Program-made: the position numbers and the translations under genes | Shown here: positions 1 through 61,725 of the stretch, piece by piece | Numbering within the stretch: position 1 is the first letter of the stretch | Layout: the number at the start of each line of letters is the position of its first letter | The notes under the pieces: model-generated | Seen by the model: only the letters and a program-made list of their open reading frames with translations | Told to the model about the DNA's origin: nothing | Database searches by the model: none | Source of the DNA: a virus | Taxonomy: Duplodnaviria; Caudoviricetes | IMG/VR virus record: IMGVR_UViG_3300043409_000886 | Span: 1-61,725 of that record | DNA: 61,725 nucleotides | Direction: 5' to 3' (one strand)

Positions 1-195
1 GCGGGGCCGCCGTATTGGCACGCATCTTGCTAGGCAAGCAAGTATTGTGCCAATCTGTTTGGCGCGCGTTGGCACGCATCTTGCTAGGCAAGCAAGTATT
101 GTGCCAATCTGTTTGGCGCGCGTTGGCACGCATCTTGCTAGGCAAGCAAAGACCGTGCCAAGGTGGCACCGCGGTGGGCCGGTGGGAAAGTGGGC
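1..195. repeat. Terminal overlap with 61585-61725 (circular contig); this copy has one extra 54-bp unit
   Basis: 61585-61725 (141 nt) equals 1-195 with one 54-bp unit removed. Confidence 0.9.
15..160. repeat. 54-bp tandem repeat (about 2.7 units), each with two convergent sigma54-type sites
   Basis: Unit starts at 15, 69, 123: TTGGCACGCATCTTGCTAGGCAAGCAAGTATTGTGCCAATCTGTTTGGCGCGCG. Confidence 0.95.
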
Positions 196-219
196 AGGCG
201 GGCTGGCACGGTTCTTGCT
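16..219. promoter_or_regulatory. Array of sigma54 (RpoN) -24/-12 consensus sites
   Basis: TGGCAC-N5-TTGCT at 16-31, 70-85, 124-139, 204-219 (+) and 37-52, 91-106, 145-160 (-). Confidence 0.75.
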
Positions 220-267
220 ATCTGTTACTACCCGGCGCGCCGGCAGTGTGCGGTAGGCGCACACAGG

Positions 268-297
268 CAATGTGACGTACAGCGTCACATTGTGACG
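268..297. promoter_or_regulatory. Overlapping palindromes, putative operator
   Basis: CAATGTGACG-N5-CGTCACATTG (268-292) overlapping CGTCACA-T-TGTGACG (283-297). Confidence 0.4.
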
Positions 298-369
298 TTA
301 TGCGCACGCGAGGCGACGCACCATTGTGGTGCGGCTGGCAATGTGCGAATCCACCCCATCGCCGCTCCC

Positions 370-426
370 AATGCTGCACCGCGGCGAAGTGTATACGAAA
401 AACCCATATAATACCAACCCACAACA
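370..426 (+). promoter_or_regulatory. Early promoter/leader repeat, copy 1
   Basis: GCGGCGAAGTGTATACGAAAAACCCATATAATACCAACCCACAACA with TATAAT at 407-412; identical 57 bp at 1521-1577. Confidence 0.8.
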
Positions 427-440
427 ACGGAGCAGACCAC

Positions 441-794
441 ATGAATATCGAATTGAACATCGGCCTTGACATCCCCGGCGCAACGAACACCCCGGCCAGC
501 CGCGACATGCTGGCCCTGCGCGCCACGGCCTACCTGAGCGCCGCCTTCGCGGGCGTGGCCGTGCGCCGCTACGAGTCGTCCTACGAGCAGGATGGCGCCA
601 CCGTGACCGAGGCCGGCATGGCGGTCCGCCTCACCGCCGAGCGCCCGGTCGACTGGATGATCGCGGGCCTGTCCGCCATCCTGTCGCAGGACTGCATCGG
701 CGTGCTCGACGCCGACACCGGCGCCGGCGCGCTGGTCGGCCCTAAGGCGGCGGAGTGGGGCGACTTCAACCCCGGATACTTCAACAGGTTTTAA
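441..794 (+). CDS. Putative SAM lyase (T3 SAMase-like) anti-restriction protein
   Basis: GGAG RBS, ATG at 441; YEQ..TE..M.VR...LSQDCIGV....GALV parallels T3 SAMase YRE..TEE..VRV...EQDCVLV....AGLV; first early gene. Confidence 0.5.
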   Translation: MNIELNIGLDIPGATNTPASRDMLALRATAYLSAAFAGVAVRRYESSYEQDGATVTEAGMAVRLTAERPVDWMIAGLSAILSQDCIGVLDADTGAGALVGPKAAEWGDFNPGYFNRF

Positions 795-806
795 GGCGGA
801 CAATTT

Positions 807-833
807 GGCAGGGCATCCCATGGGTGCCCTGCC
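807..833. terminator. Intergenic GC-rich hairpin
   Basis: GGCAGGGCA...TGCCCTGCC, no U-tract. Confidence 0.35.
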
Positions 834-864
834 GAGTCATTCCACCACAACAATGGAGCACCAC

Positions 865-1047
865 ATGTTTAAATACATCGCAATGTACAACGGCAAGCAA
901 ATTGAGGTTGCCGCCGACACGTCCTACCGCGCGCAAGTCGACGCCGTGGCGCAATTCAAAGCCCCGAAAAGCAAGGCGCACATGGTGCACGTGTACCGCG
1001 TCGTCGACGACATGGACCAGCACGTCCAGCACGTCATAACCAACTAA
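865..1047 (+). CDS. Hypothetical early protein
   Basis: GGAG RBS then ATG at 865; in-frame part of ORF 805..1047. Confidence 0.75.
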   Translation: MFKYIAMYNGKQIEVAADTSYRAQVDAVAQFKAPKSKAHMVHVYRVVDDMDQHVQHVITN

Positions 1048-1059
1048 ACGGAGCACCAC

Positions 1060-1521
1060 ATGTTTAAATTCCAACAGGCCGACCCCAACACCAATTGGAT
1101 GGACCGTAACACCTGCGTCCCCCGGGCGCTGGCCCTCGCCACCAAGACGGACTACGACACCGTTTTTCTGGCGTGCAAGGACGCCGGCAGGCCGTACCAG
1201 CGCGGCATGTACTATGAGCAGATCGACCGCGCACTGCAGACCCTGACCGGCGACCCGTGCACCAAACTGGTGCACGCCCCGGTGCAGGGCAAGTACGTCG
1301 AGGTCACCACGCGCCGCTCGCGCTACTACGGAGGCGCAGAGACCCGTTGGCAGAGTCTGACCCCGACCTTCGCGCAGTTCGCGGCCAGCAACCCAACCGG
1401 GCGCTTCATTGTCCTCCGCAAGGGCCACGCGGTGGCACTGATAAACGGCACGTTTTTGGACAGCGCCGCCCGCACCTGCGGCCCCCGGGCGCGCGTGACC
1501 GCGTGGTGCCGGGTGGCCTGA
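1060..1521 (+). CDS. Hypothetical early protein with possible Cys-His-Asp (papain-like) triad
   Basis: NTCVPRALA ... GHAVALING.FLDS; RBS GGAG. Confidence 0.6.
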   Translation: MFKFQQADPNTNWMDRNTCVPRALALATKTDYDTVFLACKDAGRPYQRGMYYEQIDRALQTLTGDPCTKLVHAPVQGKYVEVTTRRSRYYGGAETRWQSLTPTFAQFAASNPTGRFIVLRKGHAVALINGTFLDSAARTCGPRARVTAWCRVA

Positions 1522-1577
1522 ATGCTGCACCGCGGCGAAGTGTATACGAAAAACCCATATAATACCAACCCACAACA
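1521..1577 (+). promoter_or_regulatory. Early promoter/leader repeat, copy 2
   Basis: Identical to 370-426; starts at the stop codon of the upstream gene. Confidence 0.8.
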
Positions 1578-2128
1578 TGGAGCAAAAAATCATGCAGACC
1601 AAAACAGATAACGCGGCCGAGGTCGGCCAGCACGTGTTCGAGCGCAGCGGGTGCGGCGTCGGACCCTTCCGGGTGATAGGCGTGTTCTCGGACGTCGGCC
1701 CGCACAGGTACCCGCAGGCCAACGGGACCGTGATCGAGATCGGCTACCCGGGTCAGGCCATGGGCGTCTGCGCCCACTGCGGCACCGGCATCGCCGACTG
1801 CTACAAGATTCAGGACGCGAATGGCAAGACGTTCGTTGTCGGCAGCTCCTGCGTGTACAAGACGGGCGACGACGGCCTGATCCGGTCCTACAAGGCCAGC
1901 CGCGAGGTGCGCGCCTTTGCGGCGGCAAAGCGTGACCTGTTGGCGGCGAGGAAGGCCGACGAATTAACGGCCCTGATCGCGGCCAACCGCGACGCGCTGT
2001 CAAAAATGGCCTCGCCGAACAGCACCGCCAGCCTGCTGCAGTACCTCGAGCGAGTGATACCCATGTGCGGCGCCGCCGGCCGCGCGCGGTACCTGAAGCT
2101 CACCAAGTGCAGGCTCGCCGCCGGGTAG
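1577..2128 (+). CDS. Hypothetical protein with Zn-finger-like motifs (true start may be 1592)
   Basis: CAHCG ... VGSSCV. Confidence 0.7.
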   Translation: MEQKIMQTKTDNAAEVGQHVFERSGCGVGPFRVIGVFSDVGPHRYPQANGTVIEIGYPGQAMGVCAHCGTGIADCYKIQDANGKTFVVGSSCVYKTGDDGLIRSYKASREVRAFAAAKRDLLAARKADELTALIAANRDALSKMASPNSTASLLQYLERVIPMCGAAGRARYLKLTKCRLAAG

Positions 2129-2173
2129 CGGCGAAGTGTATACGAAAAACCCATATAATACCAACCCACAACA
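2128..2173 (+). promoter_or_regulatory. Early promoter/leader repeat, copy 3
   Basis: 46-bp identical core beginning at the TAG of the upstream gene. Confidence 0.8.
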
Positions 2174-2184
2174 TGGAGCACACA

Positions 2185-2382
2185 ATGGACCATTCCCCAG
2201 AAGTTAAACTCGAGCGCCTCCGGGCGCAGCTCGACATCCTGACCGCCAAGCGCGACAGCGTGGCACGCACCCACGGGGGCGGCACCCGCCTCCTGCTGGC
2301 CAACCTCGCGATGAACGACATCGAGTACGCCATCTGGCGCCTGCAGCGCGAGCAGCATATTTACTGGCTGCAGAGCGCGTGA
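2185..2382 (+). CDS. Hypothetical early protein
   Basis: GGAG RBS then ATG at 2185. Confidence 0.65.
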   Translation: MDHSPEVKLERLRAQLDILTAKRDSVARTHGGGTRLLLANLAMNDIEYAIWRLQREQHIYWLQSA

Positions 2383-2451
2383 GCCGGGAGGCCGCAGTAT
2401 TCTGGGCCTTCGTCGGCCTTTTCGTAATCGCCTATTTTTTTGGAGCATAAA

Positions 2452-2844
2452 ATGAAACACCTCACCGGACACACCTCCCCCGAGACGGCCTACATTGTCG
2501 CCGACTACCCGTACGGCTTCACCCTGCGCTGCCAGAAGCGTTACTGGATCGAGACCAAGCCCGGGCACGGGCAGCGCCTCGTGACACAAACCAGCAACCC
2601 GAAAAAGCCGGGCGTGGTCTGGAACAAGCCCAAGGCCGACACTTACTGGATGATCCTCGTGCTTGTGCAGGAGGACGACACCGGGTACATCAGCACCCGC
2701 GGCCTGCACACCTACGGCTGGGAGGAGAGCCTCCCCGCCTTTGACCGGGACTTCCCCGACCTGAGCGAGTACCAGACCGCACTGATCGGCAAAATGAAAA
2801 GCTACATATCCGTCCGCGACACCCGCAAGGCCGCCGCAGCGTAG
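2452..2844 (+). CDS. Hypothetical early protein
   Basis: GGAG RBS; DYPYGF.LRC..RYWIET...WNKPK..TY motif. Confidence 0.75.
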   Translation: MKHLTGHTSPETAYIVADYPYGFTLRCQKRYWIETKPGHGQRLVTQTSNPKKPGVVWNKPKADTYWMILVLVQEDDTGYISTRGLHTYGWEESLPAFDRDFPDLSEYQTALIGKMKSYISVRDTRKAAAA

Positions 2845-2889
2845 CGGCGAAGTACCCACAAAAAACCCATATAATACCCACCCACCACA
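2844..2889 (+). promoter_or_regulatory. Early promoter/leader repeat, copy 4 (diverged)
   Basis: GCGGCGAAGTACCCACAAAAAACCCATATAATACCCACCCACCACA; GGCG, TATAAT and spacing kept. Confidence 0.75.
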
Positions 2890-2900
2890 TGGAGCACACA

Positions 2901-3122
2901 ATGACACGAGCAGAATTCATCGAGCACTGGCTGTCCAACGAGGACGGCCGCAACGGGCTGGACTACCTCGAGGAGTCGATCGGGGAGCACGCCTCGCAGT
3001 ACGCGAGCGAGTGCGGCCTGTACGGCGACGCTGGGCCCGGGCAGGGCCTGCGCCTGCGCGAGATGCGCGCCACACTGGCGGGCGTCAAGCGCCAACTGCG
3101 CCGGCTGGGCGCCATCACCTGA
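2901..3122 (+). CDS. Hypothetical early protein
   Basis: RBS GGAG, ATG at 2901. Confidence 0.65.
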   Translation: MTRAEFIEHWLSNEDGRNGLDYLEESIGEHASQYASECGLYGDAGPGQGLRLREMRATLAGVKRQLRRLGAIT

Positions 3123-3206
3123 AGACGCAAAGCGTGGCGCCCCCGGGCGTCACCACTGTGCGCCGTCGGCTCACAACCGCAACACCACACCACTACGGAG
3201 AACATC

Positions 3207-3416
3207 ATGGCATTTGTCACAACCACACCCAGCACGTTAAACATTTCGGCGACCCTCCGCCTCTCGCGCGGGGAGGCACTGATCCTGATCGGCCACCTTG
3301 CGTCCGCCATCACGGCGGTGGAGTACTACAACTCGGACTACAACCTGCCGAGCTATGGCGACATCACGCCGGAGGCCGGGAGGCAGGTCGTCGCCATCAC
3401 CGTCACCGTCGCCTAA
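3207..3416 (+). CDS. Hypothetical protein
   Basis: Preceded by CA-rich leader repeat CTACGGAGAACATCATG. Confidence 0.65.
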   Translation: MAFVTTTPSTLNISATLRLSRGEALILIGHLASAITAVEYYNSDYNLPSYGDITPEAGRQVVAITVTVA

Positions 3417-3452
3417 GTAGACAACCCGCAACACCACACTACGGAGAACACC

Positions 3453-3728
3453 ATGCAAAACAAAACGTCATTCCAGCAGCCCTCACCTAACGCCGACGGC
3501 CTGTACGGCGTCCAGACGTGGAGCGCCGGCCCGATCTTCCCAGCCATTATCTACGTGCGTGAGCTCTACAGCGCCAACGCCCAGCCGCTGTTCCGCGAGT
3601 ACAAAATGACCCTCGACGGCGTAACAGACACCTACGCAACGCGCGAGGACGCCGAGCAGGCCGCGAGCTTCCTGCTCAACCACCCCACAAGCCGGGAGGC
3701 GCGCCGCGCCGAGGGCGCCGAGGCATGA
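3453..3728 (+). CDS. Hypothetical protein
   Basis: Preceded by CTACGGAGAACACCATG. Confidence 0.7.
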   Translation: MQNKTSFQQPSPNADGLYGVQTWSAGPIFPAIIYVRELYSANAQPLFREYKMTLDGVTDTYATREDAEQAASFLLNHPTSREARRAEGAEA

Positions 3729-4027
3729 GCCCCGGGTACAGCGCCACCCGGATGAACATGGACGCCGGGGTCACCCCGGCGCAGGGTCGGGTGGTGTTCC
3801 ACATTGAGCGCCTGTTCCGCAGCACCGGGGGCGGCGTCAAGGCGCACGGCACCTTCCTCGCCGCCTGCCGCGTCAAAGGCATCCCCTCCGCGGTGTCGGG
3901 CTACACCCCGACCCGTTGCGTGGAGGTCCTGCAACTGGTAGAATCCGCGTGCCGCCACCACGGCATGCACCTGTTCCGCGACGTCGGCACCGGCTGGCGT
4001 CAAATTAACTTGGAGGTATCAAAATGA
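3725..4027 (+). CDS. Hypothetical protein
   Basis: ATGA overlaps at both ends. Confidence 0.6.
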   Translation: MSPGYSATRMNMDAGVTPAQGRVVFHIERLFRSTGGGVKAHGTFLAACRVKGIPSAVSGYTPTRCVEVLQLVESACRHHGMHLFRDVGTGWRQINLEVSK

Positions 4028-4251
4028 ATTTGACCTATGCAGAAATACAGGCACTGCTGGCGCTGGTAGAGGCAATAGAAGAAATGTTCGCAGCGCCGCA
4101 ACACGATCGCGAAAACGGTGCCGCGTGGCTTAATGAAATTGCTGCCGCAAAATGGGAAAAAGAAAACTCATCACTACTTGCTGCTATGTATGTGCTAAGC
4201 GAGAAAACGGACGCGGTAACAGAGATGTTTAAACTGGAGGTATCAAAATGA
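4024..4251 (+). CDS. Hypothetical protein, AT-rich insert
   Basis: GGAGG RBS; flanked by 18-bp direct repeats. Confidence 0.7.
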   Translation: MNLTYAEIQALLALVEAIEEMFAAPQHDRENGAAWLNEIAAAKWEKENSSLLAAMYVLSEKTDAVTEMFKLEVSK

Positions 4252-4469
4252 ACCTGTTCAAAAAACAACCCGCCAAACCCGCCAACGAGTACCGCCCCGC
4301 CGAGGCCGTCCGCCTCGCCGGGGACCATTGGAGCACCGACCCGGCCGTGCGGGGTGTCAGCGCGGCGACGAGCATCGCCCTGCGCGACACGCCCCGCGAC
4401 GCGTCGGAGGCCTCAATCATGGGCCTGCTGGAGCGGGGAGTGATCCCCCGCGTCAGGGAGTACGTATGA
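4248..4469 (+). CDS. Hypothetical protein
   Basis: GGAGG RBS, ATGA overlap. Confidence 0.65.
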   Translation: MNLFKKQPAKPANEYRPAEAVRLAGDHWSTDPAVRGVSAATSIALRDTPRDASEASIMGLLERGVIPRVREYV

Positions 4470-4645
4470 ACAACATCGACCTGCAGGACTACCTGCCGTG
4501 GGTCGTCTGCGCCACCGTCTGGCTGGCCCTCGTGCCGGTCAGGCTGGTGATCCTGATGCTGCTCCCGGCCAACTCGGGGTACGCGTGGCACCCCTGCAAC
4601 AACCTCTGGCGCCGTGTGAAGTTTGATGGATACCACTGGTCATGA
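4466..4645 (+). CDS. Small membrane protein
   Basis: ATGA overlap; hydrophobic stretch LPWVVCATVWLALVPVRLVILMLL. Confidence 0.55.
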   Translation: MNNIDLQDYLPWVVCATVWLALVPVRLVILMLLPANSGYAWHPCNNLWRRVKFDGYHWS

Positions 4646-4809
4646 GCCGCACCACGCGGTACGGCATCTTGGACGACGCCGGGGAGGTGGTGCGCTGGGT
4701 AGACACCGAGCCCAACGGGCTGGAGTACATCTACTTGGCGCAGCGCGTCCCCCGGCAACCCAAGCGCCCCACGATCGACTGGCTTGCGTTTGAGCCAGCA
4801 CTGCTTTAG
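4642..4809 (+). CDS. Hypothetical protein (55 aa, not in ORF track)
   Basis: ATGA overlap; MSRTTRYGILDDAGEVVRWV...FEPALL*. Confidence 0.6.
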   Translation: MSRTTRYGILDDAGEVVRWVDTEPNGLEYIYLAQRVPRQPKRPTIDWLAFEPALL

Positions 4810-4845
4810 AATATCCACACCAACCACACCACTACGGAGAACACC

Positions 4846-5052
4846 ATGCACCCCGACACAATGCAACTGATCGACAACACCGAGGCCGACTGGAGCCACC
4901 ACGAGTTTTACGTGGACGGCAATGGGCAGTCACACCTCAAGCACCTGCGCTACGGGGACGACTACACCCTCGAGGAGGGCGACCTGCTCGACGCCGTCGA
5001 GGCCGTCCTGCGGGGCGACATCCTCGACTTCGGGGGTGACGATCGTGCTTAA
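4846..5052 (+). CDS. Hypothetical acidic protein
   Basis: Preceded by CTACGGAGAACACCATG. Confidence 0.7.
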   Translation: MHPDTMQLIDNTEADWSHHEFYVDGNGQSHLKHLRYGDDYTLEEGDLLDAVEAVLRGDILDFGGDDRA

Positions 5053-5236
5053 CTTTATTGGCTGGGCTTTGTTGTTGTGGTGCCTCTGGACCATCGAGCG
5101 GGTCGGCGTGAACGCCACGAGCCTCTGGCTGTCCGTTCTGGCCGTCGGCCTCCTGCTGCTCTCCTTTGCGGTCAGGGTGGGCACCAGTGCCTTGCTCTGG
5201 CGCCAGATCGGACGGGTGATAAACCGTGGCCGGTGA
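5045..5236 (+). CDS. Small membrane protein
   Basis: GTG start; two hydrophobic segments. Confidence 0.5.
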   Translation: MLNFIGWALLLWCLWTIERVGVNATSLWLSVLAVGLLLLSFAVRVGTSALLWRQIGRVINRGR

Positions 5237-5798
5237 GCGCACGGCGCTGGGTGACTACCTGCGCACCCTGCACAAGGTGCCCGTCCTCAAGCGCGAGGAG
5301 GAGGCGGAGCTTGGGCGCCGCGCGCAGCTTGGGTGCAAGCCAGCCCTTGACCTGCTGGTCACGCACAACCTGCGCTTCGTGGTCAGCACCGTCAAGGGCA
5401 TGCGGGACTGGGTCAACGTCAGCCTGCCCTACGACGACCTGATCGCCGCCGGCAACGAGGCCATGCTGGAGGCCGCCCGGTCGTGGGTCCCGACCCCCCG
5501 GGCGCGCTTCATCGCCTACGCCAAGCCCTTCATTTTGAGGGGCGTGGTGCGCGCGTGCGACAACGAGGGGAACACCATACGCCTCCCGGTGAATGTGTGC
5601 GAAGAGGTAAGGCTGATGAAGTACCACGAGAACGCCTTGGCGCAGGCCAACGGCGCGGAGCCCACGCAGGCACAGACCGCCGCGGCCATGGGCTCGACAG
5701 CCAAGCGTGTGGGGCAGCTGCGCGGGTTCATCATGCGCGAGCCCAGCAGCATCGAGCTACACCACGAGTCATCCAACGAGGAGCAGGAACATGAGTGA
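5226..5798 (+). CDS. Sigma70-family factor, regions 1.2-2-3 only (no region 4)
   Basis: YLRTLHKVPVLKREEEAELG (1.2), LVTHNLRFVVS (2.1), DDLIAAGNEAML (2.2), RFIAYAK (2.3), TIRLPVN and EPTQAQTAAAMG (3); ends at PSSIE plus an acidic tail. Confidence 0.9.
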   Translation: MAGERTALGDYLRTLHKVPVLKREEEAELGRRAQLGCKPALDLLVTHNLRFVVSTVKGMRDWVNVSLPYDDLIAAGNEAMLEAARSWVPTPRARFIAYAKPFILRGVVRACDNEGNTIRLPVNVCEEVRLMKYHENALAQANGAEPTQAQTAAAMGSTAKRVGQLRGFIMREPSSIELHHESSNEEQEHE

Positions 5799-6198
5799 CA
5801 GCAACAGCAACTACCTGAAGACACCCCCCAACTGGCGCTTTGACGTCGAGGCGGGGCACTACACCGACGAGGCCGAGAGGCTCGCGGGCAACCTATCTGA
5901 GAGTGTGGCGGCGCGCATGAAGGCACTTAACGCTAAGGGCTGGGCTGACGCCTGCGCGGCCACACCAACGGTCGACAACGAGGTGGTGAGGCCGGCGCAC
6001 TACACCCGCGGGGCGGTGGAGTGCATCGACGCCATCGAGGCTGCGCTTACCCCCGAGGAGTACCGTGGCTACCTGAAGGGCAACGTGCTGAAATACTTCT
6101 GGCGCGAGCGCGACAAGGGCGGGCTGCAGTCGATCCAGAAGGCGGAGTACTACACGCAGCGTCTAATCAAATTACTGGGGGAGAAACAAGATGAATAG
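5791..6198 (+). CDS. DUF3310 (T7 gp1.7-like nucleotide kinase family) protein
   Basis: VVRPAHYTRGAVECIDAI...GYLKGNVLKYFWRERDKGG. Confidence 0.8.
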   Translation: MSDSNSNYLKTPPNWRFDVEAGHYTDEAERLAGNLSESVAARMKALNAKGWADACAATPTVDNEVVRPAHYTRGAVECIDAIEAALTPEEYRGYLKGNVLKYFWRERDKGGLQSIQKAEYYTQRLIKLLGEKQDE

Positions 6199-6394
6199 CG
6201 CAGACAGTGGAGCCCTTGTGCCGGTCGTGCTCGTCGTGATGCCGTTACTGGCGGTTACTTTTGCAATTCTTTGCGCGGTGTCGTTCGGCATCAAATCCGC
6301 ATCATCCGACTGGCGCAATGCCTGCGAGAAGCACGGCATGGTTATCTCTGACGGGAAGGTCTACGAGTGCAAGGTTAGGGAGGAAAAGAAATGA
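6191..6394 (+). CDS. Small membrane protein
   Basis: N-terminal hydrophobic helix; overlapping starts and stops. Confidence 0.6.
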   Translation: MNSADSGALVPVVLVVMPLLAVTFAILCAVSFGIKSASSDWRNACEKHGMVISDGKVYECKVREEKK

Positions 6395-6798
6395 ACAACC
6401 AAAGTGAAAAGCCAATTGAAGAATTGCTGCGTGGCATCCCGCAAGATCATCGAATCTGTATCCCATTTCAGTGGGCAGAGGATGGAAGGGAAACAGGACA
6501 TCACTACATGCCTGTAGGGCGGCACGTTCATCAAGCAGCCGACAAAATTACCGCCTTGCGGGAGAAGTTAAAGGAGTGCCACGAGAACGGACAACGATTA
6601 CTTGCCGTTGCAGACTCGTACAAAGAAGTGAACGCCGCCCTGCGGTTAGATGCAGAGCGGTATCGGTGGTTGCGGGAAAAGATTGAAAACCAAAATTTAA
6701 CAATCGCCGTTGCCGATTCTTGGAGTTTGCGAAGTTGGTCGGGCGACAATTCTGACGCATCCATTGACGCAGCTATGAAGGAGGAGGAAAGGAAATGA
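6391..6798 (+). CDS. Hypothetical protein with DAERYRWLR motif (Ead/Ea22-like)
   Basis: DAERYRWLR...DASIDAAM. Confidence 0.7.
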   Translation: MNNQSEKPIEELLRGIPQDHRICIPFQWAEDGRETGHHYMPVGRHVHQAADKITALREKLKECHENGQRLLAVADSYKEVNAALRLDAERYRWLREKIENQNLTIAVADSWSLRSWSGDNSDASIDAAMKEEERK

Positions 6799-6956
6799 CG
6801 CCGAGGCGACGGGTATTGGCGGTCTACAAACAGGCAGAAGTCCACGAGTGGGACAACCACTGGCACATATATTTTGATGGGTACTGTATGGGCAGCGGAA
6901 AGACAGTTGCACTCGCGTGGTCAAACGCAGTTAAACGATTGGAGGCGGTGAAATGA
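6795..6956 (+). CDS. Hypothetical protein (53 aa, not in ORF track)
   Basis: Fills the gap with ATGA overlaps at both ends. Confidence 0.55.
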   Translation: MTPRRRVLAVYKQAEVHEWDNHWHIYFDGYCMGSGKTVALAWSNAVKRLEAVK

Positions 6957-7171
6957 GTGAGTACGCAGACGGGTTTGACGATGGCAAAGGTGAAAAGTTT
7001 GACGAACTGATGCTGGAAATCGTCACCCTGCGGGAGCAGTTGGCTGCCTCTAGGCAAGCGGCAGAGATACATAAACTTCAAGCAGAAAAAAACCATGAAC
7101 TTGCCACAAAATATTACGACTTTTACACCAAAGCCGTGAAAGACCAACTCAAGGAGAAAAATAATGGCTAG
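6953..7171 (+). CDS. Hypothetical coiled-coil protein
   Basis: GGAGG RBS, ATGA overlap. Confidence 0.65.
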   Translation: MSEYADGFDDGKGEKFDELMLEIVTLREQLAASRQAAEIHKLQAEKNHELATKYYDFYTKAVKDQLKEKNNG

Positions 7172-7436
7172 ACACAAACACGCAGACGAGATTTGTGCTT
7201 GGGCAAACGGGGTAGAAATACAGGTTCTTAACGGTGGTAAATGGTTTGATATTTACTACCCATCATGGGAAGCGGACGCCAAGTACCGCATCAAGCCACA
7301 ACCTAAACCAGACTACGAAATTGATAGCGTTATAACCCGCCACGGTGTTACCAGCTCTTGTTCTGGCGAGGCAAACCTCCGCTGTGTCTTTGACGGTGAA
7401 ACGGGCGCACTTAAATCTGCGGAGGTATTGAAATGA
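7164..7436 (+). CDS. Hypothetical protein, paralog A
   Basis: RHKHAD..WA.G.EIQ...YRIKPQPKPD...FDGET..LKSAEV shared with the next gene. Confidence 0.75.
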   Translation: MARHKHADEICAWANGVEIQVLNGGKWFDIYYPSWEADAKYRIKPQPKPDYEIDSVITRHGVTSSCSGEANLRCVFDGETGALKSAEVLK

Positions 7437-7735
7437 GACACAAACACGCAGACCTGATCCACGCGTGGGCTGACGGGGCAGAGATACAACAAAATGTTCC
7501 CCAGTTTCAGGGGGAGATTTATACTACTAAGTGGTTTGATGACCCCGACCCCCTGTGGTGTTTATTGGCTGAGTACCGCATCAAGCCGCAACCTAAACCG
7601 GACTTTGAAATTCATCTTTACGTAATATATGACTCGCTTTATACAACCGCTGTTTGCAAAAGCGGCACACCAAATGTGCGCTACGTCTTTGACGGCGAAA
7701 CTAACAAACTTAAATCTGCGGAGGTAATAAAATGA
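7433..7735 (+). CDS. Hypothetical protein, paralog B
   Basis: Tandem paralog of 7164-7436. Confidence 0.75.
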   Translation: MRHKHADLIHAWADGAEIQQNVPQFQGEIYTTKWFDDPDPLWCLLAEYRIKPQPKPDFEIHLYVIYDSLYTTAVCKSGTPNVRYVFDGETNKLKSAEVIK

Positions 7736-7962
7736 GTGACAAGACAGGTGGGTCAGCGTATCCAATTATAGGCATACGCGAAATATATGGGCAACCGATG
7801 CAGAACATAATCGCTGACGGCATGACCCTGCTCGATCATTTTGCAGGACAGGCGATGCAGTTGTACCCCATGCTGCACGACGAGGCGGCCGCAAAGTGTA
7901 GCTACGACAGAGCGGAGGCAATGATAAAAGAAAGGGAGGAGCGCAATGAACGAAGGTCTTGA
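7732..7962 (+). CDS. Hypothetical protein
   Basis: GGSAYP...GMTLLDHFAGQAM...AEAMIKER, a common phage motif. Confidence 0.7.
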   Translation: MSDKTGGSAYPIIGIREIYGQPMQNIIADGMTLLDHFAGQAMQLYPMLHDEAAAKCSYDRAEAMIKEREERNERRS

Positions 7963-8170
7963 ACATCGCTTCTATGTTCCTTCTGAATACTGGGATGAAT
8001 GGTACAAGATCGTACATGACAATAACCTCAGTAGATTTGCGCTTGGCTCAACCGGAGTCGAGAACGGTATCAAGAAAAATTCAGATCATTGGAACGTACA
8101 AGCAAATCTTCGCGCCGAAGCTGAAGGCTTACCACCACGCGAGAACTTACTACTAAGGGAATTCAAATGA
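7946..8170 (+). CDS. Hypothetical protein
   Basis: GGAGGAG RBS. Confidence 0.6.
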   Translation: MNEGLEHRFYVPSEYWDEWYKIVHDNNLSRFALGSTGVENGIKKNSDHWNVQANLRAEAEGLPPRENLLLREFK

Positions 8171-8373
8171 ACGAACGGATTAGAGAACTTGCCATAGAAG
8201 CCGGGGCTGTGGTGTACGGATGCGGTTACGGCACACTTGATTTTGATGTAGAAAAGTTTGCCGAGTTGATTGTGCGGGAATGTGCTGACTTTGTTGCCGC
8301 CGGAGAATTTGGTGACCCCGGAACCGCCAAAATGTTAATGGAAGATTTTGGAGTGGAGGAGAAGAACGAATGA
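8167..8373 (+). CDS. Hypothetical protein
   Basis: MNERIRELA...EKFAELIVRECA motif. Confidence 0.7.
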   Translation: MNERIRELAIEAGAVVYGCGYGTLDFDVEKFAELIVRECADFVAAGEFGDPGTAKMLMEDFGVEEKNE

Positions 8374-8591
8374 AAAAACGAATACAAAAACTTTTAAATC
8401 TTGCCGTAAAAGATGAGGTTGAGGTACACGTTGTGCATGAAACGGCAAAGGTGCGCCACAGAGGAATATACCTAGATGGCGTGTACACAAGAGGTATGGC
8501 CATAGTTATCAAGCAAGAAGCTGAACAGATACTGGATTTCTTTGCCCGTCAAGACACAGCATTGAAGAAGTCAATGGAGAAAACAAAATGA
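8370..8591 (+). CDS. Hypothetical protein
   Basis: ATGA overlaps. Confidence 0.6.
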   Translation: MKKRIQKLLNLAVKDEVEVHVVHETAKVRHRGIYLDGVYTRGMAIVIKQEAEQILDFFARQDTALKKSMEKTK

Positions 8592-8785
8592 CCAAACCAG
8601 TGGATAGGTTCGACCTCGAGCAGGCCATACTCAATTGTTGGGGAATCACAAGTGACCTGCGCATGGCGGCTGAGGGGCGGGCCAACGCCGAACTTCTCAA
8701 CGCCATGGCGGTGCTGTATGATGCGAGGTTTGAAGTTCTGTTTAAGGTACTAACAACCATGATTGAGGAAAGGAAGTTTAAATGA
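8588..8785 (+). CDS. Hypothetical protein
   Basis: DRFDLEQAILNCW motif; RBS GGAG. Confidence 0.65.
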   Translation: MTKPVDRFDLEQAILNCWGITSDLRMAAEGRANAELLNAMAVLYDARFEVLFKVLTTMIEERKFK

Positions 8786-8985
8786 AAAAAGCCAGACTGG
8801 AGTACGTAATGGACGCACGGGGCGAGCTTCAAAAGATCGTGGCAACAGACGCGGTGACGGGGAAGCATTTGGTGGACGTGCTCTGGGACCCCACGGACGA
8901 GCACACGGAGGAGAACCTCGCCGAGTTTGAGGTTTGGGCTAAAAGAATGTTAAAGCGGCTCCAATTCGAGGTTGATGCGGCGTAG
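8782..8985 (+). CDS. Hypothetical protein
   Basis: ATGA overlap; last gene of the early block. Confidence 0.65.
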   Translation: MKKARLEYVMDARGELQKIVATDAVTGKHLVDVLWDPTDEHTEENLAEFEVWAKRMLKRLQFEVDAA

Positions 8986-9014
8986 GCGATGTACCGGGAG
9001 GCATCAAACCGGCA

Positions 9015-9038
9015 GCCGAGGTACCTAAGTACCTCGGC
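9015..9038. terminator. Hairpin between convergent genes
   Basis: GCCGAGGTAC-CTAA-GTACCTCGGC. Confidence 0.45.
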
Positions 9039-9787
9039 TATTCTTGGACGTACTTGTTGTGTTTTGAGCTGTTCTCGGAAGCAGTTATGATCTGAAGATT
9101 TGCAGCAATGTGCAGACCCGACACATTGCGACCCTGCAAAGGGATCACGTGGTCCACGGCGTGTTGTATGCCCGTCACCCTCGTGCGCTCAGCGCACAGC
9201 ACATAGACCGCCTCAATCTCGGCTCGCTGCTCCTGTGTCAACCAAGGTGGTGTCCGCTGCAGCTTGGCCGCACGGCGGCGCGCGGTTTTTGCGTTGATTT
9301 TGCCGGGGTGCGCCTTTGCGTATTTGGCTCGGTAGGCGGCAGCTTTTTCCACGTTTGCTGCGCGATACACGGCGTGGCGGGCGGCAACCTTCGCGACGTT
9401 GGCCTCATAATACTTGGCGTTGTGGGCGGCAGCCTTCTCCGGGTTTGCCCTACGATATTCGGCTTGATAGGCGGCAACCTTCTCGACGTTGGCCACACGA
9501 TACAAGGCTCGTTGGGCGGCAACCTTCTCGACGTTGGCCACACGATACAAGGCTTGCTGGGCGACAACTTTCTCAAAACTTTCAGGGCTAAGCCAACCCT
9601 CATAAAGAAGCCCGGTCTTTTTAGCTATTGCGGCTCCATACCCTTGGAACCTGCGCCCATCAGCCCGGGTGTCCCCATACCTGAACGGCACCCCAGTGGC
9701 CGGGTTAATGCGCCTGAGCGATACAGACGGCTTCAAGCCCTCAATGTTGACGGGCAAGGATTCAGGTAAAACGGGAGTGTGGTTCAA
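9038..9787 (-). CDS. HNH homing endonuclease with 15-aa helical repeats
   Basis: C-terminal VDHVIPLQGRNVSGLHIAANLQIITASENSSKHN; central YRVANVEKVAA repeats. Confidence 0.85.
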   Translation of the reverse strand: MNHTPVLPESLPVNIEGLKPSVSLRRINPATGVPFRYGDTRADGRRFQGYGAAIAKKTGLLYEGWLSPESFEKVVAQQALYRVANVEKVAAQRALYRVANVEKVAAYQAEYRRANPEKAAAHNAKYYEANVAKVAARHAVYRAANVEKAAAYRAKYAKAHPGKINAKTARRRAAKLQRTPPWLTQEQRAEIEAVYVLCAERTRVTGIQHAVDHVIPLQGRNVSGLHIAANLQIITASENSSKHNKYVQE

Positions 9788-9886
9788 GATAGAGCTCCAG
9801 TACGCTAAGGTGAGGTGGAAGGCTGCCTAGTTGCGGTACTGGCCACAACAAGATTTGCAAATCGGTTCGGCAGCTTCCTGTAACTA

Positions 9887-9914
9887 CTTATGCAAAAAAT
9901 TGGGGACAACCGCC
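9887..9914 (-). promoter_or_regulatory. Phage promoter class GGCG-N18-YATAAG
   Basis: GGGGCG-N18-CATAAGT upstream of the HNH gene. Confidence 0.7.
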
Positions 9915-9949
9915 CCAATGTTTTGCCTTGTTACAAATTGTTACAATTA

Positions 9950-10079
9950 TGTACACAGGTGTCAAGAAGTCGACAGTTTTGCGTATGTTAAGTATGGGTA
10001 GTGATAGTATATTTGACTTTATTTAATTTTAAAAAAGAGAGAAAGAGAAATATACTGGGAGTAACTCATTTAGACCCTG
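9950..10079. repeat. ~130-bp AT-rich element, inverted copy at 60840-60968 (candidate origin)
   Basis: Two near-identical blocks flanking a variable A/T-rich core. Confidence 0.9.
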
Positions 10080-10249
10080 CCAAGGGTTACTTGCCTGCCA
10101 ATTGTGTACAATCCGCCGCCCCAGCACCTTATGGAATCTCAAAAACCCTCCACAACGCGCTACAAGCCACGCAGGCACCTTTTGGCTACTACCCCCTATT
10201 CGCTGTTCGCGAACCCCGCTGGCGCTGGCCTGACAAGCCCGGAGCCCCC

Positions 10250-10277
10250 TTGACAACCCTTTCGTAGTTTGTATAAG
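10250..10277 (+). promoter_or_regulatory. Promoter class TTGACA-N16-TATAAG for the replication operon
   Basis: TTGACA ACCCTTTCGTAGTTTG TATAAGT. Confidence 0.65.
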
Positions 10278-10299
10278 TGAAGTATAACCGGAGAGCACT

Positions 10300-10824
10300 G
10301 TGAAGATTTACATTGGACCCTACATAAACTGGACTGGACCCTATCAGATCGCCGACCTCCTGCGCTACGTTGGCGTTAAGGAGGACGCCCGCCACAGGGC
10401 CGGGGAGTGGCTCTCCAAGACCCGGGTCAACCAACTCTGCGAGTGGCTGGAGTCAAAGCGCCACCGCACCATAAAGGTACGGATCGACCCCTACGACACG
10501 TGGTCGATGGATTCCACCCTATCGCTCATCATTTTGCCCATGCTGGTGCAGCTGGCGGCGAACAAGCACGGAGCACCCTTCACGGACGACGCCGACGTGC
10601 CCGAGCACCTGCGCTCCACCAGCGCCCCGCCCAAGGAGAATGAGTGGGACACCGACGCCCTGCACTTCGTCCGGTGGGACTGGATACTAAACGAAATGAT
10701 ATGGGCCTTCCAGCGCACCAGCGACAAGGTGACGGACGGGATTGAGTTTGACGAGACGCTAAGGGCCCGGGAGGCCAAAGGCTTCCAGCTCTTCGGCAAA
10801 TATTACCGCGCACTTTGGGACTGA
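10300..10824 (+). CDS. Conserved phage hypothetical protein
   Basis: GGAG RBS; IDPYDTWSMDSTLSLIILPML...WDWILNEMIWAF...LFGKYYRALWD. Confidence 0.75.
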   Translation: MKIYIGPYINWTGPYQIADLLRYVGVKEDARHRAGEWLSKTRVNQLCEWLESKRHRTIKVRIDPYDTWSMDSTLSLIILPMLVQLAANKHGAPFTDDADVPEHLRSTSAPPKENEWDTDALHFVRWDWILNEMIWAFQRTSDKVTDGIEFDETLRAREAKGFQLFGKYYRALWD

Positions 10825-10825
10825 C

Positions 10826-13165
10826 ATGCAAAACACCACACAGACACAGACAAACAACAAACCGACCGCACTGCCGGTCCAGTTCGGCAACATCCCGCTA
10901 CCCCTCAGGCAGGTGCCCCGTTGGGTGCTCTGGAGCCACGTGCTGGTCGGGGAGGGCGACAAGTCCCGCTGGTCGAAGCTCCCCCTCCAAGCCTCAGGCC
11001 GCTCCGCCTCATCGACCAATCCAGCCACATGGGCGGGCTATATTGAAGTCGAGGCGGCGTACGCCTCCGGGAATTTTGACGGGGTGGGGTTCGTGTTCGA
11101 TGGGACCGACCAGCTGGTCGGGATCGACCTCGACGACTGCTACGACACCGCCACCAACCGTTTCACAAATGCTGCACTGCAGCAAATAGCCACCTCCGTG
11201 GAGGGTTACATGGAGGTCAGCCCCTCAGGGACGGGGGTGAAGCTCTTCACCTTGGCCGACCTGCCGGGGGCGCACGTCGACCACACCTTGGGGCTGGAGG
11301 TCTACCCCAAGGGGCGCTACTTCACGGTGACGGGTCACAAGCTCTCGGGTGAGATACCGACCACCCCGCAGGACCTGACGAGCCACATACCGGCACGCGC
11401 GGTGAAGCTCTCGGGTGACGACTTCGCGGACTACTCGCCCCCCGTGGAGGGGTACGACATGCCACGGGTGCGGGACGAGGTGCTCTCCCAGATCGACCCG
11501 GACTGTGGCTACACGGACTGGCTCACCGTCGGGATGGCGCTGCACCACCAGTTCGGTGGCTCGGTGGAGGCACAGGAGCTCTGGGACGAGTGGTCCTACC
11601 AAGACGGGGCCTGCGGTGCCTACACCCCGGGGGCCTGCGAGCGGAAGTGGTCCAGCTTCACCCGCAAGGGCGGCGCCACCCTGCGGAGCCTGACCTTCAA
11701 GGTCTCCGCGGCCAAGCGCACCGTGGCGCTCGCCCGGGGCGAGGTCGTCCTCGACGGGGGTCAGCCCCTCGTGCACGCCCGGGAGTTCCTGAGCTCCATG
11801 TACGCCTCCGAGGAGGGCACCAAGCTGGTGCACTACGCGGACGACTTCTTTATCCACGTCGGGACGCACTACGAGGAGATCGAGGAGGCCACGATACGGT
11901 CGCACCTGTACCGCTTCTTGGAGAAGTGCAAGACGCAGGACAAGAAGGGGAACGTCGTCCCGTTCAGGGCGCAGCCGGCCACCGTGACGGCCGGCCTCGA
12001 CGCCATCAAGGCCCTGACGCACTTGGCCAACCAGCCCAACACCCGCCCGCCCGTCTGGCTGGAGGGCTACGCCGCCACCCGCCCCCCGGCGGCGAAGCTG
12101 ATAAGCCTCCAGAACGGGCTGTTCCACTTGGAGGACGGCCTGCTGATGCCGCACAGCTTGGGGTTCTTCACGCAGAACAGCCTCCCCTTTGGCTGGGAGC
12201 CGGGCGCCACGTGCCCGGAGTGGAACAAGTTCTTGGGCGACATCTGGGGGGACGACGCCGAGTCGATACGGCTCCTGCAGGAGTTCTTCGGGTACATCCT
12301 CTCGGGTGACACCCGGCAGCAGAAGCTCCTGAACGTGATTGGACCGCGCCGGTCGGGGAAGGGCACCATCAACAAGGTGCTGGTCTCCCTGCTGGGGCAG
12401 CACAACACGGCCGCCCCGCAGCTGGAGGAGCTGTGCGACACCTTCGGCCTGCAGCCGTGGCTCGGGAAGCTCCTCGCCAGCTTCACGGACGCGCGCGCCC
12501 CCTCACGCAACACGGGGGGCATCGTCTCCCAGCTGCTGCGGATCGTGGGTGGCGACACCGTGACCGTGAACCGCAAGAACAAGGAGGCGTGGCACGGTTA
12601 CCTCCCGGCGCGGATCGTGGTCTACTCCAACGAGGCGCTGCAGTTGGCGGAGAACTCGAACGCGCTGACGGGTCGCATGATGGTCCTGAAGATGAGCAAC
12701 AGCTTCTACGGCAGGGAGGACATCGACTTGGCCACCCGGCTGGGGACGGAGCTGCCCGGGATATTCAACTGGGCGATGGAGGGGCAGCGCAACAGGCTGC
12801 AGCGTGACGGGCAGCGGTTCATACAACCCGCCACGGGGCGCGAGATGCTGGAGCTGATGGAGGAGATCGGTAACCCGATTGGCTCCTTCCTCGAGCGTGT
12901 GCTGGTGTTCGACACGGACAGCGTGGTGGAGAAGGACCACGTCTTCGCGTGCTACAAACGCTGGGCGCTGTCCAAGAACATCAACCCCGGGACGGACCTC
13001 TCCTTCAAGCGGCGCTTCTTGGCCGCCACGTCGGACAGGCGCGTCATATCCGCGCTCGACCGGAGCGGGGGCCTGCAGCGTCACGTCTACCGCGGGGTCA
13101 AGTTCAGCGACGCCGCACAGAAATTTGTCGACTCACTTGAGGCTTTCAACGAGGAGGTATTTTGA
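10826..13165 (+). CDS. Primase-polymerase/helicase (AEP-type N-term, PriCT-2, D5-like SF3 helicase)
   Basis: GIDLDDC, EVSPSGTG, EVY.KGRYFTVTG; W..VGMALH..WDEWS; Walker A GPRRSGKGT. Confidence 0.9.
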   Translation: MQNTTQTQTNNKPTALPVQFGNIPLPLRQVPRWVLWSHVLVGEGDKSRWSKLPLQASGRSASSTNPATWAGYIEVEAAYASGNFDGVGFVFDGTDQLVGIDLDDCYDTATNRFTNAALQQIATSVEGYMEVSPSGTGVKLFTLADLPGAHVDHTLGLEVYPKGRYFTVTGHKLSGEIPTTPQDLTSHIPARAVKLSGDDFADYSPPVEGYDMPRVRDEVLSQIDPDCGYTDWLTVGMALHHQFGGSVEAQELWDEWSYQDGACGAYTPGACERKWSSFTRKGGATLRSLTFKVSAAKRTVALARGEVVLDGGQPLVHAREFLSSMYASEEGTKLVHYADDFFIHVGTHYEEIEEATIRSHLYRFLEKCKTQDKKGNVVPFRAQPATVTAGLDAIKALTHLANQPNTRPPVWLEGYAATRPPAAKLISLQNGLFHLEDGLLMPHSLGFFTQNSLPFGWEPGATCPEWNKFLGDIWGDDAESIRLLQEFFGYILSGDTRQQKLLNVIGPRRSGKGTINKVLVSLLGQHNTAAPQLEELCDTFGLQPWLGKLLASFTDARAPSRNTGGIVSQLLRIVGGDTVTVNRKNKEAWHGYLPARIVVYSNEALQLAENSNALTGRMMVLKMSNSFYGREDIDLATRLGTELPGIFNWAMEGQRNRLQRDGQRFIQPATGREMLELMEEIGNPIGSFLERVLVFDTDSVVEKDHVFACYKRWALSKNINPGTDLSFKRRFLAATSDRRVISALDRSGGLQRHVYRGVKFSDAAQKFVDSLEAFNEEVF

Positions 13166-13884
13166 AAAAGATTAAGTACCCGTACTACAACATCGACTGC
13201 GGCTTCTTCCCGGCGCAGATCAAGCTCTGCTTCAACGACGCGGACTTCCAACGCATCCTCAAGGACCACAAGATCGAGTACCGCGCCAACGCCCTCGACG
13301 AGGGGTGCGCCGAGACGCACTACTTCTCCGATGGGAAGGAGGGGCTGATCGTCCTCGCCATCGACTTGGAGGTGGCGGGGACGGACGTCGCGGTGGTGGC
13401 GGGCACCGTGGCGCATGAGGCCACGCACTGCGCCGAGCGGGTCTTCGAGCACATCGGGGAGGAGCGCGACAGGATCGGGGAGGAGACACGGGCCTACTTG
13501 ACTGAGCACATTGTGGCGCAGTCGATGAAGGCGATCGAAATGTACCGGAGGGACTATGCAAGCAAAATCAAAAAACCCGCTCGAGAGGGAGATAGAAAAG
13601 ACGTTGGTAAAAAAGGTCAAGGCGGCGGGGGGACTGTGCCTGAAGTGGACAAGCAGCGTGACGGGGGTGCCGGACAGGCTGGTGTTCCTGAACCGGCGGG
13701 TGCACCTCGTGGAGCTGAAGACCGCGACGGGAAAGGTATCACCCCGCCAGATCGTGATGTTCAAACTACTATCCACGCTTGGGTTCCCCGTCTGGATTCT
13801 AAGGAGTACAACCGAAATAGAAAGGTTCCTCGAGCAGGCACCACGCTTGGAATAGAAAGGTACCCCAATGAAACAGAAAAGTGA
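13162..13884 (+). CDS. HExxH (zincin-like) protein whose tail overlaps the VRR-NUC gene
   Basis: TTGA coupling to the primase stop; AHEATH...EETRAY. Confidence 0.6.
   Translation: MKKIKYPYYNIDCGFFPAQIKLCFNDADFQRILKDHKIEYRANALDEGCAETHYFSDGKEGLIVLAIDLEVAGTDVAVVAGTVAHEATHCAERVFEHIGEERDRIGEETRAYLTEHIVAQSMKAIEMYRRDYASKIKKPAREGDRKDVGKKGQGGGGTVPEVDKQRDGGAGQAGVPEPAGAPRGAEDRDGKGITPPDRDVQTTIHAWVPRLDSKEYNRNRKVPRAGTTLGIERYPNETEK
13556..13855 (+). CDS. VRR-NUC domain nuclease
   Basis: GGAGG RBS; ERE.E..L...GG.C.K....GVPDRL...VELKT..GK....Q. Confidence 0.85.
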   Translation: MQAKSKNPLEREIEKTLVKKVKAAGGLCLKWTSSVTGVPDRLVFLNRRVHLVELKTATGKVSPRQIVMFKLLSTLGFPVWILRSTTEIERFLEQAPRLE

Positions 13885-15223
13885 TCTGCACCAGTACCAG
13901 CTCGATGTTCTCAAATTGGGTACGATCGTCCCCAATTTGAGTACGATCACCCCCAATTTGGGGCTGTTCATGGAGCCGGGCCTCGGTAAGACTGTCACCG
14001 CGCTGACACTAATAGCCGAGAGTCCGTCGGGCAGGACGCTGATCGTGGCCCCCAAGCGGGTGGCGGAGTCGGTCTGGGCCGAGGAGTGCCAGCAGTGGGC
14101 ACACCTTGCCCACCTGCGCGCCTCCAAGGTCATGGGGACCCCCAAGGAGCGTCTGGCGGCGCTCGAGGTCAAGGCCGACCTCTACATCACCAACGTCGAG
14201 AACTTGGTCTGGCTGATTGAGCAGGGAGCCAAGTTCGACTACCTGATCGTGGACGAGTCGAGCCGGTTCAAGGACCCCTCCTCGAAGCGTTTCAAGGCGC
14301 TCAAGAAGGTGCTCAAGGACTTCAGGCGCCGCTTCATCCTGACCGGCACCCCCACGCCGCAGGGGTACGCCGACCTGTGGGCTCAGGTGGGCATCCTCGA
14401 CTTGGGGCAGCGACTGGGTAAGTCCATGACGAGCTTCAGGCAGACCTACATGCACGTCACCGACCGCAACCACCGCACGGGTGTGGTCTACGCGTGGGGG
14501 CTTAATGATGGCGCCGCCGGCGTGATCGAGGGGAAGATAAAGGACATCTGCGTCTCCTTGAAGGCCGCGGACTACCTGCAGCTGCCCCCGCTCATGAACG
14601 TGGAGCACAGGCTGCCGCTCGACGCGGATGTCATGGCGAAGTACAAGGAGCTGAAGAAGACCATGGTGGTGGAGATAGCCGGCGACACGGTGACCGCAGT
14701 AACAGCCGCCGTGCTGGCCGGGAAGCTGTTACAATTCACATCCGGTGCGGTCTACAACGAAGAGAAAGAGGCGCTGCATGTACACGACACGAAGATTGAA
14801 TTTCTCGAATCAATTATTGAGGAGGCAAACGGAGCGCCGACAATCATATTTTACAATTTCCAATCGAGCCTCGCCCGACTGCAGCGCGCCCTCCCCTACG
14901 GACGCGTACTACAGACCAGTTACATCGAGCCTTGGCGAGAGGGACGAGTCCCCGTACTCTTCGCCCACCCCCAGTCCGGGGGGATTGGACTAAACCTGCA
15001 GTGCAACACCCACGAGGTGGCGCACTGCGTCTGGTTCGACCTCCCGTGGTCGAGCGAGCTGTACATACAGGCCAACGCGCGGGTCTACAGGCAGGGACAG
15101 TTGAAGCCAGTCGTGCTCCATCACCTTATAGCTGCCGACACAATCGACGAGCAGGTACTTGAAGTGCTCGCCGGTAAGATAAACACTCAGGCCGCTTTAC
15201 TTGCGGCCCTAAATTTGCATTAG
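13868..15223 (+). CDS. SNF2-like SF2 helicase
   Basis: MEPGLGKT, IVDESS, LTGTP, SGGIGLNLQ, QANARVYRQGQ. Confidence 0.9.
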   Translation: MKQKSDLHQYQLDVLKLGTIVPNLSTITPNLGLFMEPGLGKTVTALTLIAESPSGRTLIVAPKRVAESVWAEECQQWAHLAHLRASKVMGTPKERLAALEVKADLYITNVENLVWLIEQGAKFDYLIVDESSRFKDPSSKRFKALKKVLKDFRRRFILTGTPTPQGYADLWAQVGILDLGQRLGKSMTSFRQTYMHVTDRNHRTGVVYAWGLNDGAAGVIEGKIKDICVSLKAADYLQLPPLMNVEHRLPLDADVMAKYKELKKTMVVEIAGDTVTAVTAAVLAGKLLQFTSGAVYNEEKEALHVHDTKIEFLESIIEEANGAPTIIFYNFQSSLARLQRALPYGRVLQTSYIEPWREGRVPVLFAHPQSGGIGLNLQCNTHEVAHCVWFDLPWSSELYIQANARVYRQGQLKPVVLHHLIAADTIDEQVLEVLAGKINTQAALLAALNLH

Positions 15224-15229
15224 TATATA

Positions 15230-15547
15230 ATGAAACCCACAACCTATGTAATGAACAAAGCATCCCCCCGACTGTCTGACGAGGAGCCCGACCCACTGGA
15301 GCGGGACGACCCGGACGACGACCCACTGCACGAGAGCGGGGACCGGGGGCTGCCGTGGGACAGCGACGACCTCCTAGACATCCGCAACATTGTCGACGAG
15401 TTGCCGGTGGAGCAGCAGGAGATAGTGGAGGCGATGCTGCTGGGGCAGAACCACGAAGACCTCGAGGTCACGGAGAAGTACTGGCGGTACCACCTCGCCA
15501 AGGCCGTGGCAACGATCCGCAGGAAAATGGGAATTAACTTAATTTAG
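15230..15547 (+). CDS. Stand-alone sigma region-4-like protein with acidic N-terminus
   Basis: DIRNIVDELPVEQQEIVEAMLLG...HLAKAVATIRRKM resembles sigma 4.1/4.2; likely leaderless (CATTAG-N6-ATG). Confidence 0.6.
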   Translation: MKPTTYVMNKASPRLSDEEPDPLERDDPDDDPLHESGDRGLPWDSDDLLDIRNIVDELPVEQQEIVEAMLLGQNHEDLEVTEKYWRYHLAKAVATIRRKMGINLI

Positions 15548-15561
15548 AAAAGGAGCAAAAT

Positions 15562-15756
15562 ATGGAACAGCCGCAACTTAAGTTTAGTTTTTCGTTGGAC
15601 GAGACAAACGCCATCCTCACCATCCTTGGGGACGCACCCTACATCCGATCGGCGAAGCTCATCGCGCTGATACAGAAGCAGGGCGCAGACCACACCGCCG
15701 AGATTGAGGCCTACGAGGCCGCACAGCGCGATAAGACGGTGCACCCCAATGAGTGA
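15562..15756 (+). CDS. Hypothetical protein
   Basis: AAGGAG RBS. Confidence 0.7.
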   Translation: MEQPQLKFSFSLDETNAILTILGDAPYIRSAKLIALIQKQGADHTAEIEAYEAAQRDKTVHPNE

Positions 15757-15940
15757 CGCACCCTTCCAGAAAACCCCCGCGGCGACCCTCGTGAGCGCCA
15801 TGGAGCCCACCCACAAACTCGACCCCAAGCGGGCGGAGCTGGCGGGCGCCATCACCCGGACGATCATCAATCAGGCGCTCACCGAGGTGCGCCGTGTCAA
15901 GGAACACATGGCCAAACAGGAGGGCGAGAAGGGTAAATAA
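15749..15940 (+). CDS. Hypothetical protein
   Basis: ATG at 15749 overlaps the upstream stop. Confidence 0.55.
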   Translation: MSDAPFQKTPAATLVSAMEPTHKLDPKRAELAGAITRTIINQALTEVRRVKEHMAKQEGEKGK

Positions 15941-15950
15941 TTTGTATAAG
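15923..15950 (+). promoter_or_regulatory. Phage promoter class GGCG-N18-YATAAG
   Basis: GGGCG AGAAGGGTAAATAATTTG TATAAGT. Confidence 0.7.
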
Positions 15951-16052
15951 TGGTTATAGGGGGATCAATATAAAGACGCCCGGGGTTGGCATAGCTCGCC
16001 ACCGGGCACCCCTTTCCCCATAATTTACTGTACAGTAAAAGAGAGAATAAAA

Positions 16053-16433
16053 ATGGCTACAAAGTACGACCCAAAAATGTTGCCCACTATCCTCGAGATG
16101 GGGAAAGCCGGCGCGTCTCAAAAGATGATCTGGTCGGTGCTGGGTATATCCAGCTCCACCGCAGCCGCGTGGAAGAAGAAGTACCCCGACTTCGCGGAGA
16201 CCCTCGACTTGGCGCTGGTGCACTCACAGGCGCACTGGGAGCGGACGATGCTGGCCAACGCGGAAAATAAAAACTTCAACACCCGCATGGTAGAGATTGC
16301 CGTGAGGGGGCAGTTCCCGCTCGACTACAAGGAGCAGCGCGAGCAGAAGGTGGAGGTCAAGGCCGACGTCAACATCGACTTTGGCGCCGCCGTGACCGAC
16401 CTGATAAAGCAACTGAAAGATACAAAAGACTAA
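16053..16433 (+). CDS. terS: Putative terminase small subunit (HTH)
   Basis: TKYDP...G.S......LGIS.ST...WKKKYPDFAE.L, typical TerS N-terminus; own late-class promoter and terminator. Confidence 0.6.
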   Translation: MATKYDPKMLPTILEMGKAGASQKMIWSVLGISSSTAAAWKKKYPDFAETLDLALVHSQAHWERTMLANAENKNFNTRMVEIAVRGQFPLDYKEQREQKVEVKADVNIDFGAAVTDLIKQLKDTKD

Positions 16434-16456
16434 ATCCGCCCCACCTAAAAAATATA

Positions 16457-16488
16457 TAAAAATAGGAGCCCTAGGCTCCTATTTTTTT
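16457..16488. terminator. Bidirectional intrinsic terminator overlapping a TATAAG -10
   Basis: AAAAAATAGGAGCC-CTA-GGCTCCTATTTTTTT. Confidence 0.75.
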
Positions 16489-16531
16489 GTATAAGTAGTT
16501 ATACGACTAACCAGAGTGAAAAGGACTAAAC

Positions 16532-17665
16532 ATGACAGCCCACGCAATTCTATCCGCATCCTCCTCCAAGAGGTGGCTCACCTGCACCCCCTCAGCGAGG
16601 CTGGAGGCCACGCTCCCCGAGCGCAGGTCAGCCCCCGGGGCGTTCAACTTCTCCGAGGAGGGGACGACGGCGCACACCTTGGCCGACATCAAGCTGCGCC
16701 GCGCCTACAACCAGATGACCGGGAAGGAGTACGCCGCGGAGTACGCCAAGGTCAGGGCGACCCAGTACTACGACGATGAGTTCGAGTCCTACGTGGATGG
16801 GTACGTCGTCTACATACGGAGCCAGATTGGTGAGGGGGACCGCCCCCTGTTCGAGCAGCGCGTGGACTACTCCGAGTGGGCGCCCGACGGGTTCGGCACG
16901 GCGGACGTGGTGATCCTCTCCGAGCGCAAGGTGCGGGTCATCGACCTGAAATTCGGGAAGGGCGTCCCGGTGGACGCGCGCGACAACCCGCAGCTGAGGC
17001 TGTACGCCCTCGGCGCCTACGCCAAGTACCGGGAGGAGTTCCCCAACATCACGGAGGTGGAGTACACGATATGCCAGCCCCGTCTGGACTCCATCACAAC
17101 CGACCACACGACCGTGGAGCGGCTCCTCGACTGGGCGGACTACTTCGTCAAGCAGAAGGCCAAGAAGGCGTGGACGGGGGTAGGGGATTTTGTGGCGGGG
17201 GATCACTGCCAGTTCTGCCGCGCGAAGAGCCAGTGCCGGGCGCGGTCGGACTTCAACAACGACATCGCCAAGCTCGAGTTCCGCGCGCCGGCCCTGCTAG
17301 ATTCTGGGGAGATGGAGCTAATTCTTGGCAAGTCCTCCAAGATGAAGGCGTGGCTCACGGACGTGGAGGTCTGGGCGCTCGACCGTGCGGTGAACGAGGG
17401 GACGCTCCCGACCGGGTACCACCTCGGGCGTGGGACGACCCACCGCAAGATAACGGACGAGGTGGCGGCGGCGGAGCGGCTGATAGCGGCCGGGATCGAG
17501 GAGGACAAGATTTGGGAGAACCGCGCCCTGAAGTCCATCGCCAAGCTGGAGAAGGTCGGGAAGAAGGAGCACATACAGCACGTGCTGGGTGAGCTCATCA
17601 CCCGCCCCGAGGGCGCACTGAAGCTCATACGCGTCGACGAAGACGCCAAGAAGGACTTCGCGTGA
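16532..17665 (+). CDS. Cas4-like PD-(D/E)xK exonuclease (DUF2800)
   Basis: HAILSASSSKRWLTC, EEGTTAH, FGTAD...IDLKFGKG, QLRLYALG, HCQFCRAKSQCRAR. Confidence 0.85.
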   Translation: MTAHAILSASSSKRWLTCTPSARLEATLPERRSAPGAFNFSEEGTTAHTLADIKLRRAYNQMTGKEYAAEYAKVRATQYYDDEFESYVDGYVVYIRSQIGEGDRPLFEQRVDYSEWAPDGFGTADVVILSERKVRVIDLKFGKGVPVDARDNPQLRLYALGAYAKYREEFPNITEVEYTICQPRLDSITTDHTTVERLLDWADYFVKQKAKKAWTGVGDFVAGDHCQFCRAKSQCRARSDFNNDIAKLEFRAPALLDSGEMELILGKSSKMKAWLTDVEVWALDRAVNEGTLPTGYHLGRGTTHRKITDEVAAAERLIAAGIEEDKIWENRALKSIAKLEKVGKKEHIQHVLGELITRPEGALKLIRVDEDAKKDFA

Positions 17666-17805
17666 GCCCGTGGCTGATAGTCCTCGTGGGGCTGATCTAC
17701 CTCGCCATCTCCGCCGAGCAGATCACGAAGGGGCAGATAGGGCTGGGGGTAATGTACCTCGGGTACGCCATCGGCAACGTGGGGCTGTACATGGTGACGA
17801 CGTGA
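17662..17805 (+). CDS. Small two-helix membrane protein (not in ORF track)
   Basis: GTGA overlap; MSPWLIVLVGLIYLAISAEQITKGQIGLGVMYLGYAIGNVGLYMVTT. Confidence 0.65.
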   Translation: MSPWLIVLVGLIYLAISAEQITKGQIGLGVMYLGYAIGNVGLYMVTT

Positions 17806-18059
17806 TCGTACACATGTTCGACCGCAAGTACCGAGTCTCGGAGGAGGAAATCGAGTTCTTCTTCGACAAGTTCTCCGAGCCCGTGCGGGAGCGCAACCGT
17901 GTGGTATTATCTGGACTGAAGGAGCTCATCGCGGCGGCCATGTTCATACCGCAGGAGGTGCCCCACATGCGGGACGACCCCGCCGCGGTGCAGAACCTGA
18001 TCGCCGCGATAGCCATGAAGTTGGCGCTGATCCAGCACGGCGCTTTTTACGACGCATGA
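17802..18059 (+). CDS. Hypothetical protein
   Basis: GTGA overlap; 3' part of ORF 17670..18059. Confidence 0.55.
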   Translation: MIVHMFDRKYRVSEEEIEFFFDKFSEPVRERNRVVLSGLKELIAAAMFIPQEVPHMRDDPAAVQNLIAAIAMKLALIQHGAFYDA

Positions 18060-18098
18060 TGTCAGAAAAACTACCCTGTTTTTCTGACAAAAAAAGAT

Positions 18099-18126
18099 TT
18101 GCTATTTGGCTCGGAGTTTGTATAAG
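18099..18126 (+). promoter_or_regulatory. Promoter class TTG-type -35, N16, TATAAG
   Basis: TTGCTA TTTGGCTCGGAGTTTG TATAAGT. Confidence 0.6.
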
Positions 18127-18202
18127 TGTAGGTAAGCAAGGGGCAGACGCGCCGCCCCCCACTGAAGTGCGGCGCTTTCGTAGTTACTAGGAGATTTAAA
18201 CC

Positions 18203-18718
18203 ATGGCACAATCCACAAAAGTAAAAGTCGTGACCGGCAAGGTACGTTTTAGCTACGCCAACGTGTTCACCCCTGTCGCCTCTGAAGAGGGCAAGACCCC
18301 CAAGTTCTCGGTCTCGCTCATCATCCCCAAGTCCGACAAGGAGACCATCAAGAAGATCGAGGCAGCCTACGAAGAAGTCAAGGCTGGCGCCGCGGCGTTC
18401 TTCGGTGGTACGGTGCCCAAGGGTCTGAAGGGCGGCCTGCGCGACGGTGACGAGGAGAAGGACGACGCGGCCTACGCCAACGCGTACTTCATCAACGCCA
18501 ACTCGGTGCAGCGTCCGGGACTCGTCGATGGCGACATGAACGCCATCATCAGCCCCGAGGACTTCTACTCAGGCTGCTACGGCCGCGCCTCCCTGACGTT
18601 CTACCCGTACAACCAGCAGGGCAGCAAGGGCATCGCGGTGGGACTCAACAACCTCCAGAAGACGGCGGACGGCGACAAACTCGGCGGCGGCTCCTCGGCG
18701 GCTCAGGACTTCGCTTAA
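18203..18718 (+). CDS. ssDNA-binding protein (DUF2815, gp2.5-like)
   Basis: VRFSYANVF, LRDGD, FYSGCYGRAS, GLNNLQK..DG..LGG. Confidence 0.85.
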   Translation: MAQSTKVKVVTGKVRFSYANVFTPVASEEGKTPKFSVSLIIPKSDKETIKKIEAAYEEVKAGAAAFFGGTVPKGLKGGLRDGDEEKDDAAYANAYFINANSVQRPGLVDGDMNAIISPEDFYSGCYGRASLTFYPYNQQGSKGIAVGLNNLQKTADGDKLGGGSSAAQDFA

Positions 18719-18741
18719 CTAACCCAGAAAGGAAAGGCATC

Positions 18742-19098
18742 ATGGCAAAAGCAAAAGTAAAGTCGGAAAAGGTTGACCACGTGAAGTTTAACCACGACAC
18801 GCTGGGCTTTATCAGCGTGCAGGGCAACGCGGCCGGTTCGGACGATTACGACATCGAGGTGTCAATCTCGGACGGGGAGGATCGCCTCAACCTGTACCTC
18901 AACGCCAACTGGCAAAGCAAGAACCCTGTGGAGCTCCTGAAGATGTATCAGGAGGGGATCAGCAAGGCGCTTGAGTTTGTCGCCAAGGCCAGCAAGATGG
19001 GCCCCCGGGAAAACGTCTGGAACACCAACAGCATCAACAAGCAGACGGAGGACAAGATTCGCGCAAAGAAACCCTTGGCAAAAGCGAAGTTCCTGTAG
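18742..19098 (+). CDS. Hypothetical protein
   Basis: AAGGAAAGG RBS. Confidence 0.7.
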   Translation: MAKAKVKSEKVDHVKFNHDTLGFISVQGNAAGSDDYDIEVSISDGEDRLNLYLNANWQSKNPVELLKMYQEGISKALEFVAKASKMGPRENVWNTNSINKQTEDKIRAKKPLAKAKFL

Positions 19099-19103
19099 GC
19101 GGC

Positions 19104-19130
19104 AACCCCCCACCCTAGGGTGGGGGTTTT
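19104..19130 (+). terminator. Intrinsic terminator-like hairpin
   Basis: AACCCCCCACCCTAGGGTGGGGGTTTT. Confidence 0.55.
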
Positions 19131-19143
19131 ACCCGGAGGCAGT

Positions 19144-19404
19144 ATGAATTTTGGCAACGCAATTGAGTATTTGAAGACGGGCGACAAGCTGGCACGTAAG
19201 GGCTGGAACGGCGCGGGGATGTATATCTACCTCGTGGACGGCGGCTCGTTTGTTGTAAATCGCGAGCCCCTAATGTCGATTCTTGGCAGGGGCACCTTGG
19301 CAACCTACAGGTCTCACGTTGACATGAAGACGGCGGACGGGAGTCTGGTACCGTGGGTTTGCTCGCAGACGGACATGCTCGCGGAGGACTGGGAGACTGT
19401 GTAA
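19144..19404 (+). CDS. tad2: DUF2829 / Thoeris anti-defence Tad2-like nucleotide-signal sponge
   Basis: MNFG.AI..LK.G...AR.GWNG..MY....PW..SQTDMLAEDW. Confidence 0.8.
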   Translation: MNFGNAIEYLKTGDKLARKGWNGAGMYIYLVDGGSFVVNREPLMSILGRGTLATYRSHVDMKTADGSLVPWVCSQTDMLAEDWETV

Positions 19405-19477
19405 CTGAATAACTGGTCCGGGGGCAACCAGTACCCAATGCCCCCCAACACCACACAACCACACAAATATAAAACCT

Positions 19478-21352
19478 ATGGATCAATATCAAGAGTACAT
19501 TGCGGCGAGCCGCTACGCGCGGTACATCGACGACAAGGGTCGCCGCGAGACGTGGGCCGAGACCGTCGAGCGTTTTGTCGACTACATTTTCACCCGCACA
19601 CCAGCCATCACCAACGACACCGTCCTGCGCAAGGAGGTGCAGGAGGCCGTGTTTAACCTCGAGGTCATGCCCTCCATGCGCGCCGTCATGACGGCCGGCA
19701 AGAGCGCGGACAGGGACAACACCTGCGTCTACAACTGCAGCTACCTGCCCGTGGACGACCCCAAGTCGTTCGACGAGGCCATGTTCATCCTGCTCTGCGG
19801 CACCGGGGTGGGGTTCTCGGTGGAGTCGAAGTACATCACCCAGCTCCCCGAGATTCCCGAGACGCTCTTCCCCAGCGAGCACACCATCATGGTGCACGAC
19901 AGCAAGGAGGGCTGGGCGAAGTCCTTCCGGCTGCTGCTGGCGCACCTGTACGCCGGGGAGATACCCCAGTGGGACGTCTCCCGCATCCGCGCCGCCGGCG
20001 CCCGGCTGAAGACCTTCGGCGGCCGCGCCTCAGGCCCCGGACCGCTCGTGGACCTCTTCGAGTTCGCGGTGGCCATGTTTAAGAACGCCAAGGGCCGCAG
20101 GCTGCACTCCCTCGAGTGCCACGACCTGATGTGCAAGGTGGGCGAGGTGGTGGTCGTGGGTGGCGTGCGCCGCTCTGCGATGATTAGCCTCTCCGACTTG
20201 GACGACGAGCGCATCCGCCACGCCAAGGCGGGGCCGTGGTGGGAGCTCTCACCGCACAGGGCTCTGGCCAACAACTCCGCGGTCTACAACGAGACCCCGA
20301 GCGTCGGGAAGTTCATGGAGGAGTGGAGCTCGCTTTACAACTCACACTCCGGGGAGCGCGGCATATTCAACCGTGAGGCGGCCAAGAAGGCCGTGGCCAA
20401 GTACGAGAACCGGGACCCGGATCACGAGTTTGGCACCAACCCCTGCTCGGAGATCATCCTGCGGCCGTACCAGTTCTGCAACCTGACCGAGGTGGTGGTG
20501 CGCGCGGAGGACTCATTTGAGGACATCAAGCGCAAGGTGCGCATAGCCACCCTGCTGGGGACGGTGCAGTCAACCTTCACCAAGTTCCCGTACCTGCGCA
20601 AGCTCTGGCAAAAGAACACCGAGGAGGAGCGTCTCTTGGGTGTCTCCATGACGGGCATCTTCGACCACACGTCTCTGTGCACGGCAGGCCCTGAGCTCGA
20701 CGCCGCGCTGGCCGACCTGCGCGCCTACGCCCGCACCGTCAACGTGGAGCTGGCCGCCAAGCTGGGGATACCCGCCAGCACGGCCATCACCTGCGTAAAA
20801 CCTTCGGGAACGGTTTCGCAATTAGTCAACTCGGCCTCGGGGATACACCCCCGCCACGCCAAGCACTACATCCGCAGGGTGCGGGGGGACAAGAAGGACC
20901 CACTCTCGCAGTTCCTTATCTCACAGGGCGTGCCGGCGGAGGACTGCGTCTACAAGCCCACGCAGACCACCGTGTTCAGCTTCCCGCAGCGCGCCCCGGC
21001 GGGGCTCACACGGGACGAGGTGACACCCATCCAGCACCTCGAGCTGTGGCTGGCGTATCAGCGGCACTGGTGCGAGCACAAGCCCTCCGTGACGATCTCC
21101 GTGGAGGAGAAAGACTGGCCATCGGTTGGGGCGTGGGTCTGGGAGCACTTCGACGAAATCAGCGGGGTCTCCTTCCTGCCCTACGACGGCGGGACGTACC
21201 GTCAGGCGCCCTACGAGACCTGCATTGAGGCCGAGTACGAGGCGATGAAGGCCGCGATGCCCACGATCAAGTGGGAGGAGTTCCGTGAGCTCACCGACAA
21301 CGTGGAGGGCGCCCAGATGCTGGCCTGCACGGCGGGGGTCTGCGAGATTTAA
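19478..21352 (+). CDS. nrdJ: Class II (B12-dependent) ribonucleotide reductase
   Basis: YNCSY, GVRRSAMI, TNPCSEI, CNLTE, CVKPSGTVSQL, C-terminal ACTAGVCEI; no beta subunit seen. Confidence 0.9.
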   Translation: MDQYQEYIAASRYARYIDDKGRRETWAETVERFVDYIFTRTPAITNDTVLRKEVQEAVFNLEVMPSMRAVMTAGKSADRDNTCVYNCSYLPVDDPKSFDEAMFILLCGTGVGFSVESKYITQLPEIPETLFPSEHTIMVHDSKEGWAKSFRLLLAHLYAGEIPQWDVSRIRAAGARLKTFGGRASGPGPLVDLFEFAVAMFKNAKGRRLHSLECHDLMCKVGEVVVVGGVRRSAMISLSDLDDERIRHAKAGPWWELSPHRALANNSAVYNETPSVGKFMEEWSSLYNSHSGERGIFNREAAKKAVAKYENRDPDHEFGTNPCSEIILRPYQFCNLTEVVVRAEDSFEDIKRKVRIATLLGTVQSTFTKFPYLRKLWQKNTEEERLLGVSMTGIFDHTSLCTAGPELDAALADLRAYARTVNVELAAKLGIPASTAITCVKPSGTVSQLVNSASGIHPRHAKHYIRRVRGDKKDPLSQFLISQGVPAEDCVYKPTQTTVFSFPQRAPAGLTRDEVTPIQHLELWLAYQRHWCEHKPSVTISVEEKDWPSVGAWVWEHFDEISGVSFLPYDGGTYRQAPYETCIEAEYEAMKAAMPTIKWEEFRELTDNVEGAQMLACTAGVCEI

Positions 21353-21373
21353 ATGTGTGTGGTGCGGTAGCCT

Positions 21374-21406
21374 TGGGGGAGGCCTTGCGGTCTCCCCATT
21401 TTTTTG
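21374..21406 (+). terminator. Intrinsic terminator
   Basis: GGGGAGGCC-TTGC-GGTCTCCCC then T8. Confidence 0.7.
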
Positions 21407-21453
21407 CTAGTATCTAAATCCGCGGATTTGTCCGCCAGCCCTAGGAGCTAACC

Positions 21454-23358
21454 ATGATAGTCAATCTGGACTTTGAGACACGCAGCCACGTCGACCTGAA
21501 GGTGCACGGCCTCGACCGCTACGCCAAGGACGTCACCACCGAGGTGATCTGCATGGCCTACTGCACCAACGGAGCCAACATAAAGCTCTGGTACCCCGAG
21601 TCCAAGGCGGCGCTGCCCGCCCTCGTGTACGACCCCGCCACCGTATTCGTCGCATGGAACGCGGCGTTTGAGTACAACATTCTCCGCAACGTGCTGAACA
21701 TCCCCGTCCGCTGGGAGCAGTTTGTCGACAGCATGGCACTCGCCGGCGCTAACAACATCCCCCAGAGCCTCGAGGAGGCCGCCATCTTCACCAAGGTGAC
21801 GGAACAAAAAGACCCCACAGGGAAGCGGCTCATCAACAAGCTCTCCAAGCCACGCCCCGACAGCACCTTCAACAAAGACCCCGAGCTGCTGCAGCAGATG
21901 TACGAATACTGCCGGCAGGACGTGCGCACCGAGATGGCCATAGCCGCCACCCTGACCCCCCTCACAGCCTCAGAGCAGGGGCTGTGGGTCCTGACCCAGC
22001 GGATCAACGACAGGGGCGTCCCGGTCGACCCTGTGGAGCTACAGCGCGCCATGGAGGCGGTGGAGCACGCCAAGGTTGACGTGGAGCAAGAGATAAAGGC
22101 GCTCACTGGGGGGATAGCCGCCACGCAGCCCGCGAAGCTGGTGGCGTGGCTCACCGCGCGCGGTGTGGTGGCGAAGGACCTCACCGCGGAGACGGTGGAG
22201 GCGCTCCTGCGTGACAAGAACGTAATCGGGGACGCCCGCCGTGTGCTGGAGCTGCGTGCTTTGGGCTCCTCCACCAGCGTGGCCAAGTTCGCGAAGATGA
22301 TGGAGATACAGTCCGGGGGGCGCATCCGCAACCTGTTCGTCTACCACGGCGCCTCCACGGGCCGGTTCGCCTCACGCGGGGGGCTCAACCTGCAGAACCT
22401 CCCGCGCCCACAGATACCCGACGAGGCCGTCCCTGAGGTCATAGGGCGCGTGCTGGAGGGTGGCGGGTCTGGGTCGGTGCCAGAGCTCGCCAGCGTGGTG
22501 CGCGCCACCATCAAGGCGCCCGAGGGACTGACGTTCGTCGACGCGGACTTCTCCTCGGTGGAGAACCGGGTCGGGGTCTGGATACCGAACCAGAAAGACA
22601 AGCTGCAGATGTTCCGTGACGGGCTGGATGAGTACAAGGTCTTCGCCTCGACGGCGCTCTACAACGTCCCCTACGAGGAGGTCACCAAGGAGATGCGCCA
22701 GCACACCAAGCCCGCCGTGCTGGGGTGCCTGTTCGGTCAGGGCAAGAACGGGCTCGTCAAGTACGCCGCCGGGATGGGTGTCGCGCTGACGGAGGTGGAG
22801 TCAGAGCGCGCGGTGACGCGGTACCGTGAGAGTTATTACGCCGTGAAGAAGTGCTGGTATGAGCTGGACAGCCTCGCCGTGCTGGCGGTGCAGAACCCCT
22901 GCACGGACTTCACCCTTGCCTCGAAGCGCGGCACCCTGCGCCACGAAAAGGGAATGCTGTGGCTGAGGCTGCCCAGTGGGCGCCGCATAGCGTGGCAGAA
23001 GCCTGAGGTCGGGGAGCATACCACCCCGTGGGGATCAGTGAAGGTCGGGGTCAGCGTCCTCAACCAGAACACGTTCACCCGTAAGTGGGGACGGAACGTC
23101 CTTATTGGGGACTCTATCTTTCAGTCCCTCGTTCAGGGTACCGCTCGGGACCTTCTTACCGCTGCGTTGACCGCGCTTGACGCTGACGGTCTTGATGTGA
23201 TCGGACACTTTCACGATGAGGTGCTCCTTCTCGCGCCCCTCGACAAATCAGAGGGGGTTCTGTCCCGCGTAATTAGTGTGATGACGACCCCGCCGCCGTG
23301 GGCTCTGGATTTGCCACTAGCAGCGGAGGGCTGGGTGGGGAGTAGATTCAGGAAGTGA
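21454..23358 (+). CDS. polA: DNA polymerase family A with 3'-5' exonuclease
   Basis: DFET and AWNAAFE exo motifs; TGRF; motif A DFSSVENR; motif B R..K...L...FG; motif C HDE. Confidence 0.92.
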   Translation: MIVNLDFETRSHVDLKVHGLDRYAKDVTTEVICMAYCTNGANIKLWYPESKAALPALVYDPATVFVAWNAAFEYNILRNVLNIPVRWEQFVDSMALAGANNIPQSLEEAAIFTKVTEQKDPTGKRLINKLSKPRPDSTFNKDPELLQQMYEYCRQDVRTEMAIAATLTPLTASEQGLWVLTQRINDRGVPVDPVELQRAMEAVEHAKVDVEQEIKALTGGIAATQPAKLVAWLTARGVVAKDLTAETVEALLRDKNVIGDARRVLELRALGSSTSVAKFAKMMEIQSGGRIRNLFVYHGASTGRFASRGGLNLQNLPRPQIPDEAVPEVIGRVLEGGGSGSVPELASVVRATIKAPEGLTFVDADFSSVENRVGVWIPNQKDKLQMFRDGLDEYKVFASTALYNVPYEEVTKEMRQHTKPAVLGCLFGQGKNGLVKYAAGMGVALTEVESERAVTRYRESYYAVKKCWYELDSLAVLAVQNPCTDFTLASKRGTLRHEKGMLWLRLPSGRRIAWQKPEVGEHTTPWGSVKVGVSVLNQNTFTRKWGRNVLIGDSIFQSLVQGTARDLLTAALTALDADGLDVIGHFHDEVLLLAPLDKSEGVLSRVISVMTTPPPWALDLPLAAEGWVGSRFRK

Positions 23359-23361
23359 TTG

Positions 23362-25896
23362 TTACTTGTTCCGTTTCGATATGGCTCGAGCCTTCGCCCG
23401 GGCGTCCTCTTTGCTGGCGGCGCCCCACGCCCTCAGCGAGAGCGCCAGCCGTGTGGGCTTGCCGTCCTTGGCCATCGGGCCGGGCATGTTGCCCATCCGG
23501 GCGAGGAAGGACGCGCGGCGCGGGTTGTCCCCGCCCTTGACCGGGGGCTTCAGCGTGCCACCCGTCTGGGCGTGGTAGCTGGCCCGGCCGACGGCGTTGA
23601 GCCCGCCCGACTTAGACTTCCCTTCGGCGCGCTGCCACGCGGCTCCCCCGCCGGCGAGGTGCTGCACCTCCCCGCCGTCCTTAAACGTGGGGGAGGTTGG
23701 GTCGTTCTTGTCTAGGCGGAATTCGGGGTCATCTGGGCGAGCCTTGCGAGGCTTTTTGGCAAGCACCAGCGGCCCAATCTGGACGACCTCCTCCGCACCC
23801 TTGACCGGCAGCATGTCGGCCTTGTCGTAGAAGTAGGAGTGCCGGAAGGGGTTCATCCCAACCTGAGCCCACTCGGGGTTCTTCATGGCCTCTGCGGCGT
23901 ACCGCCTCAGCTCCTCGGGGTCGTGCTCCTGCCAGTCCCCAAATATCCGCGCGATCGTGGTCTTGTCCATCTCCCCGGTGGCGATTTTGTGGGTACCCTT
24001 TGGGGGTGATATAAACTCAAGCCCACCCTTCAGGTAGGACGTGGGGCCGTACCCTATTGACTTGCCCGAGAGCGCATCGTGCAAGGATACGACGTCTTGA
24101 CCATACACGTCCTTGGCCGGCACGTCCTGCCGCGTGGCCACGCGCGAGCCGTGGGGTATGTCTTTGTTGATCCCGATGATCCCAGTCTCAAGCTGCGGAG
24201 CTTTGAGAACGCTCGCTATGTCCTCAGGAGAAATAATCTTTGGGGGCTCGCCGTAGGGCGACACGGGGTGGTGCCGCTCGACGATGGCGCGGTATTCCGC
24301 GGGGGTTATTTGTCGGTTGCCCAGCGCCACGGCGGCCTCCTGAGAGGCCGGGACGCGTTTCTGAAAGACCCCGGTCTTGTTGGCGGCCTTCCACGCGGCT
24401 ACTGCGGCGTCGGTCAGCCCCAGCCGCTTTAGTATCTCCTCGGCGACACCAGTCTTACCCCCGCCGGCGAGGTGTTGAATGCTGCCGCCCTCCGCCTTGA
24501 CGCGGGTGACAGGCTTCGGGTAGAACACCGCCGCGGCCTCCGCGGAGGGGTTGAGGTAGCCCTCGTAGCCGTACTCCTTGACGAGGCGCTCCATGTCGTT
24601 CTGCGCCGAGGAGGCGTCAAGGACACCTTTGTTTGCCTCCGCGGTGTGGGGGCGGGTGTTAGACACCCGGGAGAGAAGGTTCAGCTTCTCGGGGTCCCTC
24701 TGCAGGTCGTAGAGGTTGTCTGACTCCGCGCGGTACCCGTACGGCCCCAGCTTGGCCTCAGGGACGCGCTCACCCAGCTCACCGGGGTAGAAGTAGGTCC
24801 TGTCCTTCGGCCCCGAGCCAAGCCGCACACGCTCCGCCTCGGCGCCGGCTATGCCACGGCCGTACATCCGTGGGTCGGTTGTCGTGAGGTTCGAGAGGGG
24901 GCTGTAGTGCGTCAGCGTCGCGGAGGTCGCGGTGCCCGACCGGGGGGTAATCAGGCCCTGCATGTAGTCCGGGATGCCCCCGAGGTAGCCCGGCTCGTTG
25001 AACTCAGGGGGCAGGATGAGTGACTTCTGGGGGGCGTACTGGAACGTGTCCATTATCTCCCTGCGCTGCTCCAGCAACTTGCCGAGGCTCTCATCGCGGC
25101 CGTACCTGCGCGCCTCGTTTATGGCCTCATCGACCTTGAGCAGCTCCGCCTTCATTGTGGCGTTGAGCGGGGAGTAGTTGACGAGGCTGTTCTGGCCGCG
25201 TGTCTCGGCGGTCATGGCGGGTCGTGCCAGATCGGTGTACATCGGCTGGTGCGCACCCCACGCCACCTCCTCACCCTTCGGCCCGAAGGGGTTCTTCTTG
25301 ATGCCGTGCCCGTAGAAGTCGTGCACCGCGCGGAACATCTCGTTGGAGTTGAGCCCCGTGCGGGGGTCGACGGCGTTAAGGAAGTCGTGCGGGTCCCCGC
25401 CCTGAAAGACGTTCAGGTGCCCCTGCTTGGTGACGTCGTCGATCATCGCCCCGCTGTTCGGGTAGTTGCCCTCCCCGGCGCGGTGGAAGGACATGCGCAC
25501 CGGGAGGGACTCGAACTGCTGCTGGGTCTCCTTGGCCATCTGCCCGTAGGACTTGCGGAGGAGGTCGTCGTAGTTCTTTATGCCGTGCTGCCGCACCATC
25601 TGGGGGTTCTTCTTCGCGTAGGCGTCAAAGACGGCGGTGCGGTACTGCGGGGAGTCCTCCACACCAAGGGAGTGCACACGGGCTATGCCCGACTGCTTCG
25701 CGAGTGAGGACTCGGGCACCTCGGCGGGGGCGTACTGCCGACCCAGCGCCTTCTCGACGTACCTCTGCGCCGACCTCAGTGGGTTCGTCGGGCCGGGTGT
25801 GAGACCCTCCTTGGCGACGCGGTAGAAGGGGCCCTCCTGCTTGGTGGCGTAGGCAAGCGCCGCCTTAATCTCCGCGAGTGTCGGAGCCTTAGCCAT
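23362..25896 (-). CDS. Large modular virion/ejection protein
   Basis: FRAVHDFYGH..GEE..ETRGQNS domain, further modules and a basic C-terminal domain, separated by xxxGGxxQHLAGGG linkers. Confidence 0.7.
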   Translation of the reverse strand: MAKAPTLAEIKAALAYATKQEGPFYRVAKEGLTPGPTNPLRSAQRYVEKALGRQYAPAEVPESSLAKQSGIARVHSLGVEDSPQYRTAVFDAYAKKNPQMVRQHGIKNYDDLLRKSYGQMAKETQQQFESLPVRMSFHRAGEGNYPNSGAMIDDVTKQGHLNVFQGGDPHDFLNAVDPRTGLNSNEMFRAVHDFYGHGIKKNPFGPKGEEVAWGAHQPMYTDLARPAMTAETRGQNSLVNYSPLNATMKAELLKVDEAINEARRYGRDESLGKLLEQRREIMDTFQYAPQKSLILPPEFNEPGYLGGIPDYMQGLITPRSGTATSATLTHYSPLSNLTTTDPRMYGRGIAGAEAERVRLGSGPKDRTYFYPGELGERVPEAKLGPYGYRAESDNLYDLQRDPEKLNLLSRVSNTRPHTAEANKGVLDASSAQNDMERLVKEYGYEGYLNPSAEAAAVFYPKPVTRVKAEGGSIQHLAGGGKTGVAEEILKRLGLTDAAVAAWKAANKTGVFQKRVPASQEAAVALGNRQITPAEYRAIVERHHPVSPYGEPPKIISPEDIASVLKAPQLETGIIGINKDIPHGSRVATRQDVPAKDVYGQDVVSLHDALSGKSIGYGPTSYLKGGLEFISPPKGTHKIATGEMDKTTIARIFGDWQEHDPEELRRYAAEAMKNPEWAQVGMNPFRHSYFYDKADMLPVKGAEEVVQIGPLVLAKKPRKARPDDPEFRLDKNDPTSPTFKDGGEVQHLAGGGAAWQRAEGKSKSGGLNAVGRASYHAQTGGTLKPPVKGGDNPRRASFLARMGNMPGPMAKDGKPTRLALSLRAWGAASKEDARAKARAISKRNK

Positions 25897-27944
25897 TACT
25901 CGGGCACCTCATCCTCGGCAGAGAGTGCCCCGAGACCACCGGCGCCTATTGGTGCCGCGCTGTACATCGGGCGATCGGCACGGATGAAACCTTTTAATAC
26001 CTCCGCTTTGGGGAGTCCGGTTATTTGGTGCGTCCTCTCAATCATCTCGTTAATCTCGGACATCATGGGCTTCCCCGCATAATTTTTTGCCCCCGCCCAA
26101 GCGACGTCCTGAAAGTTGACCGGGTGTACTCCAGCCTCCGCGGCCAATTTGTTTAACGCAGCCTCGTAGGTTCCATAAGACGGCCCCGCCGGGGTCTTCA
26201 TGCCTTTTTTCCAGAGCCCGGACATCTGCTCATCTATAGTTGGTCTGTCGCGGTGCCCCAAAAAGTCGGCGGAAAAATTATGCCGCTTCGGATTGGTAAC
26301 AGGAATATCTCCAAGGGACTCTAGCGCGATAGCCTGCCTCATATTACCCCCAGCAAACCTGCCGCCGATGGGGAAAGGCAAATCATACCCCCGCGTTGGA
26401 ATATCTTTACCTGCAGCGTTTTGAAAGTTTGCAAAGGTGGCCATCATCAGATTACTTTTAGGATCGGCTCCACCAGTTGTCGCAGCCATAGAATCCGCAA
26501 AACGAGCCTTGAATTGTCGCCGCCCCTCCTCGGGTCCGAGTTCTTTTACAAACTCATCCTCGAGCTGTTTCATTGCGTACCAGTCTTTGGCGAGCGGCTT
26601 GTCGCTCCCCGCCTTATACGCCGCGCGGAGCCTATCAAGGCTCTCCGGGTTATTTGCCAGAGCCTCATATTTATCAATCGAGGCCTTTGTTTTTGGCACC
26701 ACCGTGGTCAGCGTCTTACCCGCAAGTGGATAGTTTGTGGGGTCCACATAATCCCGCTTTGATACATCAAAGAAGGGGGTGTAGTTCCCGGCATCTATTT
26801 GTGTCTGAGCGGCTCGCCGCGCTTTTTGAACAGCAAGCGCCTCCGGGGAGAGCTGTTTCGCCATAAACTCTTTGTTCTTCTTCGGGTCCCACTCCAACAC
26901 CCCCGGCAGTCTGTCGGGGTATGCGCGTCCAACTTTCATCGGGTCGTATTTAAATTTTTCAGCCAAAGTTTTTATTGCGGGCATGAGAGTATTCACTCCC
27001 CTGCCTATGAGCTGCTTCGCTGCGCCGCCCTTATCGAAGTGCTGCACGCTGCCGCCGGCGGCCTTACGCTCCGCCGCCGCGTCGTTGAAGTGCTTCAGGA
27101 GTGGCGTGACGGCCTCGGGGCGTTTCATCGCCTCCGCTGCGCCAAGCATGCCGGCACCAATAGCTTTCGGGAGTATCCCCTTCTTAGTGAACAGCGCGGA
27201 GCCCGCGGCGCCAAGCCCGCTCTTTGCGGCTCCGGCGAAGTCGCCCTCACGCGCCCTGTTGTAGGCATCCACGAGCTCGTACCCCGCACCAGCACCACCG
27301 AGCGTCCTGCTGATCGGCGAAGCCGCGGGCAGAGACATCCCACCACGAATAAACGCTCCCGTGGCGCTGGGTGGTCTGGGTGCGGTTGTTTTTGTGGGTG
27401 GGTGCAAATTTGCCGGGCGCATGAGTACATTCCCAGAGCCCTCGGGGGGCAAGGTCATGAGTGTTCCGGGCGAGATGTCCGTCGCCGCGATTGCTGCGGG
27501 AGTGACGTGTTTTTTTAGGTAGTCTTGAAATTGCTCCGAAGTAACAATAGACCTTTGCACCTTAGGAGCTATTTGCCCCGGCCGAACCTGAGTTTCTCCG
27601 TAGGTGTCGATTGAGTGGGGTTTTGGTGCGTGCTCTGCGGCCTGACGTGCCACGTTCGCCAGACCCCGATCAAAGAAGTCACGTGCCTCACCACCCACGA
27701 GCCCCAACCCAGCGCCTGCGGCGGCACCGTAGAACGGGTTCACCTTGGTGGACTCGTGGAAGGCTCTCTCCGCGGCCAGCCGATCCGCAAACTCTTTCTC
27801 CTGAGCCTGACTCGCCGCCAGCCGTTCGGCGGCCAGCCGATCGGCAAACTCTTTTTCGTTTGAGGCGTCACCCTGACTGTACTTCATGTCCGCGGGGAGC
27901 GCCGCCATCTCCTCGGCCACCAGCTGCTCGTGAGTTGTCGTCAT
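25896..27944 (-). CDS. Modular virion/ejection protein with possible HhH-glycosylase-like C-terminal domain
   Basis: DWY..., K..NF..D..G....TIDE, Y...E......A...GV.P...Q..AW after a KAAGGSVQHFDKGG linker. Confidence 0.6.
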   Translation of the reverse strand: MTTTHEQLVAEEMAALPADMKYSQGDASNEKEFADRLAAERLAASQAQEKEFADRLAAERAFHESTKVNPFYGAAAGAGLGLVGGEARDFFDRGLANVARQAAEHAPKPHSIDTYGETQVRPGQIAPKVQRSIVTSEQFQDYLKKHVTPAAIAATDISPGTLMTLPPEGSGNVLMRPANLHPPTKTTAPRPPSATGAFIRGGMSLPAASPISRTLGGAGAGYELVDAYNRAREGDFAGAAKSGLGAAGSALFTKKGILPKAIGAGMLGAAEAMKRPEAVTPLLKHFNDAAAERKAAGGSVQHFDKGGAAKQLIGRGVNTLMPAIKTLAEKFKYDPMKVGRAYPDRLPGVLEWDPKKNKEFMAKQLSPEALAVQKARRAAQTQIDAGNYTPFFDVSKRDYVDPTNYPLAGKTLTTVVPKTKASIDKYEALANNPESLDRLRAAYKAGSDKPLAKDWYAMKQLEDEFVKELGPEEGRRQFKARFADSMAATTGGADPKSNLMMATFANFQNAAGKDIPTRGYDLPFPIGGRFAGGNMRQAIALESLGDIPVTNPKRHNFSADFLGHRDRPTIDEQMSGLWKKGMKTPAGPSYGTYEAALNKLAAEAGVHPVNFQDVAWAGAKNYAGKPMMSEINEMIERTHQITGLPKAEVLKGFIRADRPMYSAAPIGAGGLGALSAEDEVPE

Positions 27945-29830
27945 TTTGGGTTGGCCTTTTTGTACGCCTCAAACGCCGCTTCTTTTGCCGGGTCCGCGTA
28001 AGTTGGAGGCTTCGCGGGGGGTGCCGCAGCGGCTCCAGAACTTTTTGGCAACTTGATGTCCATCTTGGCTAGTGCGTCAGCTTTGTCGGTGAATGTCTTT
28101 ACGAGGTTGTGATACGCATCACTGTTACGGAACTCGCCGTACGCCGCGACACCACCCTTGGGGTAACCCTTACGGAACAGCGCCCCAGCGGCGGCCTCGG
28201 ACTTGGCGAGCTCAGACATCATCATTTGACGCTTGATTAACAGCTCGGGATTGTCCTTGATGCTGCCCGACGCGCGTGCCAGAAGGGCGCGCTCCATGTC
28301 TGATATAGCGCCCTGCCCCTTCATCGTTATCTTGGCAAACTCCAACTCGTTCCTAGCTAAGAGCTGCGCTATTTCGTTACGGTTCTTCTGTACCTGAGGG
28401 GGGAGGAGGTTGCCCTTAGAATCAACCATCACCTTGGAGATGGCGTCTTCTAACCCGCCAAGCGATATATTGCCCCACGGGGTGTTCGCGCCCTGAGATA
28501 CAACCGTGGCAATGGCGTTCACCACGCCCGGGTCGGTTAGTACACCAACGGCCTCGGGAGTCTCCTTGGTGAGCTGCGCTATTCTATCGGCAGAACGAAC
28601 CCTATCAGCGTTCGCGTAGGGGTCGGTGGACTGCTTAAACCCCGAGTACGCCATCGTGGCGTCCTTGGCGGTTCCTACCTCAGCCTCTCTAGCTCCTGCG
28701 GTCTCTGCCTCAATTTGCCCCAATGTCTTGACCGGCGGTTTTACTGGCGCCGGGGCTGCTATAGGTGCGGCGGGTGCTACGGCCGCTGAAGGAACGTCGG
28801 GCATCTGAACCTTGCCCAGCATGCCTTCCTTGTTTTGGCCCTCTAAATAGTCAACAACCATTTGACCCGCTTTTGGGAGCGACTTGTAGGGAATTGTTTC
28901 AGCTCCGGGCGCGGGCGGCGGTGCCGGCGTTCGGTTGTCACTAGGGCCCGCGAGGGTAACCGTCGGGCGGTTGACATCTGGCTCCCGCAGCGCAACGGGT
29001 GCCGGTGCCGCAACAGACGCAGGCGCAGGCGCAGCAACGGGCGCGGGTGCCGGCCGGTTGCGGCTCAGTTGTTCGGCGGTCATGCCGGGGACGTTAAATT
29101 GCTCGCCCTGTGCGTTGACATCAAGACGTGGCTTCATCGCCTCGGGGAGGTACTGCTGGCGAAGCGCCTTTGCCAGATCGGGTCTGGAGCTCTCTATTTG
29201 ATCCGCGAGGGCGAGCGCCTTCTGCGCGTCCGAACGCTTGAGGTACTCCTCCTTCACCATCTTGTCCAGTTCCCCCCACTGCCCCGTGCGTGCCAACTGC
29301 TGTGCCTGAAACTGTAGGTCCGCGGGGAGGCTGGCTATCTGCACTTGTGTTTTTGTCATGCCAGCGCCGGGTGCCCCTGCTGCAGCGGGTGCCCCTGCCG
29401 CTCCTGCCACCCCGGGTGCCCCGGGGATAACCTCGTTGCGCGCGGCGGATTCCTGCTTGGCCGCCTCAGCGGCTGCGCGCTGCTGCGCCAGCTGCATGCG
29501 CATGTTGTAGATGTCGGTGGTCTGCTCCTCGCGAGCCTTACCGCGCATGGCGAGCCCCTCCGTGGGTCCCTGCATGCCCCCGCCAGTCCACGCCGCGGCG
29601 TCCTTGAGCCGCTCGAGGAAGCTCGACTTCTGGGACTCCTTCTCGTCGATCAGGCGCTGCATGTTCTCGAGGATCGACTTACCTGTTTCTGTGTCAAGGT
29701 ACTGGGTCCCCGCGATATTAACGCGCTGAAACTTACTTGTCCCCGGGGCGGCCTTGACGGCGATCGTCGCCGACGAGGGTTTCTCCTCGGCGGGTATGGA
29801 GTCTAAGGCGCCAGCTGGTGTGTCTGCCAT
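27941..29830 (-). CDS. Putative internal virion (ejection) protein
   Basis: Ala/Gln-rich helical; KGQGAISDMER motif; position in the late block. Confidence 0.6.
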   Translation of the reverse strand: MADTPAGALDSIPAEEKPSSATIAVKAAPGTSKFQRVNIAGTQYLDTETGKSILENMQRLIDEKESQKSSFLERLKDAAAWTGGGMQGPTEGLAMRGKAREEQTTDIYNMRMQLAQQRAAAEAAKQESAARNEVIPGAPGVAGAAGAPAAAGAPGAGMTKTQVQIASLPADLQFQAQQLARTGQWGELDKMVKEEYLKRSDAQKALALADQIESSRPDLAKALRQQYLPEAMKPRLDVNAQGEQFNVPGMTAEQLSRNRPAPAPVAAPAPASVAAPAPVALREPDVNRPTVTLAGPSDNRTPAPPPAPGAETIPYKSLPKAGQMVVDYLEGQNKEGMLGKVQMPDVPSAAVAPAAPIAAPAPVKPPVKTLGQIEAETAGAREAEVGTAKDATMAYSGFKQSTDPYANADRVRSADRIAQLTKETPEAVGVLTDPGVVNAIATVVSQGANTPWGNISLGGLEDAISKVMVDSKGNLLPPQVQKNRNEIAQLLARNELEFAKITMKGQGAISDMERALLARASGSIKDNPELLIKRQMMMSELAKSEAAAGALFRKGYPKGGVAAYGEFRNSDAYHNLVKTFTDKADALAKMDIKLPKSSGAAAAPPAKPPTYADPAKEAAFEAYKKANPK

Positions 29831-29874
29831 TATCTATTTTCCTTGGTGCGTGTCATTGCGTCGCGTGTCCGGTG

Positions 29875-31017
29875 TTAGTACCACGAATCATCAGAGTCCG
29901 CCGCGGCGGTGTTCCAGTCGCTGCCGTATGGGGACTCGTCCTCGTAGACGTACCCGCCACTTATTGGGCTATCGAATAGTGGGTCACCACCTACACCCAT
30001 CCCGGTCTTGGGGACAACATATGGGTCGCCGTTTGCATAAACAGATTCCCCGGAAGAGTTTGTGTACCACGGCGTTCCGTCTGCAGCGTACCCCCTAACT
30101 GGGCCATACGAGGGGTGTAAGGGAAACTCAACATCCCCGCTGCCGGTGTTGTTTCCCGGCGTCGTCGGGGTTGTCGGGGTCGTCGGGGTTGTCGGCGTCC
30201 TGCCTATCCCCAGCGCACCCAGCAGGCTCTGCAGCCCCGGGATGCCCTGCACGGCGGGCTTGTAGCCCGGGGTGTTCGGCGTCCCAACAGCGGGTGTGCC
30301 GTAGACGGAGTCCATTATGTTGGAGCCCCCGCCGATCATCGTGAGCAGTGAACCAACTTGGCTGAGGGGCGCAAGCTCGGTCTGTCTCGTTGTCGTTGTG
30401 CCCGGCTTCGCAGCGTTGAGGACGTTCGCCACGTTTGAGAGCTGCGTGGTTGGGAAGTTCGCGGTGTCGAGGGCGCTCTTGACGCCCTGACCACCGACGG
30501 TGCCTAGGCTGCTTGCCGCCGACACGCCGGTCTGCTGCGAGGCCAGAGCCTCGGTCATTTGTTTCTGGAAGAGGTCGGCCAACGCACCGGCGCGCGCCTT
30601 CTGCACGCCGTAACGCTGCTGGGAGCCACCGAACCCGCCCGAGCTGATACCCTGAGCCTCGGCGGGTGCTGTGATGTCGGGCATCATCTTGTTGAGGTAG
30701 TCCGTCTGCGCGGAGAAGAGCCCACCCAGTGGGGTGCTGACGTTCGGTGTGACGGTCTGCTTTCCGGCGGCATCGGTGGCGACGTTCCACGGGTTCGCGG
30801 CGCCAGAGCCAATGGTCTGCAACGTGCTGGCCGCCGAGGTGAAGGGGTTGGTCGCGCCCGGTGCGAATGTGGAGGTGGCGAACTGCTGCGCCTGACCGGG
30901 TGCCTGCGCCTGAGCCAGCGAGGCGTTGACAACGCCCTGCTGCGCCGCGTCGTACCACTTAGGCAACGTCAGTGTGGTGTTCTCCGTGTTGGAGAGGATG
31001 CTATTGAGTCCGGCCAT
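29875..31017 (-). CDS. Putative DNA pilot/ejection protein
   Basis: A/G/Q/T-rich; GGFGGS motif; PTT repeats. Confidence 0.55.
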   Translation of the reverse strand: MAGLNSILSNTENTTLTLPKWYDAAQQGVVNASLAQAQAPGQAQQFATSTFAPGATNPFTSAASTLQTIGSGAANPWNVATDAAGKQTVTPNVSTPLGGLFSAQTDYLNKMMPDITAPAEAQGISSGGFGGSQQRYGVQKARAGALADLFQKQMTEALASQQTGVSAASSLGTVGGQGVKSALDTANFPTTQLSNVANVLNAAKPGTTTTRQTELAPLSQVGSLLTMIGGGSNIMDSVYGTPAVGTPNTPGYKPAVQGIPGLQSLLGALGIGRTPTTPTTPTTPTTPGNNTGSGDVEFPLHPSYGPVRGYAADGTPWYTNSSGESVYANGDPYVVPKTGMGVGGDPLFDSPISGGYVYEDESPYGSDWNTAAADSDDSWY

Positions 31018-32951
31018 TATGCGCTTACCTTTTGATGTGCCGAGGCCAGATAGGCCAGCGGTCCCTTGCTGTCGGGCGGTAGCTCCCTGCTGTCCGCCGC
31101 CCTCTTGTGTTTGCGTATCACCGCCAAGAACTCGTCCAGCACCTTGGCACCTGAGTCGTTGTCTCCGTCACCCAGACCAGAGACCACGTCCGCGGGGATA
31201 ACGAACTCACCCGTGGCCAGCATCGCGGGGATGCTGTCGCTGGTGCCCGTCCCGCCACCCTTGACGTAGTGGTGCATCATCCCGCCCTCAGAGAAGAACT
31301 CTGGGTCGTGACCCTCTGGGGAGTCGTGACCCTCGGGTGCGGCGCTCTGCTCCATCGGGTCTTGGTACTGCATCTCATCTGGTGCCATGACGTCCCCGCC
31401 CTCGGCGTACCCCGGGGAGTAGAAGAAGTTCTCAGCGGAGAGCGGAGCCTGCTGCCCGAATATGGAGGGGGGCACCGCCGGGGTCTGCGGCGCCGCAGCG
31501 GCGTTGAGTGGTTGATCCCAAGGGGCGTTCACTTTTATTTGCTCTCCACCGAACTGTGCCGGGTCTAGGTTAAAGGTTGGTGCCGTCGCGGTGAGCGGCG
31601 CCGTGGTGTTGGGTGACGAAGATGCCGGCGCCTGCGGCGACATGCCGACGTTTTGTTGCGCGGTCGGTAGCGCGCCGGGCGCCCGACTGCCACCCGTGGC
31701 GCGGCTGTACAAACTTTTTGCAAGCGTGCCCAGCGAGGTGCCCGATACAACCTCCGAGGGGGTCACGCCGTACTGCTTGTATATCTGGTCGAGCTCGGCC
31801 TGCGTCAGTGCCTCACCGGCGTCGGCCTTGGCCACAAGCTCCTGTATGCTGTCCTGCTTGGCCTGATCCGCAAGCTGGGTCAGGTACGAGTTCTGTGACG
31901 TGGCGTCCGCTGTGGCGGGGTCCATGGTCTGCCACGAGGCGTCGCTCTGGCTCAAAACATTCCCCGAGGGGTCGAGCGTGGTCGAGGAGCCGTTGACGTA
32001 CTTAATGATGGTATTGCCCGCGCTGTCCAGTGCGGCGTCCACAACATCCATGCCGGCGTTGACCGCCTTCGAGGTGGCGTAGTTCTCCGCGAACTTAGTG
32101 AAGTCCGGCGTCTGCCCCTTCAGCATCGCGTTGGCGCCAAAGCGCGCCGTGGCCGCCGCGGCGTCCGCCAATGGTGCCGGGAGGTCTGTACCCAGCCAGC
32201 CCTTCAGGTACCCGGAGCCTTTCCCTGTCACCATGTCAACCGCGAAGTTGCTGAGGCTTGGTGCCTGACCCTTGATTACAGATTGCGTCGTGTAGTTCGC
32301 CAGCGCCCCGGAGAGTTTAGCAATATCTGCGGGGGCCACGCTGGAGACTACGTCCCCTATCTCAGAGCCCGCGGCGCTGGTGAGGACGTTCTTTAACGAG
32401 TCCTCCAGCGACTGCCCCGAGAGACCAGACTTAATCAGTGAGCTTACGGAGTTGTTGACGAGCGGGTTGTTGAGCCACTGCACAAGCTCCGTGGGCGCGC
32501 CGACAGCGTTAGCAAATGAGGAGAGCGCCGTCTTCGTGGCGGCGTCCGTCGCGCCGGTTGCTACGAGCCCCGTGGCGGGGTTTATCAGACTCCCCCCAAT
32601 GTTTGAGCTCACCCCACCCAATTCGTACGCCCCCATGCCGGCGTCCAGCCCCGCGCCAACGCCTGCGCCGACCCCGGCACCTGCACCGACCCCGGCACCT
32701 GTGGAGGCACCGAGTGCCGAGTTTATCGCGGCCTCCTCCGCTAGCGTGGCACCGCCGTAGGCCGCACCCTCCTCGGCAAAGGCTGCGGGACCCATGTAGT
32801 ACGCCGCCACGACCATGGCGATGGTCTGTATGGGGTTCTCCATGGCGTTGTTGATGACACCACCAACGAAGTCACCCACGCCCTGAACGACGTCACCTAC
32901 GCCCTGTACAAGGTCCCCGACAAACCCGATTGGACCGCCGCCTCCGCCCAC
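31017..32951 (-). CDS. Putative internal virion protein
   Basis: Gly/Ala-rich N-terminus; C-terminal GGGTGTSDSIPAMLATGEFVIPADVVS domain after YAEGG/FSEGG. Confidence 0.6.
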   Translation of the reverse strand: MGGGGGPIGFVGDLVQGVGDVVQGVGDFVGGVINNAMENPIQTIAMVVAAYYMGPAAFAEEGAAYGGATLAEEAAINSALGASTGAGVGAGAGVGAGVGAGLDAGMGAYELGGVSSNIGGSLINPATGLVATGATDAATKTALSSFANAVGAPTELVQWLNNPLVNNSVSSLIKSGLSGQSLEDSLKNVLTSAAGSEIGDVVSSVAPADIAKLSGALANYTTQSVIKGQAPSLSNFAVDMVTGKGSGYLKGWLGTDLPAPLADAAAATARFGANAMLKGQTPDFTKFAENYATSKAVNAGMDVVDAALDSAGNTIIKYVNGSSTTLDPSGNVLSQSDASWQTMDPATADATSQNSYLTQLADQAKQDSIQELVAKADAGEALTQAELDQIYKQYGVTPSEVVSGTSLGTLAKSLYSRATGGSRAPGALPTAQQNVGMSPQAPASSSPNTTAPLTATAPTFNLDPAQFGGEQIKVNAPWDQPLNAAAAPQTPAVPPSIFGQQAPLSAENFFYSPGYAEGGDVMAPDEMQYQDPMEQSAAPEGHDSPEGHDPEFFSEGGMMHHYVKGGGTGTSDSIPAMLATGEFVIPADVVSGLGDGDNDSGAKVLDEFLAVIRKHKRAADSRELPPDSKGPLAYLASAHQKVSA

Positions 32952-33325
32952 TATTGCACCTCGATTTCTATTTTGTAGTGGTCGCCAATTTTGTGCGCCT
33001 GAATGGGGATACCCGCCTGCTGCGCTATGCGGATCATCGCGGGGGTCTTGGTGCTGCTCTCGGCGTACTCAATGCCGGCGCTCTTGAAGTGCTGGTAGAA
33101 CTTGGCGAGGGCATCCTTCATCTGAGGAGGGGCGTCAGCCGTGAGGATGTGAAACTCCACGGTCTTGTCCCCGCTGCCCCTGAACAGCAGGACGGTGTCG
33201 TTCTCCTGCAGCAGGCCGATGGACTTCTCCTTGATGCCCGCGGCGAGGTTGTTAAGGAAGCCGTTGACCTTCTCGCCAAGACCCTCTTTCTCCATGGACT
33301 GCCGAATTATGTCTGTGGCTTGCAT
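32951..33325 (-). CDS. Hypothetical late protein
   Basis: First gene after the promoter at 33361-33388. Confidence 0.7.
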   Translation of the reverse strand: MQATDIIRQSMEKEGLGEKVNGFLNNLAAGIKEKSIGLLQENDTVLLFRGSGDKTVEFHILTADAPPQMKDALAKFYQHFKSAGIEYAESSTKTPAMIRIAQQAGIPIQAHKIGDHYKIEIEVQ

Positions 33326-33360
33326 TTGGCCTTTGGGTTCCCGTGAGCTTCCTATATCTA

Positions 33361-33388
33361 CTTATACAGAAAAACAGTGTTATCCGCC
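33361..33388 (-). promoter_or_regulatory. Phage promoter class GGCG-N18-YATAAG
   Basis: GGGCG-N18-TATAAGT. Confidence 0.7.
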
Positions 33389-33640
33389 CTACTGCGTGTC
33401 GCCATTTACGACGGTAATAAACTGCCTCGCCCACTCACGCCAGTCCTCGAAGGGCGCGGGGTCTATGCCCCCATACACCGAGAAGGTCGGGAGCAGAACC
33501 ACCCCGCTCGCCAGCTGTTTCCAGTCTGGCTCCGCGACGTACGGGAGGGGCTCCTCACCGAAGTAGTGCAGCATGTTGCCGTTCCAATCTGACCACGACA
33601 TGCCATCGGGGAGGAACGGTATGGCCTGACTTATCGTCAC
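33389..33640 (-). CDS. Hypothetical virion-associated protein
   Basis: GTGA overlap; Trp-rich (F.DWREWA). Confidence 0.65.
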
Positions 33641-35730
33641 GGCCGGGTGTCCCCAAACTCGGCGGTTATGAGGACGCGACCCATCTCGTAGTTGCCCCCG
33701 ACGGTGTTGGACTCAAACTTCAGCCGCTCCTCCCGGTGCTCAATCCTGAGGTCGACCTTGCCGTCGGATGGCCCGAAGGTGAAGGGGCCATCCGACTCCA
33801 AGTCGCCCCGGGCAAACTTCTTGCCCAGCACGGTCAGGGTCATGTCCCCGGTCTGCACAAAGTCAGGCTCGATGCGGGTCAGGTGCATCCTGCGGTTGAC
33901 ACCCTGCGGGCTGTCGTGGGCGGGGTCGCCACCCACCCAGCTGATGTCGCAGGTGGTGAAGTTGGAGAGTATCGCAAGCTCCCCCTGATCTGAAATTTGG
34001 TCAACCCCGAACTCCTGCTGCCAGACGCTGTACCCATCGAGGATGTTGTACGCGTTCTCCCCGGCGCTGATGGCGGGGCTAAAGTTGCTGTCGACGGTGA
34101 CGAGTGTCACCCCGCCCGTTGCCTGACTCAGGACGTTGAAGCTAAACACGCTGCTCAACACGACGTAGGTGGTGGAGCCGTTGATGTTGCTCGATGCGAT
34201 CCTGTCCCCGGGGGAGAAGTCTACGCTCTGGTTCCCCTCAAGGTAGATTTGAGCCGCCGTTGGTGCCGCGTAGGTCAGGGTGCCCGCAATGGATGTCCCG
34301 GGCGCAACGGTCTGGGAGGCGCTGACGATGTACGTCCCCGCACCACCCGTGCCGGTGCCAAGGGTGGTAACCTTGGTGCCCGCCGTGACGCCGGTGCCGG
34401 TCAGCACCATGCCGATCTTTACGCCGCTCCCCGATGCGACGGTGAGTGTTGTCCCGGTGATGCCCCCGATGACGCTCGTCGTGGTGTAGGTGCCCGCGGG
34501 CGTTGCGGCCACGACGTGGGGCACACCAGAAATCCACTCGTAGTCCCAGCCGCACCAGATGGGGTTGGGGAAAATCTCTGTGGTGTACCCGCACGACCGG
34601 CGCGAGCCAACCGCGCTCCCGGCGTCGTACCAGATTTTGTCCTTGACGTTGTAAATGATTGCGTCGGAGCACTCTGTCTCCGTGCCGCGGGGATAAAAAA
34701 ACCAAATCTCATTAAAGCGTGGGACCTTGGTCGCCCAGACCTTCTGGCGCTGCTCAAAGTTAAGGTTGTCGAAGAGCCAATTTACGTTCTTATCGTTTGG
34801 CACAACCTGCACCGATCCGTTGTAGGAGTAGAATCGGTCCACGCCCATCCAGTAATACACGCCGTCCATCTCCACAACGGAGTTCGAGGACATGATGGAG
34901 ATTTGGCTGGAAATAATATCGTAGCGCCAGTAGATTGGCGCCGCGTTGACGAAGGAGACACGTATGAGGCTGTCCGTGGCCCAGAAGAGTCCTGAGGGGG
35001 ACTGCGTGCCACCGCGCACGGGGACACCCTTCACGATCTTGCTGGCCGCCATGTTGACCTTATTCGCAAGGGCGCCGTTCCAGTCCGTCAGCACCTGATT
35101 CGCGTAGGTGCTGTCGACGTTGTTGTTGGCGATGTAGCCGTTCGAGCCGTACACAAAGATGAAGGGGTACAGCACGCACACCCCGCCGTCAACGGAGATG
35201 GGGTCCCCCGTGGGGGCGCTACCGCCTGTGTCGAAGAGACCCGCGAGTGTCCAGACCTGACCCGCCCCGGGGAGGGTGTCCCCGACGAGTACCTGCGTCG
35301 CGACGCCGTTGTCTATGTTGGCAAGGTTCCGCCCGGGGTGCGCCAGAACATTAAGCGCCCCGCCGTTCGGTTCATACTGCAGGTCAAACTGCCAGAGGTT
35401 GTTGGCGTTGGCGGTGAAGTTGCTCAACGCCGCGGGGTACGGACCTGAGCCAATACCCACGTTGGTGCTGGTCGTGAAGACGTCGAGGCCGTCGCTGTTC
35501 CCGACGAACATGTAGTTCACCCCGTTGTAGGGGTTTGTAATTATCCCGCGCGGCACGCCGTTGGGCGTCCTGAACATCTGACGGTACCCGCCCATCTTCT
35601 TGGGGACACCACGCTGGAACCTTGCCCACGTGCCGTCGCTGAACTCGCGCGACTCGAAGACGGTCCCGTCCCGCTTTATGCCCGGCTGGACACCAAGGGT
35701 GTAGATCAGCGGCTGCTGAGTCTCCGCCAC
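33637..35730 (-). CDS. Tail nozzle / DNA stabilisation protein (P22 gp10 / tubular B-like)
   Basis: PGIKRDGT N-terminus, beta-propeller-like W/Y-rich repeats, FNEIWFFYP; position. Confidence 0.65.
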
Positions 35731-36998
35731 TAGAACGTGCCGCCGCTGATGAGCGCCGCGTTAAAGGTTGCTGTTGTGGTTATCTGCGGGGAGAGTGGGT
35801 TGCTGTTGTTGAGGGTCATCATGTTGACCCCGCCGGCTGTTAGCCCCAGCTGCGCCGCGGAGAGGAGGTACATCCCCGTCGAGGGGTCGCTAATGAAGGA
35901 GAAGGAGGGCGCCGCCGCGGAGCCATTCGTCACAAGGTAGGTCGCCGTGCCCGACTGCGTCAGGATGTACAGGAAGTTGCCGTCACTTAGCACCATGGCC
36001 GTCGTGTTGGCCGCCACCGCAATGGGTGCCTGCGAGCTGCCCGAGACTTGGAACGTGACGTCGTACCCGGTCTGGTTCGTGGCGTTCGACAGAACATACA
36101 ACTGCGTGACCGCCGGGAGCTCCACGTCGAGGTCGGTTGCGCGGGTGCCCGCGAGGGCGACGTATGTCTGGATGCTGGGCGCGAAGCTGATGAGGTCCAG
36201 CGTGGAGCCCACGACACTGTCAACGTCGTAGGTGGCCGCGGTGAACATGGCGCTGTTCGGGTTCGCGAGGCCAACGGTGTAGAAGTCCCCGTTGACGTAG
36301 TCGAACACGACCATGCCCGAGTCGCCCGGGTTGAACGTCACCGTAACGGAGCCGTTCAGTGTCGAGGTGCCCTGAGGCACCATGGAGATGGCGCCCGTGC
36401 CGCTGTTGCGAAAGAGGATGTACCACCCCGGGGTGATGCTCGCCGCCGTGGGGAGGGTGATGGTGTCCGCCCCACCCGTCCAGACGTAACTGAGCGCCCG
36501 GCTGGCGTTGTTTATCGTCGGCGCCACGGCGGTGGTCACGATGCCGTAGGAGGTCGCCAGCAGGCCGCTCGATGTGGTGAGCCCGCTGCCGGCCAAGGAG
36601 GCCGCGTCCGCCGCGGAGGTGCCCGTGCCGTAGGTGAAGTTGCGCCAGACACCCGCGCTGGTGCTGTTGCTGACAAGGTAGAAGTACCGCGCGTCACCGG
36701 CGGCGAGTGTCACCGAGTTGGCGTTGTCCTTGTCCTGAATGGTGAAGCTGAAGGCGCTGATGTTTCGGAAGAGTATGTCCGTCCCAACGGAGCCCTGACT
36801 GCCGTAGGGCAGCGTGACTATCAGGCTGCCCGCGCTCGGGTTGCAGTCGATGATGCGCGCCGCTGCCGTGTCCACGCCGCCCGGTGCGACGTACGCGGGC
36901 CACGTCAGCGAGACGTTCGCACTGAATGGCAGGCTGAGGTAGCTTACGTCTGTCGGCTGGACGACGTCCCCCGTGAAGGGGGATGTGAATGTGGTCAT
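35730..36998 (-). CDS. Tail/virion structural protein
   Basis: S/T/G-rich beta modules (TLPTAA..GW...RN.GTG). Confidence 0.6.
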
Positions 36999-37000
36999 CT

Positions 37001-37624
37001 TTACGGCTCCTGAATACTGGTGTTGCGGTCTATGCCGCGGCTTGCGTTCTCGCCCTTGAGCGCGGCCATGGAGGTGTCGTAATACTGCTTCCAGACGCCA
37101 ATCTTGTCTAGCGACTTCAGGAAGCCCTGAGCCTGCAGGAGGGTGCCAAAGAGCAGCGCCTGCGGCGCCTCCCGCGTGATGAGGTTTTCTTGGTTCTCCG
37201 CGTCGAGGGGCTGTATGCGGCTGTAGTAAGTTGCCTGCACCGTGTAGGCCGCGTCGGGTATGGGGGCGAATGACCAGTGGTTGTAGTCAAAGTCGGCGTA
37301 GTATTTCGGCTGACCCTGCGGCGTCTCGCCTTGATACATTGCAACGTAGTCCTGCGATCGGTGCATCACGGGGGCACCGTTGATGCTCATGGATACGGTC
37401 TTCCTCCAGCGCGCGGGCTTCTCCAGTGTGGCACCCTGCGTCCCAGATATGAGGGTCGTGTTGACGGGGGAGAGCTCCCAGAGGGTCTTGACCTGAGAGG
37501 CTATCTCCTGCTCCGCCAGCATGATGAGTCGCGGTATCTGGTCGAGGAAGGAGGCGTCGTTCCGCTCCGAGTAAGTTATAACGTCCGTGACCAGACTGTC
37601 ATACGTCATTGCCTGTGCGGTCAT
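37001..37624 (-). CDS. Head-tail adaptor (tubular A-like)
   Basis: MTYDSL...IPRLIMLAE, G.PKYYA, AP.PD..Y, AP..LL.G.L. Confidence 0.7.
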   Translation of the reverse strand: MTAQAMTYDSLVTDVITYSERNDASFLDQIPRLIMLAEQEIASQVKTLWELSPVNTTLISGTQGATLEKPARWRKTVSMSINGAPVMHRSQDYVAMYQGETPQGQPKYYADFDYNHWSFAPIPDAAYTVQATYYSRIQPLDAENQENLITREAPQALLFGTLLQAQGFLKSLDKIGVWKQYYDTSMAALKGENASRGIDRNTSIQEP

Positions 37625-37626
37625 GG

Positions 37627-38682
37627 TTACCTCGTGTAGTACGAAATGTTAGGTGTCAGGTAGATCGGGGACTTGTCGCGCTCCTCGTCCTCGGCCTGAC
37701 GCAGCCACTTCTCGGCCTGACCCTCGAGATACGTGATGCGGGCGAGGTCCACGCCGGGCAGCTGCAGCGCCACCTTGTGGGAGAGCTGTGCCTGTATGGC
37801 GGGGAGCCACCTGTTGGGCGCGTAGAGGCTGTCGGTGAGCGTCCCCACGTCCTGCAGCTGGGTCTCTATGACGAGCTGGAAGACTTGGAAGTCGTTGTCG
37901 GGGATTGGCCAGAGGTACATCTGTGGCACGATCTGGCGGTCCATCCAGTACTGCAGGGAGCGTTGGCTCGTGAACTGCTTGTTGGGTAGGTTCCAGTAGT
38001 CGTCCCGGTTCAGCCGCGCCAGCGGGATGTCCTGCTGCGTGTAGGAGAACGAAATCTGGCGCAGTGAGAACGTGGTGGCGACCGTCTCACGGAGCCGGTA
38101 GTAGATGTGCTCGGGGGTGGGGTCGACCTGAAAGTAGTACCACTCCTTGTCCGCGAGGGTAACCGCTGGGAGTGTCTGCCGCACCACCCACGTCACGCCG
38201 TCCTCGCTGGTCTCAAAGACGAAGTTGTACGTCGCCGCGCCGTACGAGTTAAAGCCCGCCTGAATGATTCGTTGCCCCGCGCCGTAGGCCGCGCCGAACC
38301 AGTTGTTCGGGGCGGTGGAGGTGGCGTAGTTGTCGAGGGTCTGGCTGAAGAGGTTCACCGCGTTGACGTTGCTTGTGGGCAGCGCGGAGCTGATCTGGGG
38401 CGTGATGATGTAGCGCCAGTTCGCCTCACGGACGTCTATCGTGCCCTCGGGGAGTGTCAGGACGGACTGGTTGGTCTGCGTCCCCAAGAGGATGCTCTTC
38501 AGCATCCAGAGGTTCACGCCCCGGTTGGAGGCGTTCTGGAGTATGTAGAAGAGTGCCTGCCGCGCCCCGTTGACGTACTGGGGTGTCTGCTCCTCCGCCG
38601 CCTTCCCGGACTCGCGGAAGGCAAACTCGATGAGCTGCGCGACCGTTATCTTGGTCTGGTTGATTGTCCCCGAGTACGCCAT
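37627..38682 (-). CDS. Virion structural protein (adaptor-like with inserted domain)
   Basis: NRGVNLW, RDDY.NLPNK, LWPIP motifs. Confidence 0.65.
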   Translation of the reverse strand: MAYSGTINQTKITVAQLIEFAFRESGKAAEEQTPQYVNGARQALFYILQNASNRGVNLWMLKSILLGTQTNQSVLTLPEGTIDVREANWRYIITPQISSALPTSNVNAVNLFSQTLDNYATSTAPNNWFGAAYGAGQRIIQAGFNSYGAATYNFVFETSEDGVTWVVRQTLPAVTLADKEWYYFQVDPTPEHIYYRLRETVATTFSLRQISFSYTQQDIPLARLNRDDYWNLPNKQFTSQRSLQYWMDRQIVPQMYLWPIPDNDFQVFQLVIETQLQDVGTLTDSLYAPNRWLPAIQAQLSHKVALQLPGVDLARITYLEGQAEKWLRQAEDEERDKSPIYLTPNISYYTR

Positions 38683-38685
38683 CTT

Positions 38686-38853
38686 CTATCGACCCCTTCC
38701 AGCGGCTTTTCTTTCCGGCAGCTTCCCCTTGGCGGGGCCAGCTTTGACGAACTCCTTGCCGACCTTTTGCTTGATCCCGACCTTCTTGGCAAACTCCGGG
38801 GAGTGCGCAACGCCCTGCATCAGGCGCTGCTGTGCCTTAGACTGGATGGGCAC
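38686..38853 (-). CDS. Small basic protein (55 aa, not in ORF track)
   Basis: GTG start: MPIQSKAQQRLMQGVAHSPEFAKKVGIKQKVGKEFVKA... Confidence 0.7.
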   Translation of the reverse strand: MPIQSKAQQRLMQGVAHSPEFAKKVGIKQKVGKEFVKAGPAKGKLPERKAAGRGR

Positions 38854-38854
38854 T

Positions 38855-40021
38855 TTAGAACCCTGTGCGGTAGGGGCTGATAAGACCCTGCTGCTGGGGC
38901 TGCATTGCGCCGGGTGCTGGTGTCATGCCCGGCTGGGGTATGATGCCCGTGGCCGCCGCGCCCATCCCACCGGAGGGCTGCGCGGGTCCCATGCCGCCCA
39001 TGGGGATCGCGCCGCCGTCGGCGAAGCCTGCGGGGCGCTGTGGTGCCATTGAGGGCGCCGCTGGGGGCATGCCCGGGCGCTGCATCTGTTGCTTCCTTGC
39101 CATCAACTTGGCGAGGATCGCGCGCTCCGCGGGGGAGATGGTGCCCATGCCGGACATGCCGTTGTTGGCGTCCTGCGAGTCGGGGTAGGTCATCGCGTTG
39201 CCGTAGGCGTTGCCCGAGGCGCGCTGCTGATATGCGTCCTGCACCTGCTGCATCATCTCGGGGGTCATGCTGCCGCCCTCGGCGAAATTGTATTGGCTCA
39301 TATCCTTTTGGGTCGTGTTCTCCCCCTCGCCGGTGTTTATAGACTGCGGCTTCGAGTAGGCCTCGCCGCGCTTTGCGGCCGCCGCGGCCTGAATCGCCTC
39401 GTGCTGCGCGTCGGTGCTGCCGGCGCGTCGTTTGCCGCTAAATGAATTTAAATAGTCCCGCAGGTTGCTGTAGCCGGAGGCTTGCCGACTCTCTAGCGAC
39501 ATCGCGCCCGGGCGCCCGCCGGCGGCGAACGAGGGCGTCTCCTTGCCCTTGACCGCGGCCTTGGAGGGGGCGTCGGCCTTCTTGTCGCCCGTGGGCTTGA
39601 CCTTGGTCATCCCGCCGGCCTTGAGCTTCACCGCCGCGGAGGGGGCGCAGGCCTTCTTGTCGCCCGTGGGCTTGACCTTGACCATCCCGCCGTCCTTGAA
39701 CTTCATCGCCGCCGAGGGGGCACAGGCCTTCTTGTCGCCCGTGGGCTTGACCTTGGTCATCCCGCCGTCCTTGAACATGTTGACGGTGCCCTTCTCCTTC
39801 TTGGCGCGGCCACCCCGGCGCAGCTTGGAGAGGTCTGTCTTGGCGCCCTCGTGGGACTGCTTGTCGTGCATCGAGAAGGCCTTCTTGACGATCTTCTTGT
39901 CCTGAGCCACGTCCTGCGAGCTCTCGGAGGTCTCGCTGTGGCGGCTCTTATACACCGACCCACCCTCCTTGTAGCAGTTAATGTCGGACTTCATCTTGGG
40001 AAGGCAGTTAAATTCTTTCAT
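38855..40021 (-). CDS. Low-complexity virion protein with three 21-aa repeats and multiple xxxGG motifs
   Basis: (FKDGGMTKVKPTGDKKACAPSAA)x3; GAGG RBS. Confidence 0.7.
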   Translation of the reverse strand: MKEFNCLPKMKSDINCYKEGGSVYKSRHSETSESSQDVAQDKKIVKKAFSMHDKQSHEGAKTDLSKLRRGGRAKKEKGTVNMFKDGGMTKVKPTGDKKACAPSAAMKFKDGGMVKVKPTGDKKACAPSAAVKLKAGGMTKVKPTGDKKADAPSKAAVKGKETPSFAAGGRPGAMSLESRQASGYSNLRDYLNSFSGKRRAGSTDAQHEAIQAAAAAKRGEAYSKPQSINTGEGENTTQKDMSQYNFAEGGSMTPEMMQQVQDAYQQRASGNAYGNAMTYPDSQDANNGMSGMGTISPAERAILAKLMARKQQMQRPGMPPAAPSMAPQRPAGFADGGAIPMGGMGPAQPSGGMGAAATGIIPQPGMTPAPGAMQPQQQGLISPYRTGF

Positions 40022-40076
40022 GGTAACCTCGAGGTTAGTGTTTGTCGGATCGCGGAGTGGCCTACTCCTATAACCA

Positions 40077-40104
40077 CTTATGCAAAAAACGGGGTGTTTT
40101 CGCC
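40077..40104 (-). promoter_or_regulatory. Phage promoter class GGCG-N18-YATAAG
   Basis: GGGGCG-N18-CATAAGT. Confidence 0.7.
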
Positions 40105-40105
40105 C

Positions 40106-40633
40106 CTACTTTGTAAGAAAGAGTGCCACCTCCCGGTGCCGGCGCTTAGTCAACGCCTTGGGCTTGACCCAGCGCAGGAACGCCCGCCCGGCGCCCGCCT
40201 CGTCCCCCAGATTCATCCTGCGGACGACCTCGGAGCCCTTGAACCTATCCTCCCCGATGTTGAAGCACAGGGAGGCCATGGCGTCGAACTGGTTCTGGGT
40301 GTACGGCACCCAGAGGGCGTCCGATATGGCCACCTCACACCGCCCCAAGTCTTGGAGGAACAGCTGCAGCACCTCGGAGTCGCTCAGGTGCGCCCTCAGG
40401 AGGCTCCTCTCGCCCTTCTTGATGCGGTGCCCCACCCCGGTCGTCCAGTGCCCCCGTACGTCCCGGTAGGCGCTGTTTCGGAAGCCCTCGAGGCGGGTTA
40501 TGAACTCTATGGTTGTGGGCTGGGTGCTGGCCCTAGTTGGCGGCGCCTCGGGGGGTTCCGTGGAACCAATGAACATCGAGGACAGCACAAATCCAATGAT
40601 GAGTACAGTTAGACCGGGCTTGAGCACGGGCAC
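40106..40633 (-). CDS. GH24 lysozyme with N-terminal hydrophobic (SAR-like) segment
   Basis: Catalytic E-x8-D-x5-T (EGFRNSAYRDVRGHWT), QNQFDAMASLCFNIG, RRHREVALF. Confidence 0.9.
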   Translation of the reverse strand: MPVLKPGLTVLIIGFVLSSMFIGSTEPPEAPPTRASTQPTTIEFITRLEGFRNSAYRDVRGHWTTGVGHRIKKGERSLLRAHLSDSEVLQLFLQDLGRCEVAISDALWVPYTQNQFDAMASLCFNIGEDRFKGSEVVRRMNLGDEAGAGRAFLRWVKPKALTKRRHREVALFLTK

Positions 40634-40681
40634 CTCCTACGTAACCTTCACCCGACACTAATACAAAGTCGGCGCCAGAAG

Positions 40682-41128
40682 TCAAGCGCCGTACTTCCTC
40701 GTCCCGGCTCGGTCAATAATTAGTGCGCTTCGCCTCGGCGCGTCACTCAGGGTGTTTGGCACTGAGATGTGGGTCCACCCACCACCTTGGGGGGTCGCAA
40801 ACTCGCGTATGACCTGATCGAAGGGGAGGTTGGAGTCAACCACACGCCGCACCACCTCGTCCGGGGTCATTCCGGGTACGCGGAGGTCTGCGGCGCAGCC
40901 CAGCCTGTGCTGGCTGGTGTCCTTGGAGCCCACCACGTCATTGACGGCCTTGGAGCGATAGGCTGAGGTGATTATAACTGGCTTGCCCCCGAGCAGGGTC
41001 TTGAGTTCCTCCAGCAGTACGGCGAGGCGCCTGAGGTTGAGCAGCGCCCGCTCGTCGGGGGTGTTGTCGAGGGTGCGGTGGCTGGTGCAGGTCAGCTCGG
41101 CGTAGCTGAAGTGCTCACTGAGCTGCAT
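40682..41128 (-). CDS. Peptidase M15 family endolysin
   Basis: LSEHFS..EL, ITSAYRS..VN..VGS...SQHRLGCAAD, WTHIS. Confidence 0.88.
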   Translation of the reverse strand: MQLSEHFSYAELTCTSHRTLDNTPDERALLNLRRLAVLLEELKTLLGGKPVIITSAYRSKAVNDVVGSKDTSQHRLGCAADLRVPGMTPDEVVRRVVDSNLPFDQVIREFATPQGGGWTHISVPNTLSDAPRRSALIIDRAGTRKYGA

Positions 41129-41559
41129 TACCTGTTGCCCTCAGCGCCTTTGATTTTCTCCACCGTCCTGTATCCACCAAGTCCCAACATCCCGAACAGC
41201 ACCGTCATCAGCGTGTCCATCTCTAACTGGGGAGGCAGCGTCCAGCCAAACAGGTTCTGCATTATCCAGCCTAGTATCGGTCGTGCAATCACTTGGTAAA
41301 ACAGGCCACCCGCACAAGTCCAGCCAACCGCAGGTCGCCATCCAGATACAAACCAGTTAGAGTTTTTAGCTTCCTCAAGGTTAGTTTGAATCTGTAACTT
41401 AGCTAAGTCAGTAGCCGAGGCAAGTTTTGCAAGTTCGCCCGTTTGCTCCATACGAGCAAGTTCTAATTCGGCGGCAGCTTTTTGTGCTGGATCGGGGAGG
41501 AAACGCTCAATCAACCCTTTACCAAAATCAATCGCCCCTTTCAAAAGGAGTGGGTTCAT
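41128..41559 (-). CDS. Holin (3TM GTA-type, DUF3154-like)
   Basis: PDP..KA.A.LEL, FVSGWRPAVGW.C, GMLGLGGYRT.EK. Confidence 0.8.
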   Translation of the reverse strand: MNPLLLKGAIDFGKGLIERFLPDPAQKAAAELELARMEQTGELAKLASATDLAKLQIQTNLEEAKNSNWFVSGWRPAVGWTCAGGLFYQVIARPILGWIMQNLFGWTLPPQLEMDTLMTVLFGMLGLGGYRTVEKIKGAEGNR

Positions 41560-41801
41560 TGATTTTCTTTCCGGTCTGCCTTCCCGTCTAGCCTCTCAAA
41601 TATCTTAGCCAGCATCGACTTGATATCACGGATGTCTTCGCGGTAATCACTACGTGCAACATAGGCCGTGGGAAGGTCTTCGCGTAATGTAGCTAGGTCA
41701 GCCTTTAACTCCTTAACAGCAGACCAGAGTTCACGCGCAAACCATCCGAGGACAGTAAAGCCCCCGCCAAGTAGCGCGTTAATCAGGTCTTGGTTATTCA
41801 T
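41556..41801 (-). CDS. Small membrane-anchored coiled-coil protein (lysis-associated?)
   Basis: N-terminal TM helix; LP..YV.R.DY...IF..LD.KAD. Confidence 0.7.
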   Translation of the reverse strand: MNNQDLINALLGGGFTVLGWFARELWSAVKELKADLATLREDLPTAYVARSDYREDIRDIKSMLAKIFERLDGKADRKENQ

Positions 41802-42154
41802 GCCATCTCAACCCAAGCCAATGTTGCTTCATCCCATGTGTACCGTTTGCCATCTACGGGCATTGGAGTCGGCGCAGTCCACTGGCAAGTCTGCTCAACC
41901 AGCGTCCAGCTTGGGAAGGGTTGCGGCGGGATAAAGGCATCGCGTCCAGCATCAAAGGTAAATCCGATACCGGCGTAATTCTTACGCTTATTCCCGTTGT
42001 AGGAAGTCTGCTTCCACTCCCCACCCAAGAGCCGCTCACAGAACGCAGCGCCGAGGTACTCCTTCTCAACGCCTTGGGAGTCAGCCGTGTCCGTGTTCGA
42101 TACGACGATGACCTGAGTAACTACACCGTTTTCTACTCTAGCAAAATGTGCCAT
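41798..42154 (-). CDS. Tail-fibre-associated protein
   Basis: MAHFA, WKQTSYN...RKNYAGIG..FD..RDAFIPPQPFPSW.L. Confidence 0.7.
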   Translation of the reverse strand: MAHFARVENGVVTQVIVVSNTDTADSQGVEKEYLGAAFCERLLGGEWKQTSYNGNKRKNYAGIGFTFDAGRDAFIPPQPFPSWTLVEQTCQWTAPTPMPVDGKRYTWDEATLAWVEMA

Positions 42155-42164
42155 GTTTATCCCT

Positions 42165-43835
42165 TTACCATGTGATTATTACGATACCTGAACCGCCAGC
42201 GCCAGTTGTAGGACTGCCGTTAGAAGCGCCGCCACCGCCGCCGCCTGTGTTACTTGTACCGCTAGTTCCGCTTCCTGATGTTCCGGTTGAGCCAGCACCG
42301 CCACCACCTGTACCACCAGCGCCACCTACGCCATAAATGTCAGAACTTCCTCCACCACCACCCGCATAGGTGACCGAGGAACCAGAGAGGCTATTTGCAG
42401 TACCTGTGCCGCCAGCACCACCTTGGTTTAATGTTCCATTAACGCCTACCGCGCCAGCACCGCCGCCGCCACTACCTACGTTGTTCCCGCCACTCTGGAA
42501 ACCCGTACCACCATTGTTACCCTGACCAGATGTAGCTGTCCCACCGGTATAGGTCTTGCCACCGCCACCACCACCTGATCCACCGTTACCACCGTTTGCG
42601 TTACCAGATGTACCACCACCCCCACCGCCACCGCCATCAGAGGTTATTGACGAGAATACAGAGTTACTACCAACATTACCCAATCCAGCAGTAGTCCTTG
42701 CCGCACCACCCGCACCTACTGTGATTGTGTATGCAGTTCCCGGCGTTACAGACAACCCAGTAGAAGTCCTAAAGCCTCCTGCACCAGCGCCGCCACCAAC
42801 ACCTGAAGAAAAGCCTTCGATGCCACCCCCACCACCACCAGCAACGACAAGGTAGTTCACACTCGTCACGCCAGTCGGAGCAGTCCAGATACCCGAGGAG
42901 TTGAATATCGCCATCCTACTGGGCGAGAGGTAGGAGATGATTACTATGCCTGAACCGCCTGTACCGCCAAAATAACTACCATCGCCACCACCGCCACCGC
43001 CCGTGTTGGCGGTTCCATTTGCGCCACCAGAACCAATACCTTCTGGGCCACAACCACCAGTACCACCTCCACCTGCCCCGCCAGCACCGCCTGTTCCGCC
43101 AGTTGGGTTACCAGTACCGCCACCGCCGCCGCCAGCATAAGTTACAGAAGCGCCAGAAATGCTACTAGCTGTTCCTGCGCCACCTGCGGCTCCTACGATA
43201 CCGTTTGCGTTTGAGCCAACTGCGGTTGCGCCACCACCGCCACCGCCAGTACGGAAATTAGATGGATCATAGTTACCGCTACCGCCAGCGTTACCTTGTC
43301 CTGAAGTTCCTGTCCCGCCAGCGCGATCAGAGTTGCCCCCGCCGCCGCCACCACCTGAACCGCCATTGCCACCGGGGTTGCCAACACCGGAATTATTTAA
43401 TGCCCCACCGTAGCCGCCTCCGGTAGAAGTAATAGAACTAAATACAGAATTAGAACCGGCGACTCCGTTACTATTAGTAGAATAAGCCCCACCCGCACCA
43501 CCAGCACCTACTGTTACCGTGTATGAAGTTCCCGGCGTGACAGCTAATCCAGTAGCGGTTCTAAAGCCACCAGCACCGCCGCCACCGCCGCGAGACCCGC
43601 CACCACCACCGCCACCCGCTACGACAAGATAGTCAACGCTCGTAACACCCGTAGGGGCTGTCCACGATCCCGAGGCGGTGAATTGCTGGATGATGCGAAA
43701 GCCCGGAACAGGCCAAAGACTTGCCGCTTGGTACGCAGCCTGTTGTTGTAGCGTCCAGATACCATTGGCTACGCCTAATACCCCGCCAGTTGGTGTGGTA
43801 GGGCTTTTGGTGATGATCTTGCCGATGTAATCCAT
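42165..43835 (-). CDS. Glycine-rich tail fibre/receptor-binding protein (two modules)
   Basis: Repeated WTAPTGVTSV.YLVVAGGGGGG...GGSGIVII. Confidence 0.75.
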   Translation of the reverse strand: MDYIGKIITKSPTTPTGGVLGVANGIWTLQQQAAYQAASLWPVPGFRIIQQFTASGSWTAPTGVTSVDYLVVAGGGGGGGSRGGGGGAGGFRTATGLAVTPGTSYTVTVGAGGAGGAYSTNSNGVAGSNSVFSSITSTGGGYGGALNNSGVGNPGGNGGSGGGGGGGNSDRAGGTGTSGQGNAGGSGNYDPSNFRTGGGGGGATAVGSNANGIVGAAGGAGTASSISGASVTYAGGGGGGTGNPTGGTGGAGGAGGGGTGGCGPEGIGSGGANGTANTGGGGGGDGSYFGGTGGSGIVIISYLSPSRMAIFNSSGIWTAPTGVTSVNYLVVAGGGGGGIEGFSSGVGGGAGAGGFRTSTGLSVTPGTAYTITVGAGGAARTTAGLGNVGSNSVFSSITSDGGGGGGGGTSGNANGGNGGSGGGGGGKTYTGGTATSGQGNNGGTGFQSGGNNVGSGGGGAGAVGVNGTLNQGGAGGTGTANSLSGSSVTYAGGGGGSSDIYGVGGAGGTGGGGAGSTGTSGSGTSGTSNTGGGGGGASNGSPTTGAGGSGIVIITW

Positions 43836-43848
43836 TACGTCTCAGCCT

Positions 43849-45588
43849 TCAAAATGTAATGCTCCCAGTGCCAGTCCATGTGTAAGTCCTGTAGCCGCCA
43901 GACACTACGATGGATGGTGAGCCTGTCGTGGAGGTTGCTGCGGGGTAGGAATCGGCGTAACGGACTATCGCTATGCCTGAACCGCCTGAACCGCCTGTGG
44001 GGTTGCTGTATGAAACCGTGTTGCTACCACCGCCACCGCCACCCGTGTTAGCCGTTGCCGCGTTACCAGACCCACTAGCTACGCCGTTTGCACCGCCGCC
44101 CGTACCGCCAGCACCTTGAGTGCCGCTACCCGCAGCCGCGCCGCCGCCGCCGCCGTAATAAGTACCAGCAAAGGAGCGACCTATGCCGCCATCACCCGCA
44201 ACTGAAATATTACCTGCCATACCTACCGCTCCAGCACCGCCGCCACCTCCGGGGTTATTTGTACCGCTAACCGCGTAGCTAGTCCCCCCGTTATAACCCT
44301 GTACTGGAGAAGTTGATGGCGTGTTACCTGATCCGGGCAAACCACCGCTAAAAGTTCCAATGCGTAACGGGTTATCTCCACCGCCAGACCCCCCGCTACC
44401 GGCAGGGCTTCCATCAGCTTGTTGGTAAGAAGCCCCACCCCCGCCACCAGCAGATTCTATCTTTGCTCCGCCACCCGCAGCGCCTGTGTTCCAGCTAGAT
44501 ACGCCGCCACTTACACCAACAGCGTAGGCATACCCACCAGCGCCACCGTTACCAACCGTAACCGTGTAGGAAGTGCCAAGGGTTATAGCGTAATCTGTTG
44601 CCGTCCTGTATCCACCAGCGCCACCGCCACCGCCGTAGAACTGCCCACCGCCACCACCGCCACCCGCTACAACAAGGTACTCGATGGCAGTAAGAGGGGG
44701 AGAGGGCCAACTACTAGCCGCCTGATAGACAAGCTGGGAGATGAGTGTCCAGATTCCGGGTGCGCTAGACGTAGTAGCCAAAGGCGTAAGGTACTTAATA
44801 ATGACGATACCTGAACCGCCAGTAGCAGCAGCGCCGCTATTCCCACCACCGCCACCACCACCACCCGTGTTTGCTGTTCCCGCCGTAGCTGGAGTAGCAT
44901 CAGAACTACCAGCACCGCCACCAAAAGATGCGGTTCCGTTAGTCATATCGTATGACCCACCGCCGCCGCCGCCAGCATACTGCGTAGATGCACCTGAGAT
45001 TGAAGAAGATAAGCCAGCGCCGCCGTTACCAGCAGCATTTGATGCCGCCGCAGTTCCAGCCGCACCCGCACCGCCACCACCGCCACCTTGCCTACCAGCA
45101 GTAGTTCCACCGTCAGGGCCACCAGTACCACCCGCATTACCTTGGCCTGATGGCGAAGCTGCACCACCAGCGCCGTTATTCCCTCCACTCCCTGCGCTAC
45201 CACCACCGCCAGAACCACCGGATACTCCTGCTACCAAACCGTAAGAACCACCACCGCCACCACCTGTTGAGGTTATGGACGAAAATACAGAATTGTTTCC
45301 AGCCGTTCCTGTACTGCCATTGCTAGTGCTTCCTGCACCACCAGCGCCAACGGTTACGGTGTAAGAGGTTCCGGGGGTTACAGAAAATGCAGTAGCTGTT
45401 CTATATCCACCAGCACCGCCGCCACCGCCGTTACTTTTACCCCCACCACCACCGCCAGCAACAACAAGGTACTCCACCTGCGTAACGCCAGCAGGAGCCG
45501 TCCACGAAGTTGTACCAGAGGCGGTAAAGGTCGTAGCAGTAAATTGCGCGGCTAGTTTAAAACCGGCAGGGAAGCCGTGGATTGCCAT
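43849..45588 (-). CDS. Glycine-rich tail fibre/receptor-binding protein (two modules)
   Basis: Same module as the adjacent gene. Confidence 0.75.
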   Translation of the reverse strand: MAIHGFPAGFKLAAQFTATTFTASGTTSWTAPAGVTQVEYLVVAGGGGGGKSNGGGGGAGGYRTATAFSVTPGTSYTVTVGAGGAGSTSNGSTGTAGNNSVFSSITSTGGGGGGSYGLVAGVSGGSGGGGSAGSGGNNGAGGAASPSGQGNAGGTGGPDGGTTAGRQGGGGGGAGAAGTAAASNAAGNGGAGLSSSISGASTQYAGGGGGGSYDMTNGTASFGGGAGSSDATPATAGTANTGGGGGGGGNSGAAATGGSGIVIIKYLTPLATTSSAPGIWTLISQLVYQAASSWPSPPLTAIEYLVVAGGGGGGGQFYGGGGGAGGYRTATDYAITLGTSYTVTVGNGGAGGYAYAVGVSGGVSSWNTGAAGGGAKIESAGGGGGASYQQADGSPAGSGGSGGGDNPLRIGTFSGGLPGSGNTPSTSPVQGYNGGTSYAVSGTNNPGGGGGAGAVGMAGNISVAGDGGIGRSFAGTYYGGGGGAAAGSGTQGAGGTGGGANGVASGSGNAATANTGGGGGGSNTVSYSNPTGGSGGSGIAIVRYADSYPAATSTTGSPSIVVSGGYRTYTWTGTGSITF

Positions 45589-45990
45589 TTAGGTGATTAC
45601 TTCAAAGGAGGCTACATAGGTCAGCGCACTTCCCGTTCCTGAAGTCACACCAACAGACTGGTTCTCCGTCACATAGAACGAAGTGGTCTTGTCCGTAACA
45701 ATCAGTGAGGCATTAGCAGGTACGCTGATCTGGTAGGCGATGTAATAAGCCGTTCCACTTGCAAAGGTCGCGTTGTTTGCTATGGCAACCGAAGCTGCTG
45801 CCGCCGAGCCTGTAGTGTTCGACACAACGATGCTGTCGATCTTATTTACGCTACCAGAAGCTGGAGTCAGACCAGTCAGAGCAGTCGTACCGTTGTGCGT
45901 CCAAGTTGCTACAGCACTTGTGCCAGACGGCAGAACATACGCCGTGTTGCCGTTGATATTTGTTACGTTGACAATATTAGGGTTTGCCAT
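45589..45990 (-). CDS. Tail-associated structural protein
   Basis: MANPNIVNVT; ISVPANASLIV; AAGGAG RBS. Confidence 0.7.
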   Translation of the reverse strand: MANPNIVNVTNINGNTAYVLPSGTSAVATWTHNGTTALTGLTPASGSVNKIDSIVVSNTTGSAAAASVAIANNATFASGTAYYIAYQISVPANASLIVTDKTTSFYVTENQSVGVTSGTGSALTYVASFEVIT

Positions 45991-45999
45991 GACTGCTCC

Positions 46000-46470
46000 T
46001 TAGAATCCGAAGATCATCGCCATAGCGATAGATTTGCCTGTTGAGATGCCCGTGTTTGCCACCCAAGTAGGGGCAGACGCCGCGCCGTTTGTCTGGAGAA
46101 CATAACCAGACGTTGATGCTGCCAATTTAGTAAATGCTGTTGTACCTGAGGCGTAGATGATATCGCCCACGGTGTACGAGGCGAACCCAGTCCCGCCGTT
46201 CGCAGCAACTAGCGTCCCAGCAACAGTCACCGCCCCGCTCGTTGCGGTGGATGGCGTCAAGCCTGTCGAGCCAAAGGTAATCGTCGTGACAGGGGCCGTG
46301 ACTGCATTGGACGCCAGCAGCTTCACAGTCCCCGCAGCGTTCTTGAAGTAAAGTTTCTCGTCAGTAGTATTGAGCGCCAACTCACCCGCGACAAGGTTCC
46401 CTGAAGTGGGGACCGCCGCAGCGGTTGGGCTGTAGTACAGCGAGATAGGCGTGTAGTTTGTTTGTGCCAT
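46000..46470 (-). CDS. Tail fibre protein
   Basis: GELALNTTDEKLYFKN; C-terminal TGKSIAMAMIFG. Confidence 0.7.
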   Translation of the reverse strand: MAQTNYTPISLYYSPTAAAVPTSGNLVAGELALNTTDEKLYFKNAAGTVKLLASNAVTAPVTTITFGSTGLTPSTATSGAVTVAGTLVAANGGTGFASYTVGDIIYASGTTAFTKLAASTSGYVLQTNGAASAPTWVANTGISTGKSIAMAMIFGF

Positions 46471-46471
46471 T

Positions 46472-47929
46472 TTAGAATGTACCTCCGAAAATACCAGTTG
46501 TAGCCGTCACAGTCGTAGCCGCCACAGTTGTGAAGGCTCCCGTTGTTGTTGATGTTGCACCCACAGTGCCGTTGATGTTTATTGAAGCGGTTCCAGTCAG
46601 GTTAGTGACCGTACCGCTCGACGGAGTACCCAAAGCCCCGCCGTTGACTACAAACGCCCCCGCAGAGCCTGTGTTGACCCCCAGAGCCGTTACAACACCT
46701 GTACCCGTAGTCGTAGTGCTTGGGGCTACGCCAGCACCACCGCCGATAACAATCGCACTGGCAGCAAGTACGGCAGAGGTTGCCCACGTCGATGCACTAG
46801 AGAAGTAAGGGACGCCGCCGGAGGTTCCAGCGACGGTCAGGGCGGGTGTCGTCGTGGCCGTGGCCACCGAGACAATGCCCCCGGTAAAACCAACGCTGGT
46901 GACGGAGCCACTTCCCTTGTTATTGAACGTGTTCCAGTTGGTTGAGGTCAGGTACCCGTCGACGCTGGTCGTGGCGGCGGGGATGCTGATTGCGGGGGTG
47001 TTGCCCCCCGAGCTTACAACCGGCGCGGTGCCCGTCACGCTGGTTACCGCGGAGGCCCACGTGCCGTCACCGCGCCAGTAGGTCGTGGAGCCCGCGCTTG
47101 TGCCGCTGTTGAGGTTGGTCACCGGGAGGTTCCCCGACACGGCGCTGCCAAGAGCGATCTTGCCGTAGCTGGGTGCCACACCCACACCACCCGAGATGAG
47201 GGCGTTCCCCGTCGCGACGTCGGCCAGCGGGGAGAGCACGCCCGAGGCGGAGGCGTAGAGGATGTCCCCCACGTTGTAGGTGGAGATGTTGGTTCCGCCG
47301 TTGGCTACGGACACAGGCACGACGAGTGATATGGTGCCAGAGCCCGTGATGGTCCCGCCCGTGAGCCCCGTCCCGGTGGCCACCGAGGTCACGGTGCCGG
47401 CGCCGGCGGGTGTCGTCCACGTGCCGTCACCGCGCCAGAAAGTGCTTGCGCTGGCCCCGGTGCCGCTGTTGAGGTTGGTGACGGGGAGGTTCCCCGTGAT
47501 GCCTGTGGTGAGGGGGAGCCCCACCAAGTAGGTCGCCACCCCACCACTTGGGATGCCAAGGAACGGGGTGACGAGGGTGGGCGATGTCGCGCGCACCACG
47601 TCCCCGGTGCCTGTCGTGCCGCTGGTTATCTGTGACCCCGCGATGGCGATGGGTGTCGTGGAGGCCGTGGAGACCCGCCCCTTGGCGTCGAGCGTGACCA
47701 GCGTGGCGGTCGAGGCCGTGCCGTAGGTGCCCGCCACGGCCCCGTTGAGCGCCAGTGAGGGGTTAGGGTAGGTGCCGCTAAGGTCGCCCCCGGCCGCCCC
47801 GTTCGGGGGTCCCGAGGGGAAGTCTGTGAGGAGTATCTGCTTTGTCGTGCCGCCTTGGACGACAACCGTCACCTCCCCGCCTATCAGGGAGATTGCAACG
47901 GGTAGCTGGGTAATCGGACGGTCGGCCAT
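46472..47929 (-). CDS. Tail fibre protein
   Basis: [17 protein letters not shown], duplicated [12 protein letters not shown]...WRGDGTW. Confidence 0.75.
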
Positions 47930-47941
47930 GGACTCTTTCTC

Positions 47942-48262
47942 TTATTGTTCTAAGTCGCCGGGCGCGCCGGGTTCGCCGTAGGGTGTGCCCTCGATGAACA
48001 TTGCATTCCCGTCCTCCGTCCAGAGCTGACTGTCTGGCAGCGCAACGGATACGTCGGGGCGCGGGAAGCGCAGTGCTATGTTCTCTGTCTGCCTAGCGGG
48101 CAGGCGCCACGGGTCGAACTTATCTAGATCGACCGAGCAGACGCGCATGCCCGGGAAGTTAGGGTCGGGCATGAGCTCTGTGTAGGCAAACTTCCTGCTG
48201 CACCGGTCGCAGATCGCAACCGAGAGCACGGAGTTGCCGCGGGTGTCTAGGTAGACGGACAC
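47942..48262 (-). CDS. Virion-associated protein with Cys motif
   Basis: AICDRC...VC..D.D..DP...LRFPRPD. Confidence 0.7.
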   Translation of the reverse strand: MSVYLDTRGNSVLSVAICDRCSRKFAYTELMPDPNFPGMRVCSVDLDKFDPWRLPARQTENIALRFPRPDVSVALPDSQLWTEDGNAMFIEGTPYGEPGAPGDLEQ

Positions 48263-48265
48263 CCG

Positions 48266-48544
48266 TCACCCGTAGAACACTGTGATAGCTGTCGAGGCGG
48301 GCAGGGTGACGTGGACGTCCGTGAAGAACCGGATGCCATTCCCGGGTATCAGTGTGGAGATGATCGCCGTGTTGACGGTCGTGTCTATCTCGAGCCGCAC
48401 GGTGCCACTGGCCCCGCCGTCACGGAAGACGATGGCGCCGGCGCCCCCGGGCGCCACTTGGTACCCCTTGACGCGCGTCGTGGCCGCGTAGGCGGTCCCC
48501 GTTGCGTTTAGGTGTGCTGCATATACATCTGTCGAAAATGTCAT
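48266..48544 (-). CDS. Small structural protein
   Basis: IPGNGIRF...TVFYG; AAGGA RBS. Confidence 0.7.
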   Translation of the reverse strand: MTFSTDVYAAHLNATGTAYAATTRVKGYQVAPGGAGAIVFRDGGASGTVRLEIDTTVNTAIISTLIPGNGIRFFTDVHVTLPASTAITVFYG

Positions 48545-48600
48545 AACTAATTTCCTTTATATTAAACGAACCGCCCCCGAGGGGGCGGAAAGGCCGTTAA

Positions 48601-49158
48601 TTATGAGTTCGTGAGGCCGGCACCGTAGGCGGTGATGGAGCCGTCGTAGTTGCGGGGGGTGTAGCTCACCTGAAAGGTTCCGCCCAGCGAGCCGCTGGTG
48701 AGGGTCGTGACCGTGGCCGCCGTGAAGGTCAGGGTGACGTCGGAGGTGCCCACGTTGTTGACCAGCGCCGCGACTGCGGCCGTGGCGGTGAACACACCAG
48801 CGATTACGCCGCCGGCCGCTGTCGGGGTGATCGTCCCGATGGTGGTCGTGACAGCCGCGCTGTCCACGAGGGCGACGGTGATGACACCACCGACGAGGCC
48901 GCCGGCCGCGACGGTCTGAAACATCCGAAACGAGTGGATGTTAGAGCCGGCCGGGATGACGTACGGGGTCACCGTCGTCGAGCCCACGTCGGCCGTGGTC
49001 AGAACGGTCGTTACGGCCGTGACGGCCGCGATCGGGTTGGTGATGTAGCTTTCCTGCGTGGCGGTCAGGGCGCCCGTGTTGTCCGGGGCAATCGTGCCGT
49101 CGTTGGTGGGGTTGTTGCGTTTGAATATGCGCAGGGGGGAGGTAAAGGTGCTGGACAT
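48601..49158 (-). CDS. Structural protein (capsid-associated?)
   Basis: AAGGAAA RBS before MSSTFTSPLR; Thr/Ala-rich. Confidence 0.7.
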   Translation of the reverse strand: MSSTFTSPLRIFKRNNPTNDGTIAPDNTGALTATQESYITNPIAAVTAVTTVLTTADVGSTTVTPYVIPAGSNIHSFRMFQTVAAGGLVGGVITVALVDSAAVTTTIGTITPTAAGGVIAGVFTATAAVAALVNNVGTSDVTLTFTAATVTTLTSGSLGGTFQVSYTPRNYDGSITAYGAGLTNS

Positions 49159-49253
49159 GTCGGTTTCCTTACTTAGAGGTTGCCCCAAACAGTCACTAAG
49201 CTGTCGACCCGGAAGTGTTGGCCGTCTGGGTGGGGTGAATCTTCCTATAACTA

Positions 49254-49281
49254 CTTATACAAAAACTGGGCTAAATTCGCC
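49254..49281 (-). promoter_or_regulatory. Phage promoter class GGCG-N18-YATAAG
   Basis: GGGGCG-N18-TATAAGT. Confidence 0.7.
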
Positions 49282-49292
49282 CCAAAACCTAC

Positions 49293-49330
49293 AAAAGAAA
49301 AGGGGCTCCGACAAATCGGAACCCCTTTTT
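49293..49330 (-). terminator. Intrinsic terminator after the capsid gene
   Basis: On the - strand: GGGGTTCCGA-TTTG-TCGGAGCCCC-TTTTCTTTT. Confidence 0.75.
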
Positions 49331-49455
49331 CTAAAGCGCCGGCTGTGTGGCAACGGGTTTATCGTTCCCACCCACACTCCACTTGCTACCGGATTGCCAG
49401 TTCTTTAGAGAGGGGGCCCCGATAACTCAGTGCCCCCTCCTTATACCATCGGACT

Positions 49456-50373
49456 TTACAGGCCGGCGGTACCGAACAGGTTACGCGCGTCGTGCCAGCC
49501 GGTAGCGTAACGCTCCGTGGCCTTGTAGCGCATGCTGTCGGTCTCGAAGTCCCCCTCCATGGATTTCTCCATGGGGCGACGCATCACCAGCATGAGGCCG
49601 TTCTCGGCGTCGGTTTGGATAAACCATGCCTTCGAGGAGCTCAGACGGGTAACTACGTGGGTGCCCTTCGGGAGCATGCCGGTCGACTTGATCGGGTTAA
49701 GATCGTTGTCGGCGGTGCCAGAACGAAGGACGGACTTGAGGATGACCTCGGCCTGAAACTCCAGAGCCGGGGGAACCACCAGCTGCTCACCCTTCAGGCG
49801 GATACGCTTACCGTTGTTGTCGACGGCGGAGCGAATCTGGATGAGGAGTTGCTCGACCGAGGTCTGCGAAAGCGAGGCCGCGGTGGAGAGCGAGTTGCTG
49901 TAGGTCTGACCGCTGGAGATCGGGTGTGCCGTGTTAATCAACGTCACGCCGTCGCCGCCGTTGTAGCCGGCAGTGAACGCGAAGTTGAGGATGTTGGCGC
50001 ACAGGGTCTCTTTGGTCTCAATCATCGACTGAGCGAGGTGCTTGGCGAAGGTGCTGCCGATACGGATATGATCCCCGTCTTCCATCAGAACCTTCGTCAA
50101 CGCGTAAGCGAGGCCGTAGATTTTGTAGACGAAGCGGGTGATGTACAGCGTACCACCCTGATCGTAGCTTACCGGGGTGCCGTCGGGCATCTCGGGGGCC
50201 GCGTTCATACCGAACAGCATGACCTCTTCGTGGTAGTTGCGCGGAATACCAGTGATTTGTTCTACAAATCCCTTCCACTCATCATCACGTTGGGCGTACA
50301 CGCCATCAAAGACTTCGTTGATAATCGGCTCGACTACCGCACGAAAGTCTGTACTACGCATTGGAGTTGCCAT
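49456..50373 (-). CDS. Major capsid protein
   Basis: HK97/Mu gpT-like: GGDGVTL....HP, LVVPP.L.F.A..IL.S...GTADND.N, DFET...RYKATERY..GW.D.R. Confidence 0.85.
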   Translation of the reverse strand: MATPMRSTDFRAVVEPIINEVFDGVYAQRDDEWKGFVEQITGIPRNYHEEVMLFGMNAAPEMPDGTPVSYDQGGTLYITRFVYKIYGLAYALTKVLMEDGDHIRIGSTFAKHLAQSMIETKETLCANILNFAFTAGYNGGDGVTLINTAHPISSGQTYSNSLSTAASLSQTSVEQLLIQIRSAVDNNGKRIRLKGEQLVVPPALEFQAEVILKSVLRSGTADNDLNPIKSTGMLPKGTHVVTRLSSSKAWFIQTDAENGLMLVMRRPMEKSMEGDFETDSMRYKATERYATGWHDARNLFGTAGL

Positions 50374-50392
50374 TGCTTAATCCTTTCGTTAG

Positions 50393-51055
50393 TTAGGGAG
50401 CCGTTTTATTGGCGGTGAAGCTGTTGTTGGCGATCTGGACTTGGACGATCGTGTAGGCATCATTCCAAGCATTAACGGCAGAACCGGCCGGCACGGCAAC
50501 ATCGCGACCCAGACCATACACACGCAGCTGGCCTTGAGCACTGGCCGCAACAGCGGTCGGGTTCAGGGCAGTGGTGGAGAAGCCCGCGCCACCGACGCCA
50601 ATGGCTGTGCCAGAGGTCGTGAGGTAGCCAGCGGTCGGCGAGAAGTTATACTGCAGGCCGATGCTGTTCGCGTCGATGGAGCCTGTCGCCTGAATCTCGT
50701 AGACCAGTGAGGGGTCTTGGAAAATCCAGAACGTGATTTCCGTCACAGCAGCAGCAGTCGCGGCGGTGATGTACTTGGCTACCGAACGCCGACCATCGGT
50801 GTTGGTGTATTCCACACCGTCGAAGCTACCGAACACCTGCGACGCAGTGGCGCCACCAGTTCCAGCGGTTGCCGCAACAGTCAAAAGACCTGCAGTCCCG
50901 ATACCCAACGGGGTGTACTGGTAAAATGCACCAGACGCCAACGTGTAGGTCTTCGTAGTACCATCAGCTTGCTGGCCGGCGAAAGGGATCGCACGGTCGA
51001 GGCCACTGGGGTGATACGCGGGCTTCAGGCCAAAGGGCTTGAGTACTGTACTCAT
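50393..51055 (-). CDS. Capsid decoration/cement-like protein
   Basis: PFGLKP, G.F.GVEY, DP.LVYEIQA; lies directly upstream of the capsid gene. Confidence 0.65.
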   Translation of the reverse strand: MSTVLKPFGLKPAYHPSGLDRAIPFAGQQADGTTKTYTLASGAFYQYTPLGIGTAGLLTVAATAGTGGATASQVFGSFDGVEYTNTDGRRSVAKYITAATAAAVTEITFWIFQDPSLVYEIQATGSIDANSIGLQYNFSPTAGYLTTSGTAIGVGGAGFSTTALNPTAVAASAQGQLRVYGLGRDVAVPAGSAVNAWNDAYTIVQVQIANNSFTANKTAP

Positions 51056-51078
51056 TGTTAATTCCTTTGTCTAAATGG

Positions 51079-51636
51079 TTATTGAAAACGGATGTTTTTG
51101 TTTGCTCGATTTGCTTCTCTCTCCATCTCCAGAAGACCCCCCTCCAAGATTGACTTGCCGCCCTTACCCGGCTCGGCAGAACCGCGCAACTGCGAGGTGA
51201 CATTCCGCTGATGTTCCAGCGGGTCCTCGAGGTGCAGCATGTGCATCACTTCTTGGTAGACATCTTCCGGCAACTTAAAAAGAACCATCTCGTTACAAGA
51301 TACACAGCCTTCAAACTTGCCCGAACTCATCTTGCCCAGCATTTCAAAGCCTTTTCCCAACTCGGAGGCTTTCACCGGCTCATAGCCCAACGCGATACGT
51401 TTGTCGATACTGTCGTACTGGTTTGTGGTGCTCAACCAGCACAGGTGCATCCCGGGGATTGACTCCCTAGGAATTTCTGGCAGTGCACTGTTCTGCCATT
51501 TATCGCGGAACGCATCGAGGCGTTCCCTACGTACATTTTCACTCGAGCCACCACTCTCAGCGGTACTCTTCATGACCTCTTGCGCCCGGTCGGCCATTCG
51601 CTCGTCTAGGTCGCGCTTAATTCTTGTATTTGCCAT
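51079..51636 (-). CDS. Head-associated hypothetical protein
   Basis: PG...CW.ST....D......LGYEPV. Confidence 0.7.
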   Translation of the reverse strand: MANTRIKRDLDERMADRAQEVMKSTAESGGSSENVRRERLDAFRDKWQNSALPEIPRESIPGMHLCWLSTTNQYDSIDKRIALGYEPVKASELGKGFEMLGKMSSGKFEGCVSCNEMVLFKLPEDVYQEVMHMLHLEDPLEHQRNVTSQLRGSAEPGKGGKSILEGGLLEMEREANRANKNIRFQ

Positions 51637-51648
51637 GATATATTATCC

Positions 51649-52644
51649 TTAGGTACGGTTCTGACGGTCGTAGCTGGCGTAGGCCTTAATCATCTTGCTA
51701 CGCTTGGTGGGGTCATCCCACGAACCGGCGTCCTTGATGGCCTGAACCCGCTCACGGCTTAAAGTGATTGACGTTGCGGACTTGACCCCCGGGTTCGCCG
51801 ACTTGTTAGACGACGTGGGGCCAGCTCTGCGCATTGTCTTACCCTCTCGTGAAACGTACCTATGTGGAAGTCTGTCCGACAGCCTGTTGTCCAATTCGTC
51901 CCAATACTCTGAGTCGGATGGGTCCCAGCCGTCGGCCGTGAGCTCCTGATCTACTACCTTGGCAATCTTTGAGTCTGTATCCCTTGCCTGCGGGTCGTAC
52001 CACTTGTTGTTCTTCAGCCACCCCGTCGCGTTGCGCTGAACCTCTATCGAGATAGTGTTCGGGACGTTCTGCGGGGGCCGCTTGACCTGCTCCAGCTGGT
52101 GCTTCTTGTAGGCCTGCGCCTGACTCAGCCGGTTCTTGGAGTCCTGCAGCTGGTCGAGGTACTCAACCTGCTCCTCCGCGTTACCGGCCTGCGCGGCCTG
52201 CATCATCTTCATCTTGGCGTACTCGACGCGTGTCGCCTCGTCCTCTATCGCCTTGTCTATCTGGGCGAACTGGTAGGACGCCGCCGTGGACTCCACGGCC
52301 GCTAACCGCCGAGCCAGCTCCTCGTTACGCTTCTCGAGGCTGCTGATCTTGTTTTTCGACGAGGCCTCGCGCTGCTTGGAGAGCTCCTTCTTTAACCGCC
52401 GCTCCTCACGCCGTGCCTCACGTATTGCCTCACGGTCCTCATCGTTCTCGTCCGAGCTATCCCCAGACCCATCGTCGCTGTCTTCCGAGCCACGGTCGAG
52501 GCTGACCTCGTTCTCGTCGTGCTCGGGCGACTTACCCTCCTGATCCTCCGGGAAGGCGTTCTCGTCAGGACCCACCGCGGCGATGACGCTGCCGTCGGCC
52601 TGCTCCTTGATCTTTATATCTTTGTCTTTATTTTCTTCGGACAT
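51649..52644 (-). CDS. Putative scaffolding protein
   Basis: Acidic N-terminus, long coiled coil, W...N.W, DP.DSEYW.ELD.RL. Confidence 0.65.
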   Translation of the reverse strand: MSEENKDKDIKIKEQADGSVIAAVGPDENAFPEDQEGKSPEHDENEVSLDRGSEDSDDGSGDSSDENDEDREAIREARREERRLKKELSKQREASSKNKISSLEKRNEELARRLAAVESTAASYQFAQIDKAIEDEATRVEYAKMKMMQAAQAGNAEEQVEYLDQLQDSKNRLSQAQAYKKHQLEQVKRPPQNVPNTISIEVQRNATGWLKNNKWYDPQARDTDSKIAKVVDQELTADGWDPSDSEYWDELDNRLSDRLPHRYVSREGKTMRRAGPTSSNKSANPGVKSATSITLSRERVQAIKDAGSWDDPTKRSKMIKAYASYDRQNRT

Positions 52645-52664
52645 GCTCTACTTTCTTCAAAGTA

Positions 52665-53093
52665 TTAGTCTACAAAGGATTTCATCTTGCGCGCGTCCTC
52701 GAAGCTGCGAATCTTCGCAATCACTTCTCTGGCGCCTACAATGATGAAAACTACGGGGTCGTTGTCGTCGTCTAGGTCGACTGTCCACCTGTCGCCGCCC
52801 CACTTGATGGTGCGGACGAGGTCCCCAACGCTGCACCACGCGCCCTCAGGCCACGTTTCTAGCGTGTCTGGCGATTTGTACGCCAGCGGACCAATTGAAA
52901 CTACCTTCGCAACGACCTCGTTGTATTTCACGGTGTCCTTGGTCTCTTGAACCAGAACGATGCCACCGCGCGATTTGGACTTAGTCCTACGCAGTTGCAC
53001 CAGAACCCGGTCACCTACAATGTCTACCCCGGGGTCAACCTGTGGAAATACCTCTGCCTCTGTCCTCAAATCGGGCTCGATTTTTTCTTTCAT
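52665..53093 (-). CDS. groES: GroES-like co-chaperonin
   Basis: GDRVLV...KSRGGIVL...AKVVSIGPLAY...WCSVGD.V. Confidence 0.85.
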   Translation of the reverse strand: MKEKIEPDLRTEAEVFPQVDPGVDIVGDRVLVQLRRTKSKSRGGIVLVQETKDTVKYNEVVAKVVSIGPLAYKSPDTLETWPEGAWCSVGDLVRTIKWGGDRWTVDLDDDNDPVVFIIVGAREVIAKIRSFEDARKMKSFVD

Positions 53094-53284
53094 GTGTCCT
53101 TCTCGTCATCCTCCGTAAGGATGTCATTGATAATGTCGAGGGTCTCTGACAGGCCCTCCCTTTTACCCACGAGGCGTTGGTACGCCTCAAAGCTGTGGAT
53201 GTTTGTGCCGGAGGCTACGGAACTTTCCAGCAAAATCTTTGCGGCGCCTACGCGCCTCAGTATCTCGCGAATTATGTCTTGCAT
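53090..53284 (-). CDS. Hypothetical protein (likely leaderless)
   Basis: Y..LVG...GL motif; ATG 7 nt after CATAAG. Confidence 0.7.
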   Translation of the reverse strand: MQDIIREILRRVGAAKILLESSVASGTNIHSFEAYQRLVGKREGLSETLDIINDILTEDDEKDT

Positions 53285-53291
53285 ATATTAA

Positions 53292-53319
53292 CTTATGCAA
53301 AACAAATGCAACATCCGCC
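53292..53319 (-). promoter_or_regulatory. Phage promoter class GGCG-N18-YATAAG
   Basis: GGGCG-N18-CATAAGT. Confidence 0.7.
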
Positions 53320-53322
53320 CTA

Positions 53323-53526
53323 CTATTTTGTATATTCCACCAAATTCTTGGGGCCGATCTTGCCGGCGAGGCGCAGCTTGGCCTGCGAGGCGCCGATTTT
53401 CCAGTTGTTGTCGCGGTGCGAGCCGGACACGCCCTTCTCTATTTTCGCTGCCGGGCCGCCGCCGGAGCTGGCCTTGCCAGTCTCTTGGTACGTCTGCCGG
53501 AAGCCTTTAAGGTTCTCGTCGCTCAT
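53323..53526 (-). CDS. Small basic protein
   Basis: AGGAG RBS. Confidence 0.65.
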   Translation of the reverse strand: MSDENLKGFRQTYQETGKASSGGGPAAKIEKGVSGSHRDNNWKIGASQAKLRLAGKIGPKNLVEYTK

Positions 53527-53535
53527 GGGTGTCTC

Positions 53536-56460
53536 CTAAATGGGTGTCTGTGGTGGTTGTTGCGGTTGTGGCTGCGCGGCTTGTTGCTGCAGCGCCTGCC
53601 CGTGCTCCTGTCCTGACTGCATGGACTGGTTCTGCGCGTCCTGAGCGCCCTGTTGCAGCGCCTGCCCGTGCTCTTGGCCTGACTGCAGCAGGTCTAGTTG
53701 CCCCTGCTGGCTCTTCTGCTCCATGCCCTGTTGGTGGTCCTGCGCGGCCTGCGCCTGCTTCGCCACCTGCTCCGCGGCCTTCTGGAACTGCTGCTGCTCC
53801 ACGGCCAGCCCGTGCTGCCTTATGTCCGTGTTGGAGGCGTGTATAGCCTCCATGGCGGAGAGCCCCTGCTCGTGCTCAAGCTGCGCCTGCTGGCTGTCTA
53901 GCTGCACCCCGGCGTTTATCATCGCCACGCGCTCCTTGGCGGCGTTGTCGATGTTCGCAAGGGCAATGGTCGTGGCGTTCTTCTGGCTGTCGATGGCGAC
54001 CTGCGTCTGGTACTTGACCGCGAGCTCCTGAACCTTCTGGGAGAGCTCGGCGACCTGCAAGTCGTAGTCCTGCTTCGTCTTCTGCATGTCGCTCTGCATC
54101 TGGGTCTGGAACTCCTGCGCCTTGCGCTGGGTCTCCGCCATCTGGGTCTTCATCAGCACCTGAGCGGTTGGGTCTGCCAGCGCCGCGGACTCCTGCTGCG
54201 CCTGTTGCGCCTGCTGCACCTTCTGCGCCAGCTGCTGCACCTGAGGCTGTATCTGCGCGAAGGCCTGCTGGGAGTCCTGCATCACCATCTGGGAGGCCAG
54301 AGCCAGCGCCTTCTGGGAGTCCTTGTCGAGGGGGCGCTCCTCGTGGAGCTTCATCGTGTCCTCACCGCCGGAGGCCTGCGCCACGTAGCTGCGCATGGAC
54401 TGCAGGTAGTAGAGGGTCATGTGCTGCTTGATGTGGTCCAGTACGTGCGGGGCGAAGGCCGGCCCGATGACCGGGTTGCTGCCATAGTTCGGGTCGGTCG
54501 CAAACATCAGGTGCGTCTGGATGTGGCTGATGTGGTCTTGGTCTGGGTAGGCCGCGGCGGGTCGTCCCATGACCATCGCCACGTTCTCGAGTGCCGGGTT
54601 GGACTCCTTGATGCCGTCCGGGTCGGGCAGAATCTCGTTGATCGAGGGCACCTTCATCTGCTTCAAGATGCGGCGGTGCGCCGCCCTGAGGTCGTACAGC
54701 TGCGGTGCCTGTGTGGCCAGCTGCAGCACGGCCTGAGCCTGAGCCAGACGCTGGGTCTCGGAGAATATGTTTGGGTCCGATACCGGGCGGATGTCGTTGT
54801 TGTCCGCGAAGTCCCGCACCTCAATCTCGGTGCCGGACTGGTTGTCCATGTCCTCGAGGTACCAGTGGTTGATGCGGGAGACGATCTTAAGGGTCTTTGC
54901 CTGCGAGCGGTGCATGCGGGCGTGGATGCTGGAGAACACCTTAGCGCCCTGCTCGATAAGTGCCTGCGTCGTGCCAACGGGCGTGTTGGCGTTGGCGTCC
55001 TTAATCTTCTCCTCGGCGGTCGTCACGACCCCCTTGGCGGCGTCGGTTAGCCACCCAAGCAAATTGAACAGGACGCTGGAGGGTGGGTTGAACGGGAGTG
55101 CCATCGCCAGCTTGCGGATGTCGTCCACCCCCGGGCTGCCCTCGATTTCCAGAACCTGCGTGGGCTCTATGCGGTCAGACTGTCCAGAAATGCGTCCACC
55201 CTTGAGCTTAAGCATTGTCTGACTGTTGTTGATGTGAGCAGCATCAAGCAGAGCCCTAAGAGCCCCGGTAAGAGCAGCAGAAAGACCACCAATAAGGTGA
55301 GGTAGTCCAATAGCGTATGCACCACGCCAAGGGATGAATTTGTACTCCACGATCCAGTCCAGTTTGGTTCGTTTCTCATCGTTGGCCTCCCAGTTGCGGT
55401 ACAGCGAGAGCACCTTCTCAGAGCTCTCGTCGATTGTCATAATGTACGGCGCGCGCTTGCCCTCGGTCTCTTTGTCCTCCTCAAGGCGCAGGTAGCACGT
55501 TATCTCGTAGACGCGCCGCACGCCGTCGATGTTCTTCTCGGGTGCGCTCTTGCCCTCGATCTTGTCGTTGGCCTGCTCGGAGCGTGTCTTCTTGTCTACC
55601 GCTATCTCGGAGGGGAGGCTGGCGTTCTCCAGATCGCGGTAGATGCCCTGATCTATGCGGCTGAGGTACGTGTCCTCCGTGATGTCCTGCACCTCGGTAG
55701 CTCTGGGGGAGGTGTAGAAGTTTGTCGAGGAGTACGGGAGCAGCATGTTGTCAATTGGAATCCACTCGCAGTCCGGGCGCCGCTGCTCCTCGTCGTACCA
55801 CCACTTCAGGTACTGCGATCCGCCCAGCGGGAGCTGGGTCAGGAGCTGCTCCATCTCGTCTATGTAGCCGGGGATTTGCTCCACCAGCTGCCAGTTCATG
55901 AAGGTCACCTTGCGCTCGGCGGTCTCCATGCGCTTCCTGTCCGCCTCACCGCGGATTTCAGATTTGACAATGCCATCGGGTGGCAGTAATTCTTTTGACG
56001 CGGAGGCTGCGAAGTCTACGCACGCCTCTGCCATGACGGGGTGTACAACCTTAGAGGCTCCGTCGAAGGTTGCGCCTCCGGGGGCGTCTTTACCAAGGCC
56101 GGTTCTACGCAGACCATCTTCGTATTGCTTATCACGTTCCGAACGCGACTCCCGGTCGACGTCAACGTAGTCCAAGTACTCATTGGAAAGCTGGTCAAGT
56201 ACTGACTCATCAAATTTCTCCGCTAGGTTGGCGTAGAACTCGGGGTTCTCCCCGGGGCCCTCTTTGTCTCGGTAGTTGATTACCACCGACCCGTCGTCGA
56301 GCTCGATGACCTCCTGCTCGGCCTGCTCAGGCTCAAGACCCAGCGCCTCCTCGTAGTGCTCAATCTCTTTCTGCTGCTGACGCGCCTCCTCAACTGTCCT
56401 GTCCGACTCGAGGTCGGGGAGGTTAGCGCCTTGCTGCATGGGGAGTGTGGGGAGAGCCAT
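53536..56460 (-). CDS. Portal protein (P22-like, long C-terminal coiled coil)
   Basis: GASKVVHP, LPLGGS, YAIGLPHLIG, PVGTTQALIEQG, PVSDPNIFS; Gln-rich tail. Confidence 0.85.
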   Translation of the reverse strand: MALPTLPMQQGANLPDLESDRTVEEARQQQKEIEHYEEALGLEPEQAEQEVIELDDGSVVINYRDKEGPGENPEFYANLAEKFDESVLDQLSNEYLDYVDVDRESRSERDKQYEDGLRRTGLGKDAPGGATFDGASKVVHPVMAEACVDFAASASKELLPPDGIVKSEIRGEADRKRMETAERKVTFMNWQLVEQIPGYIDEMEQLLTQLPLGGSQYLKWWYDEEQRRPDCEWIPIDNMLLPYSSTNFYTSPRATEVQDITEDTYLSRIDQGIYRDLENASLPSEIAVDKKTRSEQANDKIEGKSAPEKNIDGVRRVYEITCYLRLEEDKETEGKRAPYIMTIDESSEKVLSLYRNWEANDEKRTKLDWIVEYKFIPWRGAYAIGLPHLIGGLSAALTGALRALLDAAHINNSQTMLKLKGGRISGQSDRIEPTQVLEIEGSPGVDDIRKLAMALPFNPPSSVLFNLLGWLTDAAKGVVTTAEEKIKDANANTPVGTTQALIEQGAKVFSSIHARMHRSQAKTLKIVSRINHWYLEDMDNQSGTEIEVRDFADNNDIRPVSDPNIFSETQRLAQAQAVLQLATQAPQLYDLRAAHRRILKQMKVPSINEILPDPDGIKESNPALENVAMVMGRPAAAYPDQDHISHIQTHLMFATDPNYGSNPVIGPAFAPHVLDHIKQHMTLYYLQSMRSYVAQASGGEDTMKLHEERPLDKDSQKALALASQMVMQDSQQAFAQIQPQVQQLAQKVQQAQQAQQESAALADPTAQVLMKTQMAETQRKAQEFQTQMQSDMQKTKQDYDLQVAELSQKVQELAVKYQTQVAIDSQKNATTIALANIDNAAKERVAMINAGVQLDSQQAQLEHEQGLSAMEAIHASNTDIRQHGLAVEQQQFQKAAEQVAKQAQAAQDHQQGMEQKSQQGQLDLLQSGQEHGQALQQGAQDAQNQSMQSGQEHGQALQQQAAQPQPQQPPQTPI

Positions 56461-56463
56461 AAG

Positions 56464-58029
56464 TTATTTGTTAAATCCTAGTTTGCTTTTAGCGTAGTTG
56501 TAACCGCTTCCAAGACCCTTTGCTACCCCCGTCATTGCGGGAGGTATGGCTGCGCCAATCAAAGTATTTGCGAGTCGGCTCGATTCTTCCCCGGGTTCTT
56601 TTATGGCGCCCAAAGCGCCCCCACCCAGTGCTTGCGTCAACATCCGAGCTTTCATCAACGCCATCAAGGTGGGGTCTACAAAACTTCCTGCAAGCTGACC
56701 GCCTAACGCCGCGTTGAGAGAGAGGTCCTCAGATATTTGTTTTGCGCTTGACGCCAGTGTGGATAAATCTGATCCCGTTTTTCCCTGCAGCTGACGTCGA
56801 AAACGTGCAATGTCACCAAGCCCAGCCAATGCTCCCGCCCCCACCCCAGTTACCGCGCCGGCAAGGTGCCGGGCGTTTGGTCCCATGTTCTCATCAAGCC
56901 ACTCCCCAGCCCATGTGCCGGGGCTGCTCTTTTTTCTTTCAGCCTCCGTGCTTGCCTTATCGTGCGCAACTAACTGGCTGTAAAGCTCAGGCGGAAAGCT
57001 ATCAACCTGCTTGCCCTCGGCGTAGCGGTTGTTCACCATCAGGTCGGCCTGCATGTCGCGGGGGGTGATGACGCCGCCCCCGGCGTAGTGGTAGTGCGGG
57101 ACGCCGTTCTCGTCGTAGGTTACTTCCTTTGGCTCGGGGGCCGGGCGGTTGCGGCGCTTCGCTATCTTGGCCGCCTCACGCTCAAACTCCGGCAGCGCGG
57201 AGGGGACCTGCCCGCTCGCGAGCGCCATCTCATCTTTGAGATTTTCGCGGTAGTTCCCGGGTCTGAGTTGTGTGTACGACTCCGGGATTCCTGTTGCCCG
57301 GGCGTTTTCGCGCCACTCGGGCATGCCCACCCGGCTCTTAGGGCGCTGCAGCAACACGTCCCCAATCTCCTGCCCGGTGAAGTTGTGCCTCGCCGGGTTG
57401 AACGCGGCGATGAGGGCGTTCATCTCGTCCTCGTTGGGGTTCCTGCCCGTCTTCTCGAGGAAGGCCTGCTTCAGCTGCCCCCCAATGTCGCCCTTGCCTC
57501 CCAGCTGCCGGGCTATGACGTCTTCTGACTTTTCCACCATCCACTCGGCGCCGGGGGTCAGGCTTGTCTTGGGGGCGCCCGCGCTGCGGAAGCCGCCGAC
57601 CTCCTCGCCGACCATTTGGGCCACTTTTGGGTCGTTTATGTCCATTGTATCGGGTGCGAAGTGGGTGCCCTTCACGCCGCGGCCGAAGGCCTGCTGCGTC
57701 AGGAACGGGTCACGGGCGTAGATCGGCGCCATCTCGGTGTTTATGTTCGGGTCGACCCTCAGGGCGTGCGCGGCGCGTGCCTGCGTCACGGGGTCCGTCT
57801 TGGGGGTGTACTTAGGCTTCGCGAACTGCTGGGCGTGCTGCTGGAGCTCCGCCATCTCCTGCGCGTGCGGGGCGCGGCCGGCTGATTGGGTAAAACGCTT
57901 GACGGCCTCGTCCATGAGCTGCTTGACGCCCGAGGATACATATTTACCAAACACCTCGCGGCCCCCTGCGTAGTGCGGGAGCCCAGCCATCTCCATCATC
58001 ATCTGCTTCGGGGTCTTGAAAGGTGTCAT
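56464..58029 (-). CDS. Modular virion protein between terL and portal
   Basis: HYAGG/YAGGG/YAEG linkers; own promoter. Confidence 0.6.
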   Translation of the reverse strand: MTPFKTPKQMMMEMAGLPHYAGGREVFGKYVSSGVKQLMDEAVKRFTQSAGRAPHAQEMAELQQHAQQFAKPKYTPKTDPVTQARAAHALRVDPNINTEMAPIYARDPFLTQQAFGRGVKGTHFAPDTMDINDPKVAQMVGEEVGGFRSAGAPKTSLTPGAEWMVEKSEDVIARQLGGKGDIGGQLKQAFLEKTGRNPNEDEMNALIAAFNPARHNFTGQEIGDVLLQRPKSRVGMPEWRENARATGIPESYTQLRPGNYRENLKDEMALASGQVPSALPEFEREAAKIAKRRNRPAPEPKEVTYDENGVPHYHYAGGGVITPRDMQADLMVNNRYAEGKQVDSFPPELYSQLVAHDKASTEAERKKSSPGTWAGEWLDENMGPNARHLAGAVTGVGAGALAGLGDIARFRRQLQGKTGSDLSTLASSAKQISEDLSLNAALGGQLAGSFVDPTLMALMKARMLTQALGGGALGAIKEPGEESSRLANTLIGAAIPPAMTGVAKGLGSGYNYAKSKLGFNK

Positions 58030-58066
58030 GGCGCCGTCGTTGTGGTTGTTTGGGTACCTATAACCA

Positions 58067-58094
58067 CTTATGCAAAAAATCAGGGGTTACCGCC
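58067..58094 (-). promoter_or_regulatory. Phage promoter class GGCG-N18-YATAAG
   Basis: GGGGCG-N18-CATAAGT. Confidence 0.7.
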
Positions 58095-58129
58095 CCAGAT
58101 ATTAGGCGTAAGCGCCCGTAGAGCCTAAA

Positions 58130-59563
58130 TTACTGGGCGTACGGGTTCACGCGCTTCCTGCGGTCGTCCGCGTACTCGAAGTCCCTCGCCGGGAGCATGT
58201 CAAGCTGGAGCCACCCGGAGTCTCGGAGGATGCGCAGGGCCTGTGAGAGGCTGTCGACGTAGTCGTCGTGCCCCCCGGACTCGGGGAAGGAGCAGACTTG
58301 GCGCATGAACCGCTTTGACCAGTCCGCGAACTGCCCCGTGAGCTTGGCGTCCTCGGGTATGTAGATTTTTCCCTTCGCTATCAGGGGGGCCACGATGTTC
58401 ATGCGCTGCACCTTGTCCGAACGGCCGGGGTTGTACGACCTCACCGCTATCCCGGAGCCTTGGAGCTCCTGTATCAGGGATATGCCGGCCGACTTGTCCT
58501 CGATCAGCGCCAAGTCCGACTTGCGCCCCTTCCCGAACGTGTTGTCCGCCCCGTACACGACCTCCTTGTGGTCCGCGATGACGCGCTTCCTCAGCTCGGG
58601 GTAGGACATGTGGGCATCCCACGCGTCGAGCAGGATGGCGCACGTCCCGACGTCCTGATTCTCAAATATCCCCCACACCGTGCAGGCCGTGGGGTCGTTC
58701 TGGGTCTTCTCGGAGGTGGCGGGGTCGTAGCTTGCGATGACGTACTCCAGTTTGGGCGTCTCCCTCTTCGCGGGCCACATCTTGAACCACTTCCGCTTGA
58801 CTATCCCCACGTCCTCGGGGTCGAGCACCTTCCCCTCGATCTCCTGTTTCCCTAAGTCGGTACCCTCGTAGCTCTCGAGGGCGTTAAAGAAGCTCTTCGA
58901 CAGGTTCGCGCGGTTGGCGTAGGAGGAGACGTTGACCATATACACATTACCCCCCACCTTGCCCTCCACGAGGTCTACGATCAGCTCCTTGGGCTTGGGG
59001 GTGGTGGTGATGATCTGTTGCACACTCGCGAGGCGGGGGTCCTTCAGCCTCAGGGTGAACTGAATCTGGTCGTAGGAGTCGTCTAGGTACTCCCACGCCG
59101 CCAGCTCGTCAAGGTGCGCCCCGTGCCACTGGCTGCCGCGGTACCGTTCGGGCTCGGAGGCCGGTATGCCGCGTATCAAGCTGCCGTTCTTTAGCTCTAT
59201 CTCAAAAAGAGATTTATTGTAGCTCTTTATCAGGCTTGGGGGGATGATGTTTAGCAGCCCCGAGTCCCCCTCGAAGTTAGTCGCCCTGATGTCTGAGCTT
59301 GTGGGGGCCGCCACAAGCCACCGGGTGTTGCCGAACATGGCCGCCCGGAGGCCAATCCAGTTAGAGGCTGTGTGGGTCTTGCCCGCCCCCCGGCCGGCGC
59401 ACATAAAAAAGGTGTCGTACTCCTCCTCGGGCTCTTTTTGGTGCGGCATGGCGGTCAGCTCCCACCTCACACGCCATAGCGCAAGGTCAAGCTGCTCCTT
59501 GGGCCAGTGTTTATTGAGCTTTGCGAAGGTTGCTAAGGTTTTTTCCTGATTTTTGGTCAACAT
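58130..59563 (-). CDS. terL: Terminase large subunit
   Basis: Walker A AGRGAGKT, Walker B HLDELAAW, TTTPKP, nuclease SYDPA and HDDYVDSLSQ; ATG at 59563 overlaps the upstream stop. Confidence 0.92.
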   Translation of the reverse strand: MLTKNQEKTLATFAKLNKHWPKEQLDLALWRVRWELTAMPHQKEPEEEYDTFFMCAGRGAGKTHTASNWIGLRAAMFGNTRWLVAAPTSSDIRATNFEGDSGLLNIIPPSLIKSYNKSLFEIELKNGSLIRGIPASEPERYRGSQWHGAHLDELAAWEYLDDSYDQIQFTLRLKDPRLASVQQIITTTPKPKELIVDLVEGKVGGNVYMVNVSSYANRANLSKSFFNALESYEGTDLGKQEIEGKVLDPEDVGIVKRKWFKMWPAKRETPKLEYVIASYDPATSEKTQNDPTACTVWGIFENQDVGTCAILLDAWDAHMSYPELRKRVIADHKEVVYGADNTFGKGRKSDLALIEDKSAGISLIQELQGSGIAVRSYNPGRSDKVQRMNIVAPLIAKGKIYIPEDAKLTGQFADWSKRFMRQVCSFPESGGHDDYVDSLSQALRILRDSGWLQLDMLPARDFEYADDRRKRVNPYAQ

Positions 59564-60558
59564 ACGGCTATGAATCCCTCCCCTGCAAGAAACGTGCCAC
59601 CCGCCTCGATGTGGATGCAGGGTTCTGGCTTGAACGTGTACACTTTTTTGATAAATCTGCGCATGTGACGGGGTACCTGTCGTTTTTTTACACGATTTTC
59701 GACAAGTTCGATGTCCGTCCTGAAGGTCAGGCGCCACTGCCGGCGGTACTGCACCTCAAAGAGGCGGGTCTTTATGCCCAAGGACTCACAAATTCCTTGC
59801 ACCCGGGTCAGGAAGCGCCAATCGGGGTCACGGAACTGGTACTCGTCCTCCTCTTGGACGTAGGTGTAGGGCTTGGCGCAGATTATGCCGCGCAACAGGT
59901 CGTGCCTCTGCTCCAGCGACCCCCTGAGGTACTCCTCGGGTATGACGGTGGGTATCCTCGCGTAGTTTGTCAGGAAGGCGTTGGGCACCTTGGGGGCTAT
60001 CTCGTAGTAGGGCTTCTTCTTGCGGAGGGTCCTGTAGCCAAACCCACGCAGGCGCTCGGTGACGTACTCGAAGTTGCTCTCGTGCAGGGGCAGCTTGCGG
60101 CTACGGCCGCGCCTCCCGAACCACAGACCCACAATAAACGGCGGGACGGGAAGGTCCCGGGTGGGGTACTGGAGTGGCTTGGCGTTGGGGATGGAGTACT
60201 GCGCCCGGCCGTCACGGTGCAGCAGCCCCTCCTCCATCAGCTCGGGGGCGGTGCGGCGCTTGAGTGCCCGCGTGAAGTGCGTCCGCTGCGCCCCGGGCCG
60301 TGCCCGGTAGGCTAGGTGCTCGCATAGGTTGATGCGGTACTTCTTGTCCTCCAGATGCAGGGCCATGTTCTTGTCGCCCTGCACCCCCAGACCGTCGTCA
60401 AGCTCCACCCAGAAAGTCTCAGCAGGGGTGTAGGCCTGCACCAAGGTGATTTGCTTGGGGAGGCCGTCCGCCCCGAAGACGTAGTCCCCGATCACTAGGT
60501 CGCGGGCGCTCATCCACGCCCCGGGGGTGGGTATCAGGGTCAGGGCGCTAATGGCCAT
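59557..60558 (-). CDS. Free-standing degenerate intein (Hint + LAGLIDADG-like), no exteins
   Basis: AISALTLIPTPGAW...DLVIGDYVFGADG.P; LPVPPFIVGLWFG; IPEEYL.GS.EQR.DLL.G; CIHIE..TFLAGEGFIAVC*. Confidence 0.8.
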   Translation of the reverse strand: MAISALTLIPTPGAWMSARDLVIGDYVFGADGLPKQITLVQAYTPAETFWVELDDGLGVQGDKNMALHLEDKKYRINLCEHLAYRARPGAQRTHFTRALKRRTAPELMEEGLLHRDGRAQYSIPNAKPLQYPTRDLPVPPFIVGLWFGRRGRSRKLPLHESNFEYVTERLRGFGYRTLRKKKPYYEIAPKVPNAFLTNYARIPTVIPEEYLRGSLEQRHDLLRGIICAKPYTYVQEEDEYQFRDPDWRFLTRVQGICESLGIKTRLFEVQYRRQWRLTFRTDIELVENRVKKRQVPRHMRRFIKKVYTFKPEPCIHIEAGGTFLAGEGFIAVC

Positions 60559-60742
60559 ACCTCACCCGCATACGTACCGCGTTACTGACGCGCGCCCTCT
60601 CGGAGGCCGCGGGGGAGAGCCAACGCTCCCCGTAGTACCCGTCAGACCGAAGGGTGCCGGTGTAGTTGAAGAACACGTACCCATCCTGCCGTATGTCACC
60701 GCGGCGGTATGGCCTGCCAGTCCGTAAGCTGTTTCGTTTCAT
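60548..60742 (-). CDS. Small protein homologous to the N-terminal domain of the HNH endonuclease (likely leaderless)
   Basis: TG.P.R.GD.R.DG..F..Y.......G...E.WLSP shared with 9038-9787. Confidence 0.7.
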   Translation of the reverse strand: MKRNSLRTGRPYRRGDIRQDGYVFFNYTGTLRSDGYYGERWLSPAASERARVSNAVRMRVRYGH

Positions 60743-60748
60743 AACCTA

Positions 60749-60776
60749 CTTATACAAAAATGTGTACACACCCGCC
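60749..60776 (-). promoter_or_regulatory. Phage promoter class GGCG-N18-YATAAG
   Basis: GGGGCG-N18-TATAAGT; ATG 6 nt downstream. Confidence 0.7.
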
Positions 60777-60839
60777 CCAGCCAAAGTTTATTTTCATACC
60801 AAGGGGCGGTTTTACGATTGTAAGGGAAGTAACAGAAGA

Positions 60840-60968
60840 CAGGGTCTAAATGAGTTACTCCCAGTATATTATTTATCTTTTTAAATTTTAAATTAAATAA
60901 ATCAAATATACTATCACTACCCATACTTAACATACGCAAAACTGTCGACTTCTCGACACCTGTGTACA
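60840..60968. repeat. Inverted copy of 9950-10079
   Basis: Reverse complement matches apart from the AT-rich core and one substitution. Confidence 0.9.
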
Positions 60969-61029
60969 CAAATGTCAGATAAACGCAAAACTTTTGTGGA
61001 GCGCAGTTTGGAAAATACGCTCCACAAAG

Positions 61030-61521
61030 GTTAGTGAGCACTAACTAACATAACCAAACAGTACGCAAAAGTACCGGGGAAGTGTCGCATTTCGCGTATG
61101 GCTTGAACTGTGGCGCTCCGCATAAACAATATTGTTTATGTTTTAAAGCCTCGGCAGTTCTAAACAAGTGACAAGGTTATGCAACATCTGGCTCGTAACC
61201 GTGGGTGCGCATGGCAACAAGCCCAATGTTATCGTGCGCCGGCAGAGTAACCTGTGTACACATTTCTCTTTTTACTCTGCAAAAATTACAAAAAAATTTG
61301 TAGGGGGTCGAGTTTCGTGGGGGAATTGGACGGGCTTGGTATCTGTGTGGGGCCCTCCCTCTCGCCGTCGGGTACCTCAAAAAGGGGTGTCGGGTTATCA
61401 ACAAGCCCCCCTCATAGGTTAGTGAGTACTCACTAACTGATAGTGAGCCCTAACTGGGGATGTGGGCGCTCACTAACTGATAGTGAGCCCTAACTGGGTA
61501 GGTGAGTGAGTGCTCACTTAC
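61030..61521. promoter_or_regulatory. Cluster of SlmA-binding-sequence-like palindromes
   Basis: GTGAGTACTCAC at 61422-61433 and variants at 61034, 61443, 61462, 61483, 61506. Confidence 0.7.
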
Positions 61522-61533
61522 AAAGCGGCGGGC

Positions 61534-61570
61534 TGGCACGCATCTTGCTAGGCAAGCAAGTATCGTGCCA
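61534..61570. promoter_or_regulatory. Convergent pair of sigma54 consensus sites
   Basis: TGGCACGCATCTTGCT (+, 61534-61549) and TGGCACGATACTTGCT (-, 61555-61570). Confidence 0.75.
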
Positions 61571-61584
61571 AGGTGGCTAGGCCG

Positions 61585-61725
61585 GCGGGGCCGCCGTATT
61601 GGCACGCATCTTGCTAGGCAAGCAAGTATTGTGCCAATCTGTTTGGCGCGCGTTGGCACGCATCTTGCTAGGCAAGCAAAGACCGTGCCAAGGTGGCACC
61701 GCGGTGGGCCGGTGGGAAAGTGGGC
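61585..61725. repeat. Terminal overlap with the window start
   Basis: Equals 1-195 minus one 54-bp unit. Confidence 0.9.

Follow-up and report, generated by a model that had tools for sequence, protein, structure and literature searches.

Are the repeated sites at the two ends of this phage record genuine binding sites for the sigma-54 RNA polymerase of the host, and, if so, what are they for? Sigma-54 is the sole bacterial sigma factor that needs an ATP-driven activator to start transcription. The window (i.e. the whole stretch of DNA that was analysed) is one complete IMG/VR virus record of 61,725 bp with a GC content of 0.60. The record is rated 95% complete by CheckV and belongs to the 'linear' class in IMG/VR. 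Runs containing window sequence were freshwater, river, lake and sediment metagenomes.

The pattern TGGCAC-N5-TTGCT had 13 exact matches in the window, all at its two ends, compared with 0.02 expected. None of 100 shuffled sequences attained 13 matches. In the exact-pattern scan, the matches on the + strand were at 16, 70, 124, 204 and 61534, and those on the − strand were at 37–52, 91–106, 145–160 and 61555–61570. The initial annotation had given these coordinates, the spacer sequences and the 5 bp gap between facing sites, and all of them were right. Its statement that the N5 spacers vary while the consensus bases stay fixed was confirmed as well. Four extra matches at 61600–61690 completed the total of 13; these are not new sites, because the window end duplicates the window start. 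With the duplicated end removed, seven or nine unique sites are left: three to four face-to-face pairs and one single site.

The pair left of the junction (P0, 61534–61570) consists of a + site at 61534–61549 facing a − site at 61555–61570, with cores of the sigma-54 −24/−12 type. The next pair (P1, 16–52) comprises a + site at 16–31 and a − site at 37–52 and is repeated at 61600–61636 via the end overlap. Its exact tandem copy (P2, 70–106) is present at the window start only and is missing from the window end and from the X1 and X2 contigs. The last pair (P3, 124–160; + site 124–139, − site 145–160) is repeated at 61654–61690. P1–P3 are carried by a tandem repeat at 15–149 with a period of 54 bp, 2.5 copies and a match of 100%. 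Hence, there are nine sites with three tandem units (window start) and seven with two (window end, X1 and X2 contigs). Facing TTGCT elements are 5 bp apart, and the TTGC cores are 7 bp apart.

A single sigma-54 type site at 204–219 (+ strand) points to the early genes. By the −12 convention, its predicted start would be near 231, which leaves ~210 nt to the ATG of the first early gene (441). An isolated exact site of this type, additional to those of the initial annotation, was found at 59585–59599 on the − strand, where the ORF at 59557–60558 and the terminase ORF overlap, and it is shared with two 97%-identical relatives (L009 and L011).

The window end at 61587–61725 is an assembly overlap and equals window positions 1–193 minus one 54-bp unit. 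Logan contigs of X1 and X2 extended beyond the last window base. The extension consisted of one letter plus 24 nt identical to 61527–61550, followed by the sequence of window positions 221–250. The same continuation across the window end was found in X3 (a related strain, third study). The end overlap and the read-through in X1 and X2 mean that the record is a circular or terminally redundant genome whose cut falls within the array. The window ends result from this assembly cut, and the reading as genome ends is excluded. Moreover, three runs, each from a different study, yielded independent contigs with the array or the single site.

As the ends join, the array sits within one non-coding region of ~1.3 kb, from which two gene blocks diverge. 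The rightward block (441 to ~23,358, + strand) holds the early and replication genes; its products are small early proteins, a sigma-70-family factor, a primase, a helicase, an exonuclease, a ribonucleotide reductase and a family-A DNA polymerase. The leftward block (~60,742 down to 23,362, − strand) holds the packaging and structural genes, with genes for conserved proteins of 64 aa and 333 aa, the large terminase, the portal and structural proteins. Window sites of both orientations face genes, with leaders of ~210 nt on the early side and ~810 nt on the late side.

On the early side, the first gene (441–794, + strand) belongs to phrog_11722 and had a weak S-AdoMet lyase match under the Pfam cut-off. 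The word TATAAT occurs upstream of it at 407–412, and a simple scan of positions 1–1300 called no sigma-70 promoter. A phage sigma-70-family factor with regions 1.2 and 2 is encoded at 5226–5798 (+ strand). The phage thus has its own transcription factor, and this factor is not of the sigma-54 type.

On the late side, an AT-rich non-coding stretch (60743–61533) separates the first conserved late gene from the array; the GC content of 60743–61586 is 0.46 versus 0.60 for the genome. This stretch contains a second palindrome family built on TAGTGAG (61419–61520, and also 61031–61048). All six TAGTGAG words of the window fall in 61032–61487, and the family is kept in relatives. A DnaA-box-like word with one mismatch is located at 61395–61403. 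A sigma-70-like promoter at 60892–60863 (− strand) precedes the first conserved late-strand gene by ~120 bp. This gene (60548–60742, − strand; 64 aa, 32 tblastn matches) is followed by the conserved 333-aa ORF (59557–60558) and then by the large terminase gene (58130–59737). At Rfam gathering thresholds, the control region had no match, and the sole match in the window was a DUF2815 RNA at 18140–18205.

The relatives analysed were 69 loci sharing the large terminase at 66–100% identity. In the upstream regions of this family, with the window itself excluded, TGGCAC and TTGC were separated by N5 in 37 cases and by each of the other spacers from N2 to N9 in 0–3 cases. The relatives therefore keep the GG-N10-GC spacing, as the initial annotation had expected of true RpoN sites. 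The extended consensus was evaluated in 51 non-redundant family sites. A pyrimidine (Y) preceded TGG in 43 of the 51 and a G followed TGGCAC in 42; the TT of the spacer was present in 37 and 38 of the 51, C preceded TTGC in 42 and W followed it in 42. At these unsearched positions, the family sites agree with the RpoN holoenzyme motif, which is given as TGGCACnnTTnTTGC in the available part of PMC8743547.

Many array sites are tandem copies of each other and hence not independent. The enrichment of N5 only and the extended consensus in relatives strongly support what had been proposed from the window sequence, namely that an RpoN −24/−12 element is under selection. Judged by these features of the sequence, the repeats are very probably genuine binding sites of the host sigma-54 RNA polymerase.

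Facing partners were separated by gaps of 3–8 bp, but the N5 spacing was constant. The N5 spacers of the two arms were no more similar to each other than those of shuffled partners. The variable gap together with the unlike arm spacers indicates that selection acts on the single site as a unit, which argues against a hairpin and against a symmetric operator for a dimer. A palindrome of the latter kind was rejected, as its fixed half-site spacing and full symmetry were not found.

The upstream sequence was long enough for analysis in 38 family loci, including the window. Two or more sites were present in 12 of the 38, and these clusters lay 0.4–1.25 kb ahead of the conserved 333-aa ORF. In their coding parts downstream, the family loci had only scattered single matches and no enrichment. 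Relatives carry non-identical arrays of two to nine sites, and the distance of the array to the genes varies among them. In nine related lineages, 27 sites were late-directed versus 11 early-directed. The complete relatives G001, G002 and G003 had three, two and eight matches, respectively, and the matches of each genome fell in one mid-record cluster. With this position and with window ends that are an assembly cut, the suggestion that the array tethers RNA polymerase to the first-injected DNA is without support.

Perfect DnaA boxes were found in this region of several relatives: two each in L015, L017–19 and L032, three in L060, and one each in L045, L055, L067 and L070.

The NtrC box consensus is given as TGCACCAnnnTGGTGCA in the available part of PMC8743547. 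For the NtrC-box palindrome TGCACCA-N3-TGGTGCA, the window had four matches at ≤2 mismatches versus 0.29 expected. A perfect 17-bp palindrome lies at 1258–1274, inside the early ORF 1060–1521. The palindrome at 317–333 has an intact core (GCACCA-N3-TGGTGC) and two differing outer bases, the box at 11816–11832 also has an intact core, and the remaining match is located at 19880. The NtrC-like boxes of the window are single and lie ~190 bp to >1 kb from sigma-54 type sites. Paired NtrC boxes ~80–150 bp upstream of a sigma-54 site were not found in the window.

Perfect or near-perfect NtrC boxes were located upstream in 23 of the 38 family loci, and none were found in the downstream coding parts. 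In L062, perfect NtrC boxes were centred near −121 and −78 of the late-proximal site, and L041 had a perfect box near −128 of its late-proximal site; the spacing of paired enhancers is approximately kept in these two loci. In the MAG contig L079, each of two early-directed sites had an NtrC box near −53.

The two motifs did not always occur together. Sigma-54 sites without NtrC boxes were found in L015, L017–19, L032, L058, L060 and L070. NtrC boxes alone or with a single weak sigma-54-like site were found in L021–27, L037, L039, L040, L042/43 and L045, and also in L047, L049, L054, L055, L063 and L066. Neither motif was present in L020, L028, L031, L034, L065 and L073. The MAG contig L078, which is outside the 38-locus count, had NtrC boxes and zero sigma-54 sites.

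The face-to-face pattern with a gap of 3–8 bp occurred in at least 119 IMG/VR contigs, compared with one contig for a reversed-letter control pattern. Back-to-back pairs were found in 38 IMG/VR contigs and direct tandem pairs in 30. The at least 119 loci form at least 53 DNA-level clusters with GC contents of 0.28–0.68, and 13 of the 119 loci listed share any protein with the window phage. A palindrome pattern with a fixed gap had no match in IMG/VR, with the window's own record left out of the scan.

Among the matches listed, there were 108 non-identical palindromes. In these, R followed TGGCAC in 215 of 216 arms and W followed TTGC in 183 of 216; neither position had been part of the search. 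The commonest partner gaps were 4 and 5 bp (21 and 19 DNA clusters among the matches listed). Of the 119 loci listed, 51 had a single pair and 53 had arrays of 4–12 sites. The arrays usually occur once per genome: in G409, a complete genome of 44 kb, all 10 matches were inside 510 bp.

The genes around these arrays were partly similar to those of the window. In L085, the array separates leftward genes for a DNA polymerase, a primase-helicase and a thymidylate synthase from rightward genes for an endolysin, a terminase and a portal; in L111, the terminase gene is again to the right of the array. Both loci have a near-consensus sigma-70 promoter between the array and the late genes. Among the matches listed, a large-terminase family was located ≤2.5 kb from the palindrome in 12 of 53 clusters, and in the eight examples listed, transcription of the terminase gene led away from the palindrome. 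The array of the L097/L141 lineage is antisense to both flanking ORFs. By a crude nearest-ORF test on the matches listed, the flanks were divergent in 31 of the 71 loci whose array is not at an edge; counted by DNA cluster, this applied to only 6 of 33.

Other recurrent neighbours were GP88/phrog_1392 (four clusters), phrog_2554 (three clusters) and an unnamed family of 140–180 aa (five clusters). As a conserved partner gene, these families were rejected, since none is linked to sigma-54. A profile search of the PDB for such a gene had no match, and an Atlas search found viral hypothetical proteins and a weak DUF5681 lead only.

The face-to-face pattern was absent from 401 sampled genomes of the phylum of MAG G006, which is not decisive and does not imply virus specificity, because the IMG/VR count is a lower bound and the sizes of the two collections differ.

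No close relative in culture was found for the L085 lineage; a blastn search of its array against cultured phages had one 27-nt match (E 0.2), which was taken as chance. For the window, neither a megablast search with positions 1–6000 nor a blastn search with positions 1–230 matched a cultured phage. The nearest cultured large terminases were those of the Caulobacter phages RLK, KcrB, RW and GB2A (42–44% identity), and the large terminase of an uncultured spring phage had 50% identity to that of the window. Phage RLK and the uncultured spring phage had zero sigma-54 type sites. The large-terminase comparison yielded no cultured model phage for the window lineage.

The initial annotation saw no enhancer-binding ATPase gene, and this holds for the window and for ten related or analogous phage records. 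In the window, the activator ATPase domain PF00158 had no match at E≤1, the sigma-54 DNA-binding domain PF04552 had no match and the Fis-type HTH PF02954 was absent. PF00158 was likewise absent from G001–G005 (with one sub-threshold match of 11.7 bits) and from G407–G411, two of which are complete genomes of unrelated phages with arrays. Two related phage contigs were binned in a MAG labelled as an uncultured beta-proteobacterium in which rpoN is present; this binning provides a weak link to a host. The sole RNA run (X24) had one contig, at 58184–58334, away from the array.

What, then, is the array for? Our favoured reading, ahead of a sponge for the holoenzyme, is that the pairs are bidirectional promoters gated by a host activator, and we hold it tentatively, at somewhat less than an even chance. 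Each 37-bp palindrome consists of two −24/−12 cores placed face to face. The predicted starts would lie ~12 nt past each GC and point outward, ~16 bp apart in the window; across phages, the predicted start separation would be 23 minus the gap. With outward starts, each pair would be a compact bidirectional promoter. One direction would lead to the early and replication genes from 441, and the other would lead through the AT-rich region to the packaging and structural genes from 60742.

As the phage has no activator ATPase, closed complexes would await an enhancer-binding protein of the host. In the window's family, the likely activator would be NtrC, whose boxes share or adjoin the region of the array. 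Phage transcription where the early and late genes meet would thereby be coupled to the physiological state of the host, e.g. its nitrogen status, and the nearby putative origin might also fire in response to this state. With several units in tandem, more of the scarce holoenzyme would be captured. Two holoenzymes on one pair would probably be mutually exclusive. The motif with its spacing, extended consensus, conservation, position and orientation, and the lack of an activator gene in the phage, are read directly from the sequence; binding, activation by NtrC, transcription and the link to replication are all inferred.

The reading as promoters fits the late-directed bias in relatives, the presence of NtrC boxes and the repeated finding of arrays upstream of the terminase. 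Several observations count against it. There is no activator gene in the window or in the ten other phage records. The distance to the first conserved late gene is ~810 nt and a sigma-70-like promoter is nearer to this gene; in L085 and L111, too, the array is separated from the late genes by a near-consensus sigma-70 promoter. Many relatives have sigma-54 sites or NtrC boxes and not both, the NtrC-like boxes of the window are single and distant, and the array of L097/L141 is antisense. Moreover, 9–12 copies are rarely needed for a promoter.

The alternative that survives best is a sponge for sigma-54, the decoy of the initial annotation, in which non-transcribing sites of maximal affinity would soak up scarce holoenzyme as the phage DNA is replicated and would thereby silence the enhancer-dependent regulons of the host. 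In relatives, NtrC boxes would titrate NtrC likewise. We regard this as possible but, on balance, unlikely. Multicopy sigma-54 promoters or enhancers are known to titrate, and a cell has roughly a hundred sigma-54 holoenzymes. Above all, the partial interchange of sigma-54 sites and NtrC boxes among relatives speaks for a sponge, as both could be alternative blocks of one circuit. The cores of all 13 window sites are perfect, the copy number differs within the record (two to three units) and among relatives, and the distance to the genes is not conserved. The phage lacks an activator, and unrelated phages carry up to 12 tightly packed sites once per genome.

However, the orientation in relatives is biased 27:11 towards the late genes, NtrC boxes are at enhancer-like distances in L062 and L041, and both orientations in the window face real genes. 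Overlapping face-to-face sites are probably not both occupied, which would waste capacity, and a general benefit of silencing sigma-54 is not established. That many unrelated phages independently acquired such DNA-only sponges and switch off stress and nutrient responses by stripping the host of its sigma-54 holoenzymes is a doubtful proposition.

An architectural role, in which bound holoenzyme would act as a landmark, a roadblock or an origin-activating complex at an origin or packaging site and mRNA would not be the point, appears improbable. The AT-rich DNA adjoining the array (GC content 0.46), the perfect DnaA boxes in relatives and the single cluster per genome are consistent with such a role, as is the array of L097/L141, which points against its flanking genes. 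The window itself, however, has only the DnaA-like word with one mismatch. The nearby terminase in 12 of 53 DNA clusters among the matches listed could be added to the points in favour, but this association is equally expected of a late-operon promoter. We know of no case in which the sigma-54 holoenzyme takes part in replication or packaging.

In the control regions of phages, palindromic repeats usually serve as operators, and the second palindrome family beside the array provides further candidate binding sites. Hence, the array could be the operator of a phage-encoded DNA-binding protein and merely resemble the sigma-54 consensus. We consider this very improbable. The motif occurs in at least 53 clusters with GC contents of 0.28–0.68, and only 13 of the 119 loci listed share proteins with the window phage; such recurrence across unrelated phages is explained by a conserved host factor and not by many unrelated phage proteins. 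The partner gap of 3–8 bp, the asymmetric arm spacers and the flanks that follow the sigma-54 consensus also argue against an operator.

Short-read assemblies mishandle repeats and the window ends differ in the number of 54-bp units, but chance or a collapsed-repeat assembly artefact has next to no probability and is contradicted by the 13 matches versus 0.02 expected, the contigs from three runs, the non-identical arrays of relatives and the control (1 versus at least 119 contigs), so that only the exact copy number is uncertain.

The likeness to known systems is partial in each case. With sigma-54 −24/−12 promoters such as glnAp2 and its NtrC enhancers, the array has the GG-N10-GC spacing and the extended consensus in common. 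A further likeness is that 17-bp NtrC boxes are nearby in the window's family, at about −120 and −80 in L062. Unlike glnAp2, the phage sites are dense and form mostly overlapping face-to-face pairs in a lytic-type phage without an activator gene. Moreover, the leaders are long (~210 and ~810 nt), and many relatives carry just one of the two motifs, promoter or enhancer.

Bidirectional sigma-70 promoters arise from sequence symmetry, with cores on opposite strands and starts that diverge by 15–20 bp. The phage pairs resemble them in their interleaved opposite-strand cores and diverging predicted starts. They differ in three respects: their cores are of the sigma-54 type, there is no overlap between the −12 elements, and the units recur in tandem. 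The early promoters A1–A3 of phage T7 are also in tandem and lie at the leading end of the genome. As with the putative promoters of the window, several sites for the host polymerase are crowded into a few hundred bp where a phage transcription unit begins; however, those of T7 are sigma-70 promoters that point in one direction, are self-sufficient and lie at a mapped genome end, unlike the assembly cut at which the window ends.

DNA loci that titrate proteins are represented by datA of E. coli, with its DnaA boxes, and by the iteron arrays of plasmids. The phage array would share with them the clustering of high-affinity sites for one protein and an effect that scales with copy number. It differs from them in that the candidate titrated protein is a sigma factor holoenzyme, and titration by the array is a hypothesis. 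We know of no natural sponge for a sigma factor holoenzyme. Cyanophage genomes carry sites for the host nitrogen regulator NtcA and are thus another example of phage DNA with sites for a nitrogen-stress regulator of the host. Both the regulator and the hosts are different, and the NtcA sites are single promoter sites and not arrays of sigma-54 cores.

Phage-encoded regulators of the sigma-54 type or sigma-54-like proteins are mentioned in the available parts of PMC3391216 and PMC7693777. The open-access full texts searched contained no account of phage genomes with arrays of sigma-54 sites. The element itself is known, while its arrangement, the phage setting and the spread across phage lineages appear to be new.

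Both the reading as promoters and the reading as a sponge are new. We know of no lytic phage whose control region has been shown to be organised around sigma-54. The arrays could serve as very tight, bidirectional and enhancer-gated promoter parts. If the arrays are a sponge, bare DNA would disarm a host sigma factor, as a counter-measure that is free of protein. If the favoured reading as host-gated bidirectional promoters is true, these phages would hand a key developmental decision to a signalling ATPase of the host, and there would be a direct link from the nutrient or stress state of the host to the programme of the phage.

A second palindrome family, based on TAGTGAG, was conserved beside the sigma-54 type sites (TGGCAC-N5-TTGCT). 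It was found at window positions 61031-61048 and 61419-61520 and in the upstream regions of five relatives of the window phage (L015, L019, L032, L039 and L045). The TAGTGAG palindromes adjoined the sigma-54 sites in 3-8 copies, and in the relatives they were interspersed with NtrC boxes and TGCA-rich palindromes. Palindromes such as aatgataatcattctcatt (L025) were seen in the AT-rich DNA that precedes the late genes in six related loci (L021, L025, L032, L039, L045 and L078); we take this type to resemble a Fur (iron-regulator) box. Taken together, the Fur-like palindrome, the DnaA boxes, the NtrC boxes and the sigma-54 sites give this AT-rich region the appearance of an assortment of sites for host factors.

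A GC-rich block (GGGGCCCCAC..AGA..AAG), with a long T/A run after it, was conserved at window ~61320-61350 (minus strand reading) and in L039, L047, L049, L058, L060 and L078. Across distant relatives, it had the palindromes on one side and the first late gene on the other. The block may have a role in packaging (cos/pac) or at an origin.

Logan contigs from two metagenome runs read across the window end. At the place of the single site 204-219, they carried a 24-nt stretch identical to 61527-61550. Hence, the spacer of the single site in these assemblies may read as in the face-to-face pair at 61534-61570 and not as in the window. Either the strains or the assemblies would then differ at 204-219.

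A perfect sigma-54 type site standing alone (59585-59599, minus strand) was located inside the overlap of two minus-strand ORFs: the terminase ORF (58130-59737, 535 aa) and the conserved 333-aa ORF preceding it (59557-60558), which had weak PHROG matches to the terminase large subunit. The terminase alignments of the relatives started just past this site. The terminase annotation of Caulobacter phage RLK consists of two pieces, with a methyltransferase gene between them.

Elsewhere in the window, Rfam identified a DUF2815 RNA motif (18140-18205, plus strand; 43.2 bits versus a gathering score of 41.2) directly upstream of the ORF 18203-18718. Two tandem repeats, both apparently within coding regions, had periods of 45 bp (9326-9574; 5.5 copies, 74% match) and 75 bp (39563-39776; 2.9 copies, 92% match).

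In other phages, an unnamed protein family of 140-180 aa (conserved core GGVPRLA.WA..NP..FYKL) occurred near the sigma-54 palindrome, i.e. two sites face to face, in at least five DNA-level clusters. The genes were 0.45-1.5 kb from the palindrome and transcribed away from it (L130:5828-6283, L109:3652-4068, L142:10252-10677, L145:4698-5231, L158:4966-5322 and L166:2783-3166). The family had no match in Pfam, PHROG or PDB; a weak DUF5681 lead from Atlas makes a small terminase subunit one possible identity.

The largest unrelated lineage among the matches listed comprised at least 34 loci with a GC content of 0.40-0.48 (L084, L085, L088, L092, L110, L119, L120, L153, L198 and others). Its arrays had a period of 47 bp and up to 12 sites, with alternating pairs followed by same-direction sites ~27 bp apart, facing the replication genes. 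In five phage contigs (L139, L144, L194, L196 and L201), 10-18 sigma-54 type sites were dispersed over ~13 kb instead of forming a single cluster. Many transcription units of these phages may thus depend on predicted sigma-54 promoters.

Follow-up and report, generated by a model that had tools for sequence, protein, structure and literature searches.

The window (the whole 61,725 nt stretch of phage DNA analysed herein) encodes a sigma factor without its last domain and, separately, a small protein with that domain, which confirms the observation made in a preliminary description of this sequence. Carriers of both genes form a widespread group of uncultured lake phages. On a modest balance of probability, the two products constitute a split sigma factor, in which the large part would read TTTG-YATAAGT and the small part GGGCG at the −35 position. 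Split sigmas are already known (T4 gp55/gp33, SigO–RsoA and Tn916 Sig7/8), and the phage pair is another variant.

The truncated sigma factor and the region-4-like protein

The plus-strand gene at 5226–5798 encodes a sigma70-family protein of 190 aa that contains regions 1.2, 2 and 3.0/3.1 and no region 4, a domain content previously proposed and on which Pfam, profile, AF2 and Foldseek results agree. Pfam Sigma70_r1_2 scores 30.3 bits (cut-off 22) and Sigma70_r2 23 bits, just below its cut-off of 24, with region 3 alone reaching only E 0.83. A sigma family profile aligns to solved SigA, RpoD and RpoS chains at E 9e-32 over query residues 10–179, corresponding to region 1.2 through 3.1, and the SigA alignment extends through region 3.1 up to REPSSIE. 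The best 50 Foldseek matches are sigma chains of holoenzymes (E 2e-9), and both this search and the PDB profile search place the large subunit closest to primary and group-2 sigmas. In the AF2 model (pLDDT 81), helices are predicted across residues 122–171 (pLDDT about 77–90), and the protein ends approximately 12 residues past region 3.1 in an acidic tail that is disordered from 177 to 190. Searches of all six frames of the window with Pfam r4 and r4_2 returned nothing at E ≤ 1, and the ORF overlapping the sigma stop (5791–6198) is a DUF3310 protein by Pfam, not a sigma.

Of 80 related viral loci, 78 have the same early stop and two run off their contigs; the truncation is thus not local but conserved. 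Counted from the first possible start, the ORF spans 186–219 aa in these loci; the six closest relatives are 190–191 aa long, and all 25 aligned members stop 12–13 residues beyond REPxSL(D/E). Within the family the region 3.0 glutamate, E126, is invariant. The SigA sequence YATWWIRQA, with its Trp-Trp pair, is replaced by YAKPFILRG in the phage sigma, and as judged from the alignment the loss of this pair fits an altered −10 specificity.

The second gene (15230–15547, plus strand) encodes a stand-alone, sigma region-4-like protein of 105 aa. It sits between an SNF2 helicase gene and a small-terminase-like gene. Residues 1–44 are acidic and disordered, and harbour the near-invariant motif PRLSDEEPDPLE; AF2 predicts helices at 45–57, 60–70 and 82–100 (pLDDT about 90–95), giving a three-helix C-terminal domain (45–100) with VTEKYWRYH as putative recognition helix. 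When compared by VIA-align with 48,161 chains, sigma region-4 domains occupy ranks 1–21 and 23, with rank 22 taken by 9n9q_C, from an RNA-guided transcription complex. The best match is 2h27_D, sigmaE region 4 on −35 DNA (62 of 69 residues aligned, rmsd 2.8), at a Z of 8.9, which lies in the tool's stated range where a common small helical arrangement can account for the score. The upper Foldseek rows are mostly sigma4, at weak values (E 0.04–2). By hhalign the protein lies in register on region 4, with P 8.3e-5 (probability 60 %) for three ECF sigmas and P 0.0069 for RpoD, RpoS, RpoH and FliA (groups 1–3). A gap in this alignment, and the AF2 model, show the first HTH helix to be shortened by about 4 residues. 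The earlier suggestion of a region-4-like unit with a slightly shortened HTH is therefore borne out by VIA-align ranks, Foldseek and the hhalign gap, and the model points to a sigma4-like fold with a C-terminal HTH.

In sequence, the protein falls outside the Pfam sigma4 families. A Pfam scan returned no family, with every sigma4 cut-off missed, and a profile search of PDB sequences gave nothing significant. Sigma70_r4_2 is the Pfam family matched by most members of the small-protein family, albeit weakly and in only 4 of 20 (best E 0.0037). A tblastn search of 50,697 phage records retrieved nothing at E ≤ 0.01. In this family the protein is always free-standing, nearly all of 36 matches among 1.84 billion representatives being 33–129 aa in length. 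With its shortened first HTH helix, the protein could have ceased to read DNA, as is the case for T4 gp33.

Co-occurrence of the two genes across related phages, a check put forward in the preliminary description, is directly observed in 25 of 26 testable records. Downstream sequence of at least 9.9 kb is available at 26 loci; both genes lie within the locus in 18, and in seven of the other eight records the small gene is found further away, the sole miss being a record judged 37 % complete. Reciprocally, the sigma is present in 14 of 17 small-gene loci, the other three being on contigs already counted. The genes lie 5–10 kb apart, and the pair spans genomes from 60 % to 37 % GC, with the 37 % GC relative retaining both in unchanged order. 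The lineage is abundant in lake metagenomes, with the sigma on at least 218 viral contigs and the small protein on at least 459. All related loci belong, however, to one syntenic phage lineage, with many contigs overlapping or near-identical, and thus co-occurrence and promoter positions could be co-inherited without a functional link.

Promoter-like sites with and without GGGCG

A search of the window for GGCG-N18-YATAAG identified eight examples, all with the fuller form GGGCG-N18-YATAAGT (class A). In 200 approximate dinucleotide shuffles the search pattern averaged 0.155 occurrences and never exceeded 2, which upholds the earlier claim of GGCG at constant distance before late genes. All eight stand before packaging, lysis or presumed virion genes, among them terS, HNH and terL, with the others in the minus-strand late block. 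The single plus-strand example, with TATAAGT, occupies 15922–15951 (site 15945), 5′ of the small-terminase-like gene 16053–16433, which has a PHROG terS match. On the minus strand, the element at 9886–9915 (site 9892) overlaps a short hairpin and lies 5′ of an HNH/endonuclease VII-like gene (9038–9787), and that at 33360–33389 (site 33366) precedes large genes from 31017–32951 onward, for which family scans gave no matches. Further minus-strand elements are found at 40076–40105 (site 40082), 5′ of 38855–40021; at 49253–49282 (site 49259), 5′ of 48601–49188 and the following minus-strand block; at 53291–53320 (site 53297), 5′ of 52665–53093 (GroES-like) and 51649–52644; at 58066–58095 (site 58072), 5′ of 56464–58029; and at 60748–60777 (site 60754), 5′ of the large-terminase ORFs 59557–60558 and 58130–59737. 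Several GGGCG elements of the window are located inside short hairpins followed by T runs.

The fixed spacing is also observed directly in relatives. Across 265 unique YATAAGT sites from the window and 165 loci, GGGC occurs at offset −23 in 48, and at any other offset in no more than 4. The relatives' consensus is taGGGCg.aaa..g......tTtTG, and the offset remains fixed where no complementary arm is conserved. The non-canonical −10 element proposed earlier as TG-YATAAGT is real as a motif, but has no base intervening between TG and YATAAGT, as TGNYATAAG gives one match, at chance level.

Three YATAAGT sites of the window lack GGGCG (class B), and the genes that follow them encode primase, helicase, exonuclease, SSB, RNR and DNA polymerase. 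All are on the plus strand. The site at 10250–10278 (site 10272), TTGACA-N16-TATAAGT, heads a replication operon recognised by family matches (10300–15756), which includes the sigma4-like gene. At 16467–16496 (site 16490), TTTTTTTG-TATAAGT follows directly after a hairpin, with no −35-like element, 5′ of the exonuclease gene 16532–17665; and at 18098–18127 (site 18121) a TTGCTA-type hexamer is found 5′ of the SSB, ribonucleotide reductase and DNA polymerase genes. A possible weak site, TTTACT-N16-CATTAGT (15195–15224, plus strand; site 15218), lies 6 nt upstream of the start codon (ATG) of the sigma4-like gene; as it overlaps the last codons and stop of the helicase, its conservation may reflect coding. 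On the minus strand, TTGACT-N16-TATTAGT (40657–40686; site 40663) lies 5′ of the endolysin gene 40106–40633.

The pairing of the −10 element with a TTG-type hexamer, as first described, holds in part: such hexamers stand at the GGGCG offset at four sites (10272, 18121, 15218 and 40663), but the latter two carry YATTAGT, and site 16490 has neither upstream element. TTG-type −35 hexamers are found only in the window phage and near-identical relatives, whilst in the 45–55 % relatives the stretch upstream of GGGC-less promoters shows nothing beyond A/T-richness. The family as a whole thus has no TTG class of its own, and the TTG-type sites could equally serve host sigma70.

A possible switch and its alternatives

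The two promoter-like classes, together with the genes observed behind each, fit a timed changeover in which late genes succeed DNA-replication genes. In 41 non-independent loci, none of 30 plus-strand sites between the sigma and the sigma4-like gene is of GGGC type; sites of this type first occur shortly past the small gene, where they make up 15 of 19 within 1.5 kb. Gene order and class positions are hence consistent with the middle-to-late switch initially suggested.

Under the split-sigma reading, the 190 aa protein would bind core RNA polymerase like any sigma2–sigma3 module, and would read TTTG-YATAAGT via region 2 and the region 3.0 residues that normally read an extended −10. It alone would suffice at promoters without an upstream element, namely those of replication genes and of the operon with the 105 aa gene. 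Operon 10300–15756 would yield the 105 aa protein, which would act in trans as the absent region 4, taking the place of sigma4, and would recognise GGGCG, whose centre lies about 21 bp before YATAAGT, so as to switch on the packaging, virion and lysis operons. From the observations above we infer RNA polymerase binding by both proteins, the assignment of elements to proteins and the timing; that the sigma alone might read YATAAGT, and that the 105 aa protein might bind the polymerase and read GGGCG, is conjecture. A more specific form of this proposal is put forward only tentatively: a sigma70-type factor cut at region 3.1/3.2 may act as a developmental timer, with sigma(1.2–3.1) alone driving −35-independent TTTG-YATAAGT middle promoters, one of which would make the second piece. 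In the latter, PRLSDEEPDPLE would form the sigma finger/3.2 linker and the C-terminal domain a DNA-reading sigma4, with the resulting holoenzyme moving to GGGCG-N18-YATAAGT late promoters, giving one sigma with two specificities. Neither the recognition helix nor GGGCG varies, which leaves no covariation to link the two. Running counter to the split-sigma reading are the hairpin and T-run setting of several GGGCG elements and TTG-type site 40663, which precedes endolysin, a late function.

Less probable, yet deserving of weight, is that the 105 aa protein acts as a co-activator in the manner of gp33, or as an independent late activator whose fold is of sigma4 type. It would then assist or license the truncated sigma at late promoters and would not be a sigma domain docked on the beta flap, GGGCG being read by it as an ordinary activator or by another factor. 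Its shortened HTH and its position below every Pfam sigma4 cut-off agree with this, and LuxR/FixJ-type regulators do appear lower in the fold list (Z 4.4–6.4), although ranks 1–21 and 23 are sigma4 domains rather than regulators. T4 provides a precedent in the source consulted, with a sigma2-like protein and a small acidic partner; nevertheless, tblastn of the 105 aa protein against the 50,697 phage records is empty at E ≤ 0.01, and class A has an element at −35 position and spacing, where T4 late promoters, as that source describes them, have no evident −35.

Rather unlikely is a role against the host, in which the protein, as a sigma4 mimic, sits on the beta flap or attaches to host sigma70, thereby shutting down host −35-dependent transcription. 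The truncated sigma would then act alone at all YATAAGT promoters, with GGGCG being, for example, a repressor site or terminator remnant. Sigma70 without region 4, as a laboratory truncation, is active at extended −10 promoters, which lends credence to this account, as do the acidic disordered tail, the origin of the protein in a replication operon and the hairpin-plus-T-run contexts of some GGGCG elements. The GGGCG offset is, however, fixed in relatives that have no conserved complementary arm, and the split between late sites with GGGCG and replication sites without it needs some class-specific factor. It is more doubtful still that the two genes merely share a conserved replication module and have no functional connection, with the small protein a replication or packaging DNA-binding protein. 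Whilst synteny alone would give co-occurrence, and the small gene is flanked by helicase and terminase genes, the sigma4 fold is exactly the domain missing from the phage's own sigma, and the pair persists across genomes of 60 % to 37 % GC.

Known systems and significance

The T4 late −10-type element is A/T-rich, TATAAATA, and a −10-type element rich in A/T is likewise present in the lake phage. T4 gp55 and gp33 (with the gp45 sliding clamp) are termed a split sigma in the source consulted, and share with the lake-phage pair a truncated phage sigma and a small acidic protein in the place of sigma4. In contrast to the T4 system, regions 1.2 to 3.1 are retained in the lake-phage sigma, which matches primary sigmas at E 9e-32, the small protein is predicted to keep a helix at the sigma4 recognition-helix position, and the tblastn search of the phage collection reveals no sequence similarity. 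Class A sites also possess a fixed 18 bp GGGCG spacing, common to all 8 in the window and seen at 48 sites across the family, as opposed to T4, where that source describes no evident −35. With GGGCG at the −35 position, class A departs from the −10-only promoters of a T4-type late system. No clamp or clamp-loader gene turned up among the window proteins covered by the family scans.

In SigO–RsoA and Tn916 Sig7–Sig8, as described in the consulted text of a 2026 bioRxiv preprint, a protein pair supplies −10 and −35 recognition, with both members RNA polymerase-associated; this use of two proteins together is what is proposed for the lake phage. Those pairs are group-4-like, with only regions 2 and 4 between the two proteins, and cellular or ICE-borne, whereas the lake-phage sigma is group-1/2-like, with regions 1.2 and 3, is cut between 3.1 and 4, and belongs to a lytic-type phage with the genes 5–10 kb apart. 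A SigO–RsoA-type group-4 architecture is ruled out by regions 1.2 and 3 in the large subunit. SPO1 gp34/gp33 is similar in pairing a late sigma lacking a sigmaA domain with a second protein of 101 aa. According to the consulted text of a 2026 NAR paper, SPO1 gp33 inhibits sigmaA-dependent transcription and makes contact with beta, beta′ and sigmaA region 4; it is not presented there as a sigma4 module. The behaviour of region-4-less sigma70 would account for the 190 aa protein acting alone at TTTG-YATAAGT promoters without a −35, the difference being that the lake-phage form is natural and conserved.

Should the split-sigma reading be correct, these phages would constitute a natural experiment on sigma modularity, in which sigma2–3 and sigma4 are distinct polypeptides, each with its own timing, and every sigma state has promoter motifs that are clean and conserved. 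It would become testable whether sigma4 without a covalent link to sigma2–3 finds the beta flap and −35 element, and whether supply of a domain in trans is the middle-to-late switch. The pair would also offer compact orthogonal parts for synthetic transcription control, and a functional annotation would be gained for a small-protein family that is at present without a name or Pfam model.

The truncated sigma factor and its genomic setting

The 190-residue product of 5226–5798 (+) is recognised by Pfam through region 1.2, which exceeds its cut-off, and through region 2, which misses its own by one bit, and matches PHROG 351 ('RNA polymerase sigma factor') at 1.2e-19. A profile of its family aligns with solved primary and group-2 sigma factors at E-values reaching 9e-32 over query residues 10–179, the alignment ending at REPSSIE, the equivalent of the EPISMET/EPVSLET that closes region 3.1. 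Beyond this lie just 12 acidic residues, disordered in the AF2 model, for which Foldseek returns a sigma2–sigma3 architecture. Within region 2.4, YATWWIRQA of SigA corresponds to YAKPFILRG, such that the tyrosine is kept and the tryptophan pair is gone, and a region 3.0 glutamate (E126) is invariant across the aligned family. In sigma70 factors, the region 2.4 Tyr/Trp-pair positions and the region 3.0 glutamate contact the −10 and extended −10 elements.

The preliminary description had read this gene as one half of a candidate split sigma factor, and the observation behind it is confirmed: the protein stops after region 3.1, and a separate sigma4-like protein of 105 residues is encoded at 15230–15547 (+). 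Loss of region 4 is family-wide and not a local truncation. The six closest database proteins measure 190–191 aa (44–99 % identity), the ORF spans 186–219 aa from its first possible start in 80 of 80 related viral loci examined (two leave the contig end), and all 25 aligned family members share a common end point. Neither Pfam region-4 model has a match at E ≤ 1 in the window's reading frames, and the gene overlapping the sigma stop is DUF3310. The best sigma matches among 50,697 phage genomes reach at most 36 % identity.

The sigma factor is present on at least 218 viral contigs and the small protein on at least 459, with 80 of each examined. The small gene lies 5.2–9.7 kb downstream, on the same strand, in 18 of the 26 sigma loci with at least 9.9 kb of downstream sequence; seven of the other eight records hold it just past the flank or elsewhere, and the last, without it, is a 24-kb record estimated to be 37 % complete. 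Reciprocally, of 17 small-protein loci whose upstream sequence spans at least 9.9 kb, 14 contain the sigma gene, the other three being on contigs already counted as positive. The anticipated co-occurrence is borne out, but as these loci form one syntenic lineage, with many overlapping or near-identical contigs, it is obtainable by common descent alone. The module has the same gene order (early small genes, sigma, primase, SNF2 helicase, sigma4-like, terS-like, exonuclease) in a far more distant relative, viral contig L176 (11.9 kb, 37 % GC vs 60 % in this record), where the sigma is 181 aa and the small protein 96 aa long, and in another locus (L071) a divergent small protein is instead upstream of the sigma.

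The 61,725-bp IMG/VR record is listed as 95 % complete. Its last 141 bases recur at the start together with one additional 54-nt repeat unit (1–195 and 61585–61725, otherwise identical), an overlap of the two ends that points to a terminal repeat or a circular assembly despite the 'linear' label. From about 300 to 23,358 the genes are on the plus strand: small ones of early type, the sigma gene, and those of a replication module (D5-type primase-helicase, SNF2 helicase, exonuclease, gp2.5-like SSB, ribonucleotide reductase and DNA polymerase). Between about 61 kb and 23.4 kb they are on the minus strand; among them are large-terminase ORFs and genes for an endolysin, a GroES-like and a glycine-rich protein, alongside many for large proteins without a family match. 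A non-coding palindromic array of roughly 54-nt units (16–218 and 61534–61690) carries TGGCACG-N4-TTGCT on both strands, in each unit, which equals the sigma54 −24/−12 consensus. Of 13 perfect matches in the window, 12 fall within the array, and allowing one mismatch raises the count to 18 (5.6 expected); a single non-palindromic copy at 204–218 (+) sits about 80 nt 5′ of the first plus-strand ORF. Of 164 related loci, 13 also have perfect copies, most of which lie on the strand opposite the sigma gene, 4–6 kb upstream of it. The array could serve as an early promoter dependent on sigma54, or else as a repeat for protein binding or packaging.

Several further features of the record deserve mention. 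Two overlapping ORFs (58130–60558, −) correspond to the large terminase, with terL profile matches, 59557–60558 to N-terminal and 58130–59737 to C-terminal parts, which could reflect a frameshift, a sequencing error or a genuinely split gene. At 13162–13884 (+, 240 aa), a 99-aa ORF in another frame (13556–13855, +) is nested within the 3′ part; the inner ORF is a candidate VRR-NUC nuclease from its likeness by eye, and gene boundaries there are doubtful. GC content is about 0.50 at 6000–10000, the small-gene block after the sigma gene, vs 0.60–0.64 elsewhere, and two glycine-rich or tail-fibre-like genes (42165–45588) have a GC3 of about 0.4 vs 0.8–0.9 in most genes; both may represent recent acquisition. 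The sole hint to a host is one MAG contig labelled Gammaproteobacteria.

The small region 4-like protein

The 105-aa protein has no Pfam match, and the Pfam family that more of its relatives match than any other, Sigma70_r4_2, recognises only 4 of 20, with a best E of 0.0037. A profile search of the PDB likewise yields nothing significant (best sigma match E 0.45, in a different region). Its family has two parts, in the AF2 model a disordered N-terminal stretch followed by a C-terminal three-helix domain (helices 45–57, 60–70 and 82–100; pLDDT about 90–95), the last helix opening with a near-invariant VTEKYWRYH. In an exhaustive structural alignment against 48,161 PDB representatives, sigma region-4 domains occupy ranks 1–21 and 23, with rank 22 being an RNA-guided transcription complex (9n9q_C). 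First comes E. coli sigmaE region 4 on its −35 DNA, with rmsd 2.8 over 62 residues and a Z of 8.9; since Z near 8 may, by the tool's own warning, reflect a common helical arrangement, the argument for a sigma4 fold draws on how uniformly the top rows are sigma region-4 domains and not on Z alone. LuxR/FixJ-type domains first enter at Z 6.4. Foldseek agrees, with weak E-values, and the T4 gp33/beta-flap structure is absent among the matches listed by both fold searches, an absence that carries no weight.

Alignment with hhalign places the protein in register on region 4.1–4.2, with P 8.3e-5 (probability 60 %) for three ECF sigmas and P 0.0069 for RpoD/RpoS/RpoH/FliA of one proteobacterial MAG. 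Both alignments have a gap of 4–5 residues in the first helix of the HTH, in keeping with the 'slightly shortened' HTH ascribed to this gene from the outset. A predicted complex of residues 40–105 with E. coli RpoB 825–1062 has a median score of 0.26 (mark 0.32), which speaks neither for nor against docking.

Amongst 1.84 billion representative proteins, a profile search gives 36 matches at E ≤ 1e-3, nearly all of 33–129 aa, none of them fused to a sigma2–3 module; two long repetitive proteins look spurious. One 229-aa protein (P0049) shares only the common N-terminal half, the acidic motif and first helices, before continuing into unrelated sequence, and may be a fusion or a gene-calling artefact. 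A tblastn comparison with 50,697 phage genomes gives no match. In BFVD, the model's matches are an uncharacterised homologue followed mainly by phage sigma factors; other uncultured phages there encode stand-alone 80–100 aa 'Sigma70_r4 domain containing' proteins (e.g. A0A6J5SLI7 and A0A6J5LB75), and free-standing sigma4 modules may be commoner in phages than this family alone.

The N-terminus harbours a near-invariant (P/x)(R/K)LSDEExDP(L/I/M)E, kept in the most divergent members too. Global alignment to a proteobacterial RpoD tail sets PRLSDEEPDPLE against PIGDDEDSHLGD, and the motif is collinear with RpoD, lying about 45 residues before the LPxxQ helix vs 41. The score of this alignment is not above composition-preserving shuffles, whether for the whole protein (z about 1.0; 76 of 500 shuffles reach it) or for the N-terminal part (z about 1.25; 121 of 1000), and the hhalign region-4 alignment does not reach the motif. 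That it might be a sigma 3.2 finger is an attractive idea, kept here as an unsupported one.

Two classes of promoter-like site

The heptamer YATAAGT occurs 13 times in the window (4.7 expected), and 11 copies are directly preceded by TG and a T-rich run. The GGCG element described earlier at a fixed distance from this −10 holds up: GGGCG lies exactly 18 bp upstream at eight sites, compared with a mean of 0.155 in approximate shuffles. Seven of these class A sites are intergenic, the eighth (60754) being within a doubtful small ORF, and they precede a terS-like gene, an HNH gene, the terL ORFs and five further minus-strand operons. Amongst 265 unique YATAAGT contexts from the window and 165 loci, GGGC begins 23 nt upstream in 48, every other offset accounting for four or fewer. 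Class A sites have the consensus taGGGCg-N-tTtTG-CATAAGT-aGataTAGG; those without GGGC are A/T-rich upstream, with the core TTTG-cATAAGT-AG common to both. The three YATAAGT sites of the window that lack GGGCG stand before the primase-to-small-protein operon, the exonuclease gene and the SSB/RNR/polymerase genes.

Across 41 two-gene loci, which are not independent, none of the 30 plus-strand sites between the sigma and small genes is of GGGC type, some of these sites being inside coding sequence and probably not promoters. Of the 19 sites that follow the small gene within 1.5 kb in the same non-independent loci, 15 are of GGGC type, and three of the other four have GGACG at that offset. Just one YATAAGT site lies upstream of a sigma gene in these loci, and scanning 1–5300 for host sigma70-type sites before the sigma gene gives none. 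The TTG-type hexamers previously reported at 10250, 18099, 15196 and 40658–40685 are real, and at the proper spacing are limited to the window phage and its roughly 97 % relatives; two of the four sites carry YATTAGT, one overlaps the helicase stop codon and one precedes the endolysin.

A dedicated promoter directly 5′ of the small gene was considered and set aside: TTTG-CATTAGT is present in 11 of 67 unique upstream regions, but is inseparable from coding constraint because it overlaps the last codons and stop of the helicase. Hairpins at some window sites would fit a reading of GGGCG plus T run as a terminator, which is rejected since no complementary arm is conserved across relatives. At 9899–9919 the GGGCG of the 9892 (−) site sits within a hairpin of 7 bp that has T runs after it on either strand, resembling a bidirectional terminator, and several other window class A sites have 4-bp GGGG/CCCC stems that are not conserved in relatives.

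Neither the recognition helix TEKYWRYH nor GGGCG varies within the main family, leaving no covariation to read, and GGACG variants occur beside GGGCG within one phage. For helix/−35 covariation in divergent small proteins, no locus was recovered for P0040, whilst P0037 has a single locus of 12 kb (L176), in which the genes are tightly packed without intergenic gaps and no YATAAGT-type motif is recognisable. The only lake metatranscriptome run found (5 % of sampled words) holds contigs of 90–95 % relatives, without transcript starts; one begins at 18160, 33 nt past the 18121 site, and has no evidential weight.

A possible division of labour

A sigma factor split between regions 3.1 and 4 would be the simplest account of these findings. 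The sigma gene is presumably expressed by the host polymerase, as it lies in the left early block with no YATAAGT site before it. Its product might then use −35-less, TG-extended −10 promoters, leading to expression of the replication genes and the small protein, which, docked at the sigma4 position, would add recognition of GGGCG and so open the late operons. The two-protein architecture is well supported, and we lean slightly towards reading the pair as a two-protein sigma. The earlier interpretation, a middle-to-late switch by a domain supplied in trans, is partly supported: it stands in its architecture, whilst its mechanism is a proposal.

No paper on this family was found in open-access full texts and bioRxiv. 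Split sigmas in print comprise T4 gp55/gp33, SPO1 gp33/gp34 and B. subtilis SigO–RsoA, with Tn916 Sig7/Sig8 described in a 2026 preprint. The T4 type is defined by having no −35 element, whereas class A sites carry an element at that position, and the SigO–RsoA type has a group-4 architecture, which the large piece here does not. As the phage pair lacks the defining features of both, we class it as a separate variant of split sigma belonging to neither type. Unlike the known examples, its large piece is a primary-like sigma keeping regions 1.2 and 3, its small piece looks like a DNA-reading sigma4, by prediction, matched to a conserved element at the −35 position, and its two promoter classes suggest that supply of the domain may itself be the temporal switch.

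Follow-up and report, generated by a model that had tools for sequence, protein, structure and literature searches.

A complete 61,725 bp virus genome in IMG/VR, analysed here over its whole length (the window), carries a tight row of 20-bp palindromes that resemble the binding site of the bacterial nucleoid-occlusion factor SlmA. This locus raises the question of which protein such an array serves, and whether, as originally predicted, replicating phage DNA could use it to stop host cell division without a protein of its own.

The contig ends overlap, with the first 195 bases matching the last 140 plus one extra copy of a 54-bp repeat. Because of this overlap, 60742-61725 and 1-440 are read as a single divergent control region of ~1.4 kb. 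It is the sole large control region of the genome, and the array lies in it, between the terminase/late operon and the early genes. The features are listed below; sites and repeat elements are given without strand, and mismatches are counted against the 16 fixed positions of the 20-bp search pattern GTNAGTGAGNNCTCACTNAC.

Left of the control region, minus strand: late operon with orf64 (60548-60742), a Hint-like 333-aa ORF, TerL (58130-59737) and portal.
60548-60742, minus strand: orf64, which opens the late operon; its product is small and basic, with a predicted beta-hairpin and helix.
61030-61049: S0, outlying site, GTTAGTGAGCACTAACTAAC, 1 mismatch; adjoins an inverted repeat/hairpin at 60989-61032.
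61280-61417: A-tract (CAAAAATTACAAAAAAATTT), then a G+C-rich C-run stretch directly before the array, read by eye.
61418-61437: S1, perfect 20-bp palindrome GTTAGTGAGTACTCACTAAC, 0 mismatches.
61439-61458: S2, weak site, 4 of 16 mismatches, core GTGAGCCCTAAC.
61458-61477: S3, 3 mismatches, core GTGGGCGCTCAC, right half-site perfect.
61479-61498: S4, weak site, 4 mismatches; repeats S2 within a 40-bp tandem unit.
61502-61521: S5, GTGAGTGAGTGCTCACTTAC, 0 mismatches; its 12-mer core departs from the exact one only at the tolerated centre.
61534-61690: three palindromic sigma54-promoter-like units (TGGCACGCATCTTGCT plus its inverse), continuing at 15-220 across the overlapping ends.
Right of the control region: early/replication genes, namely a sigma70-family factor (5226-5795), primase, helicase, exonuclease, ribonucleotide reductase and DNA polymerase.

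The closest cultured kin are Caulobacter phages of ~62 kb, whose TerL is 43% identical. No tRNA genes were found in the window genome, and a Pfam search of 48 early or small ORFs identified a sigma70-family factor, an Enc34-type SSB, a Tad2-like protein and DUF3310, and otherwise gave only weak matches. An Rfam and promoter/terminator scan of 60500-61725 gave no meaningful result, and no cultured-phage DNA resembling 60700-61725 was found. When the array of another phage locus (L154) was compared with cultured phages at E up to 10, there were only three chance-level matches of 25-28 nt.

S1 to S5 tile 104 bp (61418-61521) head to tail as contiguous 20-bp units, and a repeat search also finds the 40-bp tandem unit in the array. 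Beyond S0 to S5, GTNAGTGAGNNCTCACTNAC matches the 61,725 bp at ≤4 mismatches only once more, at 25700, and the reversed pattern, our control, has no match in the genome. The 12-mer at ≤3 mismatches has no genome-wide enrichment (16 matches against 21.7 expected), while 6 of these 16 cluster in 61034-61517. Thus, the signal in the window is a local cluster plus the 20-bp match rather than a genome-wide abundance of 12-mers. The sequences and coordinates first given for the sites are all correct, with cores at 61422, 61443, 61462, 61483, 61506 and 61034.

To judge how closely these sites match SlmA, we relied on published descriptions. In PMC3020112, the 12-bp SBS is given as GTGAGTACTCAC, with G1, T2, A4 and G5 strongly preferred, any purine tolerated at position 3 and any pyrimidine at position 6. 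PMC4423959 quotes the 20-bp consensus oligo of Cho et al. as AAGTAAGTGAGCGCTCACTTACGT and reports that SlmA, a TetR-family protein, binds each 20-bp site as two dimers, that is, four SlmA monomers per site; the natural site SBS17 contains GTTAGTGACCATTTACTTAC. Measured on the extended 20-bp consensus with its GTnA...TnAC flanks, S1 and S5 match at 16 of 16 fixed positions and S0 at 15 of 16, and the 12-bp core of S1 is exact. In E. coli K-12, GTNAGTGAGNNCTCACTNAC occurs at 29 places at ≤3 mismatches, compared to 7 for the reversed control. These 29 include SBS17 and 12 copies of one insertion-sequence repeat, and none has fewer than 2 mismatches; since the best K-12 site is 2 mismatches away, the phage sites are nearer the consensus than any K-12 site.

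The variation among sites was followed over 383 sites in 112 non-redundant loci, among the matches listed. In this set, free position 10 is a pyrimidine in 370 sites, position 11 is a purine in 368, and 336 sites have A or T at flank position 3. Variation at the fixed positions is greatest at the equivalent of 12-mer position 3 (G 116, A 65, T 62, C 0 in the 243 listed non-exact sites), and G1, T2, A4 and G5 are kept in 213-233 of these 243. T at core position 3 lies outside the prediction of PMC3020112. The free-position variation in the phage sites follows the published tolerances of SlmA. Support for SlmA-type sites is therefore stronger than the original prediction argued, as it comes from the full 20-bp consensus including the flanks and not only from the 12-mer. 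The core GTGAGCGCTCAC also resembles the symmetric lac operator, so the 12-mer alone is not relied on. Altogether, the array sites are genuine and conserved, and each sequence criterion examined classes them as SlmA-type.

Scanning related phages for such clusters against background, as first proposed, returned many. A set of 80 IMG/VR relatives has TerL 74-80% identical to that of the window (one identical), and 39 of them extend ≥3.5 kb upstream of TerL. Of the 39, 25 have sites at ≤3 mismatches at a distance of 1650-2410 bp upstream of the TerL match, and 14 have no such sites in the region upstream of TerL. Array-free relatives carry other repeats in the equivalent place, such as three copies of a different palindrome (L072) or three 48-bp repeats (L050), and two of them (L088 and L089) carry NtrC-like sites and sigma54 promoters there. 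A scan of IMG/VR with the exact pattern returned at least 120 stretches. In the 119 new loci among the matches listed (1.09 Mb), 448 sites were counted at ≤4 mismatches, whereas the reversed control gave 25. Most of these listed loci bear arrays of this kind; 49 of them have at least three sites within 300 bp, and the phage arrays tile 3-8 sites in a row.

These loci belong to very different phages. Any protein in common with the window (tblastn, 1e-5) was found in only 34 of the first 79 listed loci, and the motif is common to phages with <40% TerL identity; the array-bearing assemblage includes many contigs of ~37 kb. TerL of one broad family (single-linkage clustering, blastp) is present in 94 of 120 listed loci, the next-largest protein cluster in 43. 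In these 94 loci, the sites lie 170-2500 bp upstream of the TerL 5' end, with just two stray sites, on the other side of TerL, among the matches listed. The same TerL family is also present in array-free relatives, and on the TerL tree of the 39 relatives array status changes at least five times, three of the changes being forced by starred branches. The distribution of arrays cuts across phage kinship, and the arrays are a conserved fixture of the divergent control region upstream of TerL in a large and diverse assemblage of uncultured phages. Caulobacter phage RW (~60 kb), the nearest cultured kin, has a single site at ≤4 mismatches, and its host genome falls below our SlmA cut-off. One weak site is consistent with a host lacking SlmA, though RW is only distantly related. 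By eye, the distant relatives inspected also have A-tract and C-run-type elements separating the array from the late operon.

The original prediction described a phased cluster directly abutting sigma54 sites and proposed a joint landing pad for host factors. Phasing describes the window, where core spacings are 21/19/21/23 bp, and does not extend to the 112 listed non-redundant array loci, which have no common helical phase; their site-to-site spacings peak at 23, 29, 33, 38 and 19 bp. Array spacing is therefore tight packing rather than a single helical phase. The sigma54 adjacency is likewise correct locally, as the first TGGCAC starts at 61534, 12 bp past the last site. However, just 6 of 119 listed array loci have a sigma54-like element within 600 bp, so that the arrays show no regular sigma54 association. 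Hence the arrays are not sigma54 enhancers in general, and the proposed joint landing pad is peculiar to this clade.

Transcription from the adjoining promoters would nevertheless meet the array in the window. The units at 61534-61690, named after the sigma54 consensus, are each a palindrome that is promoter-like in both directions. By inferred geometry, the leftward promoter of the nearest unit would start transcription at ~61545 and S5 lies ~24 nt downstream, so all leftward transcripts would have to cross the array before reaching the late operon. Elsewhere, among the matches listed, a TTGAC-N18-TAnAAT sigma70 promoter ends exactly 13 nt before 9 of the 147 exact sites, spread over 8 loci, compared with an expectation of ~0.5. 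By eye, a second hairpin with a T-run often follows the promoter-proximal sites. The 13-nt promoter spacing and hairpin settings suggest a roadblock or operator role for the sites. A TetR-family protein such as SlmA is able to fill such a role, as PMC3573117 describes a reporter repressed through an SBS. A local transcriptional role fits the fixed position of the array at least as well as a division block does.

Origin-like features are also found near the arrays. Of the 119 listed loci, 29 have a DnaA box no more than 600 bp away; the window has the A-tract and no such box. Primase similarity is about equal in array-bearing and array-free relatives (60-66%). The surroundings of the arrays, with promoters, DnaA boxes and other iterons, are the usual setting of phage regulator or initiator sites, which counts against SlmA. 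We also considered whether physical genome ends lie at the arrays; this was rejected, as contigs break at varying points inside arrays, as repeats would produce.

If SlmA is the ligand, the host must encode it. The only host clue comes from a TerL scan of GTDB (one genome per species), which gave just two related contigs, both in one 'uncultured beta proteobacterium' MAG. This MAG encodes SlmA (277 bits against a cut-off of 120), 47% identical to E. coli SlmA, and 89 of 121 genomes of its order, a tally that includes the unpublished genome G027, are above the cut-off; among 14 control genomes, only E. coli is. Between E. coli SlmA and seven orthologues from this order, 19 positions of the HTH (T33-F59) are invariant, as is every residue of the recognition helix (S44-F52). 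F65 and N102 are conserved in the betaproteobacterial orthologues, and R73 is not; according to PMC4117426, R73 is needed for FtsZ antagonism in E. coli. Thus, the check for slmA in a predicted host, which the original prediction called for, points to a betaproteobacterial order in which SlmA is common, although the two co-binned relatives (L088 and L089) are themselves array-free despite the SlmA of their MAG. Co-binning in this MAG is weak host evidence for this phage. A major capsid protein (MCP) search of 401 genomes of the order found relatives in three genomes; there was no comparison group, and this adds little.

The chromosomes of this order do not help to identify the ligand. Near-consensus sites at ≤2 mismatches occur at 30 places in the 121 genomes, the same number as for the control, so there is no independent sign that the SlmA of these bacteria recognises this motif. 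The perfect 14-mer occurs twice in these chromosomes and not in E. coli K-12. Because K-12, too, has no perfect sites, this enrichment test is uninformative rather than negative. The chromosomal places fetched were single sites with no phage genes nearby.

The ligand could instead be a phage protein, with the palindromes serving as operators or origin iterons of orf64 or of another regulator or initiator, and their likeness to the SlmA site a convergence. The original prediction itself named a phage-encoded ligand as a refuting finding, and the outcome is divided: no TetR-like or SlmA-like phage protein was found, and orf64 tracks the arrays within this clade. Six frames of the window genome gave no match to TetR_N (PF00440). 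A SlmA profile run on 38,888 ORFs, taken from all loci and the genomes of five relatives, gave no match at E up to 1; this search reaches ~5-7 kb from the arrays in most loci. The half-site CTCACTAA resembles T3/T7 promoters, and for this reason T7-type RNA polymerase (PF00940) was also sought; it was not found in six frames, a result of little weight as no control genome matched either. Among the 48 early or small ORFs, Pfam gave no DNA-binding match besides the sigma factor and SSB, and no HTH or TetR match. The case for orf64 is its position ~700 bp from the array, its small basic protein with a confidently predicted fold (beta-hairpin plus long helix, pLDDT 90), and its presence in 23 of 25 array-bearing versus 1 of 14 array-free close relatives, which makes it the only ORF cluster tracking arrays among the 39. 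It is also the only window protein found in both near-complete ('complete-ish') array-bearing genomes, G122 and G123, and absent from three array-free ones (G124-G126). Neither G122 nor G123 has a homologue of any of the window's first 16 early genes, which speaks against a partner among those genes. A phage ligand would further suit the origin- and operator-like surroundings (AT-rich tracts, DnaA boxes, other iterons) and the operator-like position of the nine exact sites 13 nt past a promoter. However, allowing for kinship on the TerL tree leaves three independent contrasts (sign test, p 0.5), and because orf64 adjoins the array it would travel with it as one mosaic block. Its profile matches only 1 of 119 listed pattern-scan loci, the contig of L018, so orf64 is not a general partner of the arrays, and in other array-bearing members of the same clade another gene comes first in the late operon. 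Searches of Pfam and PDB sequences with orf64 gave no match, Foldseek gave none better than E 1.8, and a by-eye likeness to an AP2/integrase-arm fold was not supported by these searches. The stretch from array to TerL is occupied by at least four different gene sets, among them three dissimilar TerS candidates, and no phage gene accompanying the arrays throughout the assemblage was found. That an unrelated protein would match 16 fixed positions and the spacing by chance is, by estimate rather than computation, very unlikely. Altogether, orf64 may act on arrays within this clade, and we consider a phage ligand for the arrays doubtful, though a serious contender.

Three other explanations are less probable. 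A different host factor, such as another TetR-type protein or a sigma54 enhancer-binding protein, could bind the sites; the window array adjoins three sigma54-like units, and the genome encodes no Sigma54_activat domain (PF00158) in six frames, so a host activator would be needed. NtrC-like TGCACC-N5-GGTGCA sites occur in the same region of relatives (L027, L088, L098 and L107), sometimes interleaved with palindromes, which shows that this control region does collect host-factor sites. The rarity of sigma54-like elements near arrays nevertheless argues against an enhancer-binding protein, the motif, together with the variants it tolerates, is a specific fit to SlmA, and we know of no other protein with this 20-bp consensus; we judge such a factor unlikely. 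Still less probable is that the array is a cosB- or pac-like packaging site for the small terminase subunit. Its constant place upstream of one TerL family, its start ~100-130 bp beyond a TerS-like gene in the ~37-kb group, and the many contigs that break in or beside arrays are what such a site would give. Against this, the unrelated gene sets and TerS candidates between array and TerL revealed no shared small-terminase family, close relatives with 74-78% identical TerL carry different palindromes or none, the contig breaks are scattered inside arrays rather than at one end, and G122 assembled through its array with the terminal repeat elsewhere. At least as improbable is a role of the palindromes as RNA hairpins, either 5'-end stabilisers or terminators, rather than as protein-binding DNA. 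In the eight loci noted above, the transcript would begin with the site, which starts 13 nt downstream of a -10 hexamer; a second hairpin and T-run often come next by eye, and S0 adjoins a hairpin. Yet the sequence itself, not just its pairing, is conserved across very different phages, a perfect 20-nt palindrome leaves almost no loop, five abutting copies are unneeded for a terminator or leader, and no Rfam family was found at a meaningful score.

We therefore return to host SlmA, the likeliest ligand of the arrays. We put a probability of about 0.5 on 61418-61521 and 61030-61049 being a near-consensus site array for this nucleoid-occlusion factor. In the mechanism that we propose, host SlmA would coat the ~100-bp array, with ~20 monomers per genome copy. 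Lying shortly past the leftward sigma54-like promoters, the coated array would be a roadblock or insulator that controls how much transcription reaches the late operon. Replication would then multiply the high-affinity sites into the hundreds and pull SlmA away from the chromosome, and this titration would relieve the local transcription block. DNA-activated SlmA, by then scattered through the cell, could antagonise FtsZ and delay division. One 100-bp DNA effector would in this way be both a copy-number timer of late transcription and a protein-free division stop, widespread among uncultured phages of SlmA-bearing bacteria; we offer this combined scheme tentatively and think it improbable as a whole.

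The identity of the ligand is the better-supported step, and the division effect is the least supported. A division block by the array is something that we infer as a possibility. The original prediction cited multicopy sites as able to block division, and according to PMC4117426, multicopy SBS plasmids do block Z-rings in E. coli, but only with ~4-fold SlmA overexpression.

If SlmA binds the arrays, this would be, as far as we know, the first natural case of a virus borrowing nucleoid occlusion through DNA sites alone. The arrays would then rank as the strongest SlmA sites known in nature and could serve to predict hosts across a large group of uncultured phages. If a phage protein is the ligand instead, they would show how closely an unrelated system mimics a host site, and the arrays would still mark a control hub. 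To our knowledge, known phage tactics against host division use proteins, and our literature search listed no paper that announces SlmA sites on a phage in its title or in the first lines of its abstract.

Several known systems resemble the array in part. The chromosomal SBS of E. coli and its relatives share with the phage sites the 20-bp palindrome GT(A/T)AGTGAG-YR-CTCACT(A/T)AC, the pyrimidine at core position 6 and the variation at core position 3. However, the chromosomal sites are single, dispersed and imperfect, with 2 mismatches in the best of K-12, whereas the putative phage sites lie close to the consensus, follow one another in tiled rows and are confined to one control region. Like lambda cosB, which includes a site for host IHF, the array would place the site of a host DNA-binding protein in a phage control region beside the terminase genes; it differs in the host factor and in its palindromic, tiled sites, and for the array a link to packaging is improbable. 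Lambda Kil and T7 Gp0.4 are phage protein inhibitors of FtsZ, and if the division-block reading is true, host division would stop during infection here as it does with them. Those are proteins that act on FtsZ or ZipA, whereas the agent proposed here would be non-coding DNA that borrows a host inhibitor. The closest parallel to such an agent is the multicopy SBS plasmid, which, like the proposed phage array, brings many SBS copies off the chromosome and, according to PMC4117426 and PMC3573117, blocks the Z-ring with SlmA. Those plasmids were artificial, with two tandem sites and SlmA overexpressed, whereas the phage array is natural and holds five or six sites.

The control region (60742-61725 and 1-440), which separates the late operon on the minus strand from the early genes, carries several repeats and promoter-like elements besides the array of tiled 20-bp SlmA-type palindromes. 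These elements, with other features of the phage genome, are as follows.

61534-61697 and 15-220, both directions: palindromic sigma54-promoter-like units in tandem, three or four copies, TGGCACGCATCTTGCT and its inverse
205-220: lone TGGCACGGTTCTTGCT, accompanying the sigma54-like tandem units
60761, 60961 and 61253: 10-bp palindrome TGTGTACACA, present three times at intervals of 200 and 292 bp, within the control region's AT-rich half
61121-61140: perfect 20-bp palindrome CATAAACAATATTGTTTATG, also in the AT-rich half
367-420 and 1520-1575: repeated 55-bp element containing a TATAAT box (AATGCTGCACCGCGGCGAAGTGTATACGAAAAACCCATATAATACC...), preceding two early genes
9326-9574: 45-bp tandem repeat, 5.5 copies with 74% matches, within or overlapping ORF 9110-9769
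60548-60742, minus strand: orf64, a 64-aa basic protein, the first late gene
59557-60558, minus strand: 333-aa ORF with a Hint/intein-like start, overlapping the TerL ORF
5226-5795, plus strand: sigma70-family factor encoded by the phage, with regions 1.2 and 2

Judged by its sequence, each of the tandem units would read as a near-consensus sigma54 promoter in either direction. A six-frame search of the phage genome for Sigma54_activat yielded no activator domain of its own. Perfect NtrC-type sites, TGCACC-N5-GGTGCA, occur in the control regions of six relatives (L027, L088, L089, L098, L107, and L185), where they adjoin sigma54 promoters or are interspersed with the SlmA-type palindromes; among the 119 array loci listed from the IMG/VR scan, nine have such a site within 600 bp of the array. 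Similar sigma54-like units were also seen in several of the relatives inspected (L018, L037, L072, L088, L098, and L145). In relatives, the AT-rich half of this region holds other repeats instead, namely DnaA-box repeats (GTTATCCACAG) and repeats of CCCTTGACA and of TGTCTCTATACC.

Positions 1-195 and 61586-61725 overlap and differ by one copy of a 54-bp repeat; the record is therefore an assembly, either circularly closed or terminally redundant, whose break falls within a perfect tandem repeat. The repeated 55-bp TATAAT element is probably an early promoter. The 45-bp tandem repeat is followed by an AT-rich stretch immediately upstream of the primase gene, and together these could be a replication origin.

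The N-terminal domain of orf64 (~55 aa) is conserved, with M1, R3, T8, F24, Y27, G35, E39, W41, and L42 invariant in 22 sequences, and some homologs carry a C-terminal extension of ~80 aa. Its structure is confidently predicted as a beta-hairpin and a long helix; searches of Pfam, PDB sequences, and Foldseek matched it to nothing. The 333-aa ORF weakly matches large terminases bearing inteins and is conserved in each of the five genomes of relatives with which it was compared (27-40% identity); the sigma70-family factor shares 31-47% identity with its counterparts in five relatives' genomes. One of the 48 early or small ORFs matched a Thoeris anti-defense Tad2-like domain (E 3.9e-26). The match of gene 441-794 to an S-adenosylmethionine lyase family was weak and short of the cut-off (E 8e-4).

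In other phages, SlmA-type sites recur in a fixed cassette in which a sigma70 promoter (TTGAC-N18-TAnAAT) is followed after 13 nt by a single SlmA-type palindrome; it was found in L101 (two copies), L113, L142, L144, L157, L169, L181, and L205. On visual inspection, the palindrome is often followed by another hairpin that has a T-run. A ~37-kb group (L114, L165, L115, L176, and L154) has a conserved order of control region elements: the TerS gene, short iterons (ATGTGGGCA-like), the A-tract AAAAATAAAAAAATT, CCTCCGTGACCG, a G+C hairpin and C-run, five SlmA-type sites, the DnaA box TGTGGATAAC, iterons again, and a TTGACA...TACAAT early promoter.
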